Part shown: piece by piece, positions 1 to 59,727 of the stretch
Layout: each line of letters starts with the position of its first letter
How positions within the stretch are numbered: position 1 is the first letter of the stretch
Assembly: GCA_963654365.1 (NCBI GenBank)
Contig: CAVJZP010000004.1
Span: 1 to 59,727 of the forward strand
Length of the DNA: 59,727 bases
From: Oscillospiraceae bacterium
GTDB taxonomy: Bacteria > Bacillota_I > Bacilli_A > RFN20 > CAG-288
Direction: 5' to 3'
Position numbers and translations under genes: made by a program
Notes under the pieces: model-generated
Told to the model about the DNA's origin: nothing
Seen by the model: only the letters and a program-made list of their open reading frames with translations
Databases searched by the model: none

Positions 1-427
1 ATCCAGTGGGTATTCCTTTATTTTCCTTTTTGTTGTAGCCTCTAAGTCCTAATAATGAACCCGTCGCGATAATATCAAATCGACCGTCCAACATAAATGG
101 CTTGATTGCCGTTCTGGCATTTGCGCATTCCTGTATCTCATCAAATATAATCACCGTTTTGTTTGGAACAAACTTTTCCCCAGGCATATTTGCGGATAAA
201 TCTCTTACCAGATTATTCACAATCAAATCCTGATCAAAGATCTTCTTTAATGACGTCCGGTCCATGAAATTCAAATAAATAACATTTTGATAATTTTTCT
301 TGCAATAATCTAAGACAATGGTTGTTTTACCAACCTGCCTTAACCCTCTTATAATTAAAGCTCGTTTCTTTATGACTAACGATTTTTTCCACTGTTCAAT
401 TTGTTCTAATATTTTTCTTTTGTACAT
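1..427 (-). CDS. AAA+ ATPase of the DUF4143-associated type, N-terminal 142 codons only (gene runs off the left edge)
   Basis: Hand translation of the minus strand from ATG at 427-425: MYKRKILEQIEQWKKSLVIKKRALIIRGLRQVGKTTIVLDYCKK...KTVIIFDEIQECANARTAIKPFMLDGRFDIIATGS. Walker A-like GLRQVGKTT and Walker B-like IIFDEIQ. Open to position 1, so absent from the ORF track. Confidence 0.7.
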   Translation of the reverse strand, partial: MYKRKILEQIEQWKKSLVIKKRALIIRGLRQVGKTTIVLDYCKKNYQNVIYLNFMDRTSLKKIFDQDLIVNNLVRDLSANMPGEKFVPNKTVIIFDEIQECANARTAIKPFMLDGRFDIIATGSLLGLRGYNKKENKGIPTG

Positions 428-445
428 AATTGCAACACCAAAGTA

Positions 446-474
446 ATATTACACCTTTTTAGAGGGAGTTTCAA
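446..474 (-). promoter_or_regulatory. Sigma-70-type promoter candidate for the ATPase gene
   Basis: On the minus strand: TTGAAA (474-469), 17-nt spacer, TAATAT (451-446), ending 18 nt upstream of ATG 427. Confidence 0.4.
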
Positions 475-538
475 GACATTTTGCACCTTTTTCAAGCGAC
501 TTTCGTACTATATTCGCACCTTTTTCAAGGGACTTTCT
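451..538. repeat. Three ~23-bp direct repeats at 32-33 bp spacing
   Basis: acacctttttagagggagtttca (451-473), gcacctttttcaagcgactttcg (483-505), gcacctttttcaagggactttct (516-538). Confidence 0.7.
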
Positions 539-584
539 GTTTTATCAGTCAATTTTTCCCCTTCTGAACCCTTGAAAAACGAGC

Positions 585-623
585 CCAAACGAAAAGCCTG
601 ACCATATCTGACTAGCCAGGCTT
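585..623 (-). terminator. Rho-independent terminator candidate after lipoprotein paralog 1
   Basis: Stem AAGCCTG (594-600) / CAGGCTT (617-623). On the minus strand it is followed by TTTTCGTTT. It lies 18 nt past the stop at 641. Confidence 0.5.
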
Positions 624-640
624 ATGATTCTAAACTAACT

Positions 641-2047
641 TCAGTAGGTCGAATAGGTATGCTTGATCAGATAGACAACACCGAGCTGGACAGTGATTCC
701 GTCATCTGTCGTTGTTACGCCGTTGATAGTCACCGTCTCTTTGGCAAGTTCTCTTTCATCTTCGTCATCATGTTCCCAAAGGTATCTCACATAGGAAGAA
801 CTGGCCATCTGAACCGAGAGTCTCTTGCTCACACTTGTCGGAATGACATTGTTGTAATAAAGTGTTGTCTTCTCTGTAAGCTCATAGATGATAGCGTTCG
901 TTGTCGGAGCCTTGGTCTTCAGTTTGACATACAAATCTGTCATATCAGAACTGCACTTTTTCTCCGTATAGGCTGTCTTATAATCTTTCTCGAAGTACAT
1001 GCCGTCAATCTTATCATCCGAAGTATACGAATCGCTTGAAATGACTTCTCCGATATAGCAAGAGAGAGTAGTGTAGTAATAGTCTTCATAATAGACATCG
1101 ATAGAGAAAGGAGCACCATGAACCGAGGCCGTATAGGAGGAGGTATCGGTGAAGGACTGATAGAATGTCACATCGAATCCTTTTTTGAAGTTCACTTCCA
1201 TATTGTAAAGTTCAGATTTCGTCTTCCCGTTAGGATAATAATCGTACTCCGCAGCATGCAGCGCAATCTTTGTCAGCCATCCATCCTTCACTGTATAGGA
1301 ATATCCGCCTGTTGTCTTAGCAAAGTAATAATCATCATGATCATCCTCTACAATATCGAAGGAGAAAACAATTCCCTCGTCCGTTTCGGAAATATCTGTC
1401 GTAAGGCCTGTAGTGAAATCGGAGAAGAAATACTTCAAGGCAGAGGAAGAGGCAGCGAATGTATTCGCACCTTCTAGCACTTCGTTCAGTTCATCAAGGC
1501 CATAATATCCGATGATTCTGTCCTTATAGAAATAGTTGGCATAAGTCTTATCCGCTTCATAGACTATTCTATCCGTCCCATCATTGACATAGTAGCTGTA
1601 GTTACCATCACTCACACCGATATATTGGGTAGTGGAGCTTACTTCCACATCAGTATTGGTTGTCGGATCCGTAGCAGAAACGCTCTCCGTGGATAAAGCG
1701 AGTCCATTCGTTCTGTCGATAGTGCCTTTTGTCGTACTCTTCATCTTAGCTGTCGTTTCATCAAGACCAGTTTCAGAAACTGTATAAAGACATTCATAGG
1801 TGACATCCTGATCATATTCAAAGAAGGCATCAAATCCTTTCCTGAATTCCTTGTACAGCGCTTCTTTGTCTACCGGTGTTTCCTTATCGGTGTCTTTATC
1901 GGTATCCTTATCTGTCTTTGAAGTATCCGTTATCTTTCCACCGGTATCAGTATTCATTCCGCTATCCGAAACTTCCGTATCGCTCGTCTTATTGCATCCA
2001 AATAAAAGCAGGGAAAGCAAAGCAAGCGAAGCAATCTTTTTTCTCAT
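641..2047 (-). CDS. Lipoprotein, paralog 1 of 3, unknown function
   Basis: ORF track 641..2065. Start moved to ATG 2047 (AAAGGAG 7 nt upstream). MRKKIASLALLSLLLFGCN is a signal peptide plus lipobox, followed by a D/T/K-rich linker. Full-length homology to the two neighbouring ORFs. Confidence 0.8.
   Translation of the reverse strand: MRKKIASLALLSLLLFGCNKTSDTEVSDSGMNTDTGGKITDTSKTDKDTDKDTDKETPVDKEALYKEFRKGFDAFFEYDQDVTYECLYTVSETGLDETTAKMKSTTKGTIDRTNGLALSTESVSATDPTTNTDVEVSSTTQYIGVSDGNYSYYVNDGTDRIVYEADKTYANYFYKDRIIGYYGLDELNEVLEGANTFAASSSALKYFFSDFTTGLTTDISETDEGIVFSFDIVEDDHDDYYFAKTTGGYSYTVKDGWLTKIALHAAEYDYYPNGKTKSELYNMEVNFKKGFDVTFYQSFTDTSSYTASVHGAPFSIDVYYEDYYYTTLSCYIGEVISSDSYTSDDKIDGMYFEKDYKTAYTEKKCSSDMTDLYVKLKTKAPTTNAIIYELTEKTTLYYNNVIPTSVSKRLSVQMASSSYVRYLWEHDDEDERELAKETVTINGVTTTDDGITVQLGVVYLIKHTYSTY
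1883..1918. repeat. Imperfect 12-nt tandem repeat (x3) encoding the DKDTDKDTDKET linker
   Basis: cttatcggtgtc / tttatcggtatc / cttatctgtctt on the plus strand, inside lipoprotein paralog 1. Confidence 0.5.
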
Positions 2048-2074
2048 AATTTTTTCTCCTTTCACTATGAGTAT

Positions 2075-2144
2075 GGAGACTAGTTCTAGTTCCCCAGTAT
2101 TATTAAACGGATTTCAGTAGGCTTTTGCTAGTGCCAAATGGCAC
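2075..2144 (-). promoter_or_regulatory. Conserved dyad + promoter + 5' hairpin module, copy 1 (upstream of lipoprotein paralog 1)
   Basis: On the minus strand: dyad GTGCCATTTGGCAC (2144-2131) abuts TAGCAA (2130-2125), then 17 nt, then TTTAAT (2107-2102). Six nt later comes hairpin GGGGAACTAG..CTAGTCTCC (2095-2075). The same layout recurs at 5119-5189. Confidence 0.5.
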
Positions 2145-2164
2145 CCCCCTAAACACTATTTATA

Positions 2165-2198
2165 TAGAAAACGGGTCTGTGGAAAGTCCCACAGACCC
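2165..2198 (-). terminator. Rho-independent terminator after lipoprotein paralog 2
   Basis: Perfect 10-bp stem GGGTCTGTGG (2173-2182) / CCACAGACCC (2189-2198) with a 6-nt loop. GTTTTCT follows on the minus strand. Confidence 0.7.
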
Positions 2199-2206
2199 AG
2201 TTACGT

Positions 2207-3634
2207 CTAATAGAGCGAATAAGTAGAGTAGGTATGCTTGATCCTATTGACCGTGCCGAGTGTGAAATCGACCGTATCTTCTGTCGTCTCCACTCCGTTG
2301 ACATACATCTTCTCTAACATCAGTTTGCGGTTGTCCTCATCGTTACAGAACCAATCCAGATTCCAGCTGACCTCCGTCGTGGAACCATCCTTCACCTTGG
2401 AAGAGATGCTGACATCCATGCTTTTATCGACCACTGTCGGCAGGATGTTATTGTAGGAGACGACAGTGACCTCCCTGAACTGATAGACGATGGTCTTTGT
2501 CGAATCAACATCGGTTCTCAGTTTGACATAGAGCGCTTTGACATCCATTGTTGGCTTCTTTGAGTTATACGGAATGGTCAACTCCTTATCGTAATAGAGA
2601 CCATCAAAGGAAACGTTAGCCCAAGCATCCGCTTCTGTCATATCTTCACCGACATTGCAGTTCACATAACTGAAATAATAATCGTTGTAATAGACAGGAA
2701 TCGTGAAACTTAAGCCCCGATTCATATCCGTATAGGAGGAAAGATCCGTGATTGTCTTATAGAACGTCTCATCAAATCCTTTTCTGATGTTGACTTCGAG
2801 GGAAGTCAGATTCGTTTCTTCATATCCGTTTGGATAGTGTCTTAATCTAGAAATCCCCCTTTCAAACTTCGTGACAAATCCGTCCTTGACAGTAACAGAA
2901 TAGCTTTCCACCATTTTTATGTAACTCGGATTATCATAGATAGCAGTCACACCGCACTGTAAGGACAAAACGACACCATCCTCTGTCTTCTCAACATTAG
3001 AGGAAAATTCTGTCGCCTCATTTCCAGAGACATATCGCATCATATTGGTAAAAGAAGCAAAGGTAGGTGCTGTTTCAATGTAAGAAGCAAAATCAGTAGG
3101 CGTATAAGATGAAATGAAGCTCTTCTCATAATAATACTGAGCGCTAGCCTTGTCCGCCGTATAGAACCCATTACCGGTGGGATTGCTGAAATAGGCTCTG
3201 TATTCGTCACCTGAAGTTCCGATATACCTTCCGTGGCTCTCAGAGAGTGTCTCATTTTCTAGCGTGGAATCTAACGTATAGCAATCTTCCGTTTCATATA
3301 AATGACCATTTTTCTGATCAAAGGTACCTTTTATCGCATATCGGTATCCGCCCTTTTTCGACTCATTTTGATATATGGTCTTCTGATTTACATCATAAGT
3401 GACACTTTGATCATTTTTGTAGAAATTCACGATTCCAGCCTGAGCTTCCTTGAAGAGTGTATCTTTGACTTCTGTTTTTCCTTCGTAATCGGTATCAGAA
3501 GCAGAGGAAGTATCCGTAATCTTTCCACCGGTGTCATCGCTTTTTCCGCCATTGCTGACTTCTGTATCACTGGCCTTATTGCATCCGATCAAGAGCAAGG
3601 AAAGCAAGGCAATTGTAATGATTTTCTTTCTCAT
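2207..3634 (-). CDS. Lipoprotein, paralog 2 of 3, unknown function
   Basis: ORF track 2207..3652. Start moved to ATG 3634 (AAAGGAG upstream). MRKKIITIALLSLLLIGCN is the lipobox region. Only 61 nt separate it from paralog 3, with no terminator seen. Confidence 0.8.
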   Translation of the reverse strand: MRKKIITIALLSLLLIGCNKASDTEVSNGGKSDDTGGKITDTSSASDTDYEGKTEVKDTLFKEAQAGIVNFYKNDQSVTYDVNQKTIYQNESKKGGYRYAIKGTFDQKNGHLYETEDCYTLDSTLENETLSESHGRYIGTSGDEYRAYFSNPTGNGFYTADKASAQYYYEKSFISSYTPTDFASYIETAPTFASFTNMMRYVSGNEATEFSSNVEKTEDGVVLSLQCGVTAIYDNPSYIKMVESYSVTVKDGFVTKFERGISRLRHYPNGYEETNLTSLEVNIRKGFDETFYKTITDLSSYTDMNRGLSFTIPVYYNDYYFSYVNCNVGEDMTEADAWANVSFDGLYYDKELTIPYNSKKPTMDVKALYVKLRTDVDSTKTIVYQFREVTVVSYNNILPTVVDKSMDVSISSKVKDGSTTEVSWNLDWFCNDEDNRKLMLEKMYVNGVETTEDTVDFTLGTVNRIKHTYSTYSLY

Positions 3635-3695
3635 AAGTTTTCTCCTTTTCATTTCGTCCTTTTAATGAACCAATTCATTCCGTTACATTAAAGTC

Positions 3696-5090
3696 TTATC
3701 CACGAAGCGTGTAAGTGGAGAAGGTATGTTTGATGAAGTATACGTTTCCGAATGTGACATCGAGGGTTGTCTCTGTCGTCTCTACTCCGTTGACATACAT
3801 CTTCTCCAATGCTTTCTCCTGCTTCGTGCCGGAAAATTTCCAGGGAAGCCTAAATGTTGTTGATGTCGCCGTAAAAAGAGCCATATACTTATCAACTTCG
3901 GAAGGATAATCGATTCCATAATAGAGATAGGTTATCTCGTTCATCGTAAAGCAATAGGCATTATCTGTTCCTGCCGTCGCTTTCAACTTGCAGTACATCT
4001 TCCTCACATCCGAGGTATACTTCTTTGATGTTGAAGGAATCGTGCATTCCTTGTCGTAATAAAGGCCATCGATACGAGTGTCACCAACTTGGATATCACC
4101 GCCACAGAGTCCATAGACATTCAGAACATAATAATCGCCATAATAGACGTCAACCGGAATGGGCACATTATCTGAAGGCTCTGGATAGGAAGCAATATCC
4201 GTAATGCTTTGATAGAAGGTCTCATCAAAGGTGTTCTTGAAAGCAATATCCAATGTAGTAGACTCACTTTCCTTTACGCCACTAGGAGTCACACTGAATT
4301 CCGTCATCGAATAATGATAACCAGTAAGAAATCCGTTCTTTACCGTCAAAGAATATTCTTTGCTTTCTTCGTAATAGTAATCACATTCATAATAGAACAG
4401 ATTGCCGCTACAGGAAAAGACAACGCCCTCATCCGTCTTTGCAATGTCATATTTGTAATCCGTGGCATTAGCCAAGTCAGGATCAGCATATTTGATGATT
4501 GCGCCAAGCGTATCGAAATTTTTGGAGTTTACCGTATACTCACACATATCTTCGATATCGTAGTCCTCAAAGACTCTGCTTTCCATATAGTACTTTGCGA
4601 CATGCCTATCCGCAATAGAGCTTTTCCTCGTTTTCTCTCCCTCGTCTACTGATTGTCCGCTAAGGAAGCGGTATTCATCGGAAATAAGGCCACAGTACCA
4701 CTCGCTTCCGTATCTATCCTCTGTCTTTGCCACCAAGTCTTTATCAACAGAATTATACTTTTCGAAGAAAAATCCATCGCTAGCTTTGTAAGTGCCTTTC
4801 GCGGTTACGGTTTGTTCTGTTCTGTCTTCGGAATCCTCACCTGTCCCTTTTTCCGTGTATTCATAGGTCATGTCAGAATCACTCTGATAGAAGGCTGTAA
4901 CACCTGCTTTGAATTCCGTAAATAAAGCGTTAGTATCCGCAGTCTGTCCTTTTTTCTCTTCTTCTGCTCTCGTATTGTTTCCGACTGCATTTCCGTTTGT
5001 GCCATCTGCATTCATGACTGGATCTGTCACCTCATTGCATCCAATCAAAAGAAGCGAAAGCAAAGTAAGCGAAATGATTCTTTTTCTCAT
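3696..5090 (-). CDS. Lipoprotein, paralog 3 of 3, unknown function
   Basis: ORF track 3696..5108. Start moved to ATG 5090 (AAAGGAG upstream). MRKRIISLTLLSLLLIGCN is the lipobox region. Confidence 0.8.
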   Translation of the reverse strand: MRKRIISLTLLSLLLIGCNEVTDPVMNADGTNGNAVGNNTRAEEEKKGQTADTNALFTEFKAGVTAFYQSDSDMTYEYTEKGTGEDSEDRTEQTVTAKGTYKASDGFFFEKYNSVDKDLVAKTEDRYGSEWYCGLISDEYRFLSGQSVDEGEKTRKSSIADRHVAKYYMESRVFEDYDIEDMCEYTVNSKNFDTLGAIIKYADPDLANATDYKYDIAKTDEGVVFSCSGNLFYYECDYYYEESKEYSLTVKNGFLTGYHYSMTEFSVTPSGVKESESTTLDIAFKNTFDETFYQSITDIASYPEPSDNVPIPVDVYYGDYYVLNVYGLCGGDIQVGDTRIDGLYYDKECTIPSTSKKYTSDVRKMYCKLKATAGTDNAYCFTMNEITYLYYGIDYPSEVDKYMALFTATSTTFRLPWKFSGTKQEKALEKMYVNGVETTETTLDVTFGNVYFIKHTFSTYTLRG

Positions 5091-5118
5091 AAGCAATTCT
5101 CCTTTCACTATGAGTTTC

Positions 5119-5189
5119 AGAGACTAAAAAATAGTTCCCCAATATGATTATCTCAATTTCTTGTAGCCCTTGCTAGTGTCAAATGGCAC
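5119..5189 (-). promoter_or_regulatory. Conserved dyad + promoter + 5' hairpin module, copy 2 (upstream of lipoprotein paralog 3)
   Basis: On the minus strand: dyad GTGCCATTTGACAC (5189-5176), TAGCAA (5175-5170), 17 nt, GATAAT (5152-5147), 6 nt, then hairpin GGGGAACTA-TTTTT-TAGTCTCT (5140-5119). Confidence 0.5.
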
Positions 5190-5307
5190 CCCCATGCACG
5201 AAATCTATACATTTGATGATGTTTTCCATTATATTTCTTCCTTTCCTTTGAAAAGGATTAAGTTTTCCCACTTATCGGATATAATAGAGAAAAAGAGAGG
5301 AGAAGCT

Positions 5308-6963
5308 ATGACTGTCCACCCTGCAGCACAGAAGATCAATCTGCACTACGTCGTGTTTGTTCTTTTGTTTGCTGTGGCTGGATTATGTCAGTTTCTTGAG
5401 CCAAGGGTAGACTATGCACTTTCTGTCTTTGTCTTCCTTTTAGCCAATACGATATTCCTCTTGCTGATTCTTCTCTGGATCTATTCCATCAAGATGAGAA
5501 TCGTAAAGAAGTCGACAAGAAGGCTTCTCATCACCATCGGATTCTTCCTCTTCTTTTGGTTAGTTATCCGCTTTGTCAAATACAAGATGTTCCGCGTCGA
5601 TGAGACTATCACCCGATACTTATGGTATTCCTATTATTTTCCGCAGTGCATCGTTCCGCCCCTTGCTCTCATCGTCGGACTGGATCTGAACCGGAAGGAA
5701 AGAGTGAAGATTTCCTGGAAATATTTTCTTCTTTTGATTCCCGCTTTGATCCTGATTCTCCTTGTCATGACAAACGACCTTCACCAATGGGCCTTTGTCT
5801 TTGAACAGGGAATCGAATCCTTCCATTTATCCTACAAACACAATGTCGTCTACTATCTTGTCTGCGCCTGGATGATCGGCTGCATTGCCGCTTTTCTCTT
5901 TGTCCTTGTCTTCCAATGCAAAAACTCCCATTCCTTTTCAAAATTCTGGATTCCGTTTGTTGCCTTTGTCCTCTGTACAATCCTAGTCTTCTTAGGATTC
6001 TACTTCGATATCGATGCCTATAAAGGGCCAGAGCTGATGTCCTTCTCTTTCCTTCTCATCTTTGAATGCATGACCTATATCCATCTCATCCCTTCCAATA
6101 ACGGGTACGCGGATTTTTTTGCCATCTCGGCTACTTCCACCTTCATGACTGATGAGAGATTCAACATCATATATAAATCACAGCATATGCCAAATCTCGA
6201 TAAGGAGACACTGAGAAAAGCAAAACAATCCCCATACCTCTATGATCAGGATCATAGACTGAACTGCAGAAAGATATCCGGAGGATATATCTTCTACATC
6301 GAAGATATCCATGAGATCAACCAGATCAACTCCGAACTATTGGAAGCGAATGAACGGCTTCAGGAAGAGGTCGATCTCTCTAAGGCCGAGAACGAGCTGA
6401 CAAAGAAGAGAATCCAATTGGAAGAGCAGCATCGCCTTTATGATTCCATGACGGATTTCACGAGAGATGACTTAGAAAAAATCAACGCTCTGCTTTCGAG
6501 GATGGAAGAGACGGAAGAGGAAGATCACTTCACAAAAATCGCCCTGATCGGTTCCTTTGTCAAACGAAAATGCAATCTCCTTATGATCATTGAAAAAGGG
6601 GAGAAAAATCTGAACGAGGAACTCATTCTCTCTATCAGGGAGAACCTCGATTACCTGAAATTATCCAATACAGAGACAAGTTTTCTCACCGCTGGTGAGA
6701 CAGAGATTTCCTCTTCCCAGCTTCTGTTCCTCTATTCGATCATCGAAGTCTGCATACTGAAACTCGATGAGAATTCCAAGTCTCTCTTTTTGAAACTGAA
6801 CTTGGAAGAGGATATCACGCTTTCCCTGTCCAGCGAGAGACTGAATCTATCCTATGAGGACTTCTCTCTTGCTTTGATAGAGAAGATGGGATTTGCACTC
6901 ACCTTATCCTCGAATGAGGATGAGGAGTGTTTTCTTCTTACCAACAGGAGGAAAGAAAGATGA
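5308..6963 (+). CDS. Multi-pass membrane sensor-like protein with coiled coil and degenerate kinase-like C-terminus (pseudo-histidine-kinase candidate)
   Basis: ORF track 5170..6963. Start moved to ATG 5308 (GAGAGGAG 5 nt upstream), because the upstream part overlaps the lipoprotein promoter module. About 8 hydrophobic segments, a coiled coil (LLEANERLQEEVDLSKAENELTKKRIQLEEQ), and a C-terminal ~150 aa with no recognisable N or G boxes. Confidence 0.55.
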   Translation: MTVHPAAQKINLHYVVFVLLFAVAGLCQFLEPRVDYALSVFVFLLANTIFLLLILLWIYSIKMRIVKKSTRRLLITIGFFLFFWLVIRFVKYKMFRVDETITRYLWYSYYFPQCIVPPLALIVGLDLNRKERVKISWKYFLLLIPALILILLVMTNDLHQWAFVFEQGIESFHLSYKHNVVYYLVCAWMIGCIAAFLFVLVFQCKNSHSFSKFWIPFVAFVLCTILVFLGFYFDIDAYKGPELMSFSFLLIFECMTYIHLIPSNNGYADFFAISATSTFMTDERFNIIYKSQHMPNLDKETLRKAKQSPYLYDQDHRLNCRKISGGYIFYIEDIHEINQINSELLEANERLQEEVDLSKAENELTKKRIQLEEQHRLYDSMTDFTRDDLEKINALLSRMEETEEEDHFTKIALIGSFVKRKCNLLMIIEKGEKNLNEELILSIRENLDYLKLSNTETSFLTAGETEISSSQLLFLYSIIEVCILKLDENSKSLFLKLNLEEDITLSLSSERLNLSYEDFSLALIEKMGFALTLSSNEDEECFLLTNRRKER

Positions 6964-8195
6964 ACTACTACGATATTCCACGTTTATTCCAGATGATTAT
7001 CCTATTTTTCTTCTTTGTTGCTCTATTGATCTCTGTCTTATGCACCATTATCTCTATCCGTCTTAGGATTCGATGGTACTATACCCTTTTATCCGCACTT
7101 TTGGTCGTATCCTCCTTTGTCTTCATGATGGTGATCATGTGGAAGATAGACTACCTGAATCTCATCTTCCTTATCGTGATGCTGATACTGTCTTTATTCC
7201 TATCTATCTCCAATCAGACGATACTCATCATCTATCAGAGGCATCATCTTACGGCACAGTCCTTCCAGGAAGCGTTCGATATGGTATCTACTGGAATCTG
7301 CTTCTATGACAAAGACGGCATCGTAAGACTCGTCAACAAGGAGATGTATTCCTTAGCCTCTCTAAGCGGCGAGGATTCCTCCTTGGACGGAAAGCAGTTC
7401 TTCGATGATATCAAAACAAGAGGCTTACCCTCTAATACGAAAGATGAAAACCACATCATCGTCAAATATCCAGACAGAGTCATTCTCTATCAGAATTATG
7501 CCCATACCTTAAACAGGAATCTCTTCTATGAGATCTCCGCCAATGACATCACGGAGAATTATCACCTAAAAGGCACTCTGGAAGAGAAAAACAAAGAGCT
7601 TACCAAAATGAATCAAAGACTTCTCGAATATGGAGACAAGATCAACGAAACCATCCACGATGAGGAAGTATTAGAAGCGAAGATCAAGATTCATGACCAG
7701 ATGGGAAAACTATTGTTGATGACAAAAAGAAGGATTTCCTCTTCTATGGAGAAAAAGGAAAAAGAAGAACTCATCTCTATCTGGCATAATGAGATCAACG
7801 CTTTCTCCACTATCAAGGAAGAGCCGAAGAAGAGTGAACTGGAAGTCTTCACTTCTGCCTGTCAATTAGTCGATGTGACATTGAAGTACGAAGGAACCAT
7901 CCTTCCCAAAGGATATCATTGTGAAAAGCTTCTCATCCAAGCGATGCACGAATGTCTCACCAATCTTGTCAAACATGCCAACGGGAAAACAATGTTTGTC
8001 AAAGTGGAGGACAACAGGTATGATTATCATATTGAAATCACCAATGACGGAAAAAAACCAGAAAAAGAGATCAAAGAAGGAGGAGGCTTATCCTCCCTCC
8101 GCCAAATCATAGAAAAGGAAGGCGGAACGATGATGGTGATAAGCAAACCACAATTCCGCTTAGAACTATGGCTGCTAAAAGGAGAGGAAAGATGA
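6960..8195 (+). CDS. Sensor histidine kinase (3 TM, PAS-like, HisKA_3-type DHp, HATPase_c)
   Basis: Start set at ATG 6960, an ATGA overlap with the upstream stop and with AGGAGGAAAG upstream. KIHDQMGKLL is the H-box type of NarX/DesK-like kinases. HECLTNLVKHANG is the N-box. ITNDGKK and GGGLSSL are G-boxes. Confidence 0.8.
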   Translation: MNYYDIPRLFQMIILFFFFVALLISVLCTIISIRLRIRWYYTLLSALLVVSSFVFMMVIMWKIDYLNLIFLIVMLILSLFLSISNQTILIIYQRHHLTAQSFQEAFDMVSTGICFYDKDGIVRLVNKEMYSLASLSGEDSSLDGKQFFDDIKTRGLPSNTKDENHIIVKYPDRVILYQNYAHTLNRNLFYEISANDITENYHLKGTLEEKNKELTKMNQRLLEYGDKINETIHDEEVLEAKIKIHDQMGKLLLMTKRRISSSMEKKEKEELISIWHNEINAFSTIKEEPKKSELEVFTSACQLVDVTLKYEGTILPKGYHCEKLLIQAMHECLTNLVKHANGKTMFVKVEDNRYDYHIEITNDGKKPEKEIKEGGGLSSLRQIIEKEGGTMMVISKPQFRLELWLLKGEER

Positions 8196-8836
8196 AAAAC
8201 GGAAAATATCAGGTAATGGTTGTCGAAGATCAGAAGATGCCAAAAGACCTATTCGTCCATATGATCAGCCAAAGCGAAAAATATGAAGTTGCTTTGACTT
8301 TGGAAAATGCATCGATTGCCGATGTCGCCTTATTGAAATACGATATCGATCTCATCCTCATGGATGTCATCACCGAAAACGGGGCGAATGGGTTATTCGC
8401 TTCGGAAAAGATCAAGAAGTCCTATCCGAACATTAAGATCATCATCGTCACCTCCATGCCGGAATTCTCCTATCTGGAAAGAGCAAAGAGCATCGGCGTA
8501 GAAGGCTTCTGGTACAAAGAGGGAGATGAGGAATCCATCCTATCCATCATGGATAAGGTGATGAACGGAGAAACAGTCTACCCCGAGAAGACACAGAAAG
8601 TGACTGTCGGACTTGCAAGCAGCGAAGAGTTCACCTACCGGGAACTGGAGATTCTGAAACTGATGACCGGTGGCTATTCCAACATTGAAATCGCAGAGAA
8701 ACTGAAGGTCTCTCCTGGCGTCATCAAAAATCATGTCGCCACCATGCTCGTTAAAACGGGTTTTCGTTCCCGCACCCAGCTTGCAGTAAGAGCGAGGGAG
8801 ACGGGTCTTGTCATATTAGATGAAAAAGATGCCTGA
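8192..8836 (+). CDS. Response regulator, REC + LuxR/FixJ-type HTH (NarL family)
   Basis: Start set at ATG 8192 (ATGA overlap with the kinase stop, GGAGAGGAAAG upstream). VMVVEDQ...DLILMDV form the receiver acidic pocket. YRELEILKLMTGGYSNIEIAEKLKVSPGVIKNHV is a LuxR-type HTH. Confidence 0.85.
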   Translation: MKNGKYQVMVVEDQKMPKDLFVHMISQSEKYEVALTLENASIADVALLKYDIDLILMDVITENGANGLFASEKIKKSYPNIKIIIVTSMPEFSYLERAKSIGVEGFWYKEGDEESILSIMDKVMNGETVYPEKTQKVTVGLASSEEFTYRELEILKLMTGGYSNIEIAEKLKVSPGVIKNHVATMLVKTGFRSRTQLAVRARETGLVILDEKDA

Positions 8837-8863
8837 TTTTCTTATCCTTTCTTCCTTCTTTGC

Positions 8864-8876
8864 TATAATGTTGCTA
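8864..8876 (+). promoter_or_regulatory. -10 box placed for a leaderless GNAT transcript (candidate)
   Basis: TATAAT at 8864-8869, then 6 nt (gttgct), then ATG at 8876. There is no Shine-Dalgarno sequence and the -35 is weak. Confidence 0.3.
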
Positions 8877-9481
8877 TGGATTTCAGAACAAGACCCTTTG
8901 AAGACAATGATATCGAGATGCTTCTTCCTGTCTTATTGAAGACATGGACATATGGAAATCTTTTTTCTTTGGAAAAGAGAAGGAAAGCAACCGAACTATT
9001 TCTCTACCGTTGTCTTTCTATGTCCGATTACCGAAGTGTCCTTCTTTCCTCTAATCATGTAAAAGGAATCCTACTTGCTTCTACGCATCCTGACTACAAA
9101 GACGGATATTATGATTTCCTGTTCGAAAAGGTTTCCAATGAATACAGAAAAGACAAAGAAATTGATGAATTGGCTTTCTACAACGATATCGTCTTTTTCT
9201 CCAATAAGACATTGAAGGAAAAAGAAAGGGAAGACTATCAGGAAATCATTCTTCTTGTTCTCGACACGGATCTTCAGGGAAAAGGATGTGGAAAGATGCT
9301 GATAAATGAATTCCATTCTATAAGAGACAGAAAGCGTCCGATTCTCTTAACGAGCGATGAAGACTGCAACTATCCTTTCTATGAGCATTTAGGATACCAC
9401 ATCAAAACGGAATGCAGTCTCCCTTACAAATTCAATAAGAGGAAAGAGATTCTTCATTCGTATCTGTTCTATCTGAAATAA
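8876..9481 (+). CDS. GNAT-family N-acetyltransferase
   Basis: LLVLDTDLQGKGCGKMLINEF matches the acetyl-CoA binding motif A (Q/R-x-x-G-x-G/A). Size of 201 aa is typical. Confidence 0.7.
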   Translation: MDFRTRPFEDNDIEMLLPVLLKTWTYGNLFSLEKRRKATELFLYRCLSMSDYRSVLLSSNHVKGILLASTHPDYKDGYYDFLFEKVSNEYRKDKEIDELAFYNDIVFFSNKTLKEKEREDYQEIILLVLDTDLQGKGCGKMLINEFHSIRDRKRPILLTSDEDCNYPFYEHLGYHIKTECSLPYKFNKRKEILHSYLFYLK

Positions 9482-9502
9482 TAATCTGAAAGGAGATATC
9501 CT

Positions 9503-10813
9503 ATGGTTCATCCAATCCGTGCTATAAGAGAGAGAGCAAAACAATGTTCTCACGTTCTCAGAAATCTGTTCGACAGAAATGTCCTCTGGATTTTCCTATT
9601 AGCCATAACGGTTCTTGCTCTTACAATCCGATATCTTGTCATCACCTATCCGACCAACGATGTCGTCGGTTACATCCTCAACGGATGGATGAGCGATATT
9701 GAAAAGGTAGGATTCAAAAAATTCTACACCATCAATGCCGATTACTCTCCTCTCTATCTCTTCCTTTTAGCCTGCTTCACCTTGCTTCCGAAAGGAGAGA
9801 AGATATCCATCAACGGATATTCCTATTACATCAATGATATGTACTATGTGAAGTCCGTCTACTTTCTGATGGACCTATTGATTGCACTTGGCATCTATCT
9901 CATCGTAAGACATGTCACAAAGGACAAAGTCAAAGCGACGATCGGATACTGTGTCTTTCTCCTTCTTCCTGTTCAGTTCACCAATTCTGCTCTGTGGGGC
10001 AATGCTGACAGCATGTACTTCTGCTGCTTCATCTATTGTATTTACTTTCTCTTGAAGAGAAAAGACCACTTGGTCTGGTTCTTCTTCGGACTTTCTCTCT
10101 CCTTGAAGATGCAATCCGTCTTTATCCTGCCCTTCCTCTTCTATGTGATGTTCTCGGGGAGACTGAAATTCTATCCGATCTATATGGTATTTGTTGCACT
10201 AATGCTCTCTTTCCTTCCTAGCTATATCTGCGGAGCCGGTTTCAAAGAGCCGTTCCATTATTTCATAGCACAGATAGGAGGCTACAGCCAATTGACCTTG
10301 GGCTGCGCAAACTTCTGGAAGTTCTTCTCCGCTGTGAATATGGATTCCGCCTCTTCTCCCTTAAATCAGGCCAGTGTCTATATCGGATTAGCCTTGATCC
10401 TTCTCTTTACAGCCATCATCTATATCAGAAAGATCCATCTTACGGATGAAAATATCGTCTATACCGCCTGTTTCCTGATCGGGATTGTCCCCTTCTTCCT
10501 TCCTCATATGCATGAGCGTTACTTCTACGCTTTCGATGTCCTGTTACTTGTCTATGCCTTAGTCAGAAACGAGAAAAAGAAATATTTCCTAGTTCCTCTG
10601 ATGCAGATTTCCTCTGGCATTGCCTATTACCACTATATGTCCGGTTTCAGCATCTATCTGATCGACATCCTAAAAGAGGATTCTGTCACATTGGCAGCCA
10701 TCATCAACCTTGTCCTTCTATCTATCCTCTTTATCGATCTGATGAACCTGGATCACTCCTCTTTGACAAAGGAAAAGGACAAGGAACTCCTTACAAAAGA
10801 TTTACTGAAGTGA
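9503..10813 (+). CDS. GT-C-fold integral membrane glycosyltransferase-like protein (Gpi18/PIG-V-like mannosyltransferase type)
   Basis: 436 aa with about 10 or more hydrophobic segments. The early motif NADYSPLYLFLLA is typical of this family as I recall it. GGAG-type RBS upstream. Confidence 0.5.
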   Translation: MVHPIRAIRERAKQCSHVLRNLFDRNVLWIFLLAITVLALTIRYLVITYPTNDVVGYILNGWMSDIEKVGFKKFYTINADYSPLYLFLLACFTLLPKGEKISINGYSYYINDMYYVKSVYFLMDLLIALGIYLIVRHVTKDKVKATIGYCVFLLLPVQFTNSALWGNADSMYFCCFIYCIYFLLKRKDHLVWFFFGLSLSLKMQSVFILPFLFYVMFSGRLKFYPIYMVFVALMLSFLPSYICGAGFKEPFHYFIAQIGGYSQLTLGCANFWKFFSAVNMDSASSPLNQASVYIGLALILLFTAIIYIRKIHLTDENIVYTACFLIGIVPFFLPHMHERYFYAFDVLLLVYALVRNEKKKYFLVPLMQISSGIAYYHYMSGFSIYLIDILKEDSVTLAAIINLVLLSILFIDLMNLDHSSLTKEKDKELLTKDLLK

Positions 10814-13642
10814 TCTCTTTTTCTTTCTGAAGTCGAGATAGAGAAAAGAGACGAGTCCTATAAAGGCAAGGACACTAATAACAGCACCGATAGCAAAACC
10901 AAGATCCGTATAACGGATTTCGATTTTGTGTTCTCCGACTGACAAAGAGGAGAAATCCACTGCCGCAAAGATATTCATCCTTGTGACGACTTTCTGCTTC
11001 TTGCCGTCGATATAGATGGAGATTCCTCTTTCATTGGGAAGCGTGAATAAGAGCGTCTTATTCTCCATGCCTTCCTTGATGTTCACTGTTCCCTGATAAG
11101 AGAAGGAGAAAAGAGAACTTTTGTTTTCCAAATCATTCGAGGAAGACTCTTTCAGGGCATCGAGATATTCACCAAGTATCGCAAGATCTTCATAGTAGGC
11201 AAAGGGACGGAAGAGCTTATCCTCAATATCGGAAGTTAGGGTATAGGATAAGACGTGAGTATGAGTGGAATTGTCTTCGAATCCTCTGATTCCTTTATGC
11301 CAGTAGCTATGGTTCTCGTAGTAACGGTTATCTAGATAGGTGCGATAAGCTGTCGTTGCATTCTTATCGTAGAAATAAAGGTTGTTGTTATATCCGTCTT
11401 CCGTGACAGTGAAGCGAAAGCGGATAGTAGCACCTTTTTTCGCCGTGATATGATAGAAGCCGTCCGAATCTACGGTATAGGTATAAGCGGAGGAGTCCTC
11501 GATTTTCATCGGAAGAGCGTGGAAGATATCTTTCTTCTCTCCGTTTTCATCGACAATCGTAGAGATCATCGTCTTATACATCTCGTTCTGATATTCGAAG
11601 TGATCGTAATAATAGACGCTTCCGTCTTCTCTTCTTTCTCCTTCTGAGACATAGTGGTAGGAGTCATCATCGATCAGAAAGGCATACGAGAGGGCTTTGT
11701 CATTCTGATAATAGGTATAGCCATCCACTGTATCCTTCATATCGATTTTATGAAAGAAATTGTTCGAACTTGTGTTCTTCATGAAGATTGGCTTATTCGT
11801 TGTAGAGGAGTTATCATCGATGAGATATTTCAGGTTGAGGAAGCTATTCATCGCTAAGGTACTTCCACCATCATAGCGTTCAAAGAAATAGTTATAGTGA
11901 AAGCCTAATTTTTCAAAGTATTCTTCTACGATTTTCTTCTCATTGGAGGAGAAGTGACTCAATCCGCTAAAGGAATAGAAGAGAGGATTATTATCGATGA
12001 GGTTATAGTTGCCTGGTCGATTGAATGTCGACTCCATTCGATAATTGTTGCTCGCATCATAGTTCTTTACTGCCTCAAAGACAGGAGTCAGCTCTAAATC
12101 CTCTTGATAGGTAGACATCTCCTGATACTGCTCTTTCTCGACATTCTTATTGAGAATATTGCTTTCTCCACGATAGGAGGAATAGCAGGCTAAAGGAAGA
12201 AGAGAAAGAGTAAGAAGGCCTTCTGTGATCTTTCCTTTTCCTTCCATCTTTTTCCACATCTTCAAAAAAGGAGGAATGCCAGACAAGATACTGGCAGAGA
12301 GATAGATCAATAACGACGGAAGAGAAAACGTATAGCGGGTATAGCCTTCCAGTTTCGCAACCCCAAGAGAATTGTCCGTATACAAGACAAGCGGAAGAAC
12401 AACAGCAGCGACAACAAGAGGAAGAAGGAACGAATACCACTTGCTCTTCTCATAGGCATCATAGTCCTTGCTAGCCAGATAACAGGTCAGAAAACAGATG
12501 ACAAAACTATATCTAGCCGGGAACCATGTCGGTTCTCTTCCGCCATGGAATAAAGCGTTAAGTATCGAATTACTGACAAACAGGAACATCACAAACACAA
12601 AGACAAGAGAAGCGATTCTTTCTCTTCTTGTATATCCGGGATTAAGGAAATAACGGAGAGCAAAGACTAGAGAGACTACGCCAGTGAACATGGATGCATA
12701 TCCGAAATAAACCTGAATAGCCTGAGGTGTCTCATAATTGTTCTCCAAGAATCCCGTGAAGAAAGTAGATATCTTCAGATTGCTGAAATTCGGGAAGGAC
12801 TGAGTTGCCTTTGTTCCGCTGAAATGAAGGAAGGCAGCAAACCAAAATACCGATGCCAAAAGTCCGCCGATGACAGAGAGAAGAATCGTATGGAGGAAAT
12901 AGTTCTTCTTCTCCTTCCATTTTCTTCCATCGGAGAAGAAAAGATAAAGAAAGAAAAGAACAATGAAGAAGCAGAGAATAAAGCCGATATACCAGCTTGT
13001 CATCAGTCCGTAGAAGACACCAAGAGGATAAAGCCAGTAATGCTTTCCTTCCTGGATGAAGAACAAACCTAATATGATAAGAGGAAGAATCATCACTCCA
13101 TCTAGCCACATGAAGTTCGAAATATAGATCATCGAATAGGAACAGAGTCCGTATCCGATGGCAAACAGAATATTGCCTAGGCTCAGTTTCCTATAATGGA
13201 ATCTGGCAAAAAGATAGAAGTTCAAAGAGGCAAAAGACATCTTCAGAATCGATGTGATAAGGAAGAAATCCGGAATCCCTTCCTGAGAGAAAAAGACAAC
13301 AAGAAGATTGAACGGAGACGCTAAATAGAATGTAAAAATCGAGAGGAAATCACCTCCGAACACCTTCGTCTGAGTATAAACCAAAGAACCGCCATTCAAT
13401 AATATGTTGCGGTAATAATTCATATAGGCAATATATTCTGACTGCATATCGAAACTGATGATGGTAAGTCCATCCTTTTTGAAAGGAGAGAAGCCTAACG
13501 ACTTAAAAAGGATGCATAAGATAAGAAAAGGAATAAAGAAAGCAAGGAGCATGTAAACGATTTCCTTGCCAATCTTAAATGCCTTGTTTTCTCTGAAGTG
13601 CCATAGCTGAGCAACCTGATTCGTTTCCACATTCGTATCCAT
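10802..13642 (-). CDS. YfhO-family membrane glycosyltransferase
   Basis: ORF track 10802..13672. Start moved to ATG 13642 (GGAGA upstream). The N-terminal multi-TM region contains FDMQSEYIAYMNYY and FYLASPFNLLVVFF, typical of YfhO. A large extracytoplasmic part and a final TM follow. About 946 aa. Confidence 0.8.
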   Translation of the reverse strand: MDTNVETNQVAQLWHFRENKAFKIGKEIVYMLLAFFIPFLILCILFKSLGFSPFKKDGLTIISFDMQSEYIAYMNYYRNILLNGGSLVYTQTKVFGGDFLSIFTFYLASPFNLLVVFFSQEGIPDFFLITSILKMSFASLNFYLFARFHYRKLSLGNILFAIGYGLCSYSMIYISNFMWLDGVMILPLIILGLFFIQEGKHYWLYPLGVFYGLMTSWYIGFILCFFIVLFFLYLFFSDGRKWKEKKNYFLHTILLSVIGGLLASVFWFAAFLHFSGTKATQSFPNFSNLKISTFFTGFLENNYETPQAIQVYFGYASMFTGVVSLVFALRYFLNPGYTRRERIASLVFVFVMFLFVSNSILNALFHGGREPTWFPARYSFVICFLTCYLASKDYDAYEKSKWYSFLLPLVVAAVVLPLVLYTDNSLGVAKLEGYTRYTFSLPSLLIYLSASILSGIPPFLKMWKKMEGKGKITEGLLTLSLLPLACYSSYRGESNILNKNVEKEQYQEMSTYQEDLELTPVFEAVKNYDASNNYRMESTFNRPGNYNLIDNNPLFYSFSGLSHFSSNEKKIVEEYFEKLGFHYNYFFERYDGGSTLAMNSFLNLKYLIDDNSSTTNKPIFMKNTSSNNFFHKIDMKDTVDGYTYYQNDKALSYAFLIDDDSYHYVSEGERREDGSVYYYDHFEYQNEMYKTMISTIVDENGEKKDIFHALPMKIEDSSAYTYTVDSDGFYHITAKKGATIRFRFTVTEDGYNNNLYFYDKNATTAYRTYLDNRYYENHSYWHKGIRGFEDNSTHTHVLSYTLTSDIEDKLFRPFAYYEDLAILGEYLDALKESSSNDLENKSSLFSFSYQGTVNIKEGMENKTLLFTLPNERGISIYIDGKKQKVVTRMNIFAAVDFSSLSVGEHKIEIRYTDLGFAIGAVISVLAFIGLVSFLYLDFRKKKRSLQ

Positions 13643-13750
13643 ACCTGTTCTCCAATCTATTTGATAAAACAATATAGTCAGTCATATCTATTCAAAACAA
13701 GATAAATTTTATCATACCACCGGATTTGCGAAAAGAAGTGATGATTTTTC

Positions 13751-13779
13751 TTGTCTTGCTTGCGTAAATGTGATATATT
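13751..13779 (+). promoter_or_regulatory. Promoter candidate for the tRNA Cys-Arg-Pro cluster
   Basis: TTGTCT, 17 nt, TATATT, ending 9 nt before tRNA-Cys. Confidence 0.45.
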
Positions 13780-13788
13780 GAACAAGCT

Positions 13789-13863
13789 GGTTCCATAGCC
13801 AAGTTGGTAAGGCAAAGGACTGCAAATCCTCAACCCGCGGTTCGAATCCGCGTGGAACCTCCA
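13789..13863 (+). tRNA. tRNA-Cys (GCA)
   Basis: Hand-folded cloverleaf. Acceptor GGTTCCA/TGGAACC, anticodon loop CTGCAAA, T-loop TTCGAAT, encoded CCA. Confidence 0.9.
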
Positions 13864-13869
13864 TCGTTT

Positions 13870-13946
13870 GCCCTCGTAGCTCAGTTGGATAGAGTATCTG
13901 ACTACGAATCAGAGGGTCAAGAGTTCGAGTCTCTTCGAGGGCACCA
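13870..13946 (+). tRNA. tRNA-Arg (ACG)
   Basis: Acceptor GCCCTCG/CGAGGGC, anticodon loop CTACGAA, T-loop TTCGAGT, encoded CCA. Confidence 0.9.
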
Positions 13947-13983
13947 TTTCTCTGAGCCGCTTAGCAGCTCTTTTTTCTTAAAA

Positions 13984-14060
13984 CGGGAGTTAGCCCAGTT
14001 TGGTAAGGCACCTGCTTTGGGAGCAGGGGATCGTGAGTTCAAATCTCGCACTCCCGACCA
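13984..14060 (+). tRNA. tRNA-Pro (TGG)
   Basis: Acceptor CGGGAGT/ACTCCCG, anticodon stem CCTGC/GCAGG with loop TTTGGGA, T-loop TTCAAAT, encoded CCA. Confidence 0.9.
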
Positions 14061-14071
14061 TGTTAGAAATC

Positions 14072-14097
14072 AAACCCAGCGATGGGTTTTTTCTTTA
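14072..14097 (+). terminator. Terminator of the tRNA cluster
   Basis: AAACCCA-gcga-TGGGTTT followed by TTTTCTTT. Confidence 0.7.
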
Positions 14098-14158
14098 TTT
14101 TGCTGAAATATTAACCAATTTCAGTTAAATAATGCAAGTTTTATAGGAGGATAGTATT

Positions 14159-14725
14159 GTGAAAACTGACAATGTCTATTCATATTCCATCGAATTGAAT
14201 AATCATGAAATCTTGCCTTTGTCTACGATGGAAGGCAAGGTGATCCTGATTGTCAACACTGCTCTTCATTCTCCGTTTACGGATTTCTATCCCTTTTTGG
14301 AAAGTCTCTATCGGCGCTATTCCTCCGAAGGCTTTACTATCATCGATGTCCCTTCAAATCAATTTCAGAATCAGACTCCGGAGAGCGATGAAGAGATTGA
14401 CACCTATTGCAGAAAGGAATTCAAAACCACTTTCCTTCGCGCTGTCAAACAGGATGTTTCAGGTAAGAACAAATCGGAGTTCTTCTCTTATCTCATCCGG
14501 AAAAAGAAATTCAAAGGTTTTGATCCCAATCATGTTTTGACCCCCGTTCTCAACTGCCGAGAGATCAAGAAAGGTCCCGACTGGATGACAAGTCCTGAGA
14601 TCAGAGAGAACTTCACCTTCTTTTTTATCGACAGGAAAGGAAAAGTCTCTAAAAGACTAGAGGCGACAACAGACAAAGGGAAGCTGGAATCTTCCCTTGT
14701 CCAACTGTTGAACAAAGTTGACTAG
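14159..14725 (+). CDS. Glutathione-peroxidase-fold protein lacking the peroxidatic cysteine
   Basis: GTG start 8 nt after AGGAGG. GKVILIVNTA, NQF, EEIDTYC and NFTFFFIDRKGKV follow the GPx family order, but N-T-A-L-H-S-P-F-T replaces N-x-A-S-x-C-G-x-T. Confidence 0.65.
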   Translation: MKTDNVYSYSIELNNHEILPLSTMEGKVILIVNTALHSPFTDFYPFLESLYRRYSSEGFTIIDVPSNQFQNQTPESDEEIDTYCRKEFKTTFLRAVKQDVSGKNKSEFFSYLIRKKKFKGFDPNHVLTPVLNCREIKKGPDWMTSPEIRENFTFFFIDRKGKVSKRLEATTDKGKLESSLVQLLNKVD

Positions 14726-14785
14726 TGTGTTGCTTCTTATATATATATTTAATAAAATACTTTTTGTTTATTTGGAGGTTTCAAT

Positions 14786-16090
14786 ATGAACATCGGTGTA
14801 ATTTCGTTAGGATGTGCAAAGAATCAGGTAGATTTAGAGGAAATCTTAGCCTATCTGAAGATGAATGGCTTCGAGACCGTTTCGGATCCTGCCTTAAGCG
14901 ATATCATCATCGTCAACACCTGCGGATTCATCGATTCGGCTAAGACAGAATCCATCGATGCCATCTTGGAGATGACACAGTACGGAAAGCCCGTTGTCGT
15001 GACAGGCTGTCTTGCCACAAGATACCTTGAAGATCTCAAGAAGGAGATTCCGGAAGTCGCCTTATGGATTCCGTTAGAGGAATACAAAAACTTCTCCGCT
15101 CATTTCCAGACCCTTATCAACGACAGAAAGTTAGTCGGTGAAATCGATCCTACCAAGAGAGTCTTCATCTCTCCGAAGAGAGAAGCATATCTGAGGATCT
15201 CAGATGGCTGTGACAACTTCTGCAATTTCTGTGCCATTCCGCATATCAGAGGTAGATTCCATTCCGTTCCTTTTGAAATTCTCAAGGAAGAACTCGACAT
15301 GCTTGAGAAAGAGGGGGTAAGAAGTCTTACCGTCATCTCTCAGGACACTTCTATGTACGGAAAGGATATCGGGCTGACTCTCACTGATCTCTGTAAGGAA
15401 ATCATGAAGCATGAGTCTTTTGACTTTGTCAAACTGATGTATCTCTATCCCGATGAAGTCAGCGATGATCTGATTGAACTCTTTGCCACAGAGAAGAGAC
15501 TCACTCCATACTTCGATCTTCCTGTTCAGCATTTTGCTCCCCATATCCTAAAGAGGATGGGAAGAAGAGGAAGCGAACAGGATATCATCGACCTCATCAG
15601 CAAATTCCGTGCCAAGGTTCCGGAGAGCATCATCCGTACCACTGTCATGGTCGGCTTTCCGGGCGAGACAGAAGAGGACTTCGATGAACTGATGAAACAG
15701 GTCAAGGAAATCCGCTTTGACCATCTCGGCTGCTTCATGTTCTGTCCGGAAGAAGGAACCCCGGCCAGCAAGTTCAAAGACCAGATCGACGAAAAAGTCA
15801 AAGTCGAACGCTATAACAAGGTCATGAAAGAACAGAAGAAGATTTCCTATCATCTCAACAAAGAGAGAATCGGAAAGACCTATACCTGTCTTGTCACAGA
15901 GCAGAATCCGGACTTCTCCTATTCCTGCATCTGCAATCTTTACGCTCCCGATGACATCGATGGAAAGATGAGGCTCTATTCCAAACTTCCCATCAAGCCA
16001 GGAGACCTTGTCGAAGCCAAGGTAGTCAACGCCTTATTCTATGACGTCGATGCCGAGGTTACGAAAATCATCCGAACAGAAAACGAATAA
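14786..16090 (+). CDS. rimO: Ribosomal protein S12 methylthiotransferase
   Basis: MNIGVISLGCAKNQVDLEE is the MTTase N-domain of RimO type. DGCDNFCNFCAIP is the radical SAM CxxxCxxC motif. A C-terminal TRAM-like region is present. 434 aa. Confidence 0.75.
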   Translation: MNIGVISLGCAKNQVDLEEILAYLKMNGFETVSDPALSDIIIVNTCGFIDSAKTESIDAILEMTQYGKPVVVTGCLATRYLEDLKKEIPEVALWIPLEEYKNFSAHFQTLINDRKLVGEIDPTKRVFISPKREAYLRISDGCDNFCNFCAIPHIRGRFHSVPFEILKEELDMLEKEGVRSLTVISQDTSMYGKDIGLTLTDLCKEIMKHESFDFVKLMYLYPDEVSDDLIELFATEKRLTPYFDLPVQHFAPHILKRMGRRGSEQDIIDLISKFRAKVPESIIRTTVMVGFPGETEEDFDELMKQVKEIRFDHLGCFMFCPEEGTPASKFKDQIDEKVKVERYNKVMKEQKKISYHLNKERIGKTYTCLVTEQNPDFSYSCICNLYAPDDIDGKMRLYSKLPIKPGDLVEAKVVNALFYDVDAEVTKIIRTENE

Positions 16091-16096
16091 TTAGTT

Positions 16097-17953
16097 ATGA
16101 TATTTGGCAAGCACATCAATCAGTATTACAAAAAGTATTGGTATCTTTTCCTCGGTGTCTTTCTCTCTGACGCCTTTGTCGACGTCATACAGCTGATGAT
16201 ACCTTTGATTATCGGTAATGTCATCTCCGCCTATTCCAATGATGCTGTTATAGAAAAAGAGTATCAGTTTTCCTATCTCCGTCCTTTCTTCGGATTTAAC
16301 GGTGGCTTTACGGTGTCTCAGTCCTCATCTCTTCCCTTTTACCATACCGATTTCTTCATCACTTTGATTACGATCGCCTTGATTGGTTTCCTCATCTTCT
16401 TCGGAAGAATGGGCTGGCGATTCTTCTCCGCTCAGATTGGAAGCCAAATCGAAAGAGACTTAAGAGATGAGATGTTCCTACACATTCAGACGCTCTCATT
16501 AGGCTATTACAATCAGAAGAAAGTCGGTGGCCTTCTCTCCTTCTTCACCAATGATTTGGCTACGATCAAGCAGTGCTTCTCCGAAGCTCTGATCTGGGTA
16601 ACGGATTTGACCGTCTTAGGCACCCTCTCCTTTACCTTCATGGCAATCCTCTCCTATCAGTTAGCTCTCTACACAGCGATTCCGCTTCTCCTATTCATTA
16701 TACTAGGTGGCTTCATCGGTAAAGTTGAATCCAAGAAGTATCAGATCTCCAGCGACTCCTTTGAAAACCTCTCTGATTTCACGGAAGAGAATCTGCAAGG
16801 CTTCTCTGTCGTCAAGGCATTTTTGAAAGAGCAATCGAGAATTGAATCATTCAAAAGTCTTTCATCCGATGCTGAAAAGACCAGTATTGATTACTTGCGA
16901 TATTCTTCCCTAATTGACTTATTCATCAACCTTGTCCTCTCTGTCACTTTCCTTTTGCTCTACTTCTTAGGTGCAATCAGCATCATCGATAACAGCGTTC
17001 CTTTTGCCGGGCAGGTCACCGATATCGGAAAACTGACAACCTTTGTCGGATATTACGATTCCTTGATCTGGCCGATGATCGCTGGCGGATTATTGATCGA
17101 TTTAGTCTCAAGAGGAAACGGCTCCAGAAAACGTATTGCGGAAATCCTGGAAAGCCAGCCTGACATTCAGGATAACGATAAAGTAAGGCGCGATACTTTG
17201 AAAGGAGATATCCGTTTCAACCATCTCACCTTCACCTATCCAGATGGACAGTGCCCCTCTCTGAATGATATCTCCTTCCATGTCACTCCCGGCATGACCG
17301 TTGGCATCATCGGAAGGACAGGAAGCGGAAAATCTACCTTGGTGAACCTGCTTCCAAAACTCTACAACCTCCCCCGCGATATGCTTTATATCGATGGCGT
17401 CGACATCAACGACTGGAACAAATGTGACTTAAGAGAGCATACGGGATATGTCCTTCAGGAAGGATTCCTTTTCAGCGGAACCATCAAAGAGAACATCGCA
17501 TTCAGCGAAGAAGAACTCGATGTCTATGATATGGACAAGATTGAAAAGAGCGCCAAGTTTGCCAATGTCCACGATGACATCATCTCCTTTGTAAACGGTT
17601 ATGATACCATTGTCGGGGAAAAGGGGGCCACTCTCTCGGGCGGACAGAGACAGCGTGTCTCGATTGCACGTGCCATCTATAAGGATCCAGAGATGCTTCT
17701 TTTGGATGACTCGCTTTCTGCTGTCGATGCCGATACGGAGAAAGCAATCCTTCAGCATATCAGAAACAGAGAAGTGAAACTTACTACCTTCATCATCGCA
17801 CACCGCATCTCTGCTATCGAAGACGCTGACTTGATCCTAGTCTTGGATCAGGGAAATCTTGTCGGTATGGGAAAGCATGATGATCTCTATTCGTCGTGCC
17901 GACTCTACCATGACTTGTGCGAGCTTCAGAAATTGGAAAAGGAGGTCAAGTAA
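16097..17953 (+). CDS. ABC exporter half-transporter (TMD-NBD), subunit with degenerate Walker B glutamate
   Basis: Six-TM N-terminal half. Walker A GRTGSGKST, signature LSGGQRQR. Walker B is LLLDDS, with D where the catalytic E is expected. Confidence 0.85.
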   Translation: MIFGKHINQYYKKYWYLFLGVFLSDAFVDVIQLMIPLIIGNVISAYSNDAVIEKEYQFSYLRPFFGFNGGFTVSQSSSLPFYHTDFFITLITIALIGFLIFFGRMGWRFFSAQIGSQIERDLRDEMFLHIQTLSLGYYNQKKVGGLLSFFTNDLATIKQCFSEALIWVTDLTVLGTLSFTFMAILSYQLALYTAIPLLLFIILGGFIGKVESKKYQISSDSFENLSDFTEENLQGFSVVKAFLKEQSRIESFKSLSSDAEKTSIDYLRYSSLIDLFINLVLSVTFLLLYFLGAISIIDNSVPFAGQVTDIGKLTTFVGYYDSLIWPMIAGGLLIDLVSRGNGSRKRIAEILESQPDIQDNDKVRRDTLKGDIRFNHLTFTYPDGQCPSLNDISFHVTPGMTVGIIGRTGSGKSTLVNLLPKLYNLPRDMLYIDGVDINDWNKCDLREHTGYVLQEGFLFSGTIKENIAFSEEELDVYDMDKIEKSAKFANVHDDIISFVNGYDTIVGEKGATLSGGQRQRVSIARAIYKDPEMLLLDDSLSAVDADTEKAILQHIRNREVKLTTFIIAHRISAIEDADLILVLDQGNLVGMGKHDDLYSSCRLYHDLCELQKLEKEVK

Positions 17954-19759
17954 ATGGAAGAAACATTAGAAACAAAGCAGTATTCCTTGAAAGACACCAA
18001 AATCCTCAAAGGGCTTCTCCGTTACATCAAGCCATACCGCAAGTGGTTTATCGGCGTCATTGTGTTAGACATCTTTGTCAATGTCGCATTCTCTCTCGAC
18101 CCATTGATTGTCAAATACATGATGGATGTCCTCGATCATCTAGACACCCTTTCAAAAGATCCCATGCTGACCGTCTCTAGCATCATCATGCTGGATGTCA
18201 GCCTTTGGATCCTTGGATCCTTCGGCGGCTATTATGTCAACTTAGCCTTAAAAAAGATCGGTCAGAAAGTCGTCAAGAACATGAGAGATGATCTCTTCAG
18301 CCATGTCCTCTCCTTATCTCTATCCGACTTAAGAAAACTGAAAATCGGATCTTATGTCACCCGTATAACCAACGATACGCAGAACATCTCCTCTCTGTTC
18401 TCCGATATCCTTCCCCAGTTCCTCCGCGCCTTGCTATCTTTAGTCATCATCATCGTCACGACCTTTGTCGTAACGCATTTCTACGGATTCATCTTCATCG
18501 CCTACATTCCTATTGTCTTTATCATCTCCTACTTCTTCCGCAAGAAATCGAGAACCTATTACCGCGGTGAAAAGAAAGCGATAAGTGAAATGAACTCCTT
18601 CTTAAGCGAATCCTTCCAGGGAGTCAAAGTCACAAAGACCTACAACAGAGAAAACAAAAAACAAAAAGAGTTCAGAAGGAAGAATGAGAACATCCGTTCC
18701 ACCTTCGTCAAATCTCAGAATCTCTTCGCCTTCTATTATCCATTCATGTATCTGCTGCAGATCAGCTGTGTCGTCATCGTCTTCAGCTTCTGCATTCCGA
18801 ACATCTCCAGAGATGAAGGAGTGACCGGAATCACACTCGGCACCTTCCAGATGCTCTACTCCTATTCCAGCCAGTTCTTCCAGCCGATTCAGACTATCAC
18901 CCAATTGATGAATATGCTTCAGCAGACCATCTCCAGTGCGGAGCGTATCCTTGTCGTCTTGAACGAGAAGGAAGAGGTTCAGGAAGAGGATGACTTGATC
19001 CATGTCGATTCCTTCAAGGGAAAAATCGAATTCCGGCATGTCTACTTCGCCTATGAGAAAGAGGACTATGTCTTAAAGGATGTCTCCTTTGTTGTAGAGC
19101 CTGGCAAAACAGCCGCCTTCGTCGGTGCGACAGGAGCAGGAAAATCGACCATCATCTCACTGATATCCAGGACCTACAACGTCAGCAAGGGCGAAATCTT
19201 AATCGATGACATCCCCATTGAGCAATATTCGATCGAGTGTCTGAGAAAGAATATCGGTATGATGCTTCAGGATGTCTTCATCTTCTCAGGAAATATCAAA
19301 GACAATATTTCCTTAGGAAACAAAAATGTCACAGATGATGAAATCTATTCCGCCTGTAAGTATGTCGGTTGCGACCCCTTCATCAGGAAACTTCCGCAAG
19401 GGTATGAGACCAAGGTCTCAGAACGCGGCGCAAACTTCTCAGCCGGTGAAAGGCAGTTGATCTCCTTTGCGAGGACTCTTGTCTATTCTCCTAGCATGAT
19501 GCTATTAGATGAGGCGACTGCCAATATCGACACAGAAACGGAAAATATCATTCAGACCTCTTTGGAGAAGATGATGAAGATCGGTACGATGCTCATCGTC
19601 GCCCATCGGCTTTCCACCATCAAGAACTGCGACATGATCTTCGTCGTCGACAAGGGTGTCATCAAGGAAAGAGGAAACCATCAGCAACTATTACAGAACC
19701 ATGGTTTGTACTATAATCTATATAGGCTACAGAATATGGAACGCAATCTAGGAAAATAG
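17954..19759 (+). CDS. ABC exporter half-transporter (TMD-NBD), partner subunit with degenerate signature motif
   Basis: Starts 1 nt after the upstream stop. Walker A GATGAGKST, signature FSAGERQL (non-canonical), Walker B MLLDEAT. This is the asymmetry typical of heterodimeric exporters. Confidence 0.85.
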   Translation: MEETLETKQYSLKDTKILKGLLRYIKPYRKWFIGVIVLDIFVNVAFSLDPLIVKYMMDVLDHLDTLSKDPMLTVSSIIMLDVSLWILGSFGGYYVNLALKKIGQKVVKNMRDDLFSHVLSLSLSDLRKLKIGSYVTRITNDTQNISSLFSDILPQFLRALLSLVIIIVTTFVVTHFYGFIFIAYIPIVFIISYFFRKKSRTYYRGEKKAISEMNSFLSESFQGVKVTKTYNRENKKQKEFRRKNENIRSTFVKSQNLFAFYYPFMYLLQISCVVIVFSFCIPNISRDEGVTGITLGTFQMLYSYSSQFFQPIQTITQLMNMLQQTISSAERILVVLNEKEEVQEEDDLIHVDSFKGKIEFRHVYFAYEKEDYVLKDVSFVVEPGKTAAFVGATGAGKSTIISLISRTYNVSKGEILIDDIPIEQYSIECLRKNIGMMLQDVFIFSGNIKDNISLGNKNVTDDEIYSACKYVGCDPFIRKLPQGYETKVSERGANFSAGERQLISFARTLVYSPSMMLLDEATANIDTETENIIQTSLEKMMKIGTMLIVAHRLSTIKNCDMIFVVDKGVIKERGNHQQLLQNHGLYYNLYRLQNMERNLGK

Positions 19760-19768
19760 GGGGCCATC

Positions 19769-21115
19769 ATGAAAAGAAAGATTTCACTATTTGATACGTA
19801 TGAAGGAAAAGTAAGAGAATTTGTTCCGCTCAGTGAGAAGGAAGTGGATATCTATTACTGCGGTCCGACCGTCTATAACTATGTCCATTTAGGAAACTTC
19901 CGTCCGACTGTCACGTTCGACTTGCTCACACGTGTTCTGACTGAATGCGGATATCAGGTCAAATGCGTCAGCAACTACACCGATATCGATGACAAGATCA
20001 TCAAGGAGGCCAAGAAAGAGAACAAATCCGAGAAAGACCTCTCTCAGTTCTACATCAAGGCCTATGAGGACTGTCTCAACAAACTGAACATCCTTCCTCT
20101 CTACGACCATCCCAAGGCAAGCGAATACATCAACAAGATGGCTTCGTTCATCCATCAGTTGGAAGACAACGGTTCCGCCTATCAAAGCGGTGAGGATATC
20201 TATTTCCGCGTGAATACGGTTCCTAGTTATGGATCATTATCCAAACAGAAGATCTCCGATCTTGTCTCCGGAAGCAGAATCGATGTCTCTGACAAGAAAG
20301 AGAATCCGCTCGATTTCGCTCTCTGGAAACTGACGGATGATGACGGAATCAAGTTTGATACGGAAATCGGCACAGGAAGACCTGGCTGGCACACCGAATG
20401 TGTCGTCATGGTAAATTCTGTCTTCCACAAGCCTTTGATCGACATCCATGGCGGTGGCTTTGATCTGAAGTTCCCCCACCATGAGAATGAGATTGCTCAG
20501 TCGGAGGCTTTGAATCATACCCGTCTTGCCAATTACTGGATGCATGTGGGATTCCTTCTCACCAACGGCGTCAAGATGAGCAAGTCCTTAGGCAACTCCA
20601 TTCTGGCTAAGGATGTCTTGACAAGACACAGCGGAAACGCAATCCGTCTCTTCTTCCAAACGACACACTATCGTGCACCGGTCAACTATACCGAAGAGAA
20701 TCTCAACGCTTTTGACAAGCTCAACAACCGTTACTCCTCCTCCTTGAGAAAAGCGTTTAATCTGCTCTCTTTGCATCATATCGGAAATGGTGTCATCCTG
20801 ACTGACAAATACGATTCCTTCATGGATGCCTTATCCGACGATCTCAATGTCGCCAATGCGATGACAGTCTATGATTCCCTCATCAAGGAAGTCAATACAC
20901 TGATGATGAAGAAGGATGCTGACTTATCTCACCTTGCGGATTGCTATGCTACCTTGATGAAGTTTACATCAATCCTTGGTCTATCCTATGAATTCACTCC
21001 TCTTTCTGAGGAAGACATCTCGTTGCTTAACGAGTACAATAAGGCAAGAGAAGAAAAGAACTTTGCAAAGAGCGATGAACTTCGTCCTCTCTTGATGGAA
21101 AAAGGACTCTTATGA
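19769..21115 (+). CDS. cysS: Cysteine--tRNA ligase
   Basis: YYCGPTVYNYVHLGNFR carries the HIGH-type motif and KMSKSLGN is the KMSKS motif. 448 aa. Confidence 0.9.
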   Translation: MKRKISLFDTYEGKVREFVPLSEKEVDIYYCGPTVYNYVHLGNFRPTVTFDLLTRVLTECGYQVKCVSNYTDIDDKIIKEAKKENKSEKDLSQFYIKAYEDCLNKLNILPLYDHPKASEYINKMASFIHQLEDNGSAYQSGEDIYFRVNTVPSYGSLSKQKISDLVSGSRIDVSDKKENPLDFALWKLTDDDGIKFDTEIGTGRPGWHTECVVMVNSVFHKPLIDIHGGGFDLKFPHHENEIAQSEALNHTRLANYWMHVGFLLTNGVKMSKSLGNSILAKDVLTRHSGNAIRLFFQTTHYRAPVNYTEENLNAFDKLNNRYSSSLRKAFNLLSLHHIGNGVILTDKYDSFMDALSDDLNVANAMTVYDSLIKEVNTLMMKKDADLSHLADCYATLMKFTSILGLSYEFTPLSEEDISLLNEYNKAREEKNFAKSDELRPLLMEKGLL

Positions 21116-21618
21116 TAAAAGAAAAAGATTCCCTGGCCTACATGGAGAATCTTCTCAAAGGCAAGGAGAATGATGAAGAACTCTTTTCTCTCTTCCTCTC
21201 TGCTTTTGATGAAAAGATCTTCCAAAGCAACGACCTCTATCCTGAAATCTTTGCGATGACTTACCGAAACGATCATCCTTTTCTTAGTGACAAGTACAAA
21301 GGGTATCTCACCTTGGATGTCGCAATGCAGTGGATGCCCTATAACGATTACAGAGGAAGCAAGGAAGAACTCGACAAAGCCATCGATCAGGAGAACTTCC
21401 ACTGTTATCAATTGCATCTCTATCTCTATTATTCCTCCTCCGAGGATACTGAAGTAAAGATGATCAAGGAATGGCAGATTCTCTCTTCTTCCTACAAAGA
21501 GAAAGAAGCGAAAGACAGAGAAGCATTTCTCTATACGATGAACGAAACGCTTAAAGATTATAAGACTAAAGGATACCGATTCCTCGGATACGACCTTGAT
21601 TTCACTGACGCTCAGTAA
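21112..21618 (+). CDS. Hypothetical protein, translationally coupled to cysS
   Basis: ATGA overlap with the cysS stop. 168 aa with no motif I recognise. Confidence 0.5.
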   Translation: MIKEKDSLAYMENLLKGKENDEELFSLFLSAFDEKIFQSNDLYPEIFAMTYRNDHPFLSDKYKGYLTLDVAMQWMPYNDYRGSKEELDKAIDQENFHCYQLHLYLYYSSSEDTEVKMIKEWQILSSSYKEKEAKDREAFLYTMNETLKDYKTKGYRFLGYDLDFTDAQ

Positions 21619-21629
21619 AAGACAAAACG

Positions 21630-21660
21630 AAAAGCCGCCTGATACATTCAGGCGGCTTTT
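21630..21660. terminator. Bidirectional terminator between the 21112 ORF and hpt
   Basis: AAAAGCCGCC (21630-21639) / GGCGGCTTTT (21651-21660). A-run on the left and T-run on the right. Confidence 0.75.
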
Positions 21661-21682
21661 ATTCTTTCTTAGTTTTTATTCT

Positions 21683-22279
21683 TTATTTCTTTCTTAAGTC
21701 AGAGTGAGAGGCTTTATCGGAATCGATGATCTTATCCCATTCCTCGATATCCTTCTTAGACGGAACGAAGACATAAGGTTCATTCCTCCATAAGCCGTAA
21801 TAATCGAATCCGAATCCAACGATATATCTCTGTTCATCTGTGGAAAGCCCTGTGAAATCAGCCAGTTCATCGTACTGGACCTTTTCAGACTCTCTCTTGA
21901 CGAGAACACAGACATAGAGATTCTTCGGTTTGTATCTTTCCTTGACGTAATTGCGGAGGTAATGCATCGTAATACCGCTGTCGATGATGTCCTCAACAAG
22001 GACGACATCCCTTCCTTCCAGATTGATATCCGGTTCTTTTGTGATGTTGACTTTGCCGGTCGTTTCCGTTCCAGAATAAGAGGAAGCCTTCAAGGTGTCG
22101 ATCTCAATCGGATGCTTGACATGCTTGACCAATTCATATAAGAAGGGAAGAGCGCCGTTCATAATGCCGACCAGTACAGGAACACCATTGTTGTTTTCAT
22201 CCAGCTTCGCATCGATTTCCTTTGCGAGACGAGAACAGACACGAACAATTTCATCTTCGGATAGAATCAATTTTTCCAT
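21683..22279 (-). CDS. hpt: Hypoxanthine phosphoribosyltransferase
   Basis: VVLVEDIIDSGITM is the PRPP-binding motif. The overall HGPRT pattern is present, with a short C-terminal extension. Confidence 0.85.
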   Translation of the reverse strand: MEKLILSEDEIVRVCSRLAKEIDAKLDENNNGVPVLVGIMNGALPFLYELVKHVKHPIEIDTLKASSYSGTETTGKVNITKEPDINLEGRDVVLVEDIIDSGITMHYLRNYVKERYKPKNLYVCVLVKRESEKVQYDELADFTGLSTDEQRYIVGFGFDYYGLWRNEPYVFVPSKKDIEEWDKIIDSDKASHSDLRKK

Positions 22280-22427
22280 ACTTTGCCTCCGGACAAATAT
22301 CCATTTTTATTTTACATTATCTTTTGAAAAGAAAAAATGTTTTTCAGAGATGAAAGGGCTACCAATATAAAAAACTGTTGAGATTATATACCGCCTAAAA
22401 TTTTATCGGAAAAATAAGAAAAAAGTC

Positions 22428-22456
22428 TTGCATTTTTTCATGATTATTGAGATAAT
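22428..22456 (+). promoter_or_regulatory. Promoter candidate for tRNA Asp-Gly
   Basis: TTGCAT, 17 nt, GATAAT. Confidence 0.45.
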
Positions 22457-22484
22457 TATTAAGCGCTTGAAAAAAGCGTTGTGT

Positions 22485-22561
22485 GGATCCTTAGTGTAGA
22501 GGCCTATCACGTCTCCCTGTCACGGAGAAGATCACGGGTTCGAATCCCGTAGGATCCGCCA
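22485..22561 (+). tRNA. tRNA-Asp (GTC)
   Basis: Acceptor GGATCCT/AGGATCC, anticodon loop CTGTCAC, T-loop TTCGAAT, encoded CCA. Confidence 0.9.
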
Positions 22562-22568
22562 TTCAATT

Positions 22569-22642
22569 GCAGGCGTAGTTCAATGGTAGAACGCGACCTT
22601 GCCAAGGTCGACACGCGGGTTCGATTCCCGTCGCTTGCTCCA
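22569..22642 (+). tRNA. tRNA-Gly (GCC)
   Basis: Acceptor GCAGGCG/CGCTTGC, anticodon loop TTGCCAA, T-loop TTCGATT, encoded CCA. Confidence 0.9.
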
Positions 22643-22654
22643 TCGGATAAATCA

Positions 22655-22677
22655 ACTCGGGTTTCCGGGTTTTTTTA
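22655..22677 (+). terminator. Terminator after tRNA-Gly
   Basis: ACTCGG-gttt-CCGGGT (one G-U pair) followed by TTTTTTT. Confidence 0.6.
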
Positions 22678-22738
22678 TTTTTCGGTGGCTTTTGCTCCTG
22701 TTTTTCTTTTTTCTCTTTCTGAAATGACTTAAAATACT

Positions 22739-23503
22739 ATGACTATGAAAAAAACATTATTAGAGTACCTTCGCTGGAAAAATCCAAAAAGTTATGCCAA
22801 AACTGAAGAAGAGAACTACTTTCAGAGCCATCTCTCCTCTTTCTCTCCTGTGACTCGGGAATACCGTCAAGAGAGCGACTTTTTTCATCTCCTGAAGGCC
22901 GACATCATCCTTCTAGGTCTCAACAACAGGAAAGTCATCAATGATTATCTTGTGAAGCATTCCGGAAACATCGATATCGATGAATACCATGCTTTTCTCT
23001 CTGTCCTTCCTCAGATTGAAGACAAAGAGAATCCAATCTTCATCCCGACCTATTCCAGATCCATCAATTCCCGCTATTTCTCTCGTCCAGATGTCTTTTC
23101 CCATTTCCCTTATGAAACGCTTCTGAATGACGAGAAAGCATCTCTCATCGACCCGTTCATCGTCTATGGCCCAGAGCTCTTCTTCAGTTTCTGTCATCTG
23201 CTACGCCTGAAGCGATACGAGAGCGAATCCTTTGCCTGCTATCACGAGGCAATGGAGACCATCTATATCATCAACGATAACGGCGGACTGGAGGCCGAGA
23301 TTCCGCTCTTTGACGAGAAGATGAAAAGAAAAGACAAATCCAACCTATGTGATAGATTGTCCATCATTGTAAAAGACTATTACGACATGGACCGTATCTC
23401 CTTTATCGAGCACTTGGAAAGAGAGAATCTGATCTCTTCTCAGCTGAAGAATGACTTGCTGAGATACGAGTGCAAACGAGAAAGAAAGGACAGAAAGAAA
23501 TGA
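22739..23503 (+). CDS. Hypothetical protein, translationally coupled to mtaB
   Basis: 254 aa ORF with no recognisable motif. The stop overlaps the mtaB ATG (ATGA at 23500-23503). The start could also be ATG 22745. Confidence 0.5.
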   Translation: MTMKKTLLEYLRWKNPKSYAKTEEENYFQSHLSSFSPVTREYRQESDFFHLLKADIILLGLNNRKVINDYLVKHSGNIDIDEYHAFLSVLPQIEDKENPIFIPTYSRSINSRYFSRPDVFSHFPYETLLNDEKASLIDPFIVYGPELFFSFCHLLRLKRYESESFACYHEAMETIYIINDNGGLEAEIPLFDEKMKRKDKSNLCDRLSIIVKDYYDMDRISFIEHLERENLISSQLKNDLLRYECKRERKDRKK

Positions 23504-24759
23504 AATTCAGAATCATAACCCTAGGATGCAAAGTGAATTCCTATGAATCCCAGTCTTTGAAAGAAAGACTGATCAAAGAAGGGCACACCGAAGCAAAGAA
23601 AGAGGAGGAAGCGGATATCTTCTTCCTGAACACCTGCGCTGTCACCAATGAGGCGGAGAAGAAGGACTTGCAGAAAGCAAGAAGCATCGCAAGAAGATTC
23701 CCGACTAAGCCTCTCTATGTCATGGGATGCTCGTCTCAGATCCACAAGGAGAGATTCCTCGACATTCCTACTGTCAAATGTGTCATCGGCAATTCTAACA
23801 AATCCAAGATCGAGTGCCTGTTAGACGACGGAAATAAGGATCACGTCGATGAGGATTCTAGGCACTTCCACTATGAAGACACTCCGACCGAGGAAGGAGA
23901 GAAGAACGTAAGAGGCTATATCAAAGTGCAGGATGGCTGCAACAACTTCTGCTCATACTGTGTCGTTCCTTTTACCCGTGGAAACTCCAGGAGCCGTAAG
24001 AAGGATTCCATCCTAAAGGAAGCAAAGGATATTCTTGCTCATGGCGTAAAGGAACTTATCATCGGTGGAATCGATACTGGTTCCTATCACGATCCTGATA
24101 ACCCGGATTACAATCTGACCGCTCTTTTGAAAGATATGCTTCACCTAATAGATACACCTTATCGAATCCGTGTCTCCTCCATTGAGGCCAGTCAGGTCGA
24201 TGACGAATACATAAAACTATTCAAAGAGAACCGAAACGTTCTCTGCCCACATTTCCATCTTCCTCTACAGTCGGGAAGTGCCAAGATCCTAAAGAGGATG
24301 AACAGAAAGTATTCCTTGGAAGACTTCAGGAATCTGACTGACAAGATCAAATCCGAAATTGAGGATGTCGCATTATCCACGGACGTCATCACTGGTTTCC
24401 CAGGTGAAACAGAAGAAGACTTCATGGACACGTATCACTTCATTGAAGAGGTTGGTTTCATGCGGATTCATGCCTTTCCTTACAGTGAAAGGCCGTTCAC
24501 GATGGCAAGCAGGCTTTCTGACAGTGTACCAGTCAGAACGCGTATGGACCGCGTGAAGAAGCTGATTGAATTATCCGATAAGAATGATAAGGCATTCCGT
24601 AAACAGCTCAAAAAGAAGGAAGTCACCGTCTTAGTCGAAAGCAGAAACAAAGATGGTCTTTATGAAGGATACTCAGAAAACTACCTTCGTTTTGAAATAC
24701 CATCCAAAGAAAACATTGTAGAAGAGTTTGTAAAAGTCCAAGTAAAGGACACGGACTGA
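23500..24759 (+). CDS. mtaB: tRNA threonylcarbamoyladenosine methylthiotransferase (MtaB-type radical SAM MTTase)
   Basis: Start set at ATG 23500. MKFRIITLGCKVNSYESQ is the N-domain and DGCNNFCSYCVVP is the radical SAM motif. A TRAM-like C-terminus is present. Confidence 0.7.
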   Translation: MKFRIITLGCKVNSYESQSLKERLIKEGHTEAKKEEEADIFFLNTCAVTNEAEKKDLQKARSIARRFPTKPLYVMGCSSQIHKERFLDIPTVKCVIGNSNKSKIECLLDDGNKDHVDEDSRHFHYEDTPTEEGEKNVRGYIKVQDGCNNFCSYCVVPFTRGNSRSRKKDSILKEAKDILAHGVKELIIGGIDTGSYHDPDNPDYNLTALLKDMLHLIDTPYRIRVSSIEASQVDDEYIKLFKENRNVLCPHFHLPLQSGSAKILKRMNRKYSLEDFRNLTDKIKSEIEDVALSTDVITGFPGETEEDFMDTYHFIEEVGFMRIHAFPYSERPFTMASRLSDSVPVRTRMDRVKKLIELSDKNDKAFRKQLKKKEVTVLVESRNKDGLYEGYSENYLRFEIPSKENIVEEFVKVQVKDTD

Positions 24760-24809
24760 CAAATGAAAAGGAAAAGCAGACATAATATTGCCTGTTTATC
24801 AAAAAAAGA

Positions 24810-24838
24810 TTGATTTTCGGCTCCAAGATTACTATAAT
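24810..24838 (+). promoter_or_regulatory. Promoter candidate for tRNA-Ala
   Basis: TTGATT, 17 nt, TATAAT, ending 13 nt before the tRNA. Confidence 0.55.
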
Positions 24839-24851
24839 CATATAGCGTTTT

Positions 24852-24927
24852 GGGGCTGTAGCTCAATTGGGAGAGCGCCTGCTTTGCAAGCAGGAGGTCG
24901 CGAGTCCGATCCTCGTCAGCTCCACCA
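24852..24927 (+). tRNA. tRNA-Ala (TGC) with atypical T-loop
   Basis: Acceptor GGGGCTG/CAGCTCC including G3:U70. Anticodon loop TTTGCAA. The T-loop reads TCCGATC (C at position 55). Encoded CCA. Confidence 0.8.
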
Positions 24928-24939
24928 TCATGCAAATAT

Positions 24940-24968
24940 ATAGGTTCCGTAAGGAACCTATTTTTGTT
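24940..24968 (+). terminator. Terminator after tRNA-Ala
   Basis: ATAGGTTCC-gtaa-GGAACCTAT followed by TTTTGTTT. Confidence 0.75.
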
Positions 24969-25028
24969 TATTTTCTCACCTGATTGGCAGGGAACAACTT
25001 CAAGTCGGAAAGTATAGTTGTGCCTCAT

Positions 25029-25055
25029 CAAAAATGCCTCAGCATGCTGAGGCAT
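25029..25055 (-). terminator. Terminator after der
   Basis: Perfect 22-bp palindrome atgcctcagcatgctgaggcat (25034-25055), followed on the minus strand by TTTTTG. Confidence 0.7.
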
Positions 25056-25059
25056 AATT

Positions 25060-26400
25060 TTAGTCCTGACCAGGAATTCCTTCTCGTTTTCCGCGGACGA
25101 GAAGCTTGATGGGGCAGTTGGAGAAACCGAACTGCTCGCGGATGACGTTCTCCAAGTAACGGCGATAGGAGAAGTGGAAATAATTCGGATTGTTGCAGAA
25201 GACAACGAAGGTCGGAGGGACATCCTTTGTCTGCGTGGCATAGTTGATCTTAAGACGGCCACCGTTGAAGTTCGGTGCCTCGTTATCCATCTGAGCTTTC
25301 AGGATGACGGAGTTGAGCATGGAAGAAGGAACGGTCTTATGGATGGTCTGATCGACCTCATCCAGCGTTTGGAAGATTCTCTGGATGTTGCTTCCCGTAA
25401 GTGCGGAGATGAAGACAACCGGAGCATAATCCAAGAACTTGAAGTAGGCTTTCAGTTCCTTCTCAAAGTTCTTCTGATCCATCTGTCCATGGGAATGAAG
25501 ATCCCATTTGTTGACAACGATGATGACCGGCTTATCGTTTTCAACGGCATAGGATGAGACGTGAACATCCTGTGCGACCAAGCCTTCGCTCGCATCGATT
25601 AATAGAAGGATGATATCCGCTCTTTTTGCGGCATCCGCGGAGCGGACAAGGGCGAACTTATCCAAGTCCTCTTCAACCTTTCCAGGCCTTTTGATGCCGG
25701 CGGTATCGATCATGACATATTGCTTGCCATCTCTTTCAAAAGCGATATCGACGCTGTCTCTTGTCGTTCCGGATAACGGAGAGACAATGACACGGTCATA
25801 TCCTAAGATCTTATTGGCAAGAGAGGATTTTCCGACGTTCGGTCTACCTAACATAGCGAAGGTAAGACGACCTTCATAAGGATTCTCCTGAACTTCAGGA
25901 AGGCGCGATATGACAACATCCAGCATATCTCCAAGCCCTAATCCATGCTCGGCAGAAATCGGATAGGGTTCGCCAAAGCCTAAAGAGTAAAACTCATAGG
26001 TGTTTCCTATCATGGTGGAATCGTCGATCTTATTCACGACCAATAAAACCTTCTTCTTATAAGGAAGAAGCTTCTTAGCAACAAAGAGGTCATTGTTGGA
26101 CAATCCGAGTCTTCCGTCGACGACAAAGAGAATGACATCCGCTTCCTGACAGCCGAGTTCAACCTGATTCTGAACTTCCTTCTGGAAAGGAATCTTTTCA
26201 TCAGTGATGCCGCCAGTATCGATCAAAGTGAACTCCTTATCGAGCCAATGGCCTTTTCCGTAATTTCTGTCACGTGTGATTCCAAACTGTCGGCCGGTGA
26301 TCTCTTTTCTCGAATCGCTGAGTCGATTGAAAAGGGTTGATTTTCCGCTGGAGGGAGAACCGATGAGGGCGACGGTACCATATACTTTATTCATTTTCAC
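25060..26400 (-). CDS. der: Ribosome-associated GTPase Der/EngA (two G domains + KH-like domain)
   Basis: Two P-loops, GSPSSGKSTLFN and GRPNVGKSSLAN, two DTAG/DTGG motifs and two NKxD motifs. Confidence 0.9.
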   Translation of the reverse strand: MKMNKVYGTVALIGSPSSGKSTLFNRLSDSRKEITGRQFGITRDRNYGKGHWLDKEFTLIDTGGITDEKIPFQKEVQNQVELGCQEADVILFVVDGRLGLSNNDLFVAKKLLPYKKKVLLVVNKIDDSTMIGNTYEFYSLGFGEPYPISAEHGLGLGDMLDVVISRLPEVQENPYEGRLTFAMLGRPNVGKSSLANKILGYDRVIVSPLSGTTRDSVDIAFERDGKQYVMIDTAGIKRPGKVEEDLDKFALVRSADAAKRADIILLLIDASEGLVAQDVHVSSYAVENDKPVIIVVNKWDLHSHGQMDQKNFEKELKAYFKFLDYAPVVFISALTGSNIQRIFQTLDEVDQTIHKTVPSSMLNSVILKAQMDNEAPNFNGGRLKINYATQTKDVPPTFVVFCNNPNYFHFSYRRYLENVIREQFGFSNCPIKLLVRGKREGIPGQD

Positions 26401-27058
26401 TTACCTTCTTTCTGAAGAGGGAGATGATAGCATCGATCTCTTCCTGAATCGTCAAGTCCGATGTATCGAGGAAGACAGCGTCATCCGCAGGCCGTAAAGG
26501 CGAGTTTTCGCGGTGACTGTCGATATAGTCTCTTCTTTCAATATCTTTCTGTATCTCTTCCAAAGAGACGTCTCTGTTACGGGAAATCTCTTCCTTGTAG
26601 CGTCTTTCAGCACGGGAAGCCACCGAAGCGACCTGATAGACTTTTAGCGTTGCATTCGGAAGGACAACCGTTCCGATATCTCTTCCATCCATGACGACGG
26701 ACTCGTTCTTTGCCATCTCCTGCTGAATTTCAACCAGTCTCTCGCGCACGCATTTATGGGCGCAGGCATAAGAGACCAAAGCGGTGACATCCTCTTCTCT
26801 GACGCGCTTTGTGACATCTCTGCCATTAAGGAAGATACGTCCTTCCCTATCTTCTCTAAGAGAAAGGGAGGGAAGAAGCGTCTTTGCATCTTCTTCGCTT
26901 TTCGTATCGAGATGGTTTTCCATCATATATAGCGTAAAGGCGCGGTACATCGCACCGGTATCGACATATAAAAACCCTAAGGCTTTGCTGACTGCTTTAG
27001 CGGCAGTAGACTTTCCGCTGGCCGCAGGGCCATCGATAGCAATGGAATAATATGGCAT
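26387..27058 (-). CDS. cmk: Cytidylate kinase
   Basis: ORF track 26387..27130. Start moved to ATG 27058, giving MPYYSIAIDGPAASGKSTAAK (P-loop). It overlaps the der start by 14 nt. Confidence 0.85.
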   Translation of the reverse strand: MPYYSIAIDGPAASGKSTAAKAVSKALGFLYVDTGAMYRAFTLYMMENHLDTKSEEDAKTLLPSLSLREDREGRIFLNGRDVTKRVREEDVTALVSYACAHKCVRERLVEIQQEMAKNESVVMDGRDIGTVVLPNATLKVYQVASVASRAERRYKEEISRNRDVSLEEIQKDIERRDYIDSHRENSPLRPADDAVFLDTSDLTIQEEIDAIISLFRKKVSENE

Positions 27059-27453
27059 CAAATCACCTCCGTTAACATAAGTATGAGCAAAATAAGAAAC
27101 ACGGCAAGAACAGCTGAGACACAGGACCACATGATAATGGTGGATAGAGGAATCTTTCTCTTTCCGCGATTTGCTTTTCTAGCCTGGTTATAGCGAGCCT
27201 GAACCTCTTTCTTCTGCGACTTAGAATCGTGAAGGTCATGTTCCTTGATCAGTTCATCGATGGACATGGAAAAAGTATTGCGCGTGATTCCAGAACCGGT
27301 GTTCTGATCCGTGGAACCTGTCTCCTTCTCATCGAGAATTTTCCCCTCATCCTGAAGAGAGGATATCGTTTTCTTTTCAAAGGAATAGGCATCGATATCT
27401 GAGATCTTCTTTCTCAGATCCGCATATAGTATGACTCGGCTTTTTTCAGACAT
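27058..27453 (-). CDS. Hypothetical tail-anchored membrane protein
   Basis: Start moved to ATG 27453 (AGAGAGG upstream). 131 aa with a polar N-terminal part and one C-terminal TM (IIMWSCVSAVLAVFLILLILML). The stop overlaps the cmk ATG by 1 nt. Confidence 0.5.
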   Translation of the reverse strand: MSEKSRVILYADLRKKISDIDAYSFEKKTISSLQDEGKILDEKETGSTDQNTGSGITRNTFSMSIDELIKEHDLHDSKSQKKEVQARYNQARKANRGKRKIPLSTIIMWSCVSAVLAVFLILLILMLTEVI

Positions 27454-27531
27454 AATGAACCTCTCTAATATTATAAAAGAAAAGCAGAGCAAAAAATAGA
27501 AGAAAGGCGTAACAATCCGATGAACTTTCTA

Positions 27532-27560
27532 TTGTAAATACGCTCGTATTTTCATAAAAT
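27532..27560 (+). promoter_or_regulatory. Promoter candidate for tRNA-Thr
   Basis: TTGTAA, 17 nt, TAAAAT, ending 10 nt before the tRNA. Confidence 0.5.
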
Positions 27561-27570
27561 ATATATTGCT

Positions 27571-27646
<76 letters not shown>

Positions 27647-27664
27647 TCTTATATATCGCAATAG

Positions 27665-27690
27665 CCTAAGCGTTTGTCTTAGGTTTTTTT
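27665..27690 (+). terminator. Terminator after tRNA-Thr
   Basis: CCTAAG-cgtttgt-CTTAGG followed by TTTTTTT. Confidence 0.7.
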
Positions 27691-27694
27691 GTAC

Positions 27695-27722
27695 ATAGAA
27701 AAGGGGAGGTATCAGCCTCCCC
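27695..27722 (-). terminator. Terminator of the alpha operon (after rplQ)
   Basis: GGGGAGG (27703-27709) / CCTCCCC (27716-27722). The minus strand continues with TTTTCTATG. Confidence 0.7.
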
Positions 27723-27735
27723 CTCGCATTCAGGA

Positions 27736-28143
27736 TTAATCAACGAAGGCAAGAATTGCCATCGGAGCATTGTCACCACGACGGTTGAAAGTCTTGATGA
27801 CTCTGGTGTATCCACCATTTCTGTCCTTATACTTCGGTCCATAGACATCGAAGAGCTTCTGGAGAGCATTCTTTCCAGTCTTAGGATCGATGAAGCCCTG
27901 TTCACGAACGAAAGCGGCAGCAAGTCTTCTGGCAGCCAAATCACCCTGTTTTGCATAGGTGACAAGTCTTTCAGCTTCCTGCTGAGCGCGCTTTGCAGTG
28001 GTCACAGTGACTTCGACACTTCCGGAAATAATAAGCTGAGAAACAACATTTCTCAACATATTCTTTCTTTTGTCGGAAGTATAACCGGCCTTAAAGCGGA
28101 CACCGCCTTTGCCGTGTACATTTCTTCTTCCAATAGTACCCAT
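27736..28143 (-). CDS. rplQ: 50S ribosomal protein L17
   Basis: The translation contains DKRKNMLRNVVSQLI...GDLAARRLAAAFV, typical of L17. It is the last gene after rpoA. Confidence 0.9.
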   Translation of the reverse strand: MGTIGRRNVHGKGGVRFKAGYTSDKRKNMLRNVVSQLIISGSVEVTVTTAKRAQQEAERLVTYAKQGDLAARRLAAAFVREQGFIDPKTGKNALQKLFDVYGPKYKDRNGGYTRVIKTFNRRGDNAPMAILAFVD

Positions 28144-28160
28144 AGTAGTTTTACCTCACT

Positions 28161-29144
28161 TTACTTCTTGGTATTGTCGTCGCGCTGAAGGGAGAGATTG
28201 AAGGTAGCAAGCTTATCAAGAATTTCCTTGTAGGACTTCTTTCCTAAGTTTCTGACCGTCATCAATTCAGATTCCCTCATGTTGCAGAGATCCTGAACAG
28301 TCTTGATGCCGTTTCTCTTCAGACAGTTGTAAGAACGAACGCTGAGATCGAGATCTTCGAGCATCATCGAGTTGAACTTGTTCTCTGTCTTCTCGGTGCT
28401 GACAGACATGACAGCAGCGGACTTAACGGCATCGTTAAGGTCTTCGAAGACTTTGAAGTGTTCATCCAAAATCTTGGCAGCGAGCGCAACAGCATTGACG
28501 GCATCCATGCTGCCATCCGTATCTACATGAATGACAAGCTTCTCATAGCTTGCATCATGACCGACACGGAAAGGTTCGACTTCGATATCGACTTTCTCGA
28601 TAGGGGAGAAATTCGAATCGACAGCGATTCTGCCGATGGCCCAAGAAGAGCTCTTGTTGTCTTCAGCAGTGACGAATCCACGGCCCTTACGAGCATAGAA
28701 GATAGCCTTGATATGTCCGCCAGCAGCAAGGTGGCAGATGACCATATCAGGGTTCACGACGGAAACGTTGCCAGGACAGACGATATCGCCAGCCTTGACG
28801 ACTTTTCCTTCTTTGTTTTCATCTTTTGCGCTGACTTCAAGCATAAGCTTGTAGTCAACATCCTCATCATCGGAGATATCTTTCAAAACAAGATTCTTGA
28901 TGTTAAGAATGATTTGGGTCAAATCTTCGACTACGCCTTCCAAAGGAGTGTACTCATGACGGGCACCTTCGACTTCGACAGAGTAGACGGCAAGGCCAGG
29001 AAGGGAAGAGAGAAGAACTCTTCTCATCGCATTGCCAATAGTGACACCAAATCCTTTTTCAAGAGGAGCAATGGTGAAACGACCAGTATTTTCAGATACA
29101 TCAGACTTGCTGATGTCAAATTTCGGCTGTTCGAATTCTTTCAT
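28161..29144 (-). CDS. rpoA: DNA-directed RNA polymerase subunit alpha
   Basis: FTIAPLEKGFGVTIGNAMRRVLLSSLPG is the N-terminal domain. The C-terminal LDLSVRSYNCLKRNGIKTVQDL is the alpha-CTD HhH. Confidence 0.95.
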   Translation of the reverse strand: MKEFEQPKFDISKSDVSENTGRFTIAPLEKGFGVTIGNAMRRVLLSSLPGLAVYSVEVEGARHEYTPLEGVVEDLTQIILNIKNLVLKDISDDEDVDYKLMLEVSAKDENKEGKVVKAGDIVCPGNVSVVNPDMVICHLAAGGHIKAIFYARKGRGFVTAEDNKSSSWAIGRIAVDSNFSPIEKVDIEVEPFRVGHDASYEKLVIHVDTDGSMDAVNAVALAAKILDEHFKVFEDLNDAVKSAAVMSVSTEKTENKFNSMMLEDLDLSVRSYNCLKRNGIKTVQDLCNMRESELMTVRNLGKKSYKEILDKLATFNLSLQRDDNTKK

Positions 29145-29171
29145 TCCAAGTTCTCCTTTATTCGTCTGATT

Positions 29172-29567
29172 TTAGCCACGAGGTCTCTTGGCCGGACGGC
29201 AGCCATTATGAGGAATCGGTGTTACATCAGCGATAGAGAGAACCTTGAGTCCAGCAGCTTCCAAAGCTCTGACTGCGGTTTCACGGCCCGGACCAGGACC
29301 CTTGATTTCAACATCAACAGATTTCAGTCCTCTGTCAACACAGGATTTTGCAACATTGGCAGCAGCAACCTGAGCGGCAAACGGAGTGGACTTTCTGGCA
29401 CCGGAATAACCGGAAGTGCCAGCAGAGGCCCAAGCGATGACCTTACCCGTCTCATCAGAGATGGAGACGATAGTGTTAGAGTAAGAAGCGTGGATGTGAG
29501 CGACACCTTTTGTAAAGGTAAGCTTTGCCTTCTTCTTACGGATAGTTGTTTTCTTTTTATCAGCCAT
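29172..29567 (-). CDS. rpsK: 30S ribosomal protein S11
   Basis: [30 protein letters not shown]...[10 protein letters not shown]. Confidence 0.95.
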
Positions 29568-29586
29568 TTTACTTTATCCTCCCAGA

Positions 29587-29961
29587 TTACATCGTAGCCT
29601 TCTTGTGGTTGGCGACGGTCTTTCTCGGACCTTTGCATGTACGTGCATTGGTCTTGTCTCTCTGACCACGGCAAGGAAGATTTCTCTTATGTCTCTGACC
29701 ACGGTATGTACCGATATCCTGCAATCTCTTGATATCGAGAGCAACCTGTCTTCTAAGATCACCTTCTACGACATATTTGGCAACCTCGTTACGGACAGCA
29801 GTGAGTTCTTCCTCAGAGCAATCCTTGACTCTCTTGGTGCCATCAACTTTCGCATCGACACAAATCTTCTTGGCAGTGGTGAGTCCGATTCCGTAGATAT
29901 AACGGAGGGAATAAACCAACTGCTTGTCATTCGGAATATCAACGCCAGCGATTCTAGCCAT
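29587..29961 (-). CDS. rpsM: 30S ribosomal protein S13
   Basis: [26 protein letters not shown]...YRGQRH. Confidence 0.95.
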
Positions 29962-29980
29962 AATTCCCTAAATCCTTTCT

Positions 29981-30094
29981 TTAGCCTTGTCTCTGCTTAT
30001 GCTTTGGATTGGAGCAGATGACCATAACACGTCCCTTACGCTTAATGACTCTGCATTTATCGCAGATCGGTTTGACTGAAGCTCTAACTTTCAT
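29981..30094 (-). CDS. rpmJ: 50S ribosomal protein L36
   Basis: Hand translation gives [37 protein letters not shown] (37 aa), with AAGGAGAA upstream. Too short for the ORF track. Confidence 0.9.
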
Positions 30095-30115
30095 GGTTAG
30101 TATTCTCCTTTTTCT

Positions 30116-30334
30116 TTACTTATATCGGTAAACAATGCAGCCATTGGTGACATCATACGGGGAGATTTCCACAGTGACATGGTCTCCGGGCAAAATCCTG
30201 ATTTTGTTCATACGCATTTTGCCAGAAATCCTGGCTCTTATCACTGCACCACCGTCGAGTTTTACCGAATACTTCTCGGCGGGGAGGGAATCGAGAACTG
30301 TCCCTTCCATCTTAATGAAATCTTCTCTGCTCAT
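30116..30334 (-). CDS. infA: Translation initiation factor IF-1
   Basis: 72 aa S1-like fold: [43 protein letters not shown]. Confidence 0.95.
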
Positions 30335-31134
30335 GCTTTTAACCCCAACTCCTTTAGATGTCGTTTTACATTGGAGTCAACCGAGGTGATGATCGGACCA
30401 TTTTCTGTGATGACAACGTCATTCTCATAATGGGCGGTCAGTTTTCCATCGGCTGAAACTATGCCCCAGCCATCCTTTTCGGTAATGTATTCACATGTAC
30501 CAGACATGACCATGGGCTCAATTGCGAGACACATACCCGCTCTTAAGAACGGGCCAAGACCGAGTTCCGGACTGTAGAAGTTCGGAATGAACGGATCTTC
30601 ATGCATCTCTGTGCCGATTCCGTGGCCTCCATAATCTTTGATCAGGGAGAAGCCATATTTATCGGCGGTTTTCTGGATTGCCATACTGATTTCGTACAGA
30701 TGGTGTCCAGGATAACATACCTGATAGGCGGCGTAGAAACACTCTTCGGTGCAACGGATGAGCTTACTCGCTTCATCGGAGATATTTCCAACGGCGAAGG
30801 TACGACAGGCATCTCCATTGTAACCGGAAGCATCTTTGTTTCCCATATCAATGGAGAGGATATCGCCTTCTTTCAGAATTACATTCTTGGATGGAATGCC
30901 GTGAATCAGAACGCTGTTGACGGAAGCGCAGACGGCATTGTGGTAACCGTCCTCGAGTGAGAAGTTGGGCACGCCTCCGGATTCACGGATGAATCGTTCA
31001 GCGAGTTTGTCAATCTCCCAGGTAGAACGGCCAGGACGAATCTCAGGAAGCAGCTTGTCGAAGATTTCTCCGAGCTTGTTGCCAGCCTGAATCATCATCT
31101 CCTGTTCTCTAGGACTACGGATGGTGATCTTCAT
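30331..31134 (-). CDS. map: Methionine aminopeptidase, type I
   Basis: Metal-ligand context SIDMG...[10 protein letters not shown]...GHGIG...LAIEPM. ATGA overlap with infA. Confidence 0.9.
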
Positions 31135-31808
31135 TCATTTACCTCATCAAGAATTTTCTGAACATCTTGGAATACAGCATCGATGTCCTGAAGGGCATTC
31201 ACTTCTTTGAGCAGACCCTTCCCTCTATAGTAGTCAGCAAGAGGATAAGTCTGTTTGCTGTATGCGTCGAGCCTGACCTTGAAGGCTTCTGCTGTATCGT
31301 CTTTTCTCTGAATCAGGTCATGGGAGCAGGAATCACAGACTCCGTCCTTGGCCGGTTTCTTCGTTTCGACGTTGTAGCTTGCGCCACAGTTCGGGCAGAC
31401 GCGGCGGTTGGTGATACGGGCAGTGAGCACATCCTCATCCGCAGTAAGCAGGATGACAGAGCTAAGGCTTCTGCCAGAATTCATCAACAGTTTATCTAAA
31501 GCCTCAGCCTGATAGACCGTTCTCGGGAATCCGTCGAGAAGGAAGCCTTCTTTGCAGTCATCCTGAGCAAGTCTCTCCTCCACTAATCCAATGGTTACCT
31601 CATCCGGAACAAGAAGTCCCTTGTTGATGTATTCACTGGCTTTGAGGCCTAATGGAGTCTTATTCGTAATTGCGGCGCGGAACATATCGCCAGTAGAGAT
31701 GTGAGGGATTTTGTATGTCTTTGCAATCAACTCTGACTGAGTTCCCTTGCCAGCGGCAGGGGGACCCATCAGAATGATATTAAGACCAAGATTCTTTTTG
31801 TTGTTCAT
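31131..31808 (-). CDS. adk: Adenylate kinase (four-Cys zinc lid)
   Basis: P-loop GPPAAGKGTQ and lid CPNCGASYN...CDSCSHDL. Confidence 0.95.
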   Translation of the reverse strand: MNNKKNLGLNIILMGPPAAGKGTQSELIAKTYKIPHISTGDMFRAAITNKTPLGLKASEYINKGLLVPDEVTIGLVEERLAQDDCKEGFLLDGFPRTVYQAEALDKLLMNSGRSLSSVILLTADEDVLTARITNRRVCPNCGASYNVETKKPAKDGVCDSCSHDLIQRKDDTAEAFKVRLDAYSKQTYPLADYYRGKGLLKEVNALQDIDAVFQDVQKILDEVNE

Positions 31809-31810
31809 AA

Positions 31811-33157
31811 TTACAGTTCACTTTCTGCATATCCGTGACCAGCAAGGATACCATTGATCTGATTGTAGACTTCCAAGGCAACACCGACAACGATGATAAG
31901 TCCTGTTCCGCCTAACGATAAGGAAGAAGGAACAGCGCCCGTAAGAGAGAGGATGACAGGGACCAAAGCGATAACGGTAAGAGCCATGGAACCGATGAAT
32001 GTCATACGATTGAGGATCTTAGAGATATAGCGCTCTGTCTCAGTTCCAGGTTTGATACCAGTGATATAGGTACCAGAAGTCTGGAAGTTTTCAGCGATTC
32101 TCTCCGGATTGATTTCCAACTGCGCATAGAAGAAGGAGAATGCGATGATGAGAATTGCGTAGATGATAGTACCCCACGGGAAGGAGAAACTATCCGTCAT
32201 CTGTGTCATAGACTGATAATTGAAGACTTCTTCGATCTTTTCGGCCCAAGCCGGCGGATTACCATTGGAGAACAAGGAGATGATGATACTCGGTGCCACC
32301 ATGATAGAGCTGGCGAAGATGACCGGCATAACGGAAGAAGCGTTCACTTTGATAGGAAGGAAGGAAGCCTGCTGAGAAGAGAGTTCGTTGGACTGAGACG
32401 TATTCGAATGGGATACGGGGAGTTTGCGAACCGACTTTTCGATGAATGTAACGAAGACAACAATGAGCACCAAAGCGAGAAGGTAGACAGCCAACTGAAC
32501 CGATCCCTGAAGGATCAGAGTGGCATCGCCCTTATCGACCTTGGAACTAGACAAATAGGTTTCAAACGCACCAGTGATTTGATTAGGAAGACTGGAGATG
32601 ATACCAGCGAAGATCAGCATAGAGATACCGTTTCCGATACCTTTGTCTGTGATCTGGTCACCTAACCAAGTGAGGACCATGGAACCTGCCACCATGAAGA
32701 TAATGATCTTCGTGTAACCCCAAGCCGACGAATCTGTCAGCGTGATTGCCTGAGAATTATTCTGCAAGGCGACAGTGATACCATAAGCCTGAACAGCTCC
32801 CAAGACAACAGAGAGGACTCTGGTGACGACATCCAGTCTTTTACGACCGGATTCGCCTTCCTTTGTCATCTGTGTCAAGGATGGAAGAACATCCATCGAG
32901 AGAAGCTGAATGATGATCTGAGAAGTGATGTATGGGGAGATGCCCAATGCAAAGATTGAGAAATTCTGCAAGGCACCGCCACCCATCATGTTGAGAAGAG
33001 AAAGTGTGTTTGTTGTATTATCCCAGAGAGAGCTAGTTGTCTGAACACCCGGGACCTTGATAGCCGATCCGATTCTGAAGACAAGGAAAATCGCCAACGT
33101 AAAGAGAATTCTATTCAACACATCCTTGTTATGGAAAAACGCGGCTACCTTTTTCAT
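31811..33157 (-). CDS. secY: Preprotein translocase subunit SecY
   Basis: 448 aa with 10 hydrophobic segments. ALGISPYITSQIIIQLL is typical of SecY. Sits in the spc operon position. Confidence 0.95.
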   Translation of the reverse strand: MKKVAAFFHNKDVLNRILFTLAIFLVFRIGSAIKVPGVQTTSSLWDNTTNTLSLLNMMGGGALQNFSIFALGISPYITSQIIIQLLSMDVLPSLTQMTKEGESGRKRLDVVTRVLSVVLGAVQAYGITVALQNNSQAITLTDSSAWGYTKIIIFMVAGSMVLTWLGDQITDKGIGNGISMLIFAGIISSLPNQITGAFETYLSSSKVDKGDATLILQGSVQLAVYLLALVLIVVFVTFIEKSVRKLPVSHSNTSQSNELSSQQASFLPIKVNASSVMPVIFASSIMVAPSIIISLFSNGNPPAWAEKIEEVFNYQSMTQMTDSFSFPWGTIIYAILIIAFSFFYAQLEINPERIAENFQTSGTYITGIKPGTETERYISKILNRMTFIGSMALTVIALVPVILSLTGAVPSSLSLGGTGLIIVVGVALEVYNQINGILAGHGYAESEL

Positions 33158-33687
33158 TATTTACCCTCTGTTTCTTCCTCGGAAGCGCAGAACTTCTTGA
33201 AAGCGATTCTAGCATCTTTGAGAGTGACGACTTCAGCAGTTCCGCCGACTTTCTCAATAGCTGCCTTTGCGCTCTTGGTGAAGCCCTGAACCTTGACGTT
33301 GAGGACCTTGGTAAGCTCAACGGCATTTCCGTTCTCGTCTTTGACATCACCAACGATCTTGACCGGCTTATTCAAATTGCGAATAAGGCCAGCAAGCATC
33401 AATGTTGTGTCATTGACTTCGATTCCGGAGTCGAAACCTTCGAGATCGCTGAGCTTCACAATAGTATACTCTACTCTACCATAATTGGTAAAGCCATGTT
33501 TCGGAAGACGACGGTAAAGCGGTAACTGTCCGCCTTCGAAGCCGACAGGAACCTTTCTGCCCTGACGGGCACCCTGACCTTTTTGACCACGGGTAGAGGT
33601 CTTACCCATACCGGAGCCGATACCCTGACCGACTCTCTTCGGAAGATGACGGGATCCTTTGGCAATCTTAAGATTAGTTAAATCCAT
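33157..33687 (-). CDS. rplO: 50S ribosomal protein L15 (C-terminally extended)
   Basis: GSGMGKTSTRGQKGQGARQG...FEGGQLPLYRRLPK. 176 aa against roughly 145 in model bacteria. Confidence 0.9.
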   Translation of the reverse strand: MDLTNLKIAKGSRHLPKRVGQGIGSGMGKTSTRGQKGQGARQGRKVPVGFEGGQLPLYRRLPKHGFTNYGRVEYTIVKLSDLEGFDSGIEVNDTTLMLAGLIRNLNKPVKIVGDVKDENGNAVELTKVLNVKVQGFTKSAKAAIEKVGGTAEVVTLKDARIAFKKFCASEEETEGK

Positions 33688-33700
33688 GATTCATTCCTCC

Positions 33701-34378
33701 TTATTTGGCTTCCGCCTTAGGGGCATCAGCCTTGACTTCCTTACCATAGCGGGAAGCCTGAACATCGGCATAGGTCATCAGCTGATTAAGAGCATCGACG
33801 GTTGCCTTGACGACATTGTTCTGGGTTCTCGAACCATAGATCTTGGAATAGACGTTCTTGATACCAGCAAGTTCAAGAATAGCACGGACAGCACCACCGG
33901 CGACAAGTCCTGTGCCAGCAGGAGCCGGCTTGAGGAAGACCTGAGTGGCACCGAAGTGACCCATGACAGCATGTGTGATGGTATCGCCTTTGGCGATGGT
34001 CATCTTGAACAGGTTGCGCTTTGCAGCGGCCAAAGCCTTCTTGATGGCATCCGGTACTTCGCTGGATTTGCCAAGGCCATAGCCATATTTGCCTTTGCCG
34101 TCACCGATAACGACAAGAGCGGTGAAGCGAACACGCTTACCACCTTTGACAGTCTTGGAGACGCGAGAGATTTTTACGACCTTTTCTTCGTAGAGTTTCT
34201 CTTCAACTCTTCTTCCACGGCCATTGCCACGGCCGTTAAAACGGCGACCGCCCTGGCCGAAACGGTGATTTCCGTTTCCTCTGCCAGCGGCAGCAGACTT
34301 CTCACCGGCGGCAACCGGTTCAGCCTTGACTTCGGCAGTTTCTGCCGGAGCGACGTTATTCTGGATTTCTTCAGCCAT
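33701..34378 (-). CDS. rpsE: 30S ribosomal protein S5 (about 58-aa N-terminal RG-rich extension)
   Basis: The core KVVKISRVSKTVKGGKRVRFTALVVIGDGKGKYGYG follows the extension GRGNGNHRFGQGGRRFNGRGNGRGRR. Confidence 0.9.
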   Translation of the reverse strand: MAEEIQNNVAPAETAEVKAEPVAAGEKSAAAGRGNGNHRFGQGGRRFNGRGNGRGRRVEEKLYEEKVVKISRVSKTVKGGKRVRFTALVVIGDGKGKYGYGLGKSSEVPDAIKKALAAAKRNLFKMTIAKGDTITHAVMGHFGATQVFLKPAPAGTGLVAGGAVRAILELAGIKNVYSKIYGSRTQNNVVKATVDALNQLMTYADVQASRYGKEVKADAPKAEAK

Positions 34379-34390
34379 TGTTATTTCTCC

Positions 34391-34747
34391 TTAGAAGACT
34401 AATCCGCCCTTGCGGCAGGCTTCAGCCAAAGCTTTGACCTGTCCATGGTAGATGTAGCCGGAACGATCGAAAACGACTTTTGCGATGTTAAGAGCTTTGG
34501 CCTTGTTTGCTAAGTCCTCGCCAACCTTAGAGGCAGCCTCGCAATTAGAAGGATTATCTAATCCGAGTTTAGAGGAATCGGTGCAGACGAGAGTCTTGCC
34601 GGTTTCATCATCGATCAGAGCAGCATAGATGAATTTGTTGGAACGATAGACAGAGATTCTAGGGCATTCAGCAGTACCAGAGATTTTGGCTCTGATTCTG
34701 ACATGGCGATGAAGTCTCTGCTTGTTCTTATTGAAAGCAGTATACAT
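34391..34747 (-). CDS. rplR: 50S ribosomal protein L18
   Basis: RHVRIRAKISGTAECPRISVYRSNKFIYAALIDD...FDRSGYIYHG. Confidence 0.95.
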   Translation of the reverse strand: MYTAFNKNKQRLHRHVRIRAKISGTAECPRISVYRSNKFIYAALIDDETGKTLVCTDSSKLGLDNPSNCEAASKVGEDLANKAKALNIAKVVFDRSGYIYHGQVKALAEACRKGGLVF

Positions 34748-34765
34748 TCTTCATTTCCTCCTTGA

Positions 34766-35317
34766 TTAGGCGGCAGACTTCTTGGCAGAAGCGGGCTGAC
34801 GGAGCGTGATGACTTCGCCTTTGTAGCGAATGCCTTTTCCGTGATAGCATTCCGGCTTGCGGACATCGCGGATGACAGCAGCCTGCTGTCCGACAATCTG
34901 CTTGTCGATGCCTTCGACAATGATTTCCATTGTCTTGGTATTGATAGAAATCTTAGCACCGTCGATAGGATGGACAACATCCTCATGAGAGTGACCAACA
35001 TGTAAGACAAGGTCAGTTCCTCTCATTTCAGCACGGTAGCCGACACCCTTGACTTCGAGAGTCTTGGTGAAACCTTCGTTGACGCCTTTGACCATATCGT
35101 TGATCAAGGCTCTGGCAGTGCCATGGTTCATCTTCATGACGATGCTATCGTCAGGACGAGTGACATGGAATTTTCCATCTTTCTCTTCGAAATTGAGGTG
35201 GGCGTTGAACTTCTTGGTGAGTTCGCCCTTAGGTCCCTTGACAGTGACAACATTATCCTTGACGGTAATGGTGACACCAGCCGGGATAGCGATAGGTTCT
35301 CTTCCGATTCTAGACAT
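34766..35317 (-). CDS. rplF: 50S ribosomal protein L6
   Basis: MSRIGREPIAIPAGVTITV...KGVGYRA...GKGIRY. Confidence 0.95.
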   Translation of the reverse strand: MSRIGREPIAIPAGVTITVKDNVVTVKGPKGELTKKFNAHLNFEEKDGKFHVTRPDDSIVMKMNHGTARALINDMVKGVNEGFTKTLEVKGVGYRAEMRGTDLVLHVGHSHEDVVHPIDGAKISINTKTMEIIVEGIDKQIVGQQAAVIRDVRKPECYHGKGIRYKGEVITLRQPASAKKSAA

Positions 35318-35328
35318 GGTTTACCTCC

Positions 35329-35730
35329 TTACCAGACATAGGCGAGCACTTCGCCGCCGATGTTCTGTTTTCTGGCAGTCTTGTCTGTCATCAATCCCTT
35401 AGAGGTGCTGATGATAGCGATGCCTAAGCCGTTGCGGACTCTGGGGAGCTTATCAGCAGGAACCGTGATGCGAAGACCCGGTTTGGAGATTCTCTGGATG
35501 CCGTTAAGAACGCGGTTATCGTGAGAATCATACTTCAAGGTGATGACCAAGGTCTTGTAAGGCTTGCCTTCCTCTTCCTTGATCTCATAATCCTTGATAA
35601 AGCCTTCATCTTTAAGGATTTTGACGATTTCTACACCGATCTTGAAGGACGGAAGAGAAGTCGTTTCATTCTTCATAAGGTTAGCGTTGCGGATATGGGT
35701 AAGTAAATCCGCGATTGTATCATTGACCAT
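35329..35730 (-). CDS. rpsH: 30S ribosomal protein S8
   Basis: DTIADLLTHIRNANL...GLGIAIISTSKGLMTDKTARKQNIGGEVLAYVW. Confidence 0.95.
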   Translation of the reverse strand: MVNDTIADLLTHIRNANLMKNETTSLPSFKIGVEIVKILKDEGFIKDYEIKEEEGKPYKTLVITLKYDSHDNRVLNGIQRISKPGLRITVPADKLPRVRNGLGIAIISTSKGLMTDKTARKQNIGGEVLAYVW

Positions 35731-35748
35731 ATTTCTCTTCTCCTTTCA

Positions 35749-35937
35749 TTACCAGCTGGCCTTGTGCATGCCAGGGATTTCTCCCTTGTAGGCCATCTCT
35801 CTTAAGCAGATACGGCAGAGGCCGAACTGTCTGAGGACGCCATGGACTCTTCCGCAGCGGGTGCAGCGGGTGTAGTTCTGAGTCTTAGGATGCTTTTTGG
35901 GCTTGGCACATTTGATCATTAAAGCTTTTCTAGCCAT
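35749..35937 (-). CDS. rpsN: 30S ribosomal protein S14, short zinc-binding (type Z)
   Basis: 62 aa with [20 protein letters not shown] (CxxC...CxxC). Confidence 0.9.
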
Positions 35938-35952
35938 GATGTTTTCCTCCTA

Positions 35953-36564
35953 TTACTTTGTGAAGGGCATGCCAAGCTTAGAGAGCAAAGCATATGCTTC
36001 TTTGTCGGTCTTAGCAGTAGTGACGATAACAACGTCCATACCCTGTGTGCGACTGACTTTGTCATATTGGATTTCAGGGAAGATCAACTGTTCCTTGACA
36101 CCAACAGAATAGTTTCCTCTGCCATCGAAGGAATCCTTGTTGATACCGCGGAAGTCGCGGACACGAGGAAGATCGATAGTGATGAACTTATCGAGGAAAT
36201 CGTACATACGGACTCTGCGAAGGGTGACCTTGACACCGACCGGGACGCCTTCACGAAGCTTGAAGTTAGCGATGGACTTTCTAGCTCTTGTGACAACAGG
36301 ATGCTGACCAGAGATAGTAGCCATTTCGTTGACAGCTTCTTCGACGTTCTTCTCGTTGCCGCCGGCCTCACCAAGACGCATGTTGAGGATGATCTTGACG
36401 ACCTTCGGACATTCCATGATGGAGGAATATCCGAATTCCTTCATGAGTTCAGGAACGATTTCTTCATTGTATCTAGTCTCAAGACGGGAGACATATTTGG
36501 CCTTTTGATTGCCCTGAGAATGAGATTTTTTTACGGATACACCGTTTTTCTTTTCTTCAGCCAT
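35953..36564 (-). CDS. rplE: 50S ribosomal protein L5 (short N-terminal extension)
   Basis: [29 protein letters not shown]...[10 protein letters not shown]. Confidence 0.95.
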
Positions 36565-36575
36565 TTTTCTTCTCC

Positions 36576-36881
36576 TTACTTGATGATCTCGCCGCTGACC
36601 TTAGCGACGCGAACTTTCTTATCATCGACTAATTTGTAGCCGACTTTGGTAGCCTTCTTGGCCTTCTCATCATAGAAAGCAACATTGCTCACATCGATAG
36701 GAGCGTTGATTTCCTTGATGGAGCCCTTTTCATTCTGAGTAGGCTTAACATGTTTCTTCTGAACATTGACACCCTCGACGATGACTTTGCCAGTCTTCGG
36801 CATGGCCTTGAGAACCTTGCCGATTTTGCCTTTATCATCACCAGAGATAACAATGACAGTATCACCAGTTTTAATTTTCAT
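36576..36881 (-). CDS. rplX: 50S ribosomal protein L24
   Basis: [24 protein letters not shown] is the KOW motif. Confidence 0.95.
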
Positions 36882-36900
36882 GATTACCTTCCTCCTTGGT

Positions 36901-37275
36901 TTAGAGAACCTCGACCGCCAAAGAGACGATCTTCATGTACTTATCGCCCTTTTCACGAAGTTCACGGGCAACAGGTCCGAAGACACGTGTGCCTTTCGGA
37001 GATCCGTCTTCGTTGATGAGGACAACAGCATTGTCATCAAACTTGATGGTGGAACCATCTTTTCTCTGATATGCTTTCTTGACACGGACGATGACGCCCT
37101 TGACAACATCGGACTTCTTGACCTTGCCGTTCGGGATGGCATCCTTGACTGCGCAGATGACAACATCACCAACGGAAGCGGAACGGCGATGAGATCCACC
37201 GACAAGATGGAAGACACGGACGCTCTTGGCACCGGAGTTATCGGCAACAACCAGGTTAGTTTCAGTCTGAACCAT
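36901..37275 (-). CDS. rplN: 50S ribosomal protein L14
   Basis: [19 protein letters not shown]...[11 protein letters not shown]. Confidence 0.95.
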
Positions 37276-37277
37276 GA

Positions 37278-37559
37278 TTATTCTCCCTTCTTCACGACTT
37301 CAACGAGACGGAATCTCTTGTCGTGAGATAACGGACGGCATTCTTCGAAGATAACAACATCGCCGACCTGAGCAACAGAATTGCGATCGTCGACTTTGTA
37401 TTTCTTACGGACAGCAACTCTCTTCTTGTAAACAGGATGAGCTCTGTAGGTTTCGGTTTCGACGACAATGGTCTTCATCATCTTGTTGGAGACGACGACA
37501 CCCTGTAAACGTCTCTTGTTAGAGGCCTCGATGACCTTTTTATCTAATTCTTCAGCCAT
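37278..37559 (-). CDS. rpsQ: 30S ribosomal protein S17
   Basis: ORF track 37278..37565. The second ATG (37559) is better spaced from [35 protein letters not shown]. Confidence 0.9.
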
Positions 37560-37576
37560 TTTCATGTGCCTCCTGA

Positions 37577-37795
37577 TTACTTGCCTTCAGCAGCAGTGGC
37601 TGCGGCGGCATTCTTACGTTCCTGAATGACAGTAAGGCATCTTGCGATATCCTTACGTGCGACGGTGATCTTTGCACCATTGTCCAACTGACCAGCTTTG
37701 GCCTGCAATCTAAGGTTGAGCAACTCACCCTTGAGTTCATAGACCTTCATAGCGAGGTCGTTGTCAGACAGTTTTCTAACATCTTCAATTGTCAT
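37577..37795 (-). CDS. rpmC: 50S ribosomal protein L29
   Basis: LSDNDLAMKVYELKGELLNLRLQAKAGQL. Confidence 0.9.
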   Translation of the reverse strand: MTIEDVRKLSDNDLAMKVYELKGELLNLRLQAKAGQLDNGAKITVARKDIARCLTVIQERKNAAAATAAEGK

Positions 37796-38214
37796 TATTT
37801 AGTTTCCTCGCCTTTCTTAACGACTCTGCTCTTAACGGAGAGCTTGTAACCGGCCTGATGTAAAGCCTGCTTTGCATCAGCTTCGCTGATTCCACCGATT
37901 TCGAACATGACTGTCCCCTTTTCGATGACGGCATCCCAGGTTTCGACGGTACCTTTACCGTTACCCATACGGACCTCAGCAGGTTTCTTTGTGATACCGA
38001 GGTAAGGGAAGACACGGATGTAGGACTTTCCGACCTTCTTGGTATAACGGGAGAGAACGACACGGGCAGCCTCAATCTGACGGTTGGAAATATATCCGCC
38101 TTCGGTAGCGGCAAGGCCGTATTCACCGTAAGCGACAGTGTTTCCGCGGGAAGCGGCTGTCTTCGGTCTGATAAGGTGGCTTCTGCGCCACTTCATTCTT
38201 TTAGGCTGTAACAT
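37795..38214 (-). CDS. rplP: 50S ribosomal protein L16
   Basis: MLQPKRMKWRRSH...RMGNGKGTVETW. Confidence 0.95.
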   Translation of the reverse strand: MLQPKRMKWRRSHLIRPKTAASRGNTVAYGEYGLAATEGGYISNRQIEAARVVLSRYTKKVGKSYIRVFPYLGITKKPAEVRMGNGKGTVETWDAVIEKGTVMFEIGGISEADAKQALHQAGYKLSVKSRVVKKGEETK

Positions 38215-38217
38215 TGC

Positions 38218-39003
38218 TTATTCTCCTTTCTTCTCATCATCCTTTGTGGCAGAAGGAGTGACAGCAGGACGGGCAGCTCTGTTGCCGTTGTTAGGACGGC
38301 GGTTGAAGCGACCGCGATTGCCGAACTTTCCGCCTTCGTCAGGACGACGGTTTCTGAGTTCCTCATAGTTATCGGGGAGAGCAATCCAGACCTTAACACC
38401 GATGACACCATAAGTGGTGTTGCAGGGTGTGTAGGCATAATCGATAGGCTGACGGAGCGTATGGAGGGAGAGGACGCCTTCGCGATACTCTTCATAACGA
38501 GCGATTTCAGCACCGCCGATTCTACCCTTGGTCATGGTCTTGCAGCCCTTGGCGCCAGCTCTCATGACTCTCTGGAGAGCCTTCTTCTGAACGACTCTGT
38601 AAGAAGCGCGTTCCTGAAGCTGCTTGGCGATATCCTTGGCGACCAACATAGCATCGAGATCAGGATTCTTGATTTCAACGATGGCAATGCTGATTTTCTT
38701 GCTGTCTTTCTTGAGAATCTTGACGAGCTTTGCCTTGATGGCATTGATCTGTTCAGAATCCTTGCCGATGACGATGGCAGGATGGGAGACAAAGATAGAG
38801 ACTGTGATGCTATCTTTGATTCTCTCAATGTCGATTCTGGAAAGACCAGCATCGATTTTGTTGAGAAGGGGCTCCAAATAGCCACGGATTTTGATGTCTT
38901 CGTCTAAGCAAGAAGCGAAATTCTTCTTGTCAGCATACCAATGACTGGACCAGTCACGATTGATGCCGATACGCAATCCATTAGGATTAACTTTCTGACC
39001 CAT
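38218..39003 (-). CDS. rpsC: 30S ribosomal protein S3 (RG/N-rich C-terminal extension)
   Basis: MGQKVNPNGLRIGINRDW... is the KH domain region. The tail reads RRPDEGGKFGNRGRFNRRPNNGNRAARP. Confidence 0.95.
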   Translation of the reverse strand: MGQKVNPNGLRIGINRDWSSHWYADKKNFASCLDEDIKIRGYLEPLLNKIDAGLSRIDIERIKDSITVSIFVSHPAIVIGKDSEQINAIKAKLVKILKKDSKKISIAIVEIKNPDLDAMLVAKDIAKQLQERASYRVVQKKALQRVMRAGAKGCKTMTKGRIGGAEIARYEEYREGVLSLHTLRQPIDYAYTPCNTTYGVIGVKVWIALPDNYEELRNRRPDEGGKFGNRGRFNRRPNNGNRAARPAVTPSATKDDEKKGE

Positions 39004-39006
39004 GGT

Positions 39007-39408
39007 TTACTTAGCCTCCCTATTCTTCAGAGTAACATAGACATGCGACCATCTCTTGATGAGGCCGGATGCGGAACCCTTGGCTCTGGGAAGGATTCTC
39101 TTCAATCTCATAGCATCGTTAGCTGTGATCTCAGCGATGTAGAGTGTGTCTGCATCCATACCGTAGTTGTTGACGGCATTGGCTTCAGCAGACTTGATAA
39201 GTTTCTTGATATCTTTGGCGCAAAGCTTGGCAGTGTTGTCAAGGATATCATAGGCTTCAGCAATATTCTTGCCTCTGACAAGGTCGATGACCAATCTGAC
39301 CTTACGAGGTGTGACGCCGTAGTTAAGGAGCTTAGCCTTGGCTTCGGTGACCTTTTTTTCTTCAGCCGGAGCAGCTGCTTCGGTTTTCTTGATTTCTTTA
39401 TCAGCCAT
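39007..39408 (-). CDS. rplV: 50S ribosomal protein L22 (N-terminal extension)
   Basis: GVTPRKVRLVIDLVRGKNIAEAYDIL...RAKGSASGLIKRWSHVYVTL. Confidence 0.95.
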   Translation of the reverse strand: MADKEIKKTEAAAPAEEKKVTEAKAKLLNYGVTPRKVRLVIDLVRGKNIAEAYDILDNTAKLCAKDIKKLIKSAEANAVNNYGMDADTLYIAEITANDAMRLKRILPRAKGSASGLIKRWSHVYVTLKNREAK

Positions 39409-39419
39409 GTTGATTCTCC

Positions 39420-39698
39420 TTACTTAGTAGACTGGTCATCACCAGAACGATGATGGGTGAATGTACGAGTGAAGACGAATTCACCAAGTTTGTGGCCGAC
39501 CATATCTTCTGTGATATAGACCGGGACAAAAGCTCTTCCGTTGTGAACAGAGATGGTATGTTCAATGAATTCCGGGAAGATTGTGGAACGTCTGGACCAA
39601 GTCTTGATGACTTCCTTCTTTCCAGAGGCGTTCTGATCCTGAATTCTCTTCAGGAGTTTAGGATCGCAATACGGACCTTTTTTAGAACTTCTAGACAT
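39420..39698 (-). CDS. rpsS: 30S ribosomal protein S19
   Basis: [10 protein letters not shown]...[24 protein letters not shown]. Confidence 0.95.
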
Positions 39699-39717
39699 TT
39701 GTCATTCTCCTCCTGAT

Positions 39718-40548
39718 TTACTTGCCGTTGCGTCTTCTGACGATCAAACGGTTGCTTCTGCACTTCTTGGATCTGGTCTTGACGCCCATGAGTCTTCTGC
39801 CCCAAGGTGATCTAGGAGCATCGTGACCGACAGGGTTCTTACCTTCACCGCCGCCGTGCGGGTGGTCGTTCGGGTTCATGACAGCACCACGGACAGTCGG
39901 ACGTTCGCCGAGCCATCTGGTTCTGCCAGCCTTACCCTTGCTGATAAGGTTATAATCTTCGTTTCCGACAGTGCCAACGGTGGCTCTGCAGGTGAGAAGG
40001 ACTTTTCTGACTTCGCCGGAAGCAAGACGTAAGGTGGCATATTTGCCTTCCTTACCTAAGATCTGAGCGGCTGTACCAGCAGCGCGGCAGACCTGTCCGC
40101 CCTTACCAGGCTGAAGTTCAATGTTGTGAACCATGATACCTTCAGGGATGGAAGCGAGTTCCATGCAGTTTCCGACAGCGATTTCTCCTGCCTTTCCATC
40201 AGTGACAGTCATTCCGACGGTCAAGCCTTTCGGGCAGATGATGTATCTCTTCTTGCCATTGGAATTGATAAGAAGGGCGATACGGCAGTTTCTGTTCGGA
40301 TCATATTCGATCGCTTTGACGACAGATGTAGTCTCACCGGCTCTCTTGAAGTCGATGATACGATACATTCTCTTGTTGCCACCGCCGATATGGCGAGTGG
40401 TGATGTAGCCCTGATTGTTTCTACCGCCAGTCTTCTTAAGCGGTTTGAGCAAAGATTTTTCAGGAGCCTTTTTCGTGAGATCTTTGGTGGAAATAGTGGC
40501 GAGATTTCTCATACCGCCGGTAAGCGGGTTATAAGTTTTGATAGCCAT
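39718..40548 (-). CDS. rplB: 50S ribosomal protein L2
   Basis: [23 protein letters not shown]...[13 protein letters not shown]. Confidence 0.95.
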
Positions 40549-40571
40549 GTTATTCTCCTATAATTCTTTCT

Positions 40572-41084
40572 TTACTTTTCATCAGATTCGGCGTTGGCCT
40601 TTCTTTCTTCGCTTGCGACGGCATCAGTGACCTTGGCAAGATCGAAGGAAGAATCAAATCTGACGATGGCTTTCTTGTAAGCGGGAAGCTTACCAGAATA
40701 TCTTCCGACTCTTCTGGTCTTAGGAAGGACATTCATAGTGTTGACACTCTTGACCTTACCCTGGAAGATAGCCTGGACAGCAGCCTTGATTTCAAGTTTG
40801 CTGGCCTTCTTGTCAACGGCGAAGACAAGAGCGTTCTCTTTGTCTCTGAGTTTCTGTGTCTCTTCGGTGACAAGAATCTGCTTGATGATGGAAAAGTCTT
40901 TGATTGTAGCTGCGTGGAAAAGAAGTTCGACTTCTTCTTCCTTCGGAGCTTCTTCGACTTTCTTAGCCTTCTTGACAGTTGCTTTCTTAGCAGTTGTCTT
41001 CTTGGCAGCAGTCTTCTTGACTGCCTTTTTCTTAGCAGGAACTTCTTCTTCGACAGTTTCTGCGTTCTTGATTTCTTCAGCCAT
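40572..41084 (-). CDS. rplW: 50S ribosomal protein L23 with about 65-aa K/A-rich N-terminal extension
   Basis: The core IIKQILVTEETQKL...LEIKAAVQAIFQGKVKSVNTMNV is preceded by AKKKAVKKTAAKKTTAKKATVKKAKK. The ATG overlaps the rplD stop (TAATG). I see no in-frame ATG/GTG/TTG between that ATG and the core. Confidence 0.9.
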   Translation of the reverse strand: MAEEIKNAETVEEEVPAKKKAVKKTAAKKTTAKKATVKKAKKVEEAPKEEEVELLFHAATIKDFSIIKQILVTEETQKLRDKENALVFAVDKKASKLEIKAAVQAIFQGKVKSVNTMNVLPKTRRVGRYSGKLPAYKKAIVRFDSSFDLAKVTDAVASEERKANAESDEK

Positions 41085-41749
41085 TATTTTGCTTCCTCCT
41101 CATGTTCGTCATCTAAGACGGCAGGAACGACGCCTTTGACAAGAATGAGCTTCTTGGCATTGAGGATGTCATAGACGGAAACATTATCAGCAAAGACAAC
41201 TTTGACAGAGGGGATGTTTCCACTTGCGAGAAGAAGATTCTCGTCAAGATCAGAAAGAACAAGAAGGTTCTTTTTCTCGTCTGCGCCAATGGCCTTTAAG
41301 GCTTTGACGAAGTCCTTAGTCTTATGGGATTCGAATCCCTTGTCGTCAAGAACGATGATGTCATTGCTCTTGGCTTTGTCAGAAAGAGCGGAAACAAGTG
41401 CGATGTAGTGCTCTCTCTTGTTCATCTTCAGAGTGTGGTTCTGTTCGCCGTTCGGGCCATGAACAACACCGCCGTGTCTCCAGACAGGAGAGTTGGTTGT
41501 GCCGGCTCTGGCTCTGCCAGTGCCCTTCTGTCTCCAAGGTTTACGGTTAGAGCCATGGACGAGGTCACGGGTAAGAGTGTGAGCAGTGTCAACTCTACGG
41601 TTGGAAAGATCAACGCGGACAGCTCTCTGAACAGCATATTCATTGATTTCAGCGTTGAACAAGTCACCGGGAAGGGTGATTTCCTCGACTTTGTTGCCGG
41701 CATAATCAACTACCGGCCAGTTATTGAGATTTTCGTTAGCCATTTTCAT
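41084..41749 (-). CDS. rplD: 50S ribosomal protein L4
   Basis: RKPWRQKGTGRARAGTTNSPVWRHGGVVHGP. Confidence 0.95.
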   Translation of the reverse strand: MKMANENLNNWPVVDYAGNKVEEITLPGDLFNAEINEYAVQRAVRVDLSNRRVDTAHTLTRDLVHGSNRKPWRQKGTGRARAGTTNSPVWRHGGVVHGPNGEQNHTLKMNKREHYIALVSALSDKAKSNDIIVLDDKGFESHKTKDFVKALKAIGADEKKNLLVLSDLDENLLLASGNIPSVKVVFADNVSVYDILNAKKLILVKGVVPAVLDDEHEEEAK

Positions 41750-41761
41750 TCTCCTTCACGA

Positions 41762-42550
41762 TTACTTGCCCATCTTCTTGGAGTTCTTCATCGGGTTGAG
41801 AGCCTTGGTCGGAGTGGCGGCTGCCTTAGCGGCAAGAGCCTCAGCTTCCTTCTTTTCGATTTCAGCAGCTGTCTCCTTGGTGTAGTCGATAACTCTAGAA
41901 ACTTCGAAAGGCTTCTTGGCGCTGCGAACGGTGCTCTTGATCTTGATGATAGAGTACTTCGGACCAGCGACGGAACCTCTGATGAGGATGCAATTGTTTT
42001 CGGGATTGACGTCAACGATAGGTAAGTTAAGTACTGTTCTGACTTTCGGTCTCCACTGACCAGACATTTTCTTGCCTGCGTGGACTCTGTTGTTGCAACG
42101 TCCGTTTGTTGCCAAAGAACCGATCTGTCTGTGATAGCCGGAACCATGTCCCTTCGGACCGATTGTTCCATGATATCTCTTGATGGTGCCAGTGTAACCA
42201 TGACCCTTGCTAAGGCCAGTTACATCGACCATGTCTCCAGCCTTGAAGATGGAGCAGTCAATGCTGTCACCAAGGTTGTACTTGCCGTAGATTTCATCGC
42301 CTTCCAGTTCGCGGTGGAAATACTTAGGAGCGGTGTTTGCCTTCTTGGCAATTCCAAGTTCTGCTTTGTTGGCGCGATGTTCTTTCTTGTCTTCATAGCC
42401 GATCTGAAGAGCTTCATAACCGTCTTTCTCTTTGGTCTTAACCTGAGTGACAACGTTAGGAAGTACTTCGACGACAGTGACCGGATATGTGGAGCCGTCT
42501 TCAGCGAAGACAGATGTCATTCCGATTTTTCTTCCGATAATGGATTTCAT
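41762..42550 (-). CDS. rplC: 50S ribosomal protein L3 (C-terminal extension)
   Basis: MKSIIGRKIGMTSVF...TGLSKGHGYTGTIKRY... Confidence 0.95.
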   Translation of the reverse strand: MKSIIGRKIGMTSVFAEDGSTYPVTVVEVLPNVVTQVKTKEKDGYEALQIGYEDKKEHRANKAELGIAKKANTAPKYFHRELEGDEIYGKYNLGDSIDCSIFKAGDMVDVTGLSKGHGYTGTIKRYHGTIGPKGHGSGYHRQIGSLATNGRCNNRVHAGKKMSGQWRPKVRTVLNLPIVDVNPENNCILIRGSVAGPKYSIIKIKSTVRSAKKPFEVSRVIDYTKETAAEIEKKEAEALAAKAAATPTKALNPMKNSKKMGK

Positions 42551-42571
42551 AAACTGTGTCTCTCCTTCTCT

Positions 42572-42883
42572 TTAAAGCTTGATTTCAACATCAATGCCAG
42601 CAGGGATATCGAGGCCTTTGAGGATGTCGATTGTCTGCTTTGTAGGATTCTTGATGTCAATCAGTCTCTTATGCGTTCTGATTTCGAACTGTTCACGAGA
42701 ATCTTTGTCCGTAAACGGAGAACGTAAGATTGTGAAGATCTGTTTCTCAGTAGGAAGCGGGATAGGTCCGACAACCTGAGCGCCAGTCTTCGTAGCGGCT
42801 TCTACAATTTTGCTAACCGCTTTGTCAAGGACTTTATGGTCGTAGCCCTTAAGACGAACACGAATGGATTTGTTTTCTGCCAT
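42572..42883 (-). CDS. rpsJ: 30S ribosomal protein S10
   Basis: ORF track 42572..43006. Start moved to ATG 42883 (AAAGGAGG upstream), giving [20 protein letters not shown]... Confidence 0.95.
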
Positions 42884-43012
42884 TGTTTTTCCTCCTTTAC
42901 CCGAGATCGATGTTCGGGCTTCCGTTCGGTATGAATTACCGGTAACGCCGACAACCGCTTCGCGCGTTTCCGCAACTTCACACGTCAATACGGGCTGAAA
43001 TGGCATTCAGCG
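42884..43012 (-). promoter_or_regulatory. Structured, GC-rich 5' leader of the S10 operon (about 129 nt)
   Basis: It lies between the predicted TSS and the rpsJ ATG. On the minus strand it contains GCUGAA-ugccau-UUCAGC nested in ACACG/CGUGU, then GCG-GAAA-CGC, then CCCGA-acaucgauc-UCGGG directly 5' of the SD. Confidence 0.45.
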
Positions 43013-43018
43013 TGTTCA

Positions 43019-43047
43019 ATTTTACTCTTATGCATCTGGCAAGTCAA
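43019..43047 (-). promoter_or_regulatory. Promoter of the S10-spc-alpha cluster
   Basis: On the minus strand: TTGACT (43047-43042), 17 nt, TAAAAT (43024-43019). Confidence 0.6.
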
Positions 43048-43204
43048 CACTTTTTTTGATTTTTTTCATGATTCTTATATTTAAATATTTAATGTATTTG
43101 CGCGCACGCGCGTTATAGACAACCGACTCGCGCGTTTCCAAAAGGATATCTTGTTTTGCTTTTCCACTGTTTTCGTTATAAAATGGTTTTTAGAGGTGCT
43201 ATGA

Positions 43205-44305
43205 ATGAAACTAATACTGAATGAACAAGACACGAAGCGATTACTATGTCTCTTTGAGCAATTGGATTGCAATATCTCTGCAAGCGAGGCAGATTCCCTC
43301 TTTCTCAACGAACATTACGATGAGATAACAAAGGAAGATCTGAATGCCTGTCTCATTAACGGCATGGATGAAGAGGAAGGGATGAAATCTCTTTTCCTTT
43401 CAATATTAGGGAAAGAAGAGGAGAATATCAGCGATGCCGTACAATCCTGTAATTTTGGGAAAATCGTATTGCTCGATGCAAAAGAATACCTAGACAATCC
43501 CTATCTCAAGAATGTCAGATCCAAGAATATAAAATCCGGAAAATACGCATTCGAAGAGAACTATTACGCTCCCTATGAATGCTTTGTGTATGACCAAACA
43601 AGAAGCAGAGGAGAAAACTATGCTGAATTAACCCCGATTGGATATTTCAAAAGCAAATTCCCTTATCGTGTCATGACGGAGAACAATTCCGTTTGGATGA
43701 GCATCACGCCTTATGAGATCAATACGATGAAGAAGAGCCTTGAAAAGGCAAAAGGAAAAGTGCTTACCTTCGGACTTGGGCTCGGCTATTACGCCTATAT
43801 GGCAAGTCTGAAAGAGGACGTAGAATCGGTGACGATTGTCGAAAACAGTTCTCAGGTCATCTCTTTATTCACCAAAGAGCAGCTGCTTTCTCAATTTCCG
43901 AATCCAAAGAAAATAAATATCATAAAAGGCGACGCCTTCATCCAGATGAAAAGTGCCGATGATTATGACTATGTCTTTGTCGATATCTATCATGCGGCAG
44001 AGGACGCCCTTCCTCTTTATATTCGTTTCAAGGAGATAGAGAAGAAAAAGAATATAAAGACACCCGTCGACTATTGGATTGAGGATTCCATCCTCGCGTA
44101 CTTCCGACGCTTCGTCCTCACCTTCTTTATGGAAAATATGGAATGTAGTGTAAAAGAAGAAGACTACCTCAATGACTCAACGGACGAAGACCGCATCATG
44201 AAAAAGATTTACCTGTCCCTCAAGGATAAGGAATTCCGTTCGTTTGAAGAAATTCATTCTCTCCTTACTGACGAAGGACTAAAAAATCTCATCCTGTCAT
44301 TCTAA
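43205..44305 (+). CDS. Class I SAM-dependent methyltransferase / spermidine-synthase-like fold protein
   Basis: KVLTFGLGLGYYAYMA is the GxGxG motif I, and DYVFVDIY is an acidic motif as in spermidine-synthase-like enzymes. The N-terminal ~170 aa is unassigned. Confidence 0.5.
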   Translation: MKLILNEQDTKRLLCLFEQLDCNISASEADSLFLNEHYDEITKEDLNACLINGMDEEEGMKSLFLSILGKEEENISDAVQSCNFGKIVLLDAKEYLDNPYLKNVRSKNIKSGKYAFEENYYAPYECFVYDQTRSRGENYAELTPIGYFKSKFPYRVMTENNSVWMSITPYEINTMKKSLEKAKGKVLTFGLGLGYYAYMASLKEDVESVTIVENSSQVISLFTKEQLLSQFPNPKKINIIKGDAFIQMKSADDYDYVFVDIYHAAEDALPLYIRFKEIEKKKNIKTPVDYWIEDSILAYFRRFVLTFFMENMECSVKEEDYLNDSTDEDRIMKKIYLSLKDKEFRSFEEIHSLLTDEGLKNLILSF

Positions 44306-44307
44306 CG

Positions 44308-44352
44308 AAAAAAAGACTTTTGCCAAGAGCTTGCGCTTAAGGCAGAAGCCTT
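44308..44352. terminator. Bidirectional terminator between the methyltransferase-like gene and the MscS gene
   Basis: CTTTTGCC (44317-44324) / GGCAGAAG (44341-44348) with one G-U pair. A-run on the left, T-run on the right. Confidence 0.5.
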
Positions 44353-45219
44353 TTATTTTTCAATAGCAATTTTTCTTTCTGGGAAACGAATGCCATTATC
44401 TTTCAAAGCGAGCATTATCTGCTCTTGCTGATAGAAGAGAGCATCCCAGTAGTCTTTGTTTTTGACGAAGAATCTCGTAGCAATCGTCATGGAGAAATCA
44501 TCGATATCGGATAGGACAATGCTGAAGGAGGGATTGGCAAGAATGCGTTCATCCTTTTTCAGGCAGTCGATGATGATCGCTCGTGCCTTAGGGACATCGG
44601 TAGTGATATGAACCTTTACCTTGATGACGACTCTTCTTGTCGGATTGAAGGTATAGTTGGTGATGACACCCTGGAGGACTTTATTGTTCGGAACGACGAT
44701 ATGCTGATTATCATAAGTTTCCAATGTCGTCGCAATCAAGCCGATGGAGGAAACCGTTCCTTCGCATTCACCGACGCTATGTGTGATCAAGATGTAGTCT
44801 CCGGTACGGAAGTGCTTTGTCTTCAATAGGACAACGCCTGATGCAAAGGCAGAAATCAAATCCTGTAGGGAAAGACCGATAGCCACCGTTCCGGCGGACA
44901 AGATGGAAGAGACAGAGGTCAGGTCTACTTTCAGGACAAGAAGAACAATGACAGCAAGGCCGATATTGAGCAGGACATTCATGACTGAAAGAGAGAAGGT
45001 CTTGACCGAAATATCAACAGAGAGCTTGCTGCTGATTCCGAATATCTTCTTCAGAATCGTCATGAGAAGCTTGATGACAAGCCTTCCGACAATGAGAAGA
45101 CAGATTGCGATGATAAGCCGGCTGAACGGGTTGAGGCCAGAGTCGTCCTGACCGATGAACCAGTTTTGGATGTCATTGCCTAAATTGACCCAAAAGCCGC
45201 AGAAATCGTTCCAATTCAT
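44353..45219 (-). CDS. Small-conductance mechanosensitive channel (MscS family)
   Basis: Start moved to ATG 45219. Three TM segments, then FRTGDYILITHSVGECEGTVSSIGLIATTLETYDNQHIVVPNNKVLQGVITNYT, a typical MscS beta-domain. Confidence 0.8.
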   Translation of the reverse strand: MNWNDFCGFWVNLGNDIQNWFIGQDDSGLNPFSRLIIAICLLIVGRLVIKLLMTILKKIFGISSKLSVDISVKTFSLSVMNVLLNIGLAVIVLLVLKVDLTSVSSILSAGTVAIGLSLQDLISAFASGVVLLKTKHFRTGDYILITHSVGECEGTVSSIGLIATTLETYDNQHIVVPNNKVLQGVITNYTFNPTRRVVIKVKVHITTDVPKARAIIIDCLKKDERILANPSFSIVLSDIDDFSMTIATRFFVKNKDYWDALFYQQEQIMLALKDNGIRFPERKIAIEK

Positions 45220-45300
45220 GAGAATATGATAAAAAGATTGTAGACAAATGTAAAGAGAAAAAGAAAAGTGCCGCAGTTTGCAGCACCAATTCACTTTTTA

Positions 45301-45383
45301 TGGTGAGGCCGAGGGGACTTGAACCCCTACGGATAACCATTAGAACCTGAATCTAACGCGTCTACCAGTTCCGCCACGGCCTC
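45301..45383 (-). tRNA. tRNA-Leu (CAG)
   Basis: On the minus strand: acceptor GAGGCCG/CGGCCTC, anticodon stem TTAGA/TCTAA with loop TTCAGGT, long variable arm, T-loop TTCAAGT, encoded CCA. Confidence 0.85.
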
Positions 45384-45423
45384 AAGGCCATAAAATCATA
45401 ACCTAAAACCCATCGATTTTCAA

Positions 45424-47262
45424 CTATTTCGAGAAAAAGGCGACAATCTTTTTCCAAAGATCCGAGAACCACTTGGCGATTTTCTGGAAGAAGGAGAGTT
45501 TTTCTTCCATGCTCTTGATATCTGTCTCCGATACGATGTTCAGTGTCAGATCCACTCTTTCACACTCTTTGTCATCGGCCTCTAAAAGTAGCGAGAACTC
45601 ATGGGTTCCCAAAGAAAGACTGTTGTCGATATTCTCGCCTTGCAGAATTGTCCACTTCACGTAATTGCGGTTCTCTATCACTTCCTGACGGATCAAAGAG
45701 GAGATGATGTTTTCCATGGTAGGAATATTGTCCTTGCTTGCCGTGATGAAGCTCTTCTTGGCATAGAAAACCGGCCCTTCCGAATCCTGCACACGGATAT
45801 TGATGCTCTTCGTGCTCTGATTTCCGTGTCGGTCAGTGGAAGATACGGTAAAGATATAGTCGCCGACTTTGTCTCGGTTATCCGTATACGTATCCTCTAC
45901 CACTTTTAACGCCGTATTCCCATCGATGTCATCTATGGCCGTGAACATGCCTAAAATCTTCTCCTGGCTGTAATTGCTGAATGGACTGAGATTCATCTCA
46001 TCTACCGTAGAGGAAATCACAGGAGGAACGTCATCGATGAGAGTAAGGTCAAAAGGAAGTTCAGATTCGTTTCCGGAACTGTCCTTTGCCTTCACCACAC
46101 AGGAATAGTAGCCGATTTTGTCTTTTGGGAGTTCATCCCCATTATCGAGATATAGATGTGTCACTACCTCATCATCGTAATTGTCCGAAACGCAGAAATT
46201 CTTATTGATGAAATCGGAGGAATTGAAATCCACTTTATAGCTTGTGACAATCTCTTTCTTATTCAGATAGGCAATCGTCGGTCCTTTGTTGTCTACAATC
46301 ACGAAATGGAAAGTGATATAGGATCTGTTTCCTTGGCTGTCCTCGCTTCCAAAGCGGACAGTGAAGACAGTTCCTAACGCTGCTGACTGTCCTTTAGTGA
46401 AGTAGTCATCCGGATCCTCGATGATATCGGGATGTTTTTCTGTCCCATCGTATCTATCTTTTGCCAAAAAGGCGCGAGTGAGATAATCGACGGAATAGAC
46501 ACTCCCATACTGGGAATTGAGATTGTATTCCGGATTGGAACCAATGTTGACCGTATAATCACCGATTGCACAGTCGTTCCCAGTATATGGAATAACAGCT
46601 AAGTCATCCTCACACGCCTGAGAGAGTACCAGACTGACATTGGATATCTCCTCCGGCATGTCGCCATAGAGATAACGGAGATAACGGATCTTCTGACCGC
46701 TTTTCAGATTAAAGGCGATGATGATGGACTTGGATTTGTGGAAGATGCTCTCCACAGTGCGGAATACGTCATTGGATATCGTTCCTCTTGCGCTAGTTTC
46801 ATGGTCGATATAGAGGTCAGAAAGCCTTCTTGCTTTCTTTCTTGTCGATTTTTCCAAAAGCGTTCCGTCTTTATCGACGATACCCATCTCTAGTCCAAGC
46901 ATCAGATTCTCGCTGTTCTCTGCAAACTTGATGGGATCATTCTTAAAGCAGATGCAGAGAAGGAAACTCTTTTCCGTATTCTCTTCCATCGAAGAGAAGT
47001 ACATGTCAGGGAGAACTTTTCCGTATTCCTCACCGGCTTTGTTGCCAATCTCCACTTCTCCTCTCTCAGCCATGTTTCCATAGAAGCCTGTCGGAAGATA
47101 GTTGACCTTGTATTCCGGTTTTGTGCCAAGCACACCAAGGGTACAGATCTTTTCTTCCTGCTCCGTCAATGCCGCATTCTTCTTCTCCATCTGAGTGCTG
47201 GAATAGGAGCAGGAACAGAGAAGAAGAGTCATCAGTGTCATCCAAAGTCTTTTCTTTTTCAT
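45424..47262 (-). CDS. Surface lipoprotein with Ig-like (DUF5011/HYR-type) repeats
   Basis: MKKKRLWMTLMTLLLCSC is a signal peptide with a lipobox-like LCSC. Repeated domain boundaries are VDNKGPTIAY, IDDVPPVISS and VQDSEGPVFYA, with ...D.DG...G.Y...V...D..GN patterns. Confidence 0.6.
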   Translation of the reverse strand: MKKKRLWMTLMTLLLCSCSYSSTQMEKKNAALTEQEEKICTLGVLGTKPEYKVNYLPTGFYGNMAERGEVEIGNKAGEEYGKVLPDMYFSSMEENTEKSFLLCICFKNDPIKFAENSENLMLGLEMGIVDKDGTLLEKSTRKKARRLSDLYIDHETSARGTISNDVFRTVESIFHKSKSIIIAFNLKSGQKIRYLRYLYGDMPEEISNVSLVLSQACEDDLAVIPYTGNDCAIGDYTVNIGSNPEYNLNSQYGSVYSVDYLTRAFLAKDRYDGTEKHPDIIEDPDDYFTKGQSAALGTVFTVRFGSEDSQGNRSYITFHFVIVDNKGPTIAYLNKKEIVTSYKVDFNSSDFINKNFCVSDNYDDEVVTHLYLDNGDELPKDKIGYYSCVVKAKDSSGNESELPFDLTLIDDVPPVISSTVDEMNLSPFSNYSQEKILGMFTAIDDIDGNTALKVVEDTYTDNRDKVGDYIFTVSSTDRHGNQSTKSINIRVQDSEGPVFYAKKSFITASKDNIPTMENIISSLIRQEVIENRNYVKWTILQGENIDNSLSLGTHEFSLLLEADDKECERVDLTLNIVSETDIKSMEEKLSFFQKIAKWFSDLWKKIVAFFSK

Positions 47263-47362
47263 AGTGTTGCCTCCATAAAGACATATGTCCGAAGGTGACT
47301 ATCTATTCAAAGATTTCAAAAAAAATCAAAAGAAGCAAAGTTAATGATATAATGATTGCATT

Positions 47363-47441
47363 GCTCCCGTAGCTCAGCCCGGATTAGAGCGACCGCCTCC
47401 TAAGCGGTAGGCCAAGGGTTCAATTCCCTTCGGGAGCGCCA
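47363..47441 (+). tRNA. tRNA-Arg (CCT)
   Basis: Acceptor GCTCCCG/CGGGAGC, anticodon stem ACCGC/GCGGT with loop CTCCTAA, T-arm AAGGG-TTCAATT-CCCTT, encoded CCA. An extended -10 (TGATATAAT) ends at 47353. Confidence 0.85.
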
Positions 47442-47445
47442 CTTT

Positions 47446-47523
47446 GTGCCCGTAGCTCAGCCTGGATAGAGCACAAGCCTCCGAAGCCTGGGGCCATGGG
47501 TTCAAATCCCTTCGGGCACGCCA
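47446..47523 (+). tRNA. tRNA-Arg (CCG), imperfect stems
   Basis: Acceptor GTGCCCG/CGGGCAC and loop CTCCGAA. The anticodon stem CAAGC/GCCTG has an A-C mismatch and the T-stem ATGGG/CCCTT has a T-T mismatch. Encoded CCA. Confidence 0.65.
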
Positions 47524-47532
47524 GAAAATAAC

Positions 47533-47853
47533 ATGATCACAAAAACCGTCATTCGACTGATGTTCGCCATCGCCAAAATGTCTAAGAAAGCCAGCGCAAT
47601 CTATCTTGCGATTCTGACTGTTTTATTCAGTGGCGCTTTGGTATCCTTACTCTATGGCGCCATCTATCTGACAAACGGAAATGACGGATATCCAGATCGT
47701 GTCGTACTGATATTGATTCTCGGCTTCGTTTTCTTCTTCTTCGTTGTTGCGATGATTGCTCTTACTACGATTGCAAGCAACTACGTCAGAAAGAATCCGG
47801 ACAAAAATCCGAGGGAGAACAAGAAAGAGAACGGAAATCAAACCGCAGAATGA
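47533..47853 (+). CDS. Small hypothetical membrane protein (2 TM)
   Basis: 106-aa ORF with two hydrophobic segments. There is no SD and it starts 10 nt after tRNA-Arg, so the true start is uncertain. Confidence 0.4.
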   Translation: MITKTVIRLMFAIAKMSKKASAIYLAILTVLFSGALVSLLYGAIYLTNGNDGYPDRVVLILILGFVFFFFVVAMIALTTIASNYVRKNPDKNPRENKKENGNQTAE

Positions 47854-47882
47854 CTCGCTTTATAAAGAAAGCGAGTTTTTTC
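47853..47882 (+). terminator. Terminator after the small membrane ORF (and the tRNA-Arg pair)
   Basis: ACTCGCTTT-ataaag-AAAGCGAGT followed by TTTTTT. Confidence 0.75.
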
Positions 47883-47896
47883 ATAAATCAAATCTG

Positions 47897-47926
47897 TTGT
47901 CACCGCTGATGGTCAAAATCTATAAT
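47897..47926 (+). promoter_or_regulatory. Promoter candidate for cysK-cysE
   Basis: TTGTCA, 18 nt, TATAAT, 29 nt upstream of the cysK ATG. Confidence 0.55.
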
Positions 47927-47955
47927 ATTGATGATTTCACAAAGGAGAACATCTT

Positions 47956-48876
47956 ATGGCTATTCAAAACAATACAATGCTGAATCTGATTGGAAACACT
48001 CCGTTAGTCCGTCTTTTTCATATCGAGGAAGAATATCATCTCTCCTCACCGATCTATGCAAAATTAGAGAGATGCAATCCGACGGGTTCCATCAAGGACA
48101 GAATTGCAAAGGAGATGATACTTACCGCCTTAAAGGAAGGAAAGATCAATAAGAATACACTGATCATTGAACCGACAAGCGGCAATACCGGAATCGGTCT
48201 CTGCGCTATCGCTGCCTCTTTAGGAATGAAGGCCGTCATCTTCATGCCGAGCAACTGCTCCAAAGAGAGAATCCAGATGATGGAAGCTTTCGGAGCGGAG
48301 TGCAGACTTGTCAAAGAGGGCGGCATGGCCAAGTGCATCGAAGAGGCGGAAAGGCTACATGCTGAAGTAGCTGACTCCTATATTCCCCTTCAGTTTGAAA
48401 ACCCCGCCAATTGGAAGGCACACTATCTGACAACTGGTCCTGAGATTTACTCACAGACAGAAGGAAAAGTCGATATCTTTATCTCGGCCTTCGGTACCGG
48501 AGGAACTCTTACTGGAGTGAGCAAATACCTCAAAGAGAAGAATCCGAACGTTCTCTCCTTTGGTGTAGAGCCCGCTTCTTCCGCCGTCATCACGACCGGA
48601 AAGAAAGGCGCACACAAGATTCAGGGAATCGGTGCCGGCTTCAAGCCGGAGGTCCTGAATCTCGATTATGTGGACAAAGTCCTCACCTGCACCGATGAGG
48701 ATGCCTATCGTCTCACCAAGGAACTGGCAAGAAAAGAAGGACTCTTTGTCGGCATCTCCTCTGGTGCAAATGTCAATACAGCCATCGAGATTGCAAAGCA
48801 GTATCCGAATAAAGTGATTGTCACTGTTCTTCCGGATAACGGAGAACGCTATCTTTCTGTTGAAGGATTGTTCTGA
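47956..48876 (+). CDS. cysK: Cysteine synthase A (O-acetylserine sulfhydrylase)
   Basis: NPTGSIKDRIA carries the PLP lysine. TSGNTGIGLC and GTGGT loops are present. 306 aa. Confidence 0.9.
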   Translation: MAIQNNTMLNLIGNTPLVRLFHIEEEYHLSSPIYAKLERCNPTGSIKDRIAKEMILTALKEGKINKNTLIIEPTSGNTGIGLCAIAASLGMKAVIFMPSNCSKERIQMMEAFGAECRLVKEGGMAKCIEEAERLHAEVADSYIPLQFENPANWKAHYLTTGPEIYSQTEGKVDIFISAFGTGGTLTGVSKYLKEKNPNVLSFGVEPASSAVITTGKKGAHKIQGIGAGFKPEVLNLDYVDKVLTCTDEDAYRLTKELARKEGLFVGISSGANVNTAIEIAKQYPNKVIVTVLPDNGERYLSVEGLF

Positions 48877-48878
48877 GT

Positions 48879-49703
48879 ATGGAAAAGATGCTTTCTAAAC
48901 TGAAAGAGGAATTCAGCAAAGAGGAAGGGAAGACTCATCTGGATCAGGAGGAAGTCAGAAAATTCTGTAAGGAAATCACAGGGCTACTGATGCTGGATTA
49001 TTATCTTCCTGATTATGAGGACAAAGATTTAGAGATGCGGTATGAGAATGCCAAAGGCCTTCTTGACCACCTTCTCTCTGGACTTGTCCCCTCTGACTCT
49101 TCTACGATTTCCCAATCCTTTTTTCTTTCTTTGCCTCAGCTTCGCAGGACACTGAACACTTCGATTGATGCTATATTCGAAGGAGATCCCGCTTCTGTTT
49201 CCAAGCAGCAGATTGTTTTAGAATATCCTGGCTTTGAAGCCATCTTATACTATCGGATTGCACATGAGTTCTATACCCTCTCTCTTCCTCTTCTCTCCCG
49301 CTCCATCTCTGAGATTGCGCATCATCATACCGGTATCGACATCAATTCTGGAGCTACGATCGGCGACTACTTTTTCATCGATCACGGAACTGGCATTGTT
49401 GTCGGGGAAACTGCTATCATCGGTAGCCATGTGAAGCTTTATCAGGGTGTCACTTTGGGCGCTCTTTCTCTTAGCAAGGGAAGAGTATTAATGGGTTCCA
49501 AGCGCCATCCGACCGTAGAGGATTCTGTGACGATTTATTCCAATGCCGCTATCTTTGGAGGCGACACTGTGATTGGAGAGCATTCCACCATCGGTGGAGA
49601 TGTCTACCTCACCCATTCTGTCGATCCTTATAGCATCGTACTGCAAACCGACAAGAACCTTACGATTCATCCTAGCCTTCAGACAAAAAAGATGGAGAAA
49701 TAG
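48879..49703 (+). CDS. cysE: Serine O-acetyltransferase
   Basis: Left-handed beta-helix hexapeptide region GATIGDYFFIDHGTGIVVGETAIIGSHVKLYQGVTLG. Lies 2 nt after cysK. Confidence 0.85.
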   Translation: MEKMLSKLKEEFSKEEGKTHLDQEEVRKFCKEITGLLMLDYYLPDYEDKDLEMRYENAKGLLDHLLSGLVPSDSSTISQSFFLSLPQLRRTLNTSIDAIFEGDPASVSKQQIVLEYPGFEAILYYRIAHEFYTLSLPLLSRSISEIAHHHTGIDINSGATIGDYFFIDHGTGIVVGETAIIGSHVKLYQGVTLGALSLSKGRVLMGSKRHPTVEDSVTIYSNAAIFGGDTVIGEHSTIGGDVYLTHSVDPYSIVLQTDKNLTIHPSLQTKKMEK

Positions 49704-49754
49704 ACTCCGTCTTTTTTCTCTTTGCGTATAAAAACAGAGACAAAAAGAAGGTGA

Positions 49755-49773
49755 ACAATGATAAAATCATTGT
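49755..49773. promoter_or_regulatory. Perfect 8-3-8 inverted repeat, candidate TetR operator
   Basis: ACAATGAT-aaa-ATCATTGT, 70 nt upstream of the TetR-family gene. Confidence 0.5.
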
Positions 49774-49842
49774 ACAGGCTTTTTCCTTCATCTCGTCTTA
49801 AAGACTGCTTTCTTTATCCAGCATCTCAGAAAGAGGACAACA

Positions 49843-50403
49843 ATGGCAAATGAACTGACCAAAAAGGCAATGGAACAGGCTTTCATGAAACTGTTATCCC
49901 AGAAGCCTTTCAAGAAGATCACAGTCTCTGACATCACAGAAGAGTGCGGGATCAACCGCATGACTTTCTATTATCATTTTGAGGATATCTATGCCCTTCT
50001 CGACTACAGTCTCAAATACGAGATGGAGAAGGCATTGGACGGCAAGTTTGACGCTTCCACTTGGATGGAGGGCATGAAGAACATCTTTGAGGTATCCTAC
50101 AAATACAAATACCTTGTCATCAACGCCTACAAATTCAATTCCCGTGGGAATGTCGAAAGCGTTCTCGATCCCATCGTCTATCAATTGACCTACCACGTAG
50201 TCAAGGAGGAGGCCGAGGGACATAATGTTCCAGACGAGGATCTGACTTTTGTCGCTGACTGTTATAAGCATCTCTTGATCGGTACAGTCCTTGACTGGAT
50301 CAAAAACGATATGAAGGATGACTATCAGATACTTTTGAAGAAGATTGAGAATTTCCTCAACGGTGAGACGGAATGGATTCTCTCGAAATTCGATAAGGCT
50401 TAG
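49843..50403 (+). CDS. TetR/AcrR-family transcriptional regulator
   Basis: The N-terminal HTH KKITVSDITEECGINRMTFYYHFEDIY is typical of TetR_N. Confidence 0.85.
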   Translation: MANELTKKAMEQAFMKLLSQKPFKKITVSDITEECGINRMTFYYHFEDIYALLDYSLKYEMEKALDGKFDASTWMEGMKNIFEVSYKYKYLVINAYKFNSRGNVESVLDPIVYQLTYHVVKEEAEGHNVPDEDLTFVADCYKHLLIGTVLDWIKNDMKDDYQILLKKIENFLNGETEWILSKFDKA

Positions 50404-50479
50404 CGCTTTCTTTCTACCCTTTAGGTCTATATTAGGTTGGCTTCATATTATCTAGATTCAATAACAGTGGAGGTGTTTT

Positions 50480-51166
50480 ATGAGAATATTGTTAGTGGAT
50501 GACGAGAAAAGTTTTGTTCAGGCGATGAGGGAGATTTTAATCCAGAACAGATACACAGTCGACTTTGCCTATAACGGCCAAGAAGCCTTGGAGTATCTCC
50601 AGAATGAGAAATTCGACTGCCTTCTTCTGGACATCATGATGCCTCAGGTCGACGGATATACTGTTCTTGAGACGATCAGAAAGAAAGGAGACACCACTCC
50701 TGTCATCTTCCTCTCGGCAAAGAGCGATATCGACGATAAAGTCAAAGGATTCGAATTAGGTGGAGACGATTATCTCTCCAAGCCGTTCTCGAGCAAAGAG
50801 CTCTTGGTTCGTTTAAAGGCAATTCTAAGAAGAAAAGATGGCTTGGCTGATTCCAATCTCTGCTATCAAGGTCTGATTCTAGACACTTCCTCTTTCTCTT
50901 TGGTCTATGACAAAAACAAGATTCCGCTTTCGAGCAAGGAATATCAGCTGATGGAGATCTTCTTAAGAAAGCCGGAGAACATCCATTCCTCGGAGGCGTT
51001 GATGAAAGAGGCGTGGAGCATCGACTCCTATTCGGATGTCTCTTCTCTCTGGGTCTTCATTTCCAATCTCAGAAAGAAGTTAAAAGATATCCATTCTCCT
51101 TTCACTATCAAATCGGAAAGAGGATTAGGGTACCGATTGGAGAAGAAGGATGTTCCGGAAGCTTAG
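50480..51166 (+). CDS. Response regulator, OmpR/PhoB family
   Basis: MRILLVDDE...LLDIMMPQVDG form the receiver. The C-terminal winged helix ends in RGLGYRL. Confidence 0.9.
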   Translation: MRILLVDDEKSFVQAMREILIQNRYTVDFAYNGQEALEYLQNEKFDCLLLDIMMPQVDGYTVLETIRKKGDTTPVIFLSAKSDIDDKVKGFELGGDDYLSKPFSSKELLVRLKAILRRKDGLADSNLCYQGLILDTSSFSLVYDKNKIPLSSKEYQLMEIFLRKPENIHSSEALMKEAWSIDSYSDVSSLWVFISNLRKKLKDIHSPFTIKSERGLGYRLEKKDVPEA

Positions 51167-52361
51167 ATTCCGTTTTTCCTTTCTTGTCACAGGAATCACA
51201 TTCCTTGTCCTTTTTGCGATTGTCATCATCATAAACTTATCCATCTATTTCAACATCTGCTGCCGTCTCAATTCGGAGGCGAAGATAGCATATTCAAGGC
51301 CATTTGAGAAAAAGGAAAAGGTGGATTCCAATACGGATAGTGGAAACAATGATAAGCCAGACAAGGGCAAAATGCTTCCTCGCTATTTTTTCATTGAAAA
51401 GAATGGAGACACTTACTCTTTGTCAGAGGATCAGGTCTATGGAATCGGTATGATCGATGTCCAGACGGCTGGGGAAGATGTCTTTTCCAGGAGCAAAGAT
51501 GTTGGATTCTATAACTCCTACTATTACTATCGAGAGAATGACAAGGCTGTCTTTTTGGATGCGATGAGCGAGCAGGATGTCCTCAGCTCCACCCTCATCC
51601 TGTCCTCTTCCGTGGCCGCTTCTGCCTTTGTCCTGATTTCCGCTTCCGCCTTTCTCGTATCCAGAAAAGTCATCCAGCCTTATGAGAAGCTCTATCAGTC
51701 TCAGAGGCGCTTTTTGACGGATGCCTCCCACGAGCTGAAAACTCCGCTTGCCATCATCTCAGCCAATCTGGAAATCCTTGAAAAAGAGAATCCTAACGAG
51801 AACAAGTGGGTTGTCTCTAGCATTGCGCAGACGGAGAAGATGAGGAGTCTTGTCAATGAGCTTGTCCTTCTCAACAAGATTGAGGAAAGTGACGGAAATC
51901 CTGAGATGGAGGATTTCGATATCGGAACCGATTTCATCGAGGCAAGCGATTCCTTTGCCTCTCTTGCCATCGAAAAGAATGTGACATTCAGCACCGACAT
52001 CAAAGAAGGAGTCATCCTGAAAGCCAATGAGAATATGATCCTGAAGCTATTTGGAATCCTATTGGACAATGCGTTCAAATACGTCAATGAAAACGGCTTT
52101 GTGAATCTCTCCTTAAAGGAGGAGAAGAAGCGTCTTGTTCTCACTTTTGAGAACAGCGCAGAGAAAGTCGACAAAGACAAGATGAGCCATTGCTTTGAAA
52201 GATTCTATACCGTAGATGAATCGCACTCCCATCGCTCCAATGGCTATGGCATCGGTTTATCTATCGCCCAGGCCATTGTCAACGAGAACAATGGAACGAT
52301 CACCTGCATTGCGGATGAAGAGAAAAATCTAGTCTCTTTCATTGTCGCTTTCAAAAAATAA
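51150..52361 (+). CDS. Sensor histidine kinase (2 TM, HisKA, HATPase_c)
   Basis: FLTDASHELKTPL is the H-box, LDNAFKYV the N-box and GYGIGLSIA the G2 box. It overlaps the regulator gene by 17 nt. Confidence 0.9.
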   Translation: MFRKLRFRFSFLVTGITFLVLFAIVIIINLSIYFNICCRLNSEAKIAYSRPFEKKEKVDSNTDSGNNDKPDKGKMLPRYFFIEKNGDTYSLSEDQVYGIGMIDVQTAGEDVFSRSKDVGFYNSYYYYRENDKAVFLDAMSEQDVLSSTLILSSSVAASAFVLISASAFLVSRKVIQPYEKLYQSQRRFLTDASHELKTPLAIISANLEILEKENPNENKWVVSSIAQTEKMRSLVNELVLLNKIEESDGNPEMEDFDIGTDFIEASDSFASLAIEKNVTFSTDIKEGVILKANENMILKLFGILLDNAFKYVNENGFVNLSLKEEKKRLVLTFENSAEKVDKDKMSHCFERFYTVDESHSHRSNGYGIGLSIAQAIVNENNGTITCIADEEKNLVSFIVAFKK

Positions 52362-52425
52362 TTCGCTTTAAGTCAGTTTAAGAATCCTTTTTTAGAATAC
52401 ATGCATTCAAAGGAGGATTCATTCC

Positions 52426-54324
52426 ATGAAGAAAAACAGACTCTTATCTTTACTGGCTATTGTGATGCTTGCATCCTGTCAGTCGACAGCAGCAAGCGAT
52501 AGTTCTCTAACCAGTTCGTCCTCTTCTTCCTCTTTTTCCTATACGGACAGTATCGACGCCTTTGATGAAGAAGAGGCCATCGACATCGAATCCGATTACG
52601 AAAGCCAAGAAGAAGAGACGCTATCTGACACCGATACTTCAATCGATGTCTCAAGTATCGCTTCTGGTGAAAGCTACACCATCAAAGAAGGTGGCACTTT
52701 CGTTCTGAGCGGAAAGAATGACAACGCGAGAATCGTTATCAATACAAGCGATGATGTCATACTTCTCCTTAACAATGTCACATTGACTTCATTGACAGAT
52801 TCTCCGCTCGAGGTCAAGGCAGCCGCTTCCTTTAAAATCAAAGTCCTTTCCAAGACGAAGAACTATTTCACCGACAGTGAGAACAATACCCTGGAAGCCT
52901 GTATCCTTGTCAAGAAAGTAAAGCTCGAGATAGAAGGAACTGGATATCTCTATGTCGCAGGAAAAGGTCTTAGCAATGACACCGTCGACTCCGGTGTCGG
53001 CATTCAGGACGCCAAGGGAATCAGCATCAAGAATGCTCACATCCTTGTCACGGAATCTGTCTCTCACGCTTTGAACAGCAAAGCAGGTTTTGAAATCGAT
53101 TCCGCCAAACTTAGCCTTGTCTCGAAGAAGGACGGAATCCATTCCAAAGAAGGCAGTGTCAGTATCACTTCCTCTGTACTCAATAGCGATACCTATGGAG
53201 ACTCTATCGACGCCTTAGACACTGTCAATGTCACGTCGACTGACACCCATGTTGTCACCCATGGAGAATACGTTCTCTACGATGCCTCTTCTGATACGGG
53301 CAACTCTCTTTACGAAGACTCTGTATACATTCTGGAAAACGGAGAATACAAAAAGATTTCCGGCGATGAGATGACGCGTTATCATACTCGCTACTACCTG
53401 AATCAGAAGTGCAAAGGATTCAAAAGCGAAGCGACAGTCACTATCGATGGAGGAGACTATTATTTCTATACCGCGGATGATTCTTTAGCCAGCGATACAG
53501 AAATCGATGTCCTCTCTGGTGACTTTGTCTTCTATACCTTAGATCAGGCCATTAACTCCGATCAGATACTCAATATTGGTGTAAGCGGAAACGAAGAGGA
53601 TCTCTCTATCCACATCTATCACTCCTATGAGGGCATCCAAGGCGGAAACATCTCTTTCAATGAGGGTTACATCTATATTGTAAGCACGGATGATGGAATC
53701 AATGCGACAAGCGATAGCTTAGACTCTGTCTCGATGAATTTCCATGGCGGATCCACCGTCTATATCAATGCCTCTGGAGACGGAATCGACTCCAACGGAG
53801 ATGTCGTAATGGATGGCGGAAACCTGATCGTCTTCGGTCCTACTTCTGGCGGAGATGGATCTTTGGACTTCGATGGAAGTTTCACCTATACTGGTGGCAC
53901 GCTCTTTGCTCTATCTCAGCAGGGCATGGTTCAGACTCCTTCTACCGATAAAATGAACGTCGCTTCCTTAAATCTCTCCAGCTATGAGAAGAATGCACTC
54001 TTATCCTTTGTTGTCGATGACTTTGAATTCTCTACGATACTTCCGAAAGCCTACTCTCAGCTCAATGTCATCCTTGGAAGCGAAAATCTCACTACGAATA
54101 GTACGCTTCGCGTTTATACGCCGACTTCTGGAAAACTCACCTATACCAATAGCGTCTATGTCGGAAGCAAAGCCTCTGATGCAAGCGAGGATATTCTTTC
54201 TGTCACGATTCAAAGCGGACTGACTTCCTCTGGCAGTTCCAATAATGGTGGTCCAAATGGTGGAGGTCCTGGCGGTAATAACCAGCCTGGCGGAAACGGT
54301 GACAATAGACCGGATAAACCGTAA
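52426..54324 (+). CDS. Lipoprotein with predicted beta-helix / carbohydrate-binding-like repeats (DUF4353-like) and G/P/N-rich tail
   Basis: MKKNRLLSLLAIVMLASC is the lipobox region, followed by a Ser-rich linker. DGI.S.., GD.IDS and DGINA motifs recur. The C-terminus reads SSNNGGPNGGGPGGNNQPGGNGDNRPDKP. Confidence 0.5.
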   Translation: MKKNRLLSLLAIVMLASCQSTAASDSSLTSSSSSSSFSYTDSIDAFDEEEAIDIESDYESQEEETLSDTDTSIDVSSIASGESYTIKEGGTFVLSGKNDNARIVINTSDDVILLLNNVTLTSLTDSPLEVKAAASFKIKVLSKTKNYFTDSENNTLEACILVKKVKLEIEGTGYLYVAGKGLSNDTVDSGVGIQDAKGISIKNAHILVTESVSHALNSKAGFEIDSAKLSLVSKKDGIHSKEGSVSITSSVLNSDTYGDSIDALDTVNVTSTDTHVVTHGEYVLYDASSDTGNSLYEDSVYILENGEYKKISGDEMTRYHTRYYLNQKCKGFKSEATVTIDGGDYYFYTADDSLASDTEIDVLSGDFVFYTLDQAINSDQILNIGVSGNEEDLSIHIYHSYEGIQGGNISFNEGYIYIVSTDDGINATSDSLDSVSMNFHGGSTVYINASGDGIDSNGDVVMDGGNLIVFGPTSGGDGSLDFDGSFTYTGGTLFALSQQGMVQTPSTDKMNVASLNLSSYEKNALLSFVVDDFEFSTILPKAYSQLNVILGSENLTTNSTLRVYTPTSGKLTYTNSVYVGSKASDASEDILSVTIQSGLTSSGSSNNGGPNGGGPGGNNQPGGNGDNRPDKP

Positions 54325-54339
54325 TCAGTCAAATAATAA

Positions 54340-54396
54340 AAAAGCATCCTAATAAGGATTTCCTCTAGTCAGACAAGAGTTCCCTAGGATGCTTTT
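54340..54396. terminator. Bidirectional terminator between the lipoprotein gene and the MarR gene
   Basis: 12-bp stem AAAAGCATCCTA / TAGGATGCTTTT around a long loop. Confidence 0.55.
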
Positions 54397-54399
54397 CCT

Positions 54400-54840
54400 T
54401 TATTTGATTTCCAGATAATCTTTTAAGTTAAGACAGATCTTTTTCATGGTTACAATGAAGTTCATCGCCTCCTCATCCGAGATTCCAATTCTTGCCTTTT
54501 CTAAGGCAGGAGCAATTTCTTTCTGAATATCGGAAGTGAGGACTTCACCGCTCACCGTCAAGGCGATTTTCTCTTTGTATTTTCCTTTGTTGTCATAGAC
54601 AATGTATTCTTTTTCCTTCAGGATTTTCAAAGCCTTGGAGATTGCCGCTTTATCCTCTAAGGTAAGTGAGATAAGTTCGGTTGCAGATAGCGGTCCTTTG
54701 TATCTCAGATAGAAGAGACATTCCACATGAATGGTCTTAAGTCCCTTCTTTCGAATGACATTCTCCTTCAGCTGATAGACAAACCTGGAGAGCATCTTGA
54801 TATAGGTCAGAATATCATCGACTCTTTGGTCTTCATTCAT
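54400..54840 (-). CDS. MarR-family transcriptional regulator
   Basis: 146 aa. The winged-helix core is LSATELISLTLEDKAAISKALKILKEKEYI. Confidence 0.75.
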   Translation of the reverse strand: MNEDQRVDDILTYIKMLSRFVYQLKENVIRKKGLKTIHVECLFYLRYKGPLSATELISLTLEDKAAISKALKILKEKEYIVYDNKGKYKEKIALTVSGEVLTSDIQKEIAPALEKARIGISDEEAMNFIVTMKKICLNLKDYLEIK

Positions 54841-54913
54841 TTTATAAAATCCTCCTTTTTGATTTTATAATATGCAACATTTATATAAATTTGAAGCAGG
54901 GTGAATTATCGAT

Positions 54914-54948
54914 AATCATAGAGAAATCAACCGATTTTATCTATGATT
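54914..54948. promoter_or_regulatory. 9-bp inverted repeat upstream of the MarR gene (operator candidate)
   Basis: AATCATAGA (54914-54922) and TCTATGATT (54940-54948), separated by 17 nt. Confidence 0.3.
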
Positions 54949-55130
54949 CTAAGAGAAACGCCGTCGTTTCGCCTACGGGTTAATTTATCATAATCCATTC
55001 CTATTGCGTTTTCAACATACTTTTTATGAACACTATAAAAAAGAGAGATTTTTATTGAGTTCTTGTGTTACTGTTCATATTTCTGCTCCATGTATCGAAT
55101 CAAAACCTTGGAAAGAAATCAAAACAATTA

Positions 55131-55159
55131 CTGAAAAACACCTGATTTTTATGTATAAT
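55131..55159 (+). promoter_or_regulatory. Promoter candidate for tRNA-Leu(UAG)
   Basis: CTGAAA, 17 nt, TATAAT with an upstream TG (extended -10). Confidence 0.45.
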
Positions 55160-55200
55160 GTTAAGGCTGTCGAATAGATTTTCTATACAGCAATCCTAAC

Positions 55201-55284
55201 GGGCGTATGGTGGAATTGGTAGACACGCAAGACTTAGGATCTTGTGCCATTGGCATGCAGGTTCGATTCCTGTTACGCCCACCA
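55201..55284 (+). tRNA. tRNA-Leu (TAG)
   Basis: Acceptor GGGCGTA/TACGCCC, anticodon stem CAAGA/TCTTG with loop CTTAGGA, long variable arm, T-loop TTCGATT, encoded CCA. Confidence 0.9.
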
Positions 55285-55296
55285 CTTGTATTATTG

Positions 55297-55321
55297 CCTC
55301 CGCAATGTTGCGGAGGTTTTT
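55297..55321 (+). terminator. Terminator after tRNA-Leu(UAG)
   Basis: CCTCCGCA-atgt-TGCGGAGG followed by TTTTTA. Confidence 0.75.
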
Positions 55322-55489
55322 ATGTCTTAAAGAAAAGAAACTAACACACCTGAATTACAACGCATTATTGCGATGGATAACAACGGGTCATCCCACCCGT
55401 TTTCGTCTAACAAGTAGGGTTCATTGTAAACTCACACATTCTTATCTTATGATGTTATTAACAGCGAATATTGCTTAGTTCATTTAACA

Positions 55490-55533
55490 CTTCAACATAG
55501 CTTCAACACTTACTTCAATGGAACTTCAATGGA
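55490..55533. repeat. Four CTTCAA(C/T)(A/G) motifs at 11-12 bp spacing, the last two forming an exact 11-bp tandem duplication
   Basis: The motif starts at 55490, 55501, 55513 and 55524. acttcaatgga occurs twice in tandem (55512-55533). Confidence 0.6.
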
Positions 55534-55863
55534 ATCGTGACCAGATTTCATCGTATATCACTTTATAAGTTTTCGGCTATTTCTTTATTTGTGAAATATT
55601 TTCTTAGTTGTCTTACCACAGAGATGAATGTCAGAAGTCTACTTTTCACTGCCGATTCAATATGTTGTAAGTCGCGTTCATATTTTTGTAATATCAATCA
55701 ATTTCCATACGTGATCTTTATAAAAACCAGTAAGCAAAAATCATCCGCGGAGGCACCTTTTTGTACTGAACTCCACTTGTTGGAGCAGGAACAATAGACA
55801 AAGATGAATAAGACATAGCAGATGATTTAAAAGAAGTCTTTATCGCGAGCAGAAGAGAAAAAG

Positions 55864-55877
55864 TACAAATTATTGTA
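55864..55877. promoter_or_regulatory. Palindrome TACAA-ATTA-TTGTA overlapping a -35-like hexamer (operator/promoter, copy 1)
   Basis: aaaaaGTACAAATTATTGTATCTTTTCATC. TTGTAT, 16 nt, TAATAG follows. It lies 100 nt upstream of the ATG at 55977. A near-identical module is at 57640. Confidence 0.5.
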
Positions 55878-55976
55878 TCTTTTCATCTAGTTTCTAATAG
55901 ATGCATTATAATGATTATAATTATAAACAGTTGATAGCATGAGTTTAAAAAATGAAATCAAGGAGACACAAAGAAA

Positions 55977-56384
55977 ATGAATGAAACAAATGAGATCTTA
56001 GGGGCAAACAGTCAGAACATTCACTTTATTGGGAACGAAAAAATTTTGGAAAAGAAGCTGCTATCCCTTTGCCAGGAAGACAACATTCCTGTCAAAATCA
56101 TTGATGTGCTTGAAGAAGATAACGGACACAAGACAGATCTATCTGATCTATTCGATGAACTTCAGAAGAATAACGCCTTGCTATATCTAAAAAACTATAC
56201 AAAAGCTAGGCCTAATGTTCGGTATAAATTCTCTTGTATCTATAAACATCAGTGTTCTACCATCAATGGAATCGTCAACAAGGAAAGCCTTCAATATTTA
56301 GGGACAGTCATCATCTCTTCTGAGGATGATCTCTTTGAATTGGATGATAGCGAGTCATCGTGTTTCCGACATGTTCACATGTAA
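55977..56384 (+). CDS. Hypothetical acidic protein (135 aa)
   Basis: AAGGAG lies 8 nt upstream. No motif recognised. First gene of a two-gene operon (19-nt gap to the next gene). Confidence 0.55.
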   Translation: MNETNEILGANSQNIHFIGNEKILEKKLLSLCQEDNIPVKIIDVLEEDNGHKTDLSDLFDELQKNNALLYLKNYTKARPNVRYKFSCIYKHQCSTINGIVNKESLQYLGTVIISSEDDLFELDDSESSCFRHVHM

Positions 56385-56403
56385 AACGACGGAGATTTAA
56401 TCT

Positions 56404-57558
56404 ATGACCTATAATAATGACAGTAATAAAAGTCAGAAAGTCGCAGAGATTCTCTCTGTTCTAAGAATATACTTTGAAAAGACTAGCAAAAGTAACACTT
56501 TAAAGAAAAAGGAAATCCAAGACATTTCCAAAAATGCATATGATGTCGAAATCGAAAAAAGAAGGCTATCTGATATCATTAATGCAATCGAAGATATTTC
56601 GAGAAGCAATCCTGATCTTTTACCATACAAAATCAACACAAAAGGAAATAAATTCTATCGGGAGGGCTTTATTCTATCGGATGAGGATATCGATTTAATC
56701 ATCCAAATACTCAATGAATCATCTTTGATTTCCGATACTGAAAACGATTCGCTTCAGAACAGTCTGAGATCATTACAGTCTGTTGGTCATAAGTCTTATA
56801 TGAAAAACAAGGCAAGGAATGCAGATCCACGAATCAAGGATTTCCGTCATCTGAAAAACATAGCTAAGAAAAATGTGGTAGCAGATAATGGAGCCCGATA
56901 TTTTACTTTCGATTATGATTCTATCACTGAGGAAGAAATGTATATCTATCCTAAGATTCCGTTGAAAAAGGCAATAGGATTGAATGGTTTTGTCATCGAC
57001 ATCATCAATTGCTATGATGAGGAAGCACGCGTTTGTCTATTCGGAAACCTTCGAATCAATCACAACATATCAAAAGAATATCCGGTATTGATGATTCTCC
57101 CGATTTCAAAAATCATTGTCGATTTCAATAAGTCAAAAGAAGATTGGAGTCTTGATGAGATTAAGTATTGCCTTAATTTCAAATATGGAAACACCCGAAA
57201 TTATAATGACGCCTTTGAAGCAATAGAAGAATATAAGAAAGGAAATGAATCTGTTATATTCAATTTTGAAATCAAGTACATGGATAACGATGTGGATATC
57301 GTTGAACCACACGATAAGATTGTCAAAGAAGCTTTGAGGAAATTCTATCCATCACAATATGACAAGTTGAAATTTATTCAGCATAAAGATAGAACCGTTC
57401 ATGTCAAGTTTGTTTCAACGATAACTCGATTCTATAAGTTCTATTGTTCAAACATTAAGCTATTAGGAATACTAGGAATTGTATCTCCTGATTTTGTAGC
57501 AAGCAAATTAGTCTACTATTCTGATCAAATAAGCCAACACAACACGAAACACAAGTAA
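56404..57558 (+). CDS. Putative DNA-binding regulator, N-terminal winged-helix-like segment; possible HTH-WYL-WCX architecture
   Basis: VAEILSVLRIYFEKTS..LKKKEIQDIS......IEKRRLSDIINAIEDI resembles the DeoR/YafY-type wHTH found in WYL regulators. The middle and C-terminal parts are beta-rich. The assignment is by eye only. Confidence 0.35.
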   Translation: MTYNNDSNKSQKVAEILSVLRIYFEKTSKSNTLKKKEIQDISKNAYDVEIEKRRLSDIINAIEDISRSNPDLLPYKINTKGNKFYREGFILSDEDIDLIIQILNESSLISDTENDSLQNSLRSLQSVGHKSYMKNKARNADPRIKDFRHLKNIAKKNVVADNGARYFTFDYDSITEEEMYIYPKIPLKKAIGLNGFVIDIINCYDEEARVCLFGNLRINHNISKEYPVLMILPISKIIVDFNKSKEDWSLDEIKYCLNFKYGNTRNYNDAFEAIEEYKKGNESVIFNFEIKYMDNDVDIVEPHDKIVKEALRKFYPSQYDKLKFIQHKDRTVHVKFVSTITRFYKFYCSNIKLLGILGIVSPDFVASKLVYYSDQISQHNTKHK

Positions 57559-57567
57559 AAGCCGATT

Positions 57568-57602
57568 GGATTATCAGAAAACGACATGATGATAATCCTT
57601 TA
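57568..57602 (+). terminator. Weak terminator candidate after the regulator gene
   Basis: GGATTATC (57568-57575) / GATAATCC (57591-57598) with a 15-nt loop, then TTTAAA. Confidence 0.35.
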
Positions 57603-57639
57603 AACGATTGCACGAATCACAAATATCGCACTCAAAAAA

Positions 57640-57653
57640 TACAATTATTTGTA
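57640..57653. promoter_or_regulatory. Palindrome TACAA-TTAT-TTGTA overlapping a -35-like hexamer (operator/promoter, copy 2)
   Basis: aaaaaATACAATTATTTGTACATTTTCAGC. TTGTAC, 17 nt, TATACA follows. It lies 72 nt upstream of the ATG at 57725. Confidence 0.5.
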
Positions 57654-57724
57654 CATTTTCAGCACAAAGCATATACAAACTTGTTTTCTTATAAAATATA
57701 GATGCTACTTATAAGGAGGCAAGA

Positions 57725-58390
57725 ATGAAAAACACTTGGCTATTAAAAAGAAAAGGAAAAAGGGAACGTAAATTCCCTTCTTTTGAAGATGCAGTCACGG
57801 CAATGAAAGAAGAAATCATTTCCGTAATAAAACAGTATTCCAAAGACAACACGATACTTGGATTCAAATCATACTTTGATGCAAAAAGACAAAACGGGAC
57901 GATAACAAATGAAGAACTGATTATCGAAAGCCGTCTATCAATGCTGATTGATTCCTTGTACTATCCAGACAGAGAATCAGCAAAATGGCAAGCCTTAAAG
58001 TCCATCAAGCAAAAGTACTTCTATGATAGTGACACGAATCAAAATCAAGATGTTCTTTGCATACATATTGATAGGATAGGAAACGAAATCTCATTGAATC
58101 TGAATTCGAAGGAACGTTCAAATCGTACTGAAAATCATGAAGATTCCTCTGTCATCAGAAAATTGCAAACGAACGCCTTTGTTTTCAAAGAGAATGAAAA
58201 AGAAAGGTATTATTTCGTTCTCAGAGCAAGTTCAGCCATTGTAGAAGATAATAGGGAAGAGATTGCTGAGGAAGAAATAACCTTAACAAAACAAGAGGAC
58301 AAGTCAAAAGATCCTTCTGAATTCTCCGAAAAAGAGATCGAAAACATTCTGAAAGCGCTAGATGGCCCTTTCAAAAAAAATGACTTTTGA
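57725..58390 (+). CDS. Hypothetical protein (221 aa)
   Basis: AAGGAGG lies 7 nt upstream. No signal peptide, TM or motif recognised. Charged C-terminal third. Confidence 0.55.
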   Translation: MKNTWLLKRKGKRERKFPSFEDAVTAMKEEIISVIKQYSKDNTILGFKSYFDAKRQNGTITNEELIIESRLSMLIDSLYYPDRESAKWQALKSIKQKYFYDSDTNQNQDVLCIHIDRIGNEISLNLNSKERSNRTENHEDSSVIRKLQTNAFVFKENEKERYYFVLRASSAIVEDNREEIAEEEITLTKQEDKSKDPSEFSEKEIENILKALDGPFKKNDF

Positions 58391-58440
58391 AGAATATCTG
58401 GATTGGTGAGAAAGATGAAACAAGGATGGAGGAAAGAATC

Positions 58441-59700
58441 ATGAATAATGAAGATGATATCATCAACTCACTCAGTTGGGATACGAGACACTTCTTTGCA
58501 GATTTCATTAAGAAATTTGAAGACAAGATTGATACCGACGACACAAAAACCTTCGATGACGATAAAATATACGCCATTGATAAATCTGATTATCCTGCCA
58601 TGGCAGCCTATTGTCAAAAAGACAAAAGAGTCAATGATTTCAATGAGATTTCACCACTAAATTATTTCTTAGACGATGAGCTTTTCTGTGTTATGTTTCT
58701 TTATGATTATATTAGCTTCTCTTCCAATGAAATTCATCTGAATAAGAATTTGAAAAATATCAAAAATATGTCTTTCATTATAATCCCTGAAAAGGTCTAT
58801 GATATCACTGATCTGCTTAAAAGCAATATAGCAAAAAACGTTGAATCCGTATTCGTTAATCCCATGAATCTTCTCTTTGATTCAAGGGACAACTGTAATG
58901 CGATTATACTTCGGGGAGACCATCACGCAATCTTTCCCACATTAGACGCATTGATCTTTGGCTGTTACAAGACAAAAATTCCATCTTCCATTAAGATTAT
59001 AGGAAATTCGGCTTTTGCTAGTTGTAAAAAGTTAACTTCAATAGATATTCCTGATAATATCCAATGGATCTATGATAACGCTTTTCGCGACTGTACGAAT
59101 TTGATATCTATTCGATTATCAAAAAGATTATCCTATCTTGGACCTTTCACATTCGAAAAGTGTTCTAGTTTAAAGTCGATTGAATTACCTAAACAAATCA
59201 CTGAAATCAAATACAGCACCTTTCTTGGTTGCCGTAGTTTGGAATCCGTCACTTTTCCTCCTTCTTTAGAATTTATCGGAAATAAAGCCTTCTATGACTG
59301 CCAAAATTTAACTTCCATTTATATTCCAGGAAAAGTCAGAAAAATCAAAAGTGATGCATTCGGTCAAAGCCTATCGTTAGCGTCAATTTCTGTTGATAAA
59401 TCCAATAAAGTTTTCGATTCAAGAGACAACAGTAATGCGATCATCCGCACAAAAGATCATACTTTGATTTTAGCCTGCAACGAGACAAAGATTCCAAAAA
59501 ACATATTATCGATCGGATATCACGCGTTCATAAACTGTAAAAGGATAAAAGATATTGTTCTTCCTAGTTCCCTTCGCTCTATTGATGCCTTTGCTTTCTA
59601 CCAATGCAACCATATGGAACATTACTTCTATGAAGGCAGCCTTTACATGTTCAATAAGATAGAAATCAATAAAAAGTCAATAGTTGCACGTGGGTGGTAA
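58441..59700 (+). CDS. BspA-type leucine-rich-repeat (LRR_5-like) protein without signal peptide
   Basis: ORF track 58387..59700 (TTG). ATG 58441 is preferred (GGAGGAAAGAATC upstream). Repeats such as IPSSIKIIGNSAFASCKKLTSIDIP, IQWIYDNAFRDCTNLISIRL and LEFIGNKAFYDCQNLTSIYIP. The unit FDSRDN(C/S)NAII occurs twice. Confidence 0.7.
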   Translation: MNNEDDIINSLSWDTRHFFADFIKKFEDKIDTDDTKTFDDDKIYAIDKSDYPAMAAYCQKDKRVNDFNEISPLNYFLDDELFCVMFLYDYISFSSNEIHLNKNLKNIKNMSFIIIPEKVYDITDLLKSNIAKNVESVFVNPMNLLFDSRDNCNAIILRGDHHAIFPTLDALIFGCYKTKIPSSIKIIGNSAFASCKKLTSIDIPDNIQWIYDNAFRDCTNLISIRLSKRLSYLGPFTFEKCSSLKSIELPKQITEIKYSTFLGCRSLESVTFPPSLEFIGNKAFYDCQNLTSIYIPGKVRKIKSDAFGQSLSLASISVDKSNKVFDSRDNSNAIIRTKDHTLILACNETKIPKNILSIGYHAFINCKRIKDIVLPSSLRSIDAFAFYQCNHMEHYFYEGSLYMFNKIEINKKSIVARGW

Positions 59701-59727
59701 GATCAATCTGAAAATGTATAATAATGG

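Follow-up and report, generated by a model that had tools for sequence, protein, structure and literature searches.

The segment at positions 55285 to 59727 of the window (the whole stretch of DNA that was analyzed, 59,727 nucleotides) is a strain-variable accessory island beside a gene for tRNA-Leu(UAG). Its four genes form two small operons, one for a predicted AAA+-like protein and a divergent transcription regulator, and one for a 221-amino-acid (aa) protein and a cytoplasmic LRR protein. We read it as a cassette in a defense hotspot, composed of a control module and regulated cargo that likely serves in conflict with phages or mobile elements, and we give this reading about an even chance. 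We judge the locus to be a new form of WYL-regulated defense-island architecture.

A variable site beside tRNA-Leu(UAG)

The features of the site were as follows.

55201-55284, + strand: tRNA-Leu(UAG) (ARAGORN; Rfam, 60.2 bits)
55285-55423, + strand: 139-nt segment common to same-species strain L019 (99.3% identity to L019 1240-1102)
55296-55317, + strand: terminator-like hairpin (terminator scan)
near 55378-55397, + strand: second short hairpin, within the 139-nt segment shared with L019
55424-55858, no strand: spacer particular to this strain, without a conserved ORF or an RNA signal
55859-55883, no strand: Box 1, operator-like palindrome, AAAAGTACAAATTATTGTATCTTTT, ~95 nt ahead of the 135-aa gene
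55977-56384, + strand: ORF of 135 aa, predicted P-loop-less AAA+-like protein (AF2 and Foldseek)
56404-57558, + strand: ORF of 384 aa, putative divergent wHTH-WYL-like-WCX-like transcription regulator (hhalign, AF2/Foldseek)
57634-57658, no strand: Box 2, second copy of the palindrome, AAAAAATACAATTATTTGTACATTT, ~70 nt upstream of the 221-aa gene, with 3 mismatches
57725-58390, + strand: ORF of 221 aa, which opens the cargo operon and has a strong Shine-Dalgarno sequence (AAGGAGG)
58387-59700 (437 aa, TTG start) or 58441-59700 (419 aa, ATG start), + strand: LRR ORF, cytoplasmic BspA-type LRR protein (Pfam LRR_5, PF13306, E = 1.6e-68, three stretches)

The sequence-only reading had placed a change to AT-rich DNA directly after the tRNA and its terminator, and this was borne out by a G+C content of 0.341 in the segment compared to 0.4425 in the rest of the window (1-55284), where the lowest value among 509 sliding windows of the same length was 0.407 (z = -4.6 for the segment). 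GC3 was 0.35 to 0.42 in the four genes of the segment and 0.49 to 0.57 in the adjoining core genes. The same reading had described about 650 nt without a convincing ORF, followed by ORFs of 135 plus 384 aa and 221 plus 419 aa; the ORF-poor stretch measured 692 nt (55285-55976), and all four ORFs were present where they had been placed. All were intact, and strong Shine-Dalgarno sequences preceded both operons. The TTG start of the longer LRR ORF overlaps the stop codon of the 221-aa gene, and the window and contig end 27 nt past the LRR stop codon, as had been remarked.

The CCA 3' end of tRNA-Leu(UAG) forms the left boundary of the variable region. Same-species strain L019 was 98.5 to 99% identical to the window up to 55423 and diverged at 55423/55424, past which it carries a SoFic gene (PADLOC E = 9.7e-40). 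In a comparison of locus L002 with the congener L008, 83.4% identity ended exactly at the end of the tRNA and the sequences were unrelated afterwards; at this flank L008 has an Hhe/PDC-S37 helicase gene (E = 3.4e-106) along with the broken gene of an AAA_14 ATPase, and its hotspot also holds a membrane-anchored LRR_5 protein. Homologues of the 135-aa/384-aa pair were found in L002 and L017 together with a PtuA/AriA-like AAA_15 ATPase (E about 1e-17), and all four genes occur together in the window, in L004-6, and, with a truncated LRR gene, in L002/L017. The segment is accessory because L019 and L008 have other genes at the site. The strain comparison that the sequence-only reading had called for thus returned a presence/absence polymorphism, with the boundary at the tRNA 3' end where an island had been proposed to start. 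The segment was not syntenic and compositionally native in all relatives, the outcome named beforehand as telling against an island, as L019 and L008 differ and G+C is lower.

The hairpin in the 139-nt segment past the tRNA is homologous in L002 and L017 and different in L008. For the spacer that follows (55424-55858), blastn and tblastx against all fetched loci gave no match, Rfam gave none at E≤1, and folding z-scores were +1.9 and +0.5; it contains 11-nt tandem repeats at 55489-55534 (TRF) and is probably decayed sequence.

The regulator pair and its candidate operators

The AF2 model of the 135-aa protein (pLDDT 85.6, pTM 0.81) was matched by Foldseek to the AAA+ cores of NorQ, CbbQ, and RuvB (E values down to 8.9e-6, TMq 0.6 to 0.7, probability 1.00). 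Like these MoxR-type proteins (NorQ, CbbQ) and RuvB, it is predicted to have an alpha/beta core with a beta-hairpin before the fourth core strand; unlike them, it has no Walker A, no acidic Walker B, and no lid, and members of its family measure only 135 to 169 aa. The Walker A P-loop GxxxxGK[ST] was missing in 13 of 13 homologues, an invariant LYLK[ND]Y stands at the Walker B position in all members, and the protein stops after the fifth core strand, with no C-terminal lid domain. Such a protein cannot work as a conventional ATPase. The copy in the window is ~20 to 30 residues shorter at the N terminus than most homologues, and a gene of this type always lies directly upstream of the regulator gene.

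The 384-aa protein had been proposed to be a wHTH/WYL-like regulator, and two comparisons agreed. By hhalign, the family profile matched a canonical WYL+WCX protein (L025:7222-8208) at 96.7% probability (E = 3.7e-10, residues 14 to 126). The AF2 model, of low confidence (pLDDT 60), suggests a helical linker, a beta-rich domain at residues 165 to 239, and an alpha/beta C terminus; its top seven PDB matches in Foldseek were all DriD, in full-length and WYL-WCX C-domain structures (E 1.3e-4 to 1.5e-2), with a TM of at most 0.26 that is low because the model is poor. No Pfam match to WYL (PF13280) or WCX (PF25583) was obtained for the protein at E≤1, nor in 29 members of its family at E≤0.01. This family is tiny, with 31 representatives among 1.84 billion proteins, and was absent from phage, plasmid, IMG/VR, and JGI metagenome collections. 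It is known from a handful of uncultured assemblies, so that context statistics are thin; the neighbors of distant members were SNF2/MoxR/VWA genes, HAD_SAK_2 with ADP-ribosylglycohydrolase, and TIR-LRR_5, Schlafen-type, and UvrD genes.

BrxR and CapW are wHTH-WYL-WCX repressors of phage-defense systems (PMC9122601, PMC9122589, PMC9122588, PMC11662680); BrxR has a pair of R-BOX inverted repeats, and defense systems adjoin 48% of its homologues (PMC9122601). The 384-aa protein resembles these repressors in an N-terminal winged helix homologous to that of the canonical WYL+WCX protein, in the predicted order of its linker, beta-rich, and alpha/beta domains, and in the placement of its gene in a defense hotspot. 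It differs from them in having no detectable WYL or WCX sequence signature, in a gene always preceded by the P-loop-less AAA+-like gene, and in the small size of its family.

One copy of a palindromic box lies ahead of each operon, in keeping with the two-operon layout first proposed. The pattern occurs exactly twice in the 59.7-kb window, both times in promoters, compared to 0.00 to 0.07 occurrences expected by chance. Box 1, which is followed by candidate -10 hexamers at 55907-55912 and 55916-55921, is kept in L002, L017, and L018 (96% over 25 nt), as is no other block of the upstream region. Box 2 lies in a 24-nt block with one variable position across the window, L002, and L016, while the surrounding intergenic DNA has diverged, and its position after the regulator gene is the same in L002, L016, and L017. 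Both box positions are retained in the latter three loci despite about 27% nucleotide divergence, and the core CAAAT..TTG is invariant in seven loci. A single box is present in L004-6, in a divergent promoter shared with the LRR plus 200-aa operon, and none was found in examined loci without the regulator pair. The occurrence of a box before each operon and its retention in relatives suggest that two operons, the regulator's own and that of the 221-aa/LRR cargo, are probably under its control. The predicted arrangement, with boxes in the regulator's own promoter and ahead of the next operon, is like that of R-BOX1 and R-BOX2 of BrxR.

Relative to the sister-species orthologue, the regulator pair showed 73.3% nucleotide identity, compared to 74.5% for the flanking core genes, with equal dN, which argues that the pair is an old resident of the lineage and not a recent foreign import. 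The dN/dS of the regulator was 0.098 against the L002 orthologue (core genes, 0.09 to 0.135), a value that indicates purifying selection on the pair. This age weighs against the defense reading, as a pair that matches the flanking core genes in age could exist without any tie to mobile defense cargo. Together with the low dN/dS, it is a point for a stress or DNA-damage regulon in which a lineage-native sensor of damaged DNA, akin to DriD or PafBC, would drive its neighbors, the adjacency to defense genes being incidental to a recombination hotspot. WYL regulators also govern DNA-damage responses and adhesins (PMC10853764, PMC11880434); DriD, the best structural match, is a DNA-damage activator (PMC10853764), both CapW and DriD sense single-stranded DNA (PMC11662680, PMC10853764), and the pair does not adjoin a tRNA in L003 and L023. 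DriD and PafBC are chromosomal DNA-damage regulators whereas this one is accessory, and PafBC joins two WYL proteins whereas the partner here is AAA+-like. The pair is missing at the site in the same-species strain and the congener, an absence that would be unusual in a core stress regulator; the genes next to it are almost always of the conflict type, and an island 97% identical to that of L002 lies in a different genomic context. We consider such a regulon rather unlikely.

The cargo operon and the case for defense

Among the four proteins, only the LRR protein had a family match in Pfam, NCBIfam, PHROGs, and PADLOC (LRR_5); the 135-, 384-, and 221-aa proteins had none in Pfam, NCBIfam, or PHROGs. 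Homologues of the 221-aa protein adjoin LRR genes in L004-6 (30% identity, E = 5e-16) and in L002/L017 (26 to 31%). The description of the larger cargo protein as BspA-type and signal-less held up, as no signal peptide or anchor was detected (best N-terminal 12-residue Kyte-Doolittle average -0.19; no 19-residue window above 0.95). Its N-terminal region of ~180 aa gave no family or PDB sequence match, and the first ~100 residues of this region are kept in L004 (33%) and in the L002 fragment (60%). Strong LRR_5 repeats are thus shared with BspA-type LRR proteins; unlike BspA-type surface proteins, the protein has no export or anchoring signals, its N-terminal region is family-specific and kept in relatives of the locus, and its gene is paired with one for a 200- to 221-aa protein. 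No enzymatic effector domain was predicted in the cargo proteins.

LRR_5/BspA proteins are typically surface proteins, and NCBIfam returned a partial HupY/LrrG adhesin match (E = 2.5e-20, far below cut-off), so the locus could serve host or cell interaction, in which a WYL-type regulator would set the expression of an adhesin-like or protein-binding LRR protein. The WYL regulator MbpR controls mucin-binding proteins in Lactiplantibacillus (PMC11880434), and the LRR_5 protein of the L008 hotspot is membrane anchored. This explanation is weakened by the LRR protein of the window and its L004 homologue, which lack a signal peptide, a lipobox, and a transmembrane segment, by a TIR-LRR_5 fusion in L010 that places a cytoplasmic LRR_5 in a conflict context, and by the defense genes that otherwise occupy the site; we regard it as quite unlikely. 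A decaying mobile-element remnant with genes no longer functional is very improbable, since the missing integrase and att repeat, the featureless 435-nt spacer, the LRR truncation in L002 and L017, and the shortened small protein of the window are opposed by four intact ORFs, a regulator dN/dS of about 0.1, strong Shine-Dalgarno sequences on both operons, and boxes with hardly a base changed between loci that have diverged by about 27% in nucleotide sequence.

A search of PADLOC-DB 2.0 for a known defense system matched no model: there was no match for the 135-aa, 221-aa, or LRR protein, and the 384-aa protein gave one weak, isolated match to Cas2a (E = 2.6e-4) on its wHTH region. The proposal of a defense-type system has circumstantial support from its setting, with SoFic, Hhe/PDC-S37, and a PtuA/AriA-like ATPase at the same tRNA flank in relatives, and none from the four proteins, which fit no PADLOC model. 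Its location makes a defense cassette plausible.

For the conflict-system reading, we infer the following scheme of box binding, repression and derepression, ligand, role of the small protein, and defense activity of the cargo. The control module would consist of the 135-aa AAA+-like protein, without usual ATP binding, and the 384-aa wHTH-WYL-WCX-type regulator. A dimer of the regulator most likely binds the two box copies, in its own promoter and in that of the next operon, and both operons are probably repressed until a nucleic-acid-type signal reaches the WYL-like domain, by analogy with BrxR, CapW, and DriD. That signal is probably modulated or passed on by the AAA+-like partner. The 221-aa and cytoplasmic LRR proteins would be the regulated output; judged by location, they most likely act in conflict with phages or mobile elements, in a system in which the LRR protein may be the recognition component. 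With lower probability, the four genes may represent an undescribed anti-phage system, in which the LRR and 221-aa proteins would be sensor and effector under a WYL-type repressor with a pseudo-AAA+ cofactor, and/or the cassette may be one of a class of small islands that lack an integrase and enter various tRNA genes precisely at the CCA end.

Movement of the cassettes and significance

As the sequence-only reading had noted, no integrase was found in the visible 4.4 kb (ORFs, Pfam), and a search of the visible window that allowed up to 3 mismatches found no second copy of the tRNA 3' end. Neither feature is present in the 4.9-kb island of L002/L017, which is complete. The L002 and L017 islands, from separate assemblies, are 97.0% identical in nucleotide sequence and lie beside two different tRNA genes. 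Defense hotspots adjacent to tRNA genes have been described in E. coli (PMC10121019), and core defense hotspots in P. aeruginosa (PMC10250203). Like those, the present site has fixed flanks and contents that vary between strains and species and are rich in defense genes, and some of its occupants have no identifiable means of mobilization. Unlike those, it has its junction precisely at the CCA end of a tRNA whose 3' end is not duplicated, and essentially one 4.9-kb island (L002/L017) occurs at two different tRNA genes. Given sharp junctions at the CCA end, and a nearly identical island at two tRNA genes with no recombinase, one may ask by what route these cassettes spread.

Repressors of the WYL type are increasingly recognized as common switches of bacterial immunity, and this locus represents a very divergent branch with a new type of cargo. 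The combination of a divergent WYL branch, an obligate, catalytically dead AAA+-like partner, and two defined candidate operators makes the regulatory logic directly testable. The cargo fills the slot held by SoFic and Hhe/PDC-S37 in sister genomes and, if protective, would be a further defense system, one based on LRR proteins, in an uncultured lineage that has been little sampled.

An accessory segment in a variable slot after tRNA-Leu(UAG)

The sequence-only reading had placed a change of character directly after tRNA-Leu(UAG), and composition bore this out. G+C is 0.341 for positions 55285-59727 versus 0.4425 for the preceding 55 kb, the lowest value among 509 same-length sliding windows elsewhere in the window was 0.407 (z = -4.6 for the island), and GC3 is 0.35-0.42 in the four island genes compared to 0.49-0.57 in neighbouring core genes. 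All four ORFs described there were recovered.

Features of the tRNA-Leu(UAG) 3' flank
55201-55284, + strand: tRNA-Leu(UAG) (ARAGORN and Rfam)
55296-55317: terminator-like hairpin 3' of tRNA-Leu(UAG) (terminator scan)
55977-56384, + strand: small protein gene (ORF, 135 aa)
56404-57558, + strand: regulator gene (ORF, 384 aa)
57725-58390, + strand: first cargo gene (ORF, 221 aa)
58387 or 58441 to 59700, + strand: LRR gene, with TTG 58387 (which overlaps the stop codon of the 221-aa gene) or ATG 58441 as its start

No match in Pfam, NCBIfam, PHROGs or PADLOC was accepted for the 135-, 384- and 221-aa proteins, and LRR_5 (Pfam, E=1.6e-68) on the LRR protein was the only family match among the four. 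A PADLOC hit of Cas2a to the 384-aa protein (E=2.6e-4, residues 28-73) was set aside as chance, since it falls on the winged-helix region and lacks Pfam, fold and context support.

The contig ends 27 nt past the LRR gene. In agreement with the earlier reading, no integrase was found in the island up to that end, and an att-site search allowing up to 3 mismatches found the tRNA 3' end repeated nowhere in the window. A noncoding RNA or retron-like element in 55285-55976 was rejected, as Rfam at E<=1 returned only the tRNA and the spacer 55424-55858 gave folding z scores of +1.9 and +0.5; a pseudogene remnant in the spacer was also rejected, as tblastx against all fetched loci matched only the 139 nt in common with the same-species locus L019. 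The spacer carries short 11-nt tandem repeats at 55489-55534 (ACTTCAATGGA, 2-3.6 copies). Logan contigs from the source samples break in the tRNA T-arm (window position 55259; the equivalent point of the L018 fragment is its position 1) and at the LRR stop codon, which fits several alternative junctions existing side by side in the source metagenomes.

L019 (GCA_963656485.1) is 98.5-99% identical to window positions 46392-55423 and then unrelated; beyond the breakpoint it carries a Fic-domain gene (PADLOC SoFic model, E=9.7e-40). In a sister species (L002, CAVILQ010000012), the flanking gene order is that of the window at ~74.5% nucleotide identity, and the same tRNA is followed by orthologues of the 135- and 384-aa genes (73.3% nucleotide and 69-71% protein identity to the window). 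The L002 cargo after this pair comprises a 101-aa fragment of the LRR protein N terminus, a relative of the 221-aa protein (161 aa, with an N-run interrupting it; the intact copy in locus L017 has 206 aa), a 246-aa protein without a family match, and a 299-aa PtuA/AriA-like AAA_15 ATPase (E about 1e-17). A third species of the genus (L008) is 83.4% identical to L002 through exactly the last tRNA base and unrelated past it. Its slot holds a zinc-ribbon gene, a broken AAA_14 ATPase gene, a membrane-anchored LRR_5 protein and a large helicase (PDC-S37, E=3.4e-106; Hhe, E=2.8e-52). All of these alternative fillings are AT-rich. Because differing AT-rich fillings occur at both strain and species level, the tRNA-Leu(UAG) 3' flank is a variable slot in the genus. 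Its recognisable occupants are defence genes, and the island is almost certainly accessory, as had been suspected, and an occupant of this hotspot.

The slot resembles, in being variable and defence-bearing, defence hotspots linked to tRNA genes in E. coli and the P. aeruginosa core defence hotspots, in some of which mobility genes are not identifiable (PMC10121019, PMC10250203).

The AAA_14/DUF4143-type ATPase gene of L008 (L008:13275-14564) is split in two frames (120 aa and 301 aa) and is probably a pseudogene. Ser-rich lipoproteins are encoded in both L002 and L008. All relatives were drawn from a small number of uncultured assemblies with mutually contradictory taxonomic labels: over 9 kb of core genes, L002 and L008 are 83% identical at the nucleotide level, but the former carries the label 'bacterium' and the latter 'Alistipes onderdonkii'; L023, a third assembly from that project, is given as 'uncultured Prevotella sp.'; and the record titles of L002/L009, L008/L022 and L023 conflict. 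These labels look unreliable.

The islands of L002 and L017 (GCA_963602655.1) are 97.0% identical over 4968 nt (L002:9293-14256, L017:9784-14725) and are all that the two loci have in common, their flanks being unrelated. The L002 island follows tRNA-Leu(UAG); that of L017 lies directly 3' of tRNA-Gly(UCC), past a GtrA-like gene and tRNA-Ser(CGA). At the left junction, near-identity starts immediately 3' of the encoded CCA (CCA|CTAAAGT..GCCTCCGC..GCGGAGG). At the right junction, identity stops ~175 nt past the ATPase stop codon, and the shared block ends ~55 nt into the 3' end of the TetR gene flanking the L002 island. The window, L002 and L017 have homologous hairpins after the tRNA, and that of L008 is different; since the hairpin falls within the L002-L017 identity block, the comparison suggests that the terminator hairpin moves together with the island. 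A k-mer assembly chimera is an unlikely source of this pattern, given that the two tRNA 3' ends have just 11 nt and the CCA in common. No recombinase was found in the complete 4.9-kb unit.

For the regulator pair compared between the window and L002, dN is 0.19, and for the flanking core it is 0.18-0.20; dN/dS is 0.098 versus 0.09-0.135, dS being saturated in all comparisons. Because the pair has diverged as much as core genes have, it has probably resided in the lineage since before the split of these species. Judged by these rates, it is under purifying selection and is best described as 'accessory and old' rather than 'recently imported'. The idea of a foreign segment thus holds as to accessory status and distinct composition and gives way for the regulator pair. 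The nearly identical regulator copies L002:10001-11155 and L017:10491-11648 show a dN/dS of ~0.77 (dN 0.026, dS 0.034), far above the ~0.1 between species; this could reflect relaxed or diversifying selection, or mere short-term polymorphism.

The 384-aa regulator and its AAA+-like partner

A word-based search of 5.8 billion proteins yielded 6 members of the regulator family, and scanning 1.84 billion representatives in full with an HMM yielded 31 at E<=1e-3. Among the 29 members scanned, none carries a WYL- or HTH-type Pfam domain. A profile of 16 members matched a canonical Pfam-WYL+WCX protein from a related locus over residues 14-126, the winged helix and the helices after it, with 96.7% probability (E=3.7e-10). 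At the level of profile comparison, the N-terminal domain is demonstrably homologous to the wHTH of WYL+WCX proteins. In the poor AF2 model (pLDDT 60), a winged helix is followed by a helical linker, then by a beta-rich domain (165-239) and an alpha/beta C terminus. In a fold search with this low-confidence model, the top seven PDB matches were all to the WYL activator DriD (E 1.3e-4 to 1.5e-2, TM <=0.26) and covered both the full-length protein and its WYL-WCX C-domain. A conserved C-terminal motif, F..(F/W)Y.S....(L/I)......(V/I).(S/E)P, we take to resemble the end of WCX domains. The initial guess of a wHTH/WYL-like regulator is thereby secured for the N-terminal domain, while the WYL/WCX part is probable; we conclude that the protein is a divergent wHTH-WYL-like-WCX-like regulator.

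PDB sequence searches with the profiles of the regulator and the small protein, and with the N-terminal region of the LRR protein, returned nothing significant. Relatives were absent from JGI metagenome contigs and numbered just three among GTDB species representatives. A phage or plasmid origin was rejected, as tblastn gave no match in INPHARED, PLSDB or IMG/VR.

The genes for all 13 homologues of the 135-aa protein lie directly upstream of a regulator gene, an arrangement that holds to 33% identity. The AF2 model is confident (pLDDT 85.6, pTM 0.81), and its best fold matches are MoxR-type NorQ and CbbQ (E down to 8.9e-6, TMq 0.60-0.71). RuvB and Vps4 come next, and BFVD gave matches to MoxR-like phage ATPases. 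The protein has the alpha/beta core in common with NorQ and CbbQ but lacks a lid domain; Walker A is absent in every family member, and the Walker B position is an invariant LYLK[ND]Y. It is therefore a pseudo-AAA+ domain, which may serve as a co-factor of the regulator or as an adaptor for another AAA+ machine. The small proteins of the window (55977-56384) and L016 (513-920) have 135 aa compared to 149-169 aa in the other eleven, and lack an N-terminal helix-forming stretch of ~20-30 residues. Distant members of the regulator family are without a partner of this type; a 153-aa gene upstream of them was considered as a homologue and rejected, no homology being found.

Operator-like boxes and recurrent cargo

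Upstream of the small gene, conservation is confined to one palindromic block, Box 1 (55859-55883, AAAAGTACAAATTATTGTATCTTTT), which in L002 forms a perfect 10+4+10 inverted repeat. The core CAAAT..TTG does not vary across seven loci with proteins just 50-70% identical. Searching the whole window with Box 1 at 3 mismatches gave one further site (57636-57656; 0.00 expected), in Box 2 (57634-57658), ~70 nt upstream of the 221-aa gene. Each of the two small operons proposed earlier is thus preceded by one conserved palindromic box. Box 2 is a 24-nt block with one variable position among the window, L002 and L016, and the intergenic DNA around it has diverged.

Sites matching the degenerate box pattern (0.07 per window expected from shuffles)
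Window, L002, L016, L017: two boxes each, before the small gene and just after the regulator gene
L003, L023: one box, upstream of the small gene
L004-L007: one box, upstream of the small gene; in L004-L006 this intergenic region also serves a divergent LRR_5 + 200-aa operon
L018 (1.8-kb fragment ending within the regulator gene): one box, before the small gene
L024-L026 (each with a divergent small protein, of 33-58% identity to the 135-aa one of the window, and a 366-442-aa gene after it): no box
L022 (3-kb contig, 52%-type regulator copy): no box
L008, L019, L010, L013 (without the regulator pair): no box

This strong comparative evidence makes the boxes a candidate regulator binding site linking the control operon to the cargo operon, and a regulator with two operators is likely. 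The layout mirrors that of BrxR, known to bind inverted repeats in its own promoter (R-BOX1) and before the BREX genes (R-BOX2) (PMC9122601), with binding at Box 1 and Box 2 being putative.

No domain was detectable in the 221-aa protein. Its relatives adjoin LRR genes, at 30% identity (E=5e-16) in L004-6 and at 26-31% in L002/L017. The LRR protein is of BspA type and has no hydrophobic N terminus, matching the signal-less protein foreseen from the sequence. Neither a family nor a PDB match covers its N-terminal ~180 aa, of which the first ~100 residues are conserved in L004 (33%) and the L002 fragment (60%). A further LRR-type protein is encoded behind Box 2 in L016. As relatives of both cargo proteins lie beside the pair in other loci, the four-gene set is recurrent, with varying gene order and orientation.

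A conserved protein of 246-272 aa without a family match follows the pair in four loci (L002:12410-13150, L017:12879-13619, L003:11250-11996, L023:9167-9985). In L002 and L017 the PtuA/AriA-like AAA_15 ATPase comes next, and the two genes may form a defence candidate.

Proposed function and distant neighbourhoods

In the proposed mechanism, a regulator dimer on Box 1 and Box 2 would repress both operons. Upon infection or DNA damage, a nucleic-acid-type cue would bind the WYL-like domain and relieve repression, possibly with help from the pseudo-AAA+ partner. The 221-aa/LRR pair would then be made and would act on the invader or on the cell.

Distant regulators (20-25% identity) lie among genes for an SNF2 helicase, accompanied by a MoxR AAA_3 ATPase and a VWA/DUF2201 protein; for HAD_SAK_2 together with an ADP-ribosylglycohydrolase; for soluble FtsH-like AAA-M41 proteases; for a TIR-LRR_5 fusion; for UvrD helicases, and DUF2130 alongside DUF2779; and for Schlafen-type ATPases and helicases, a MazG-like protein and a PDDEXK_4 nuclease. 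We take these neighbourhoods to be of the typical conflict-system kind.

The soluble FtsH-like AAA + Peptidase_M41 genes recur (L010:1-1217, L013:9525-11039, L024:6401-7798, L025:9518-9636), adjoin both distant and closer regulators, often with HAD_SAK_2 and ADP-ribosylglycohydrolase genes, and may be a separate conserved conflict module. The TIR + LRR_5 fusion (L010:16372-17341), encoded downstream of a distant homologue of the regulator and a few genes away from it, exemplifies a cytoplasmic BspA-type LRR within an immune-type architecture.

A defence function for the window's cargo is tentative, its chief weakness being that no enzymatic effector is recognisable. It is unlikely that the cassette is instead a DNA-damage or stress regulon. 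A regulated LRR interaction factor, for which MbpR is the precedent (PMC11880434), is rather improbable, and a decaying remnant, set beside a pair whose dN/dS is that of core genes, is very improbable. The whole proposal of an accessory cassette with a regulator, two operators and defence cargo we regard as evenly balanced.

A WYL-type regulator guarding defence-island cargo is an already known architecture. What is new is a highly divergent regulator family with an obligate P-loop-less AAA+-like partner, the LRR/221-aa cargo, and an island without an integrase at two tRNA CCA ends, as seen in the relatives L002 and L017.
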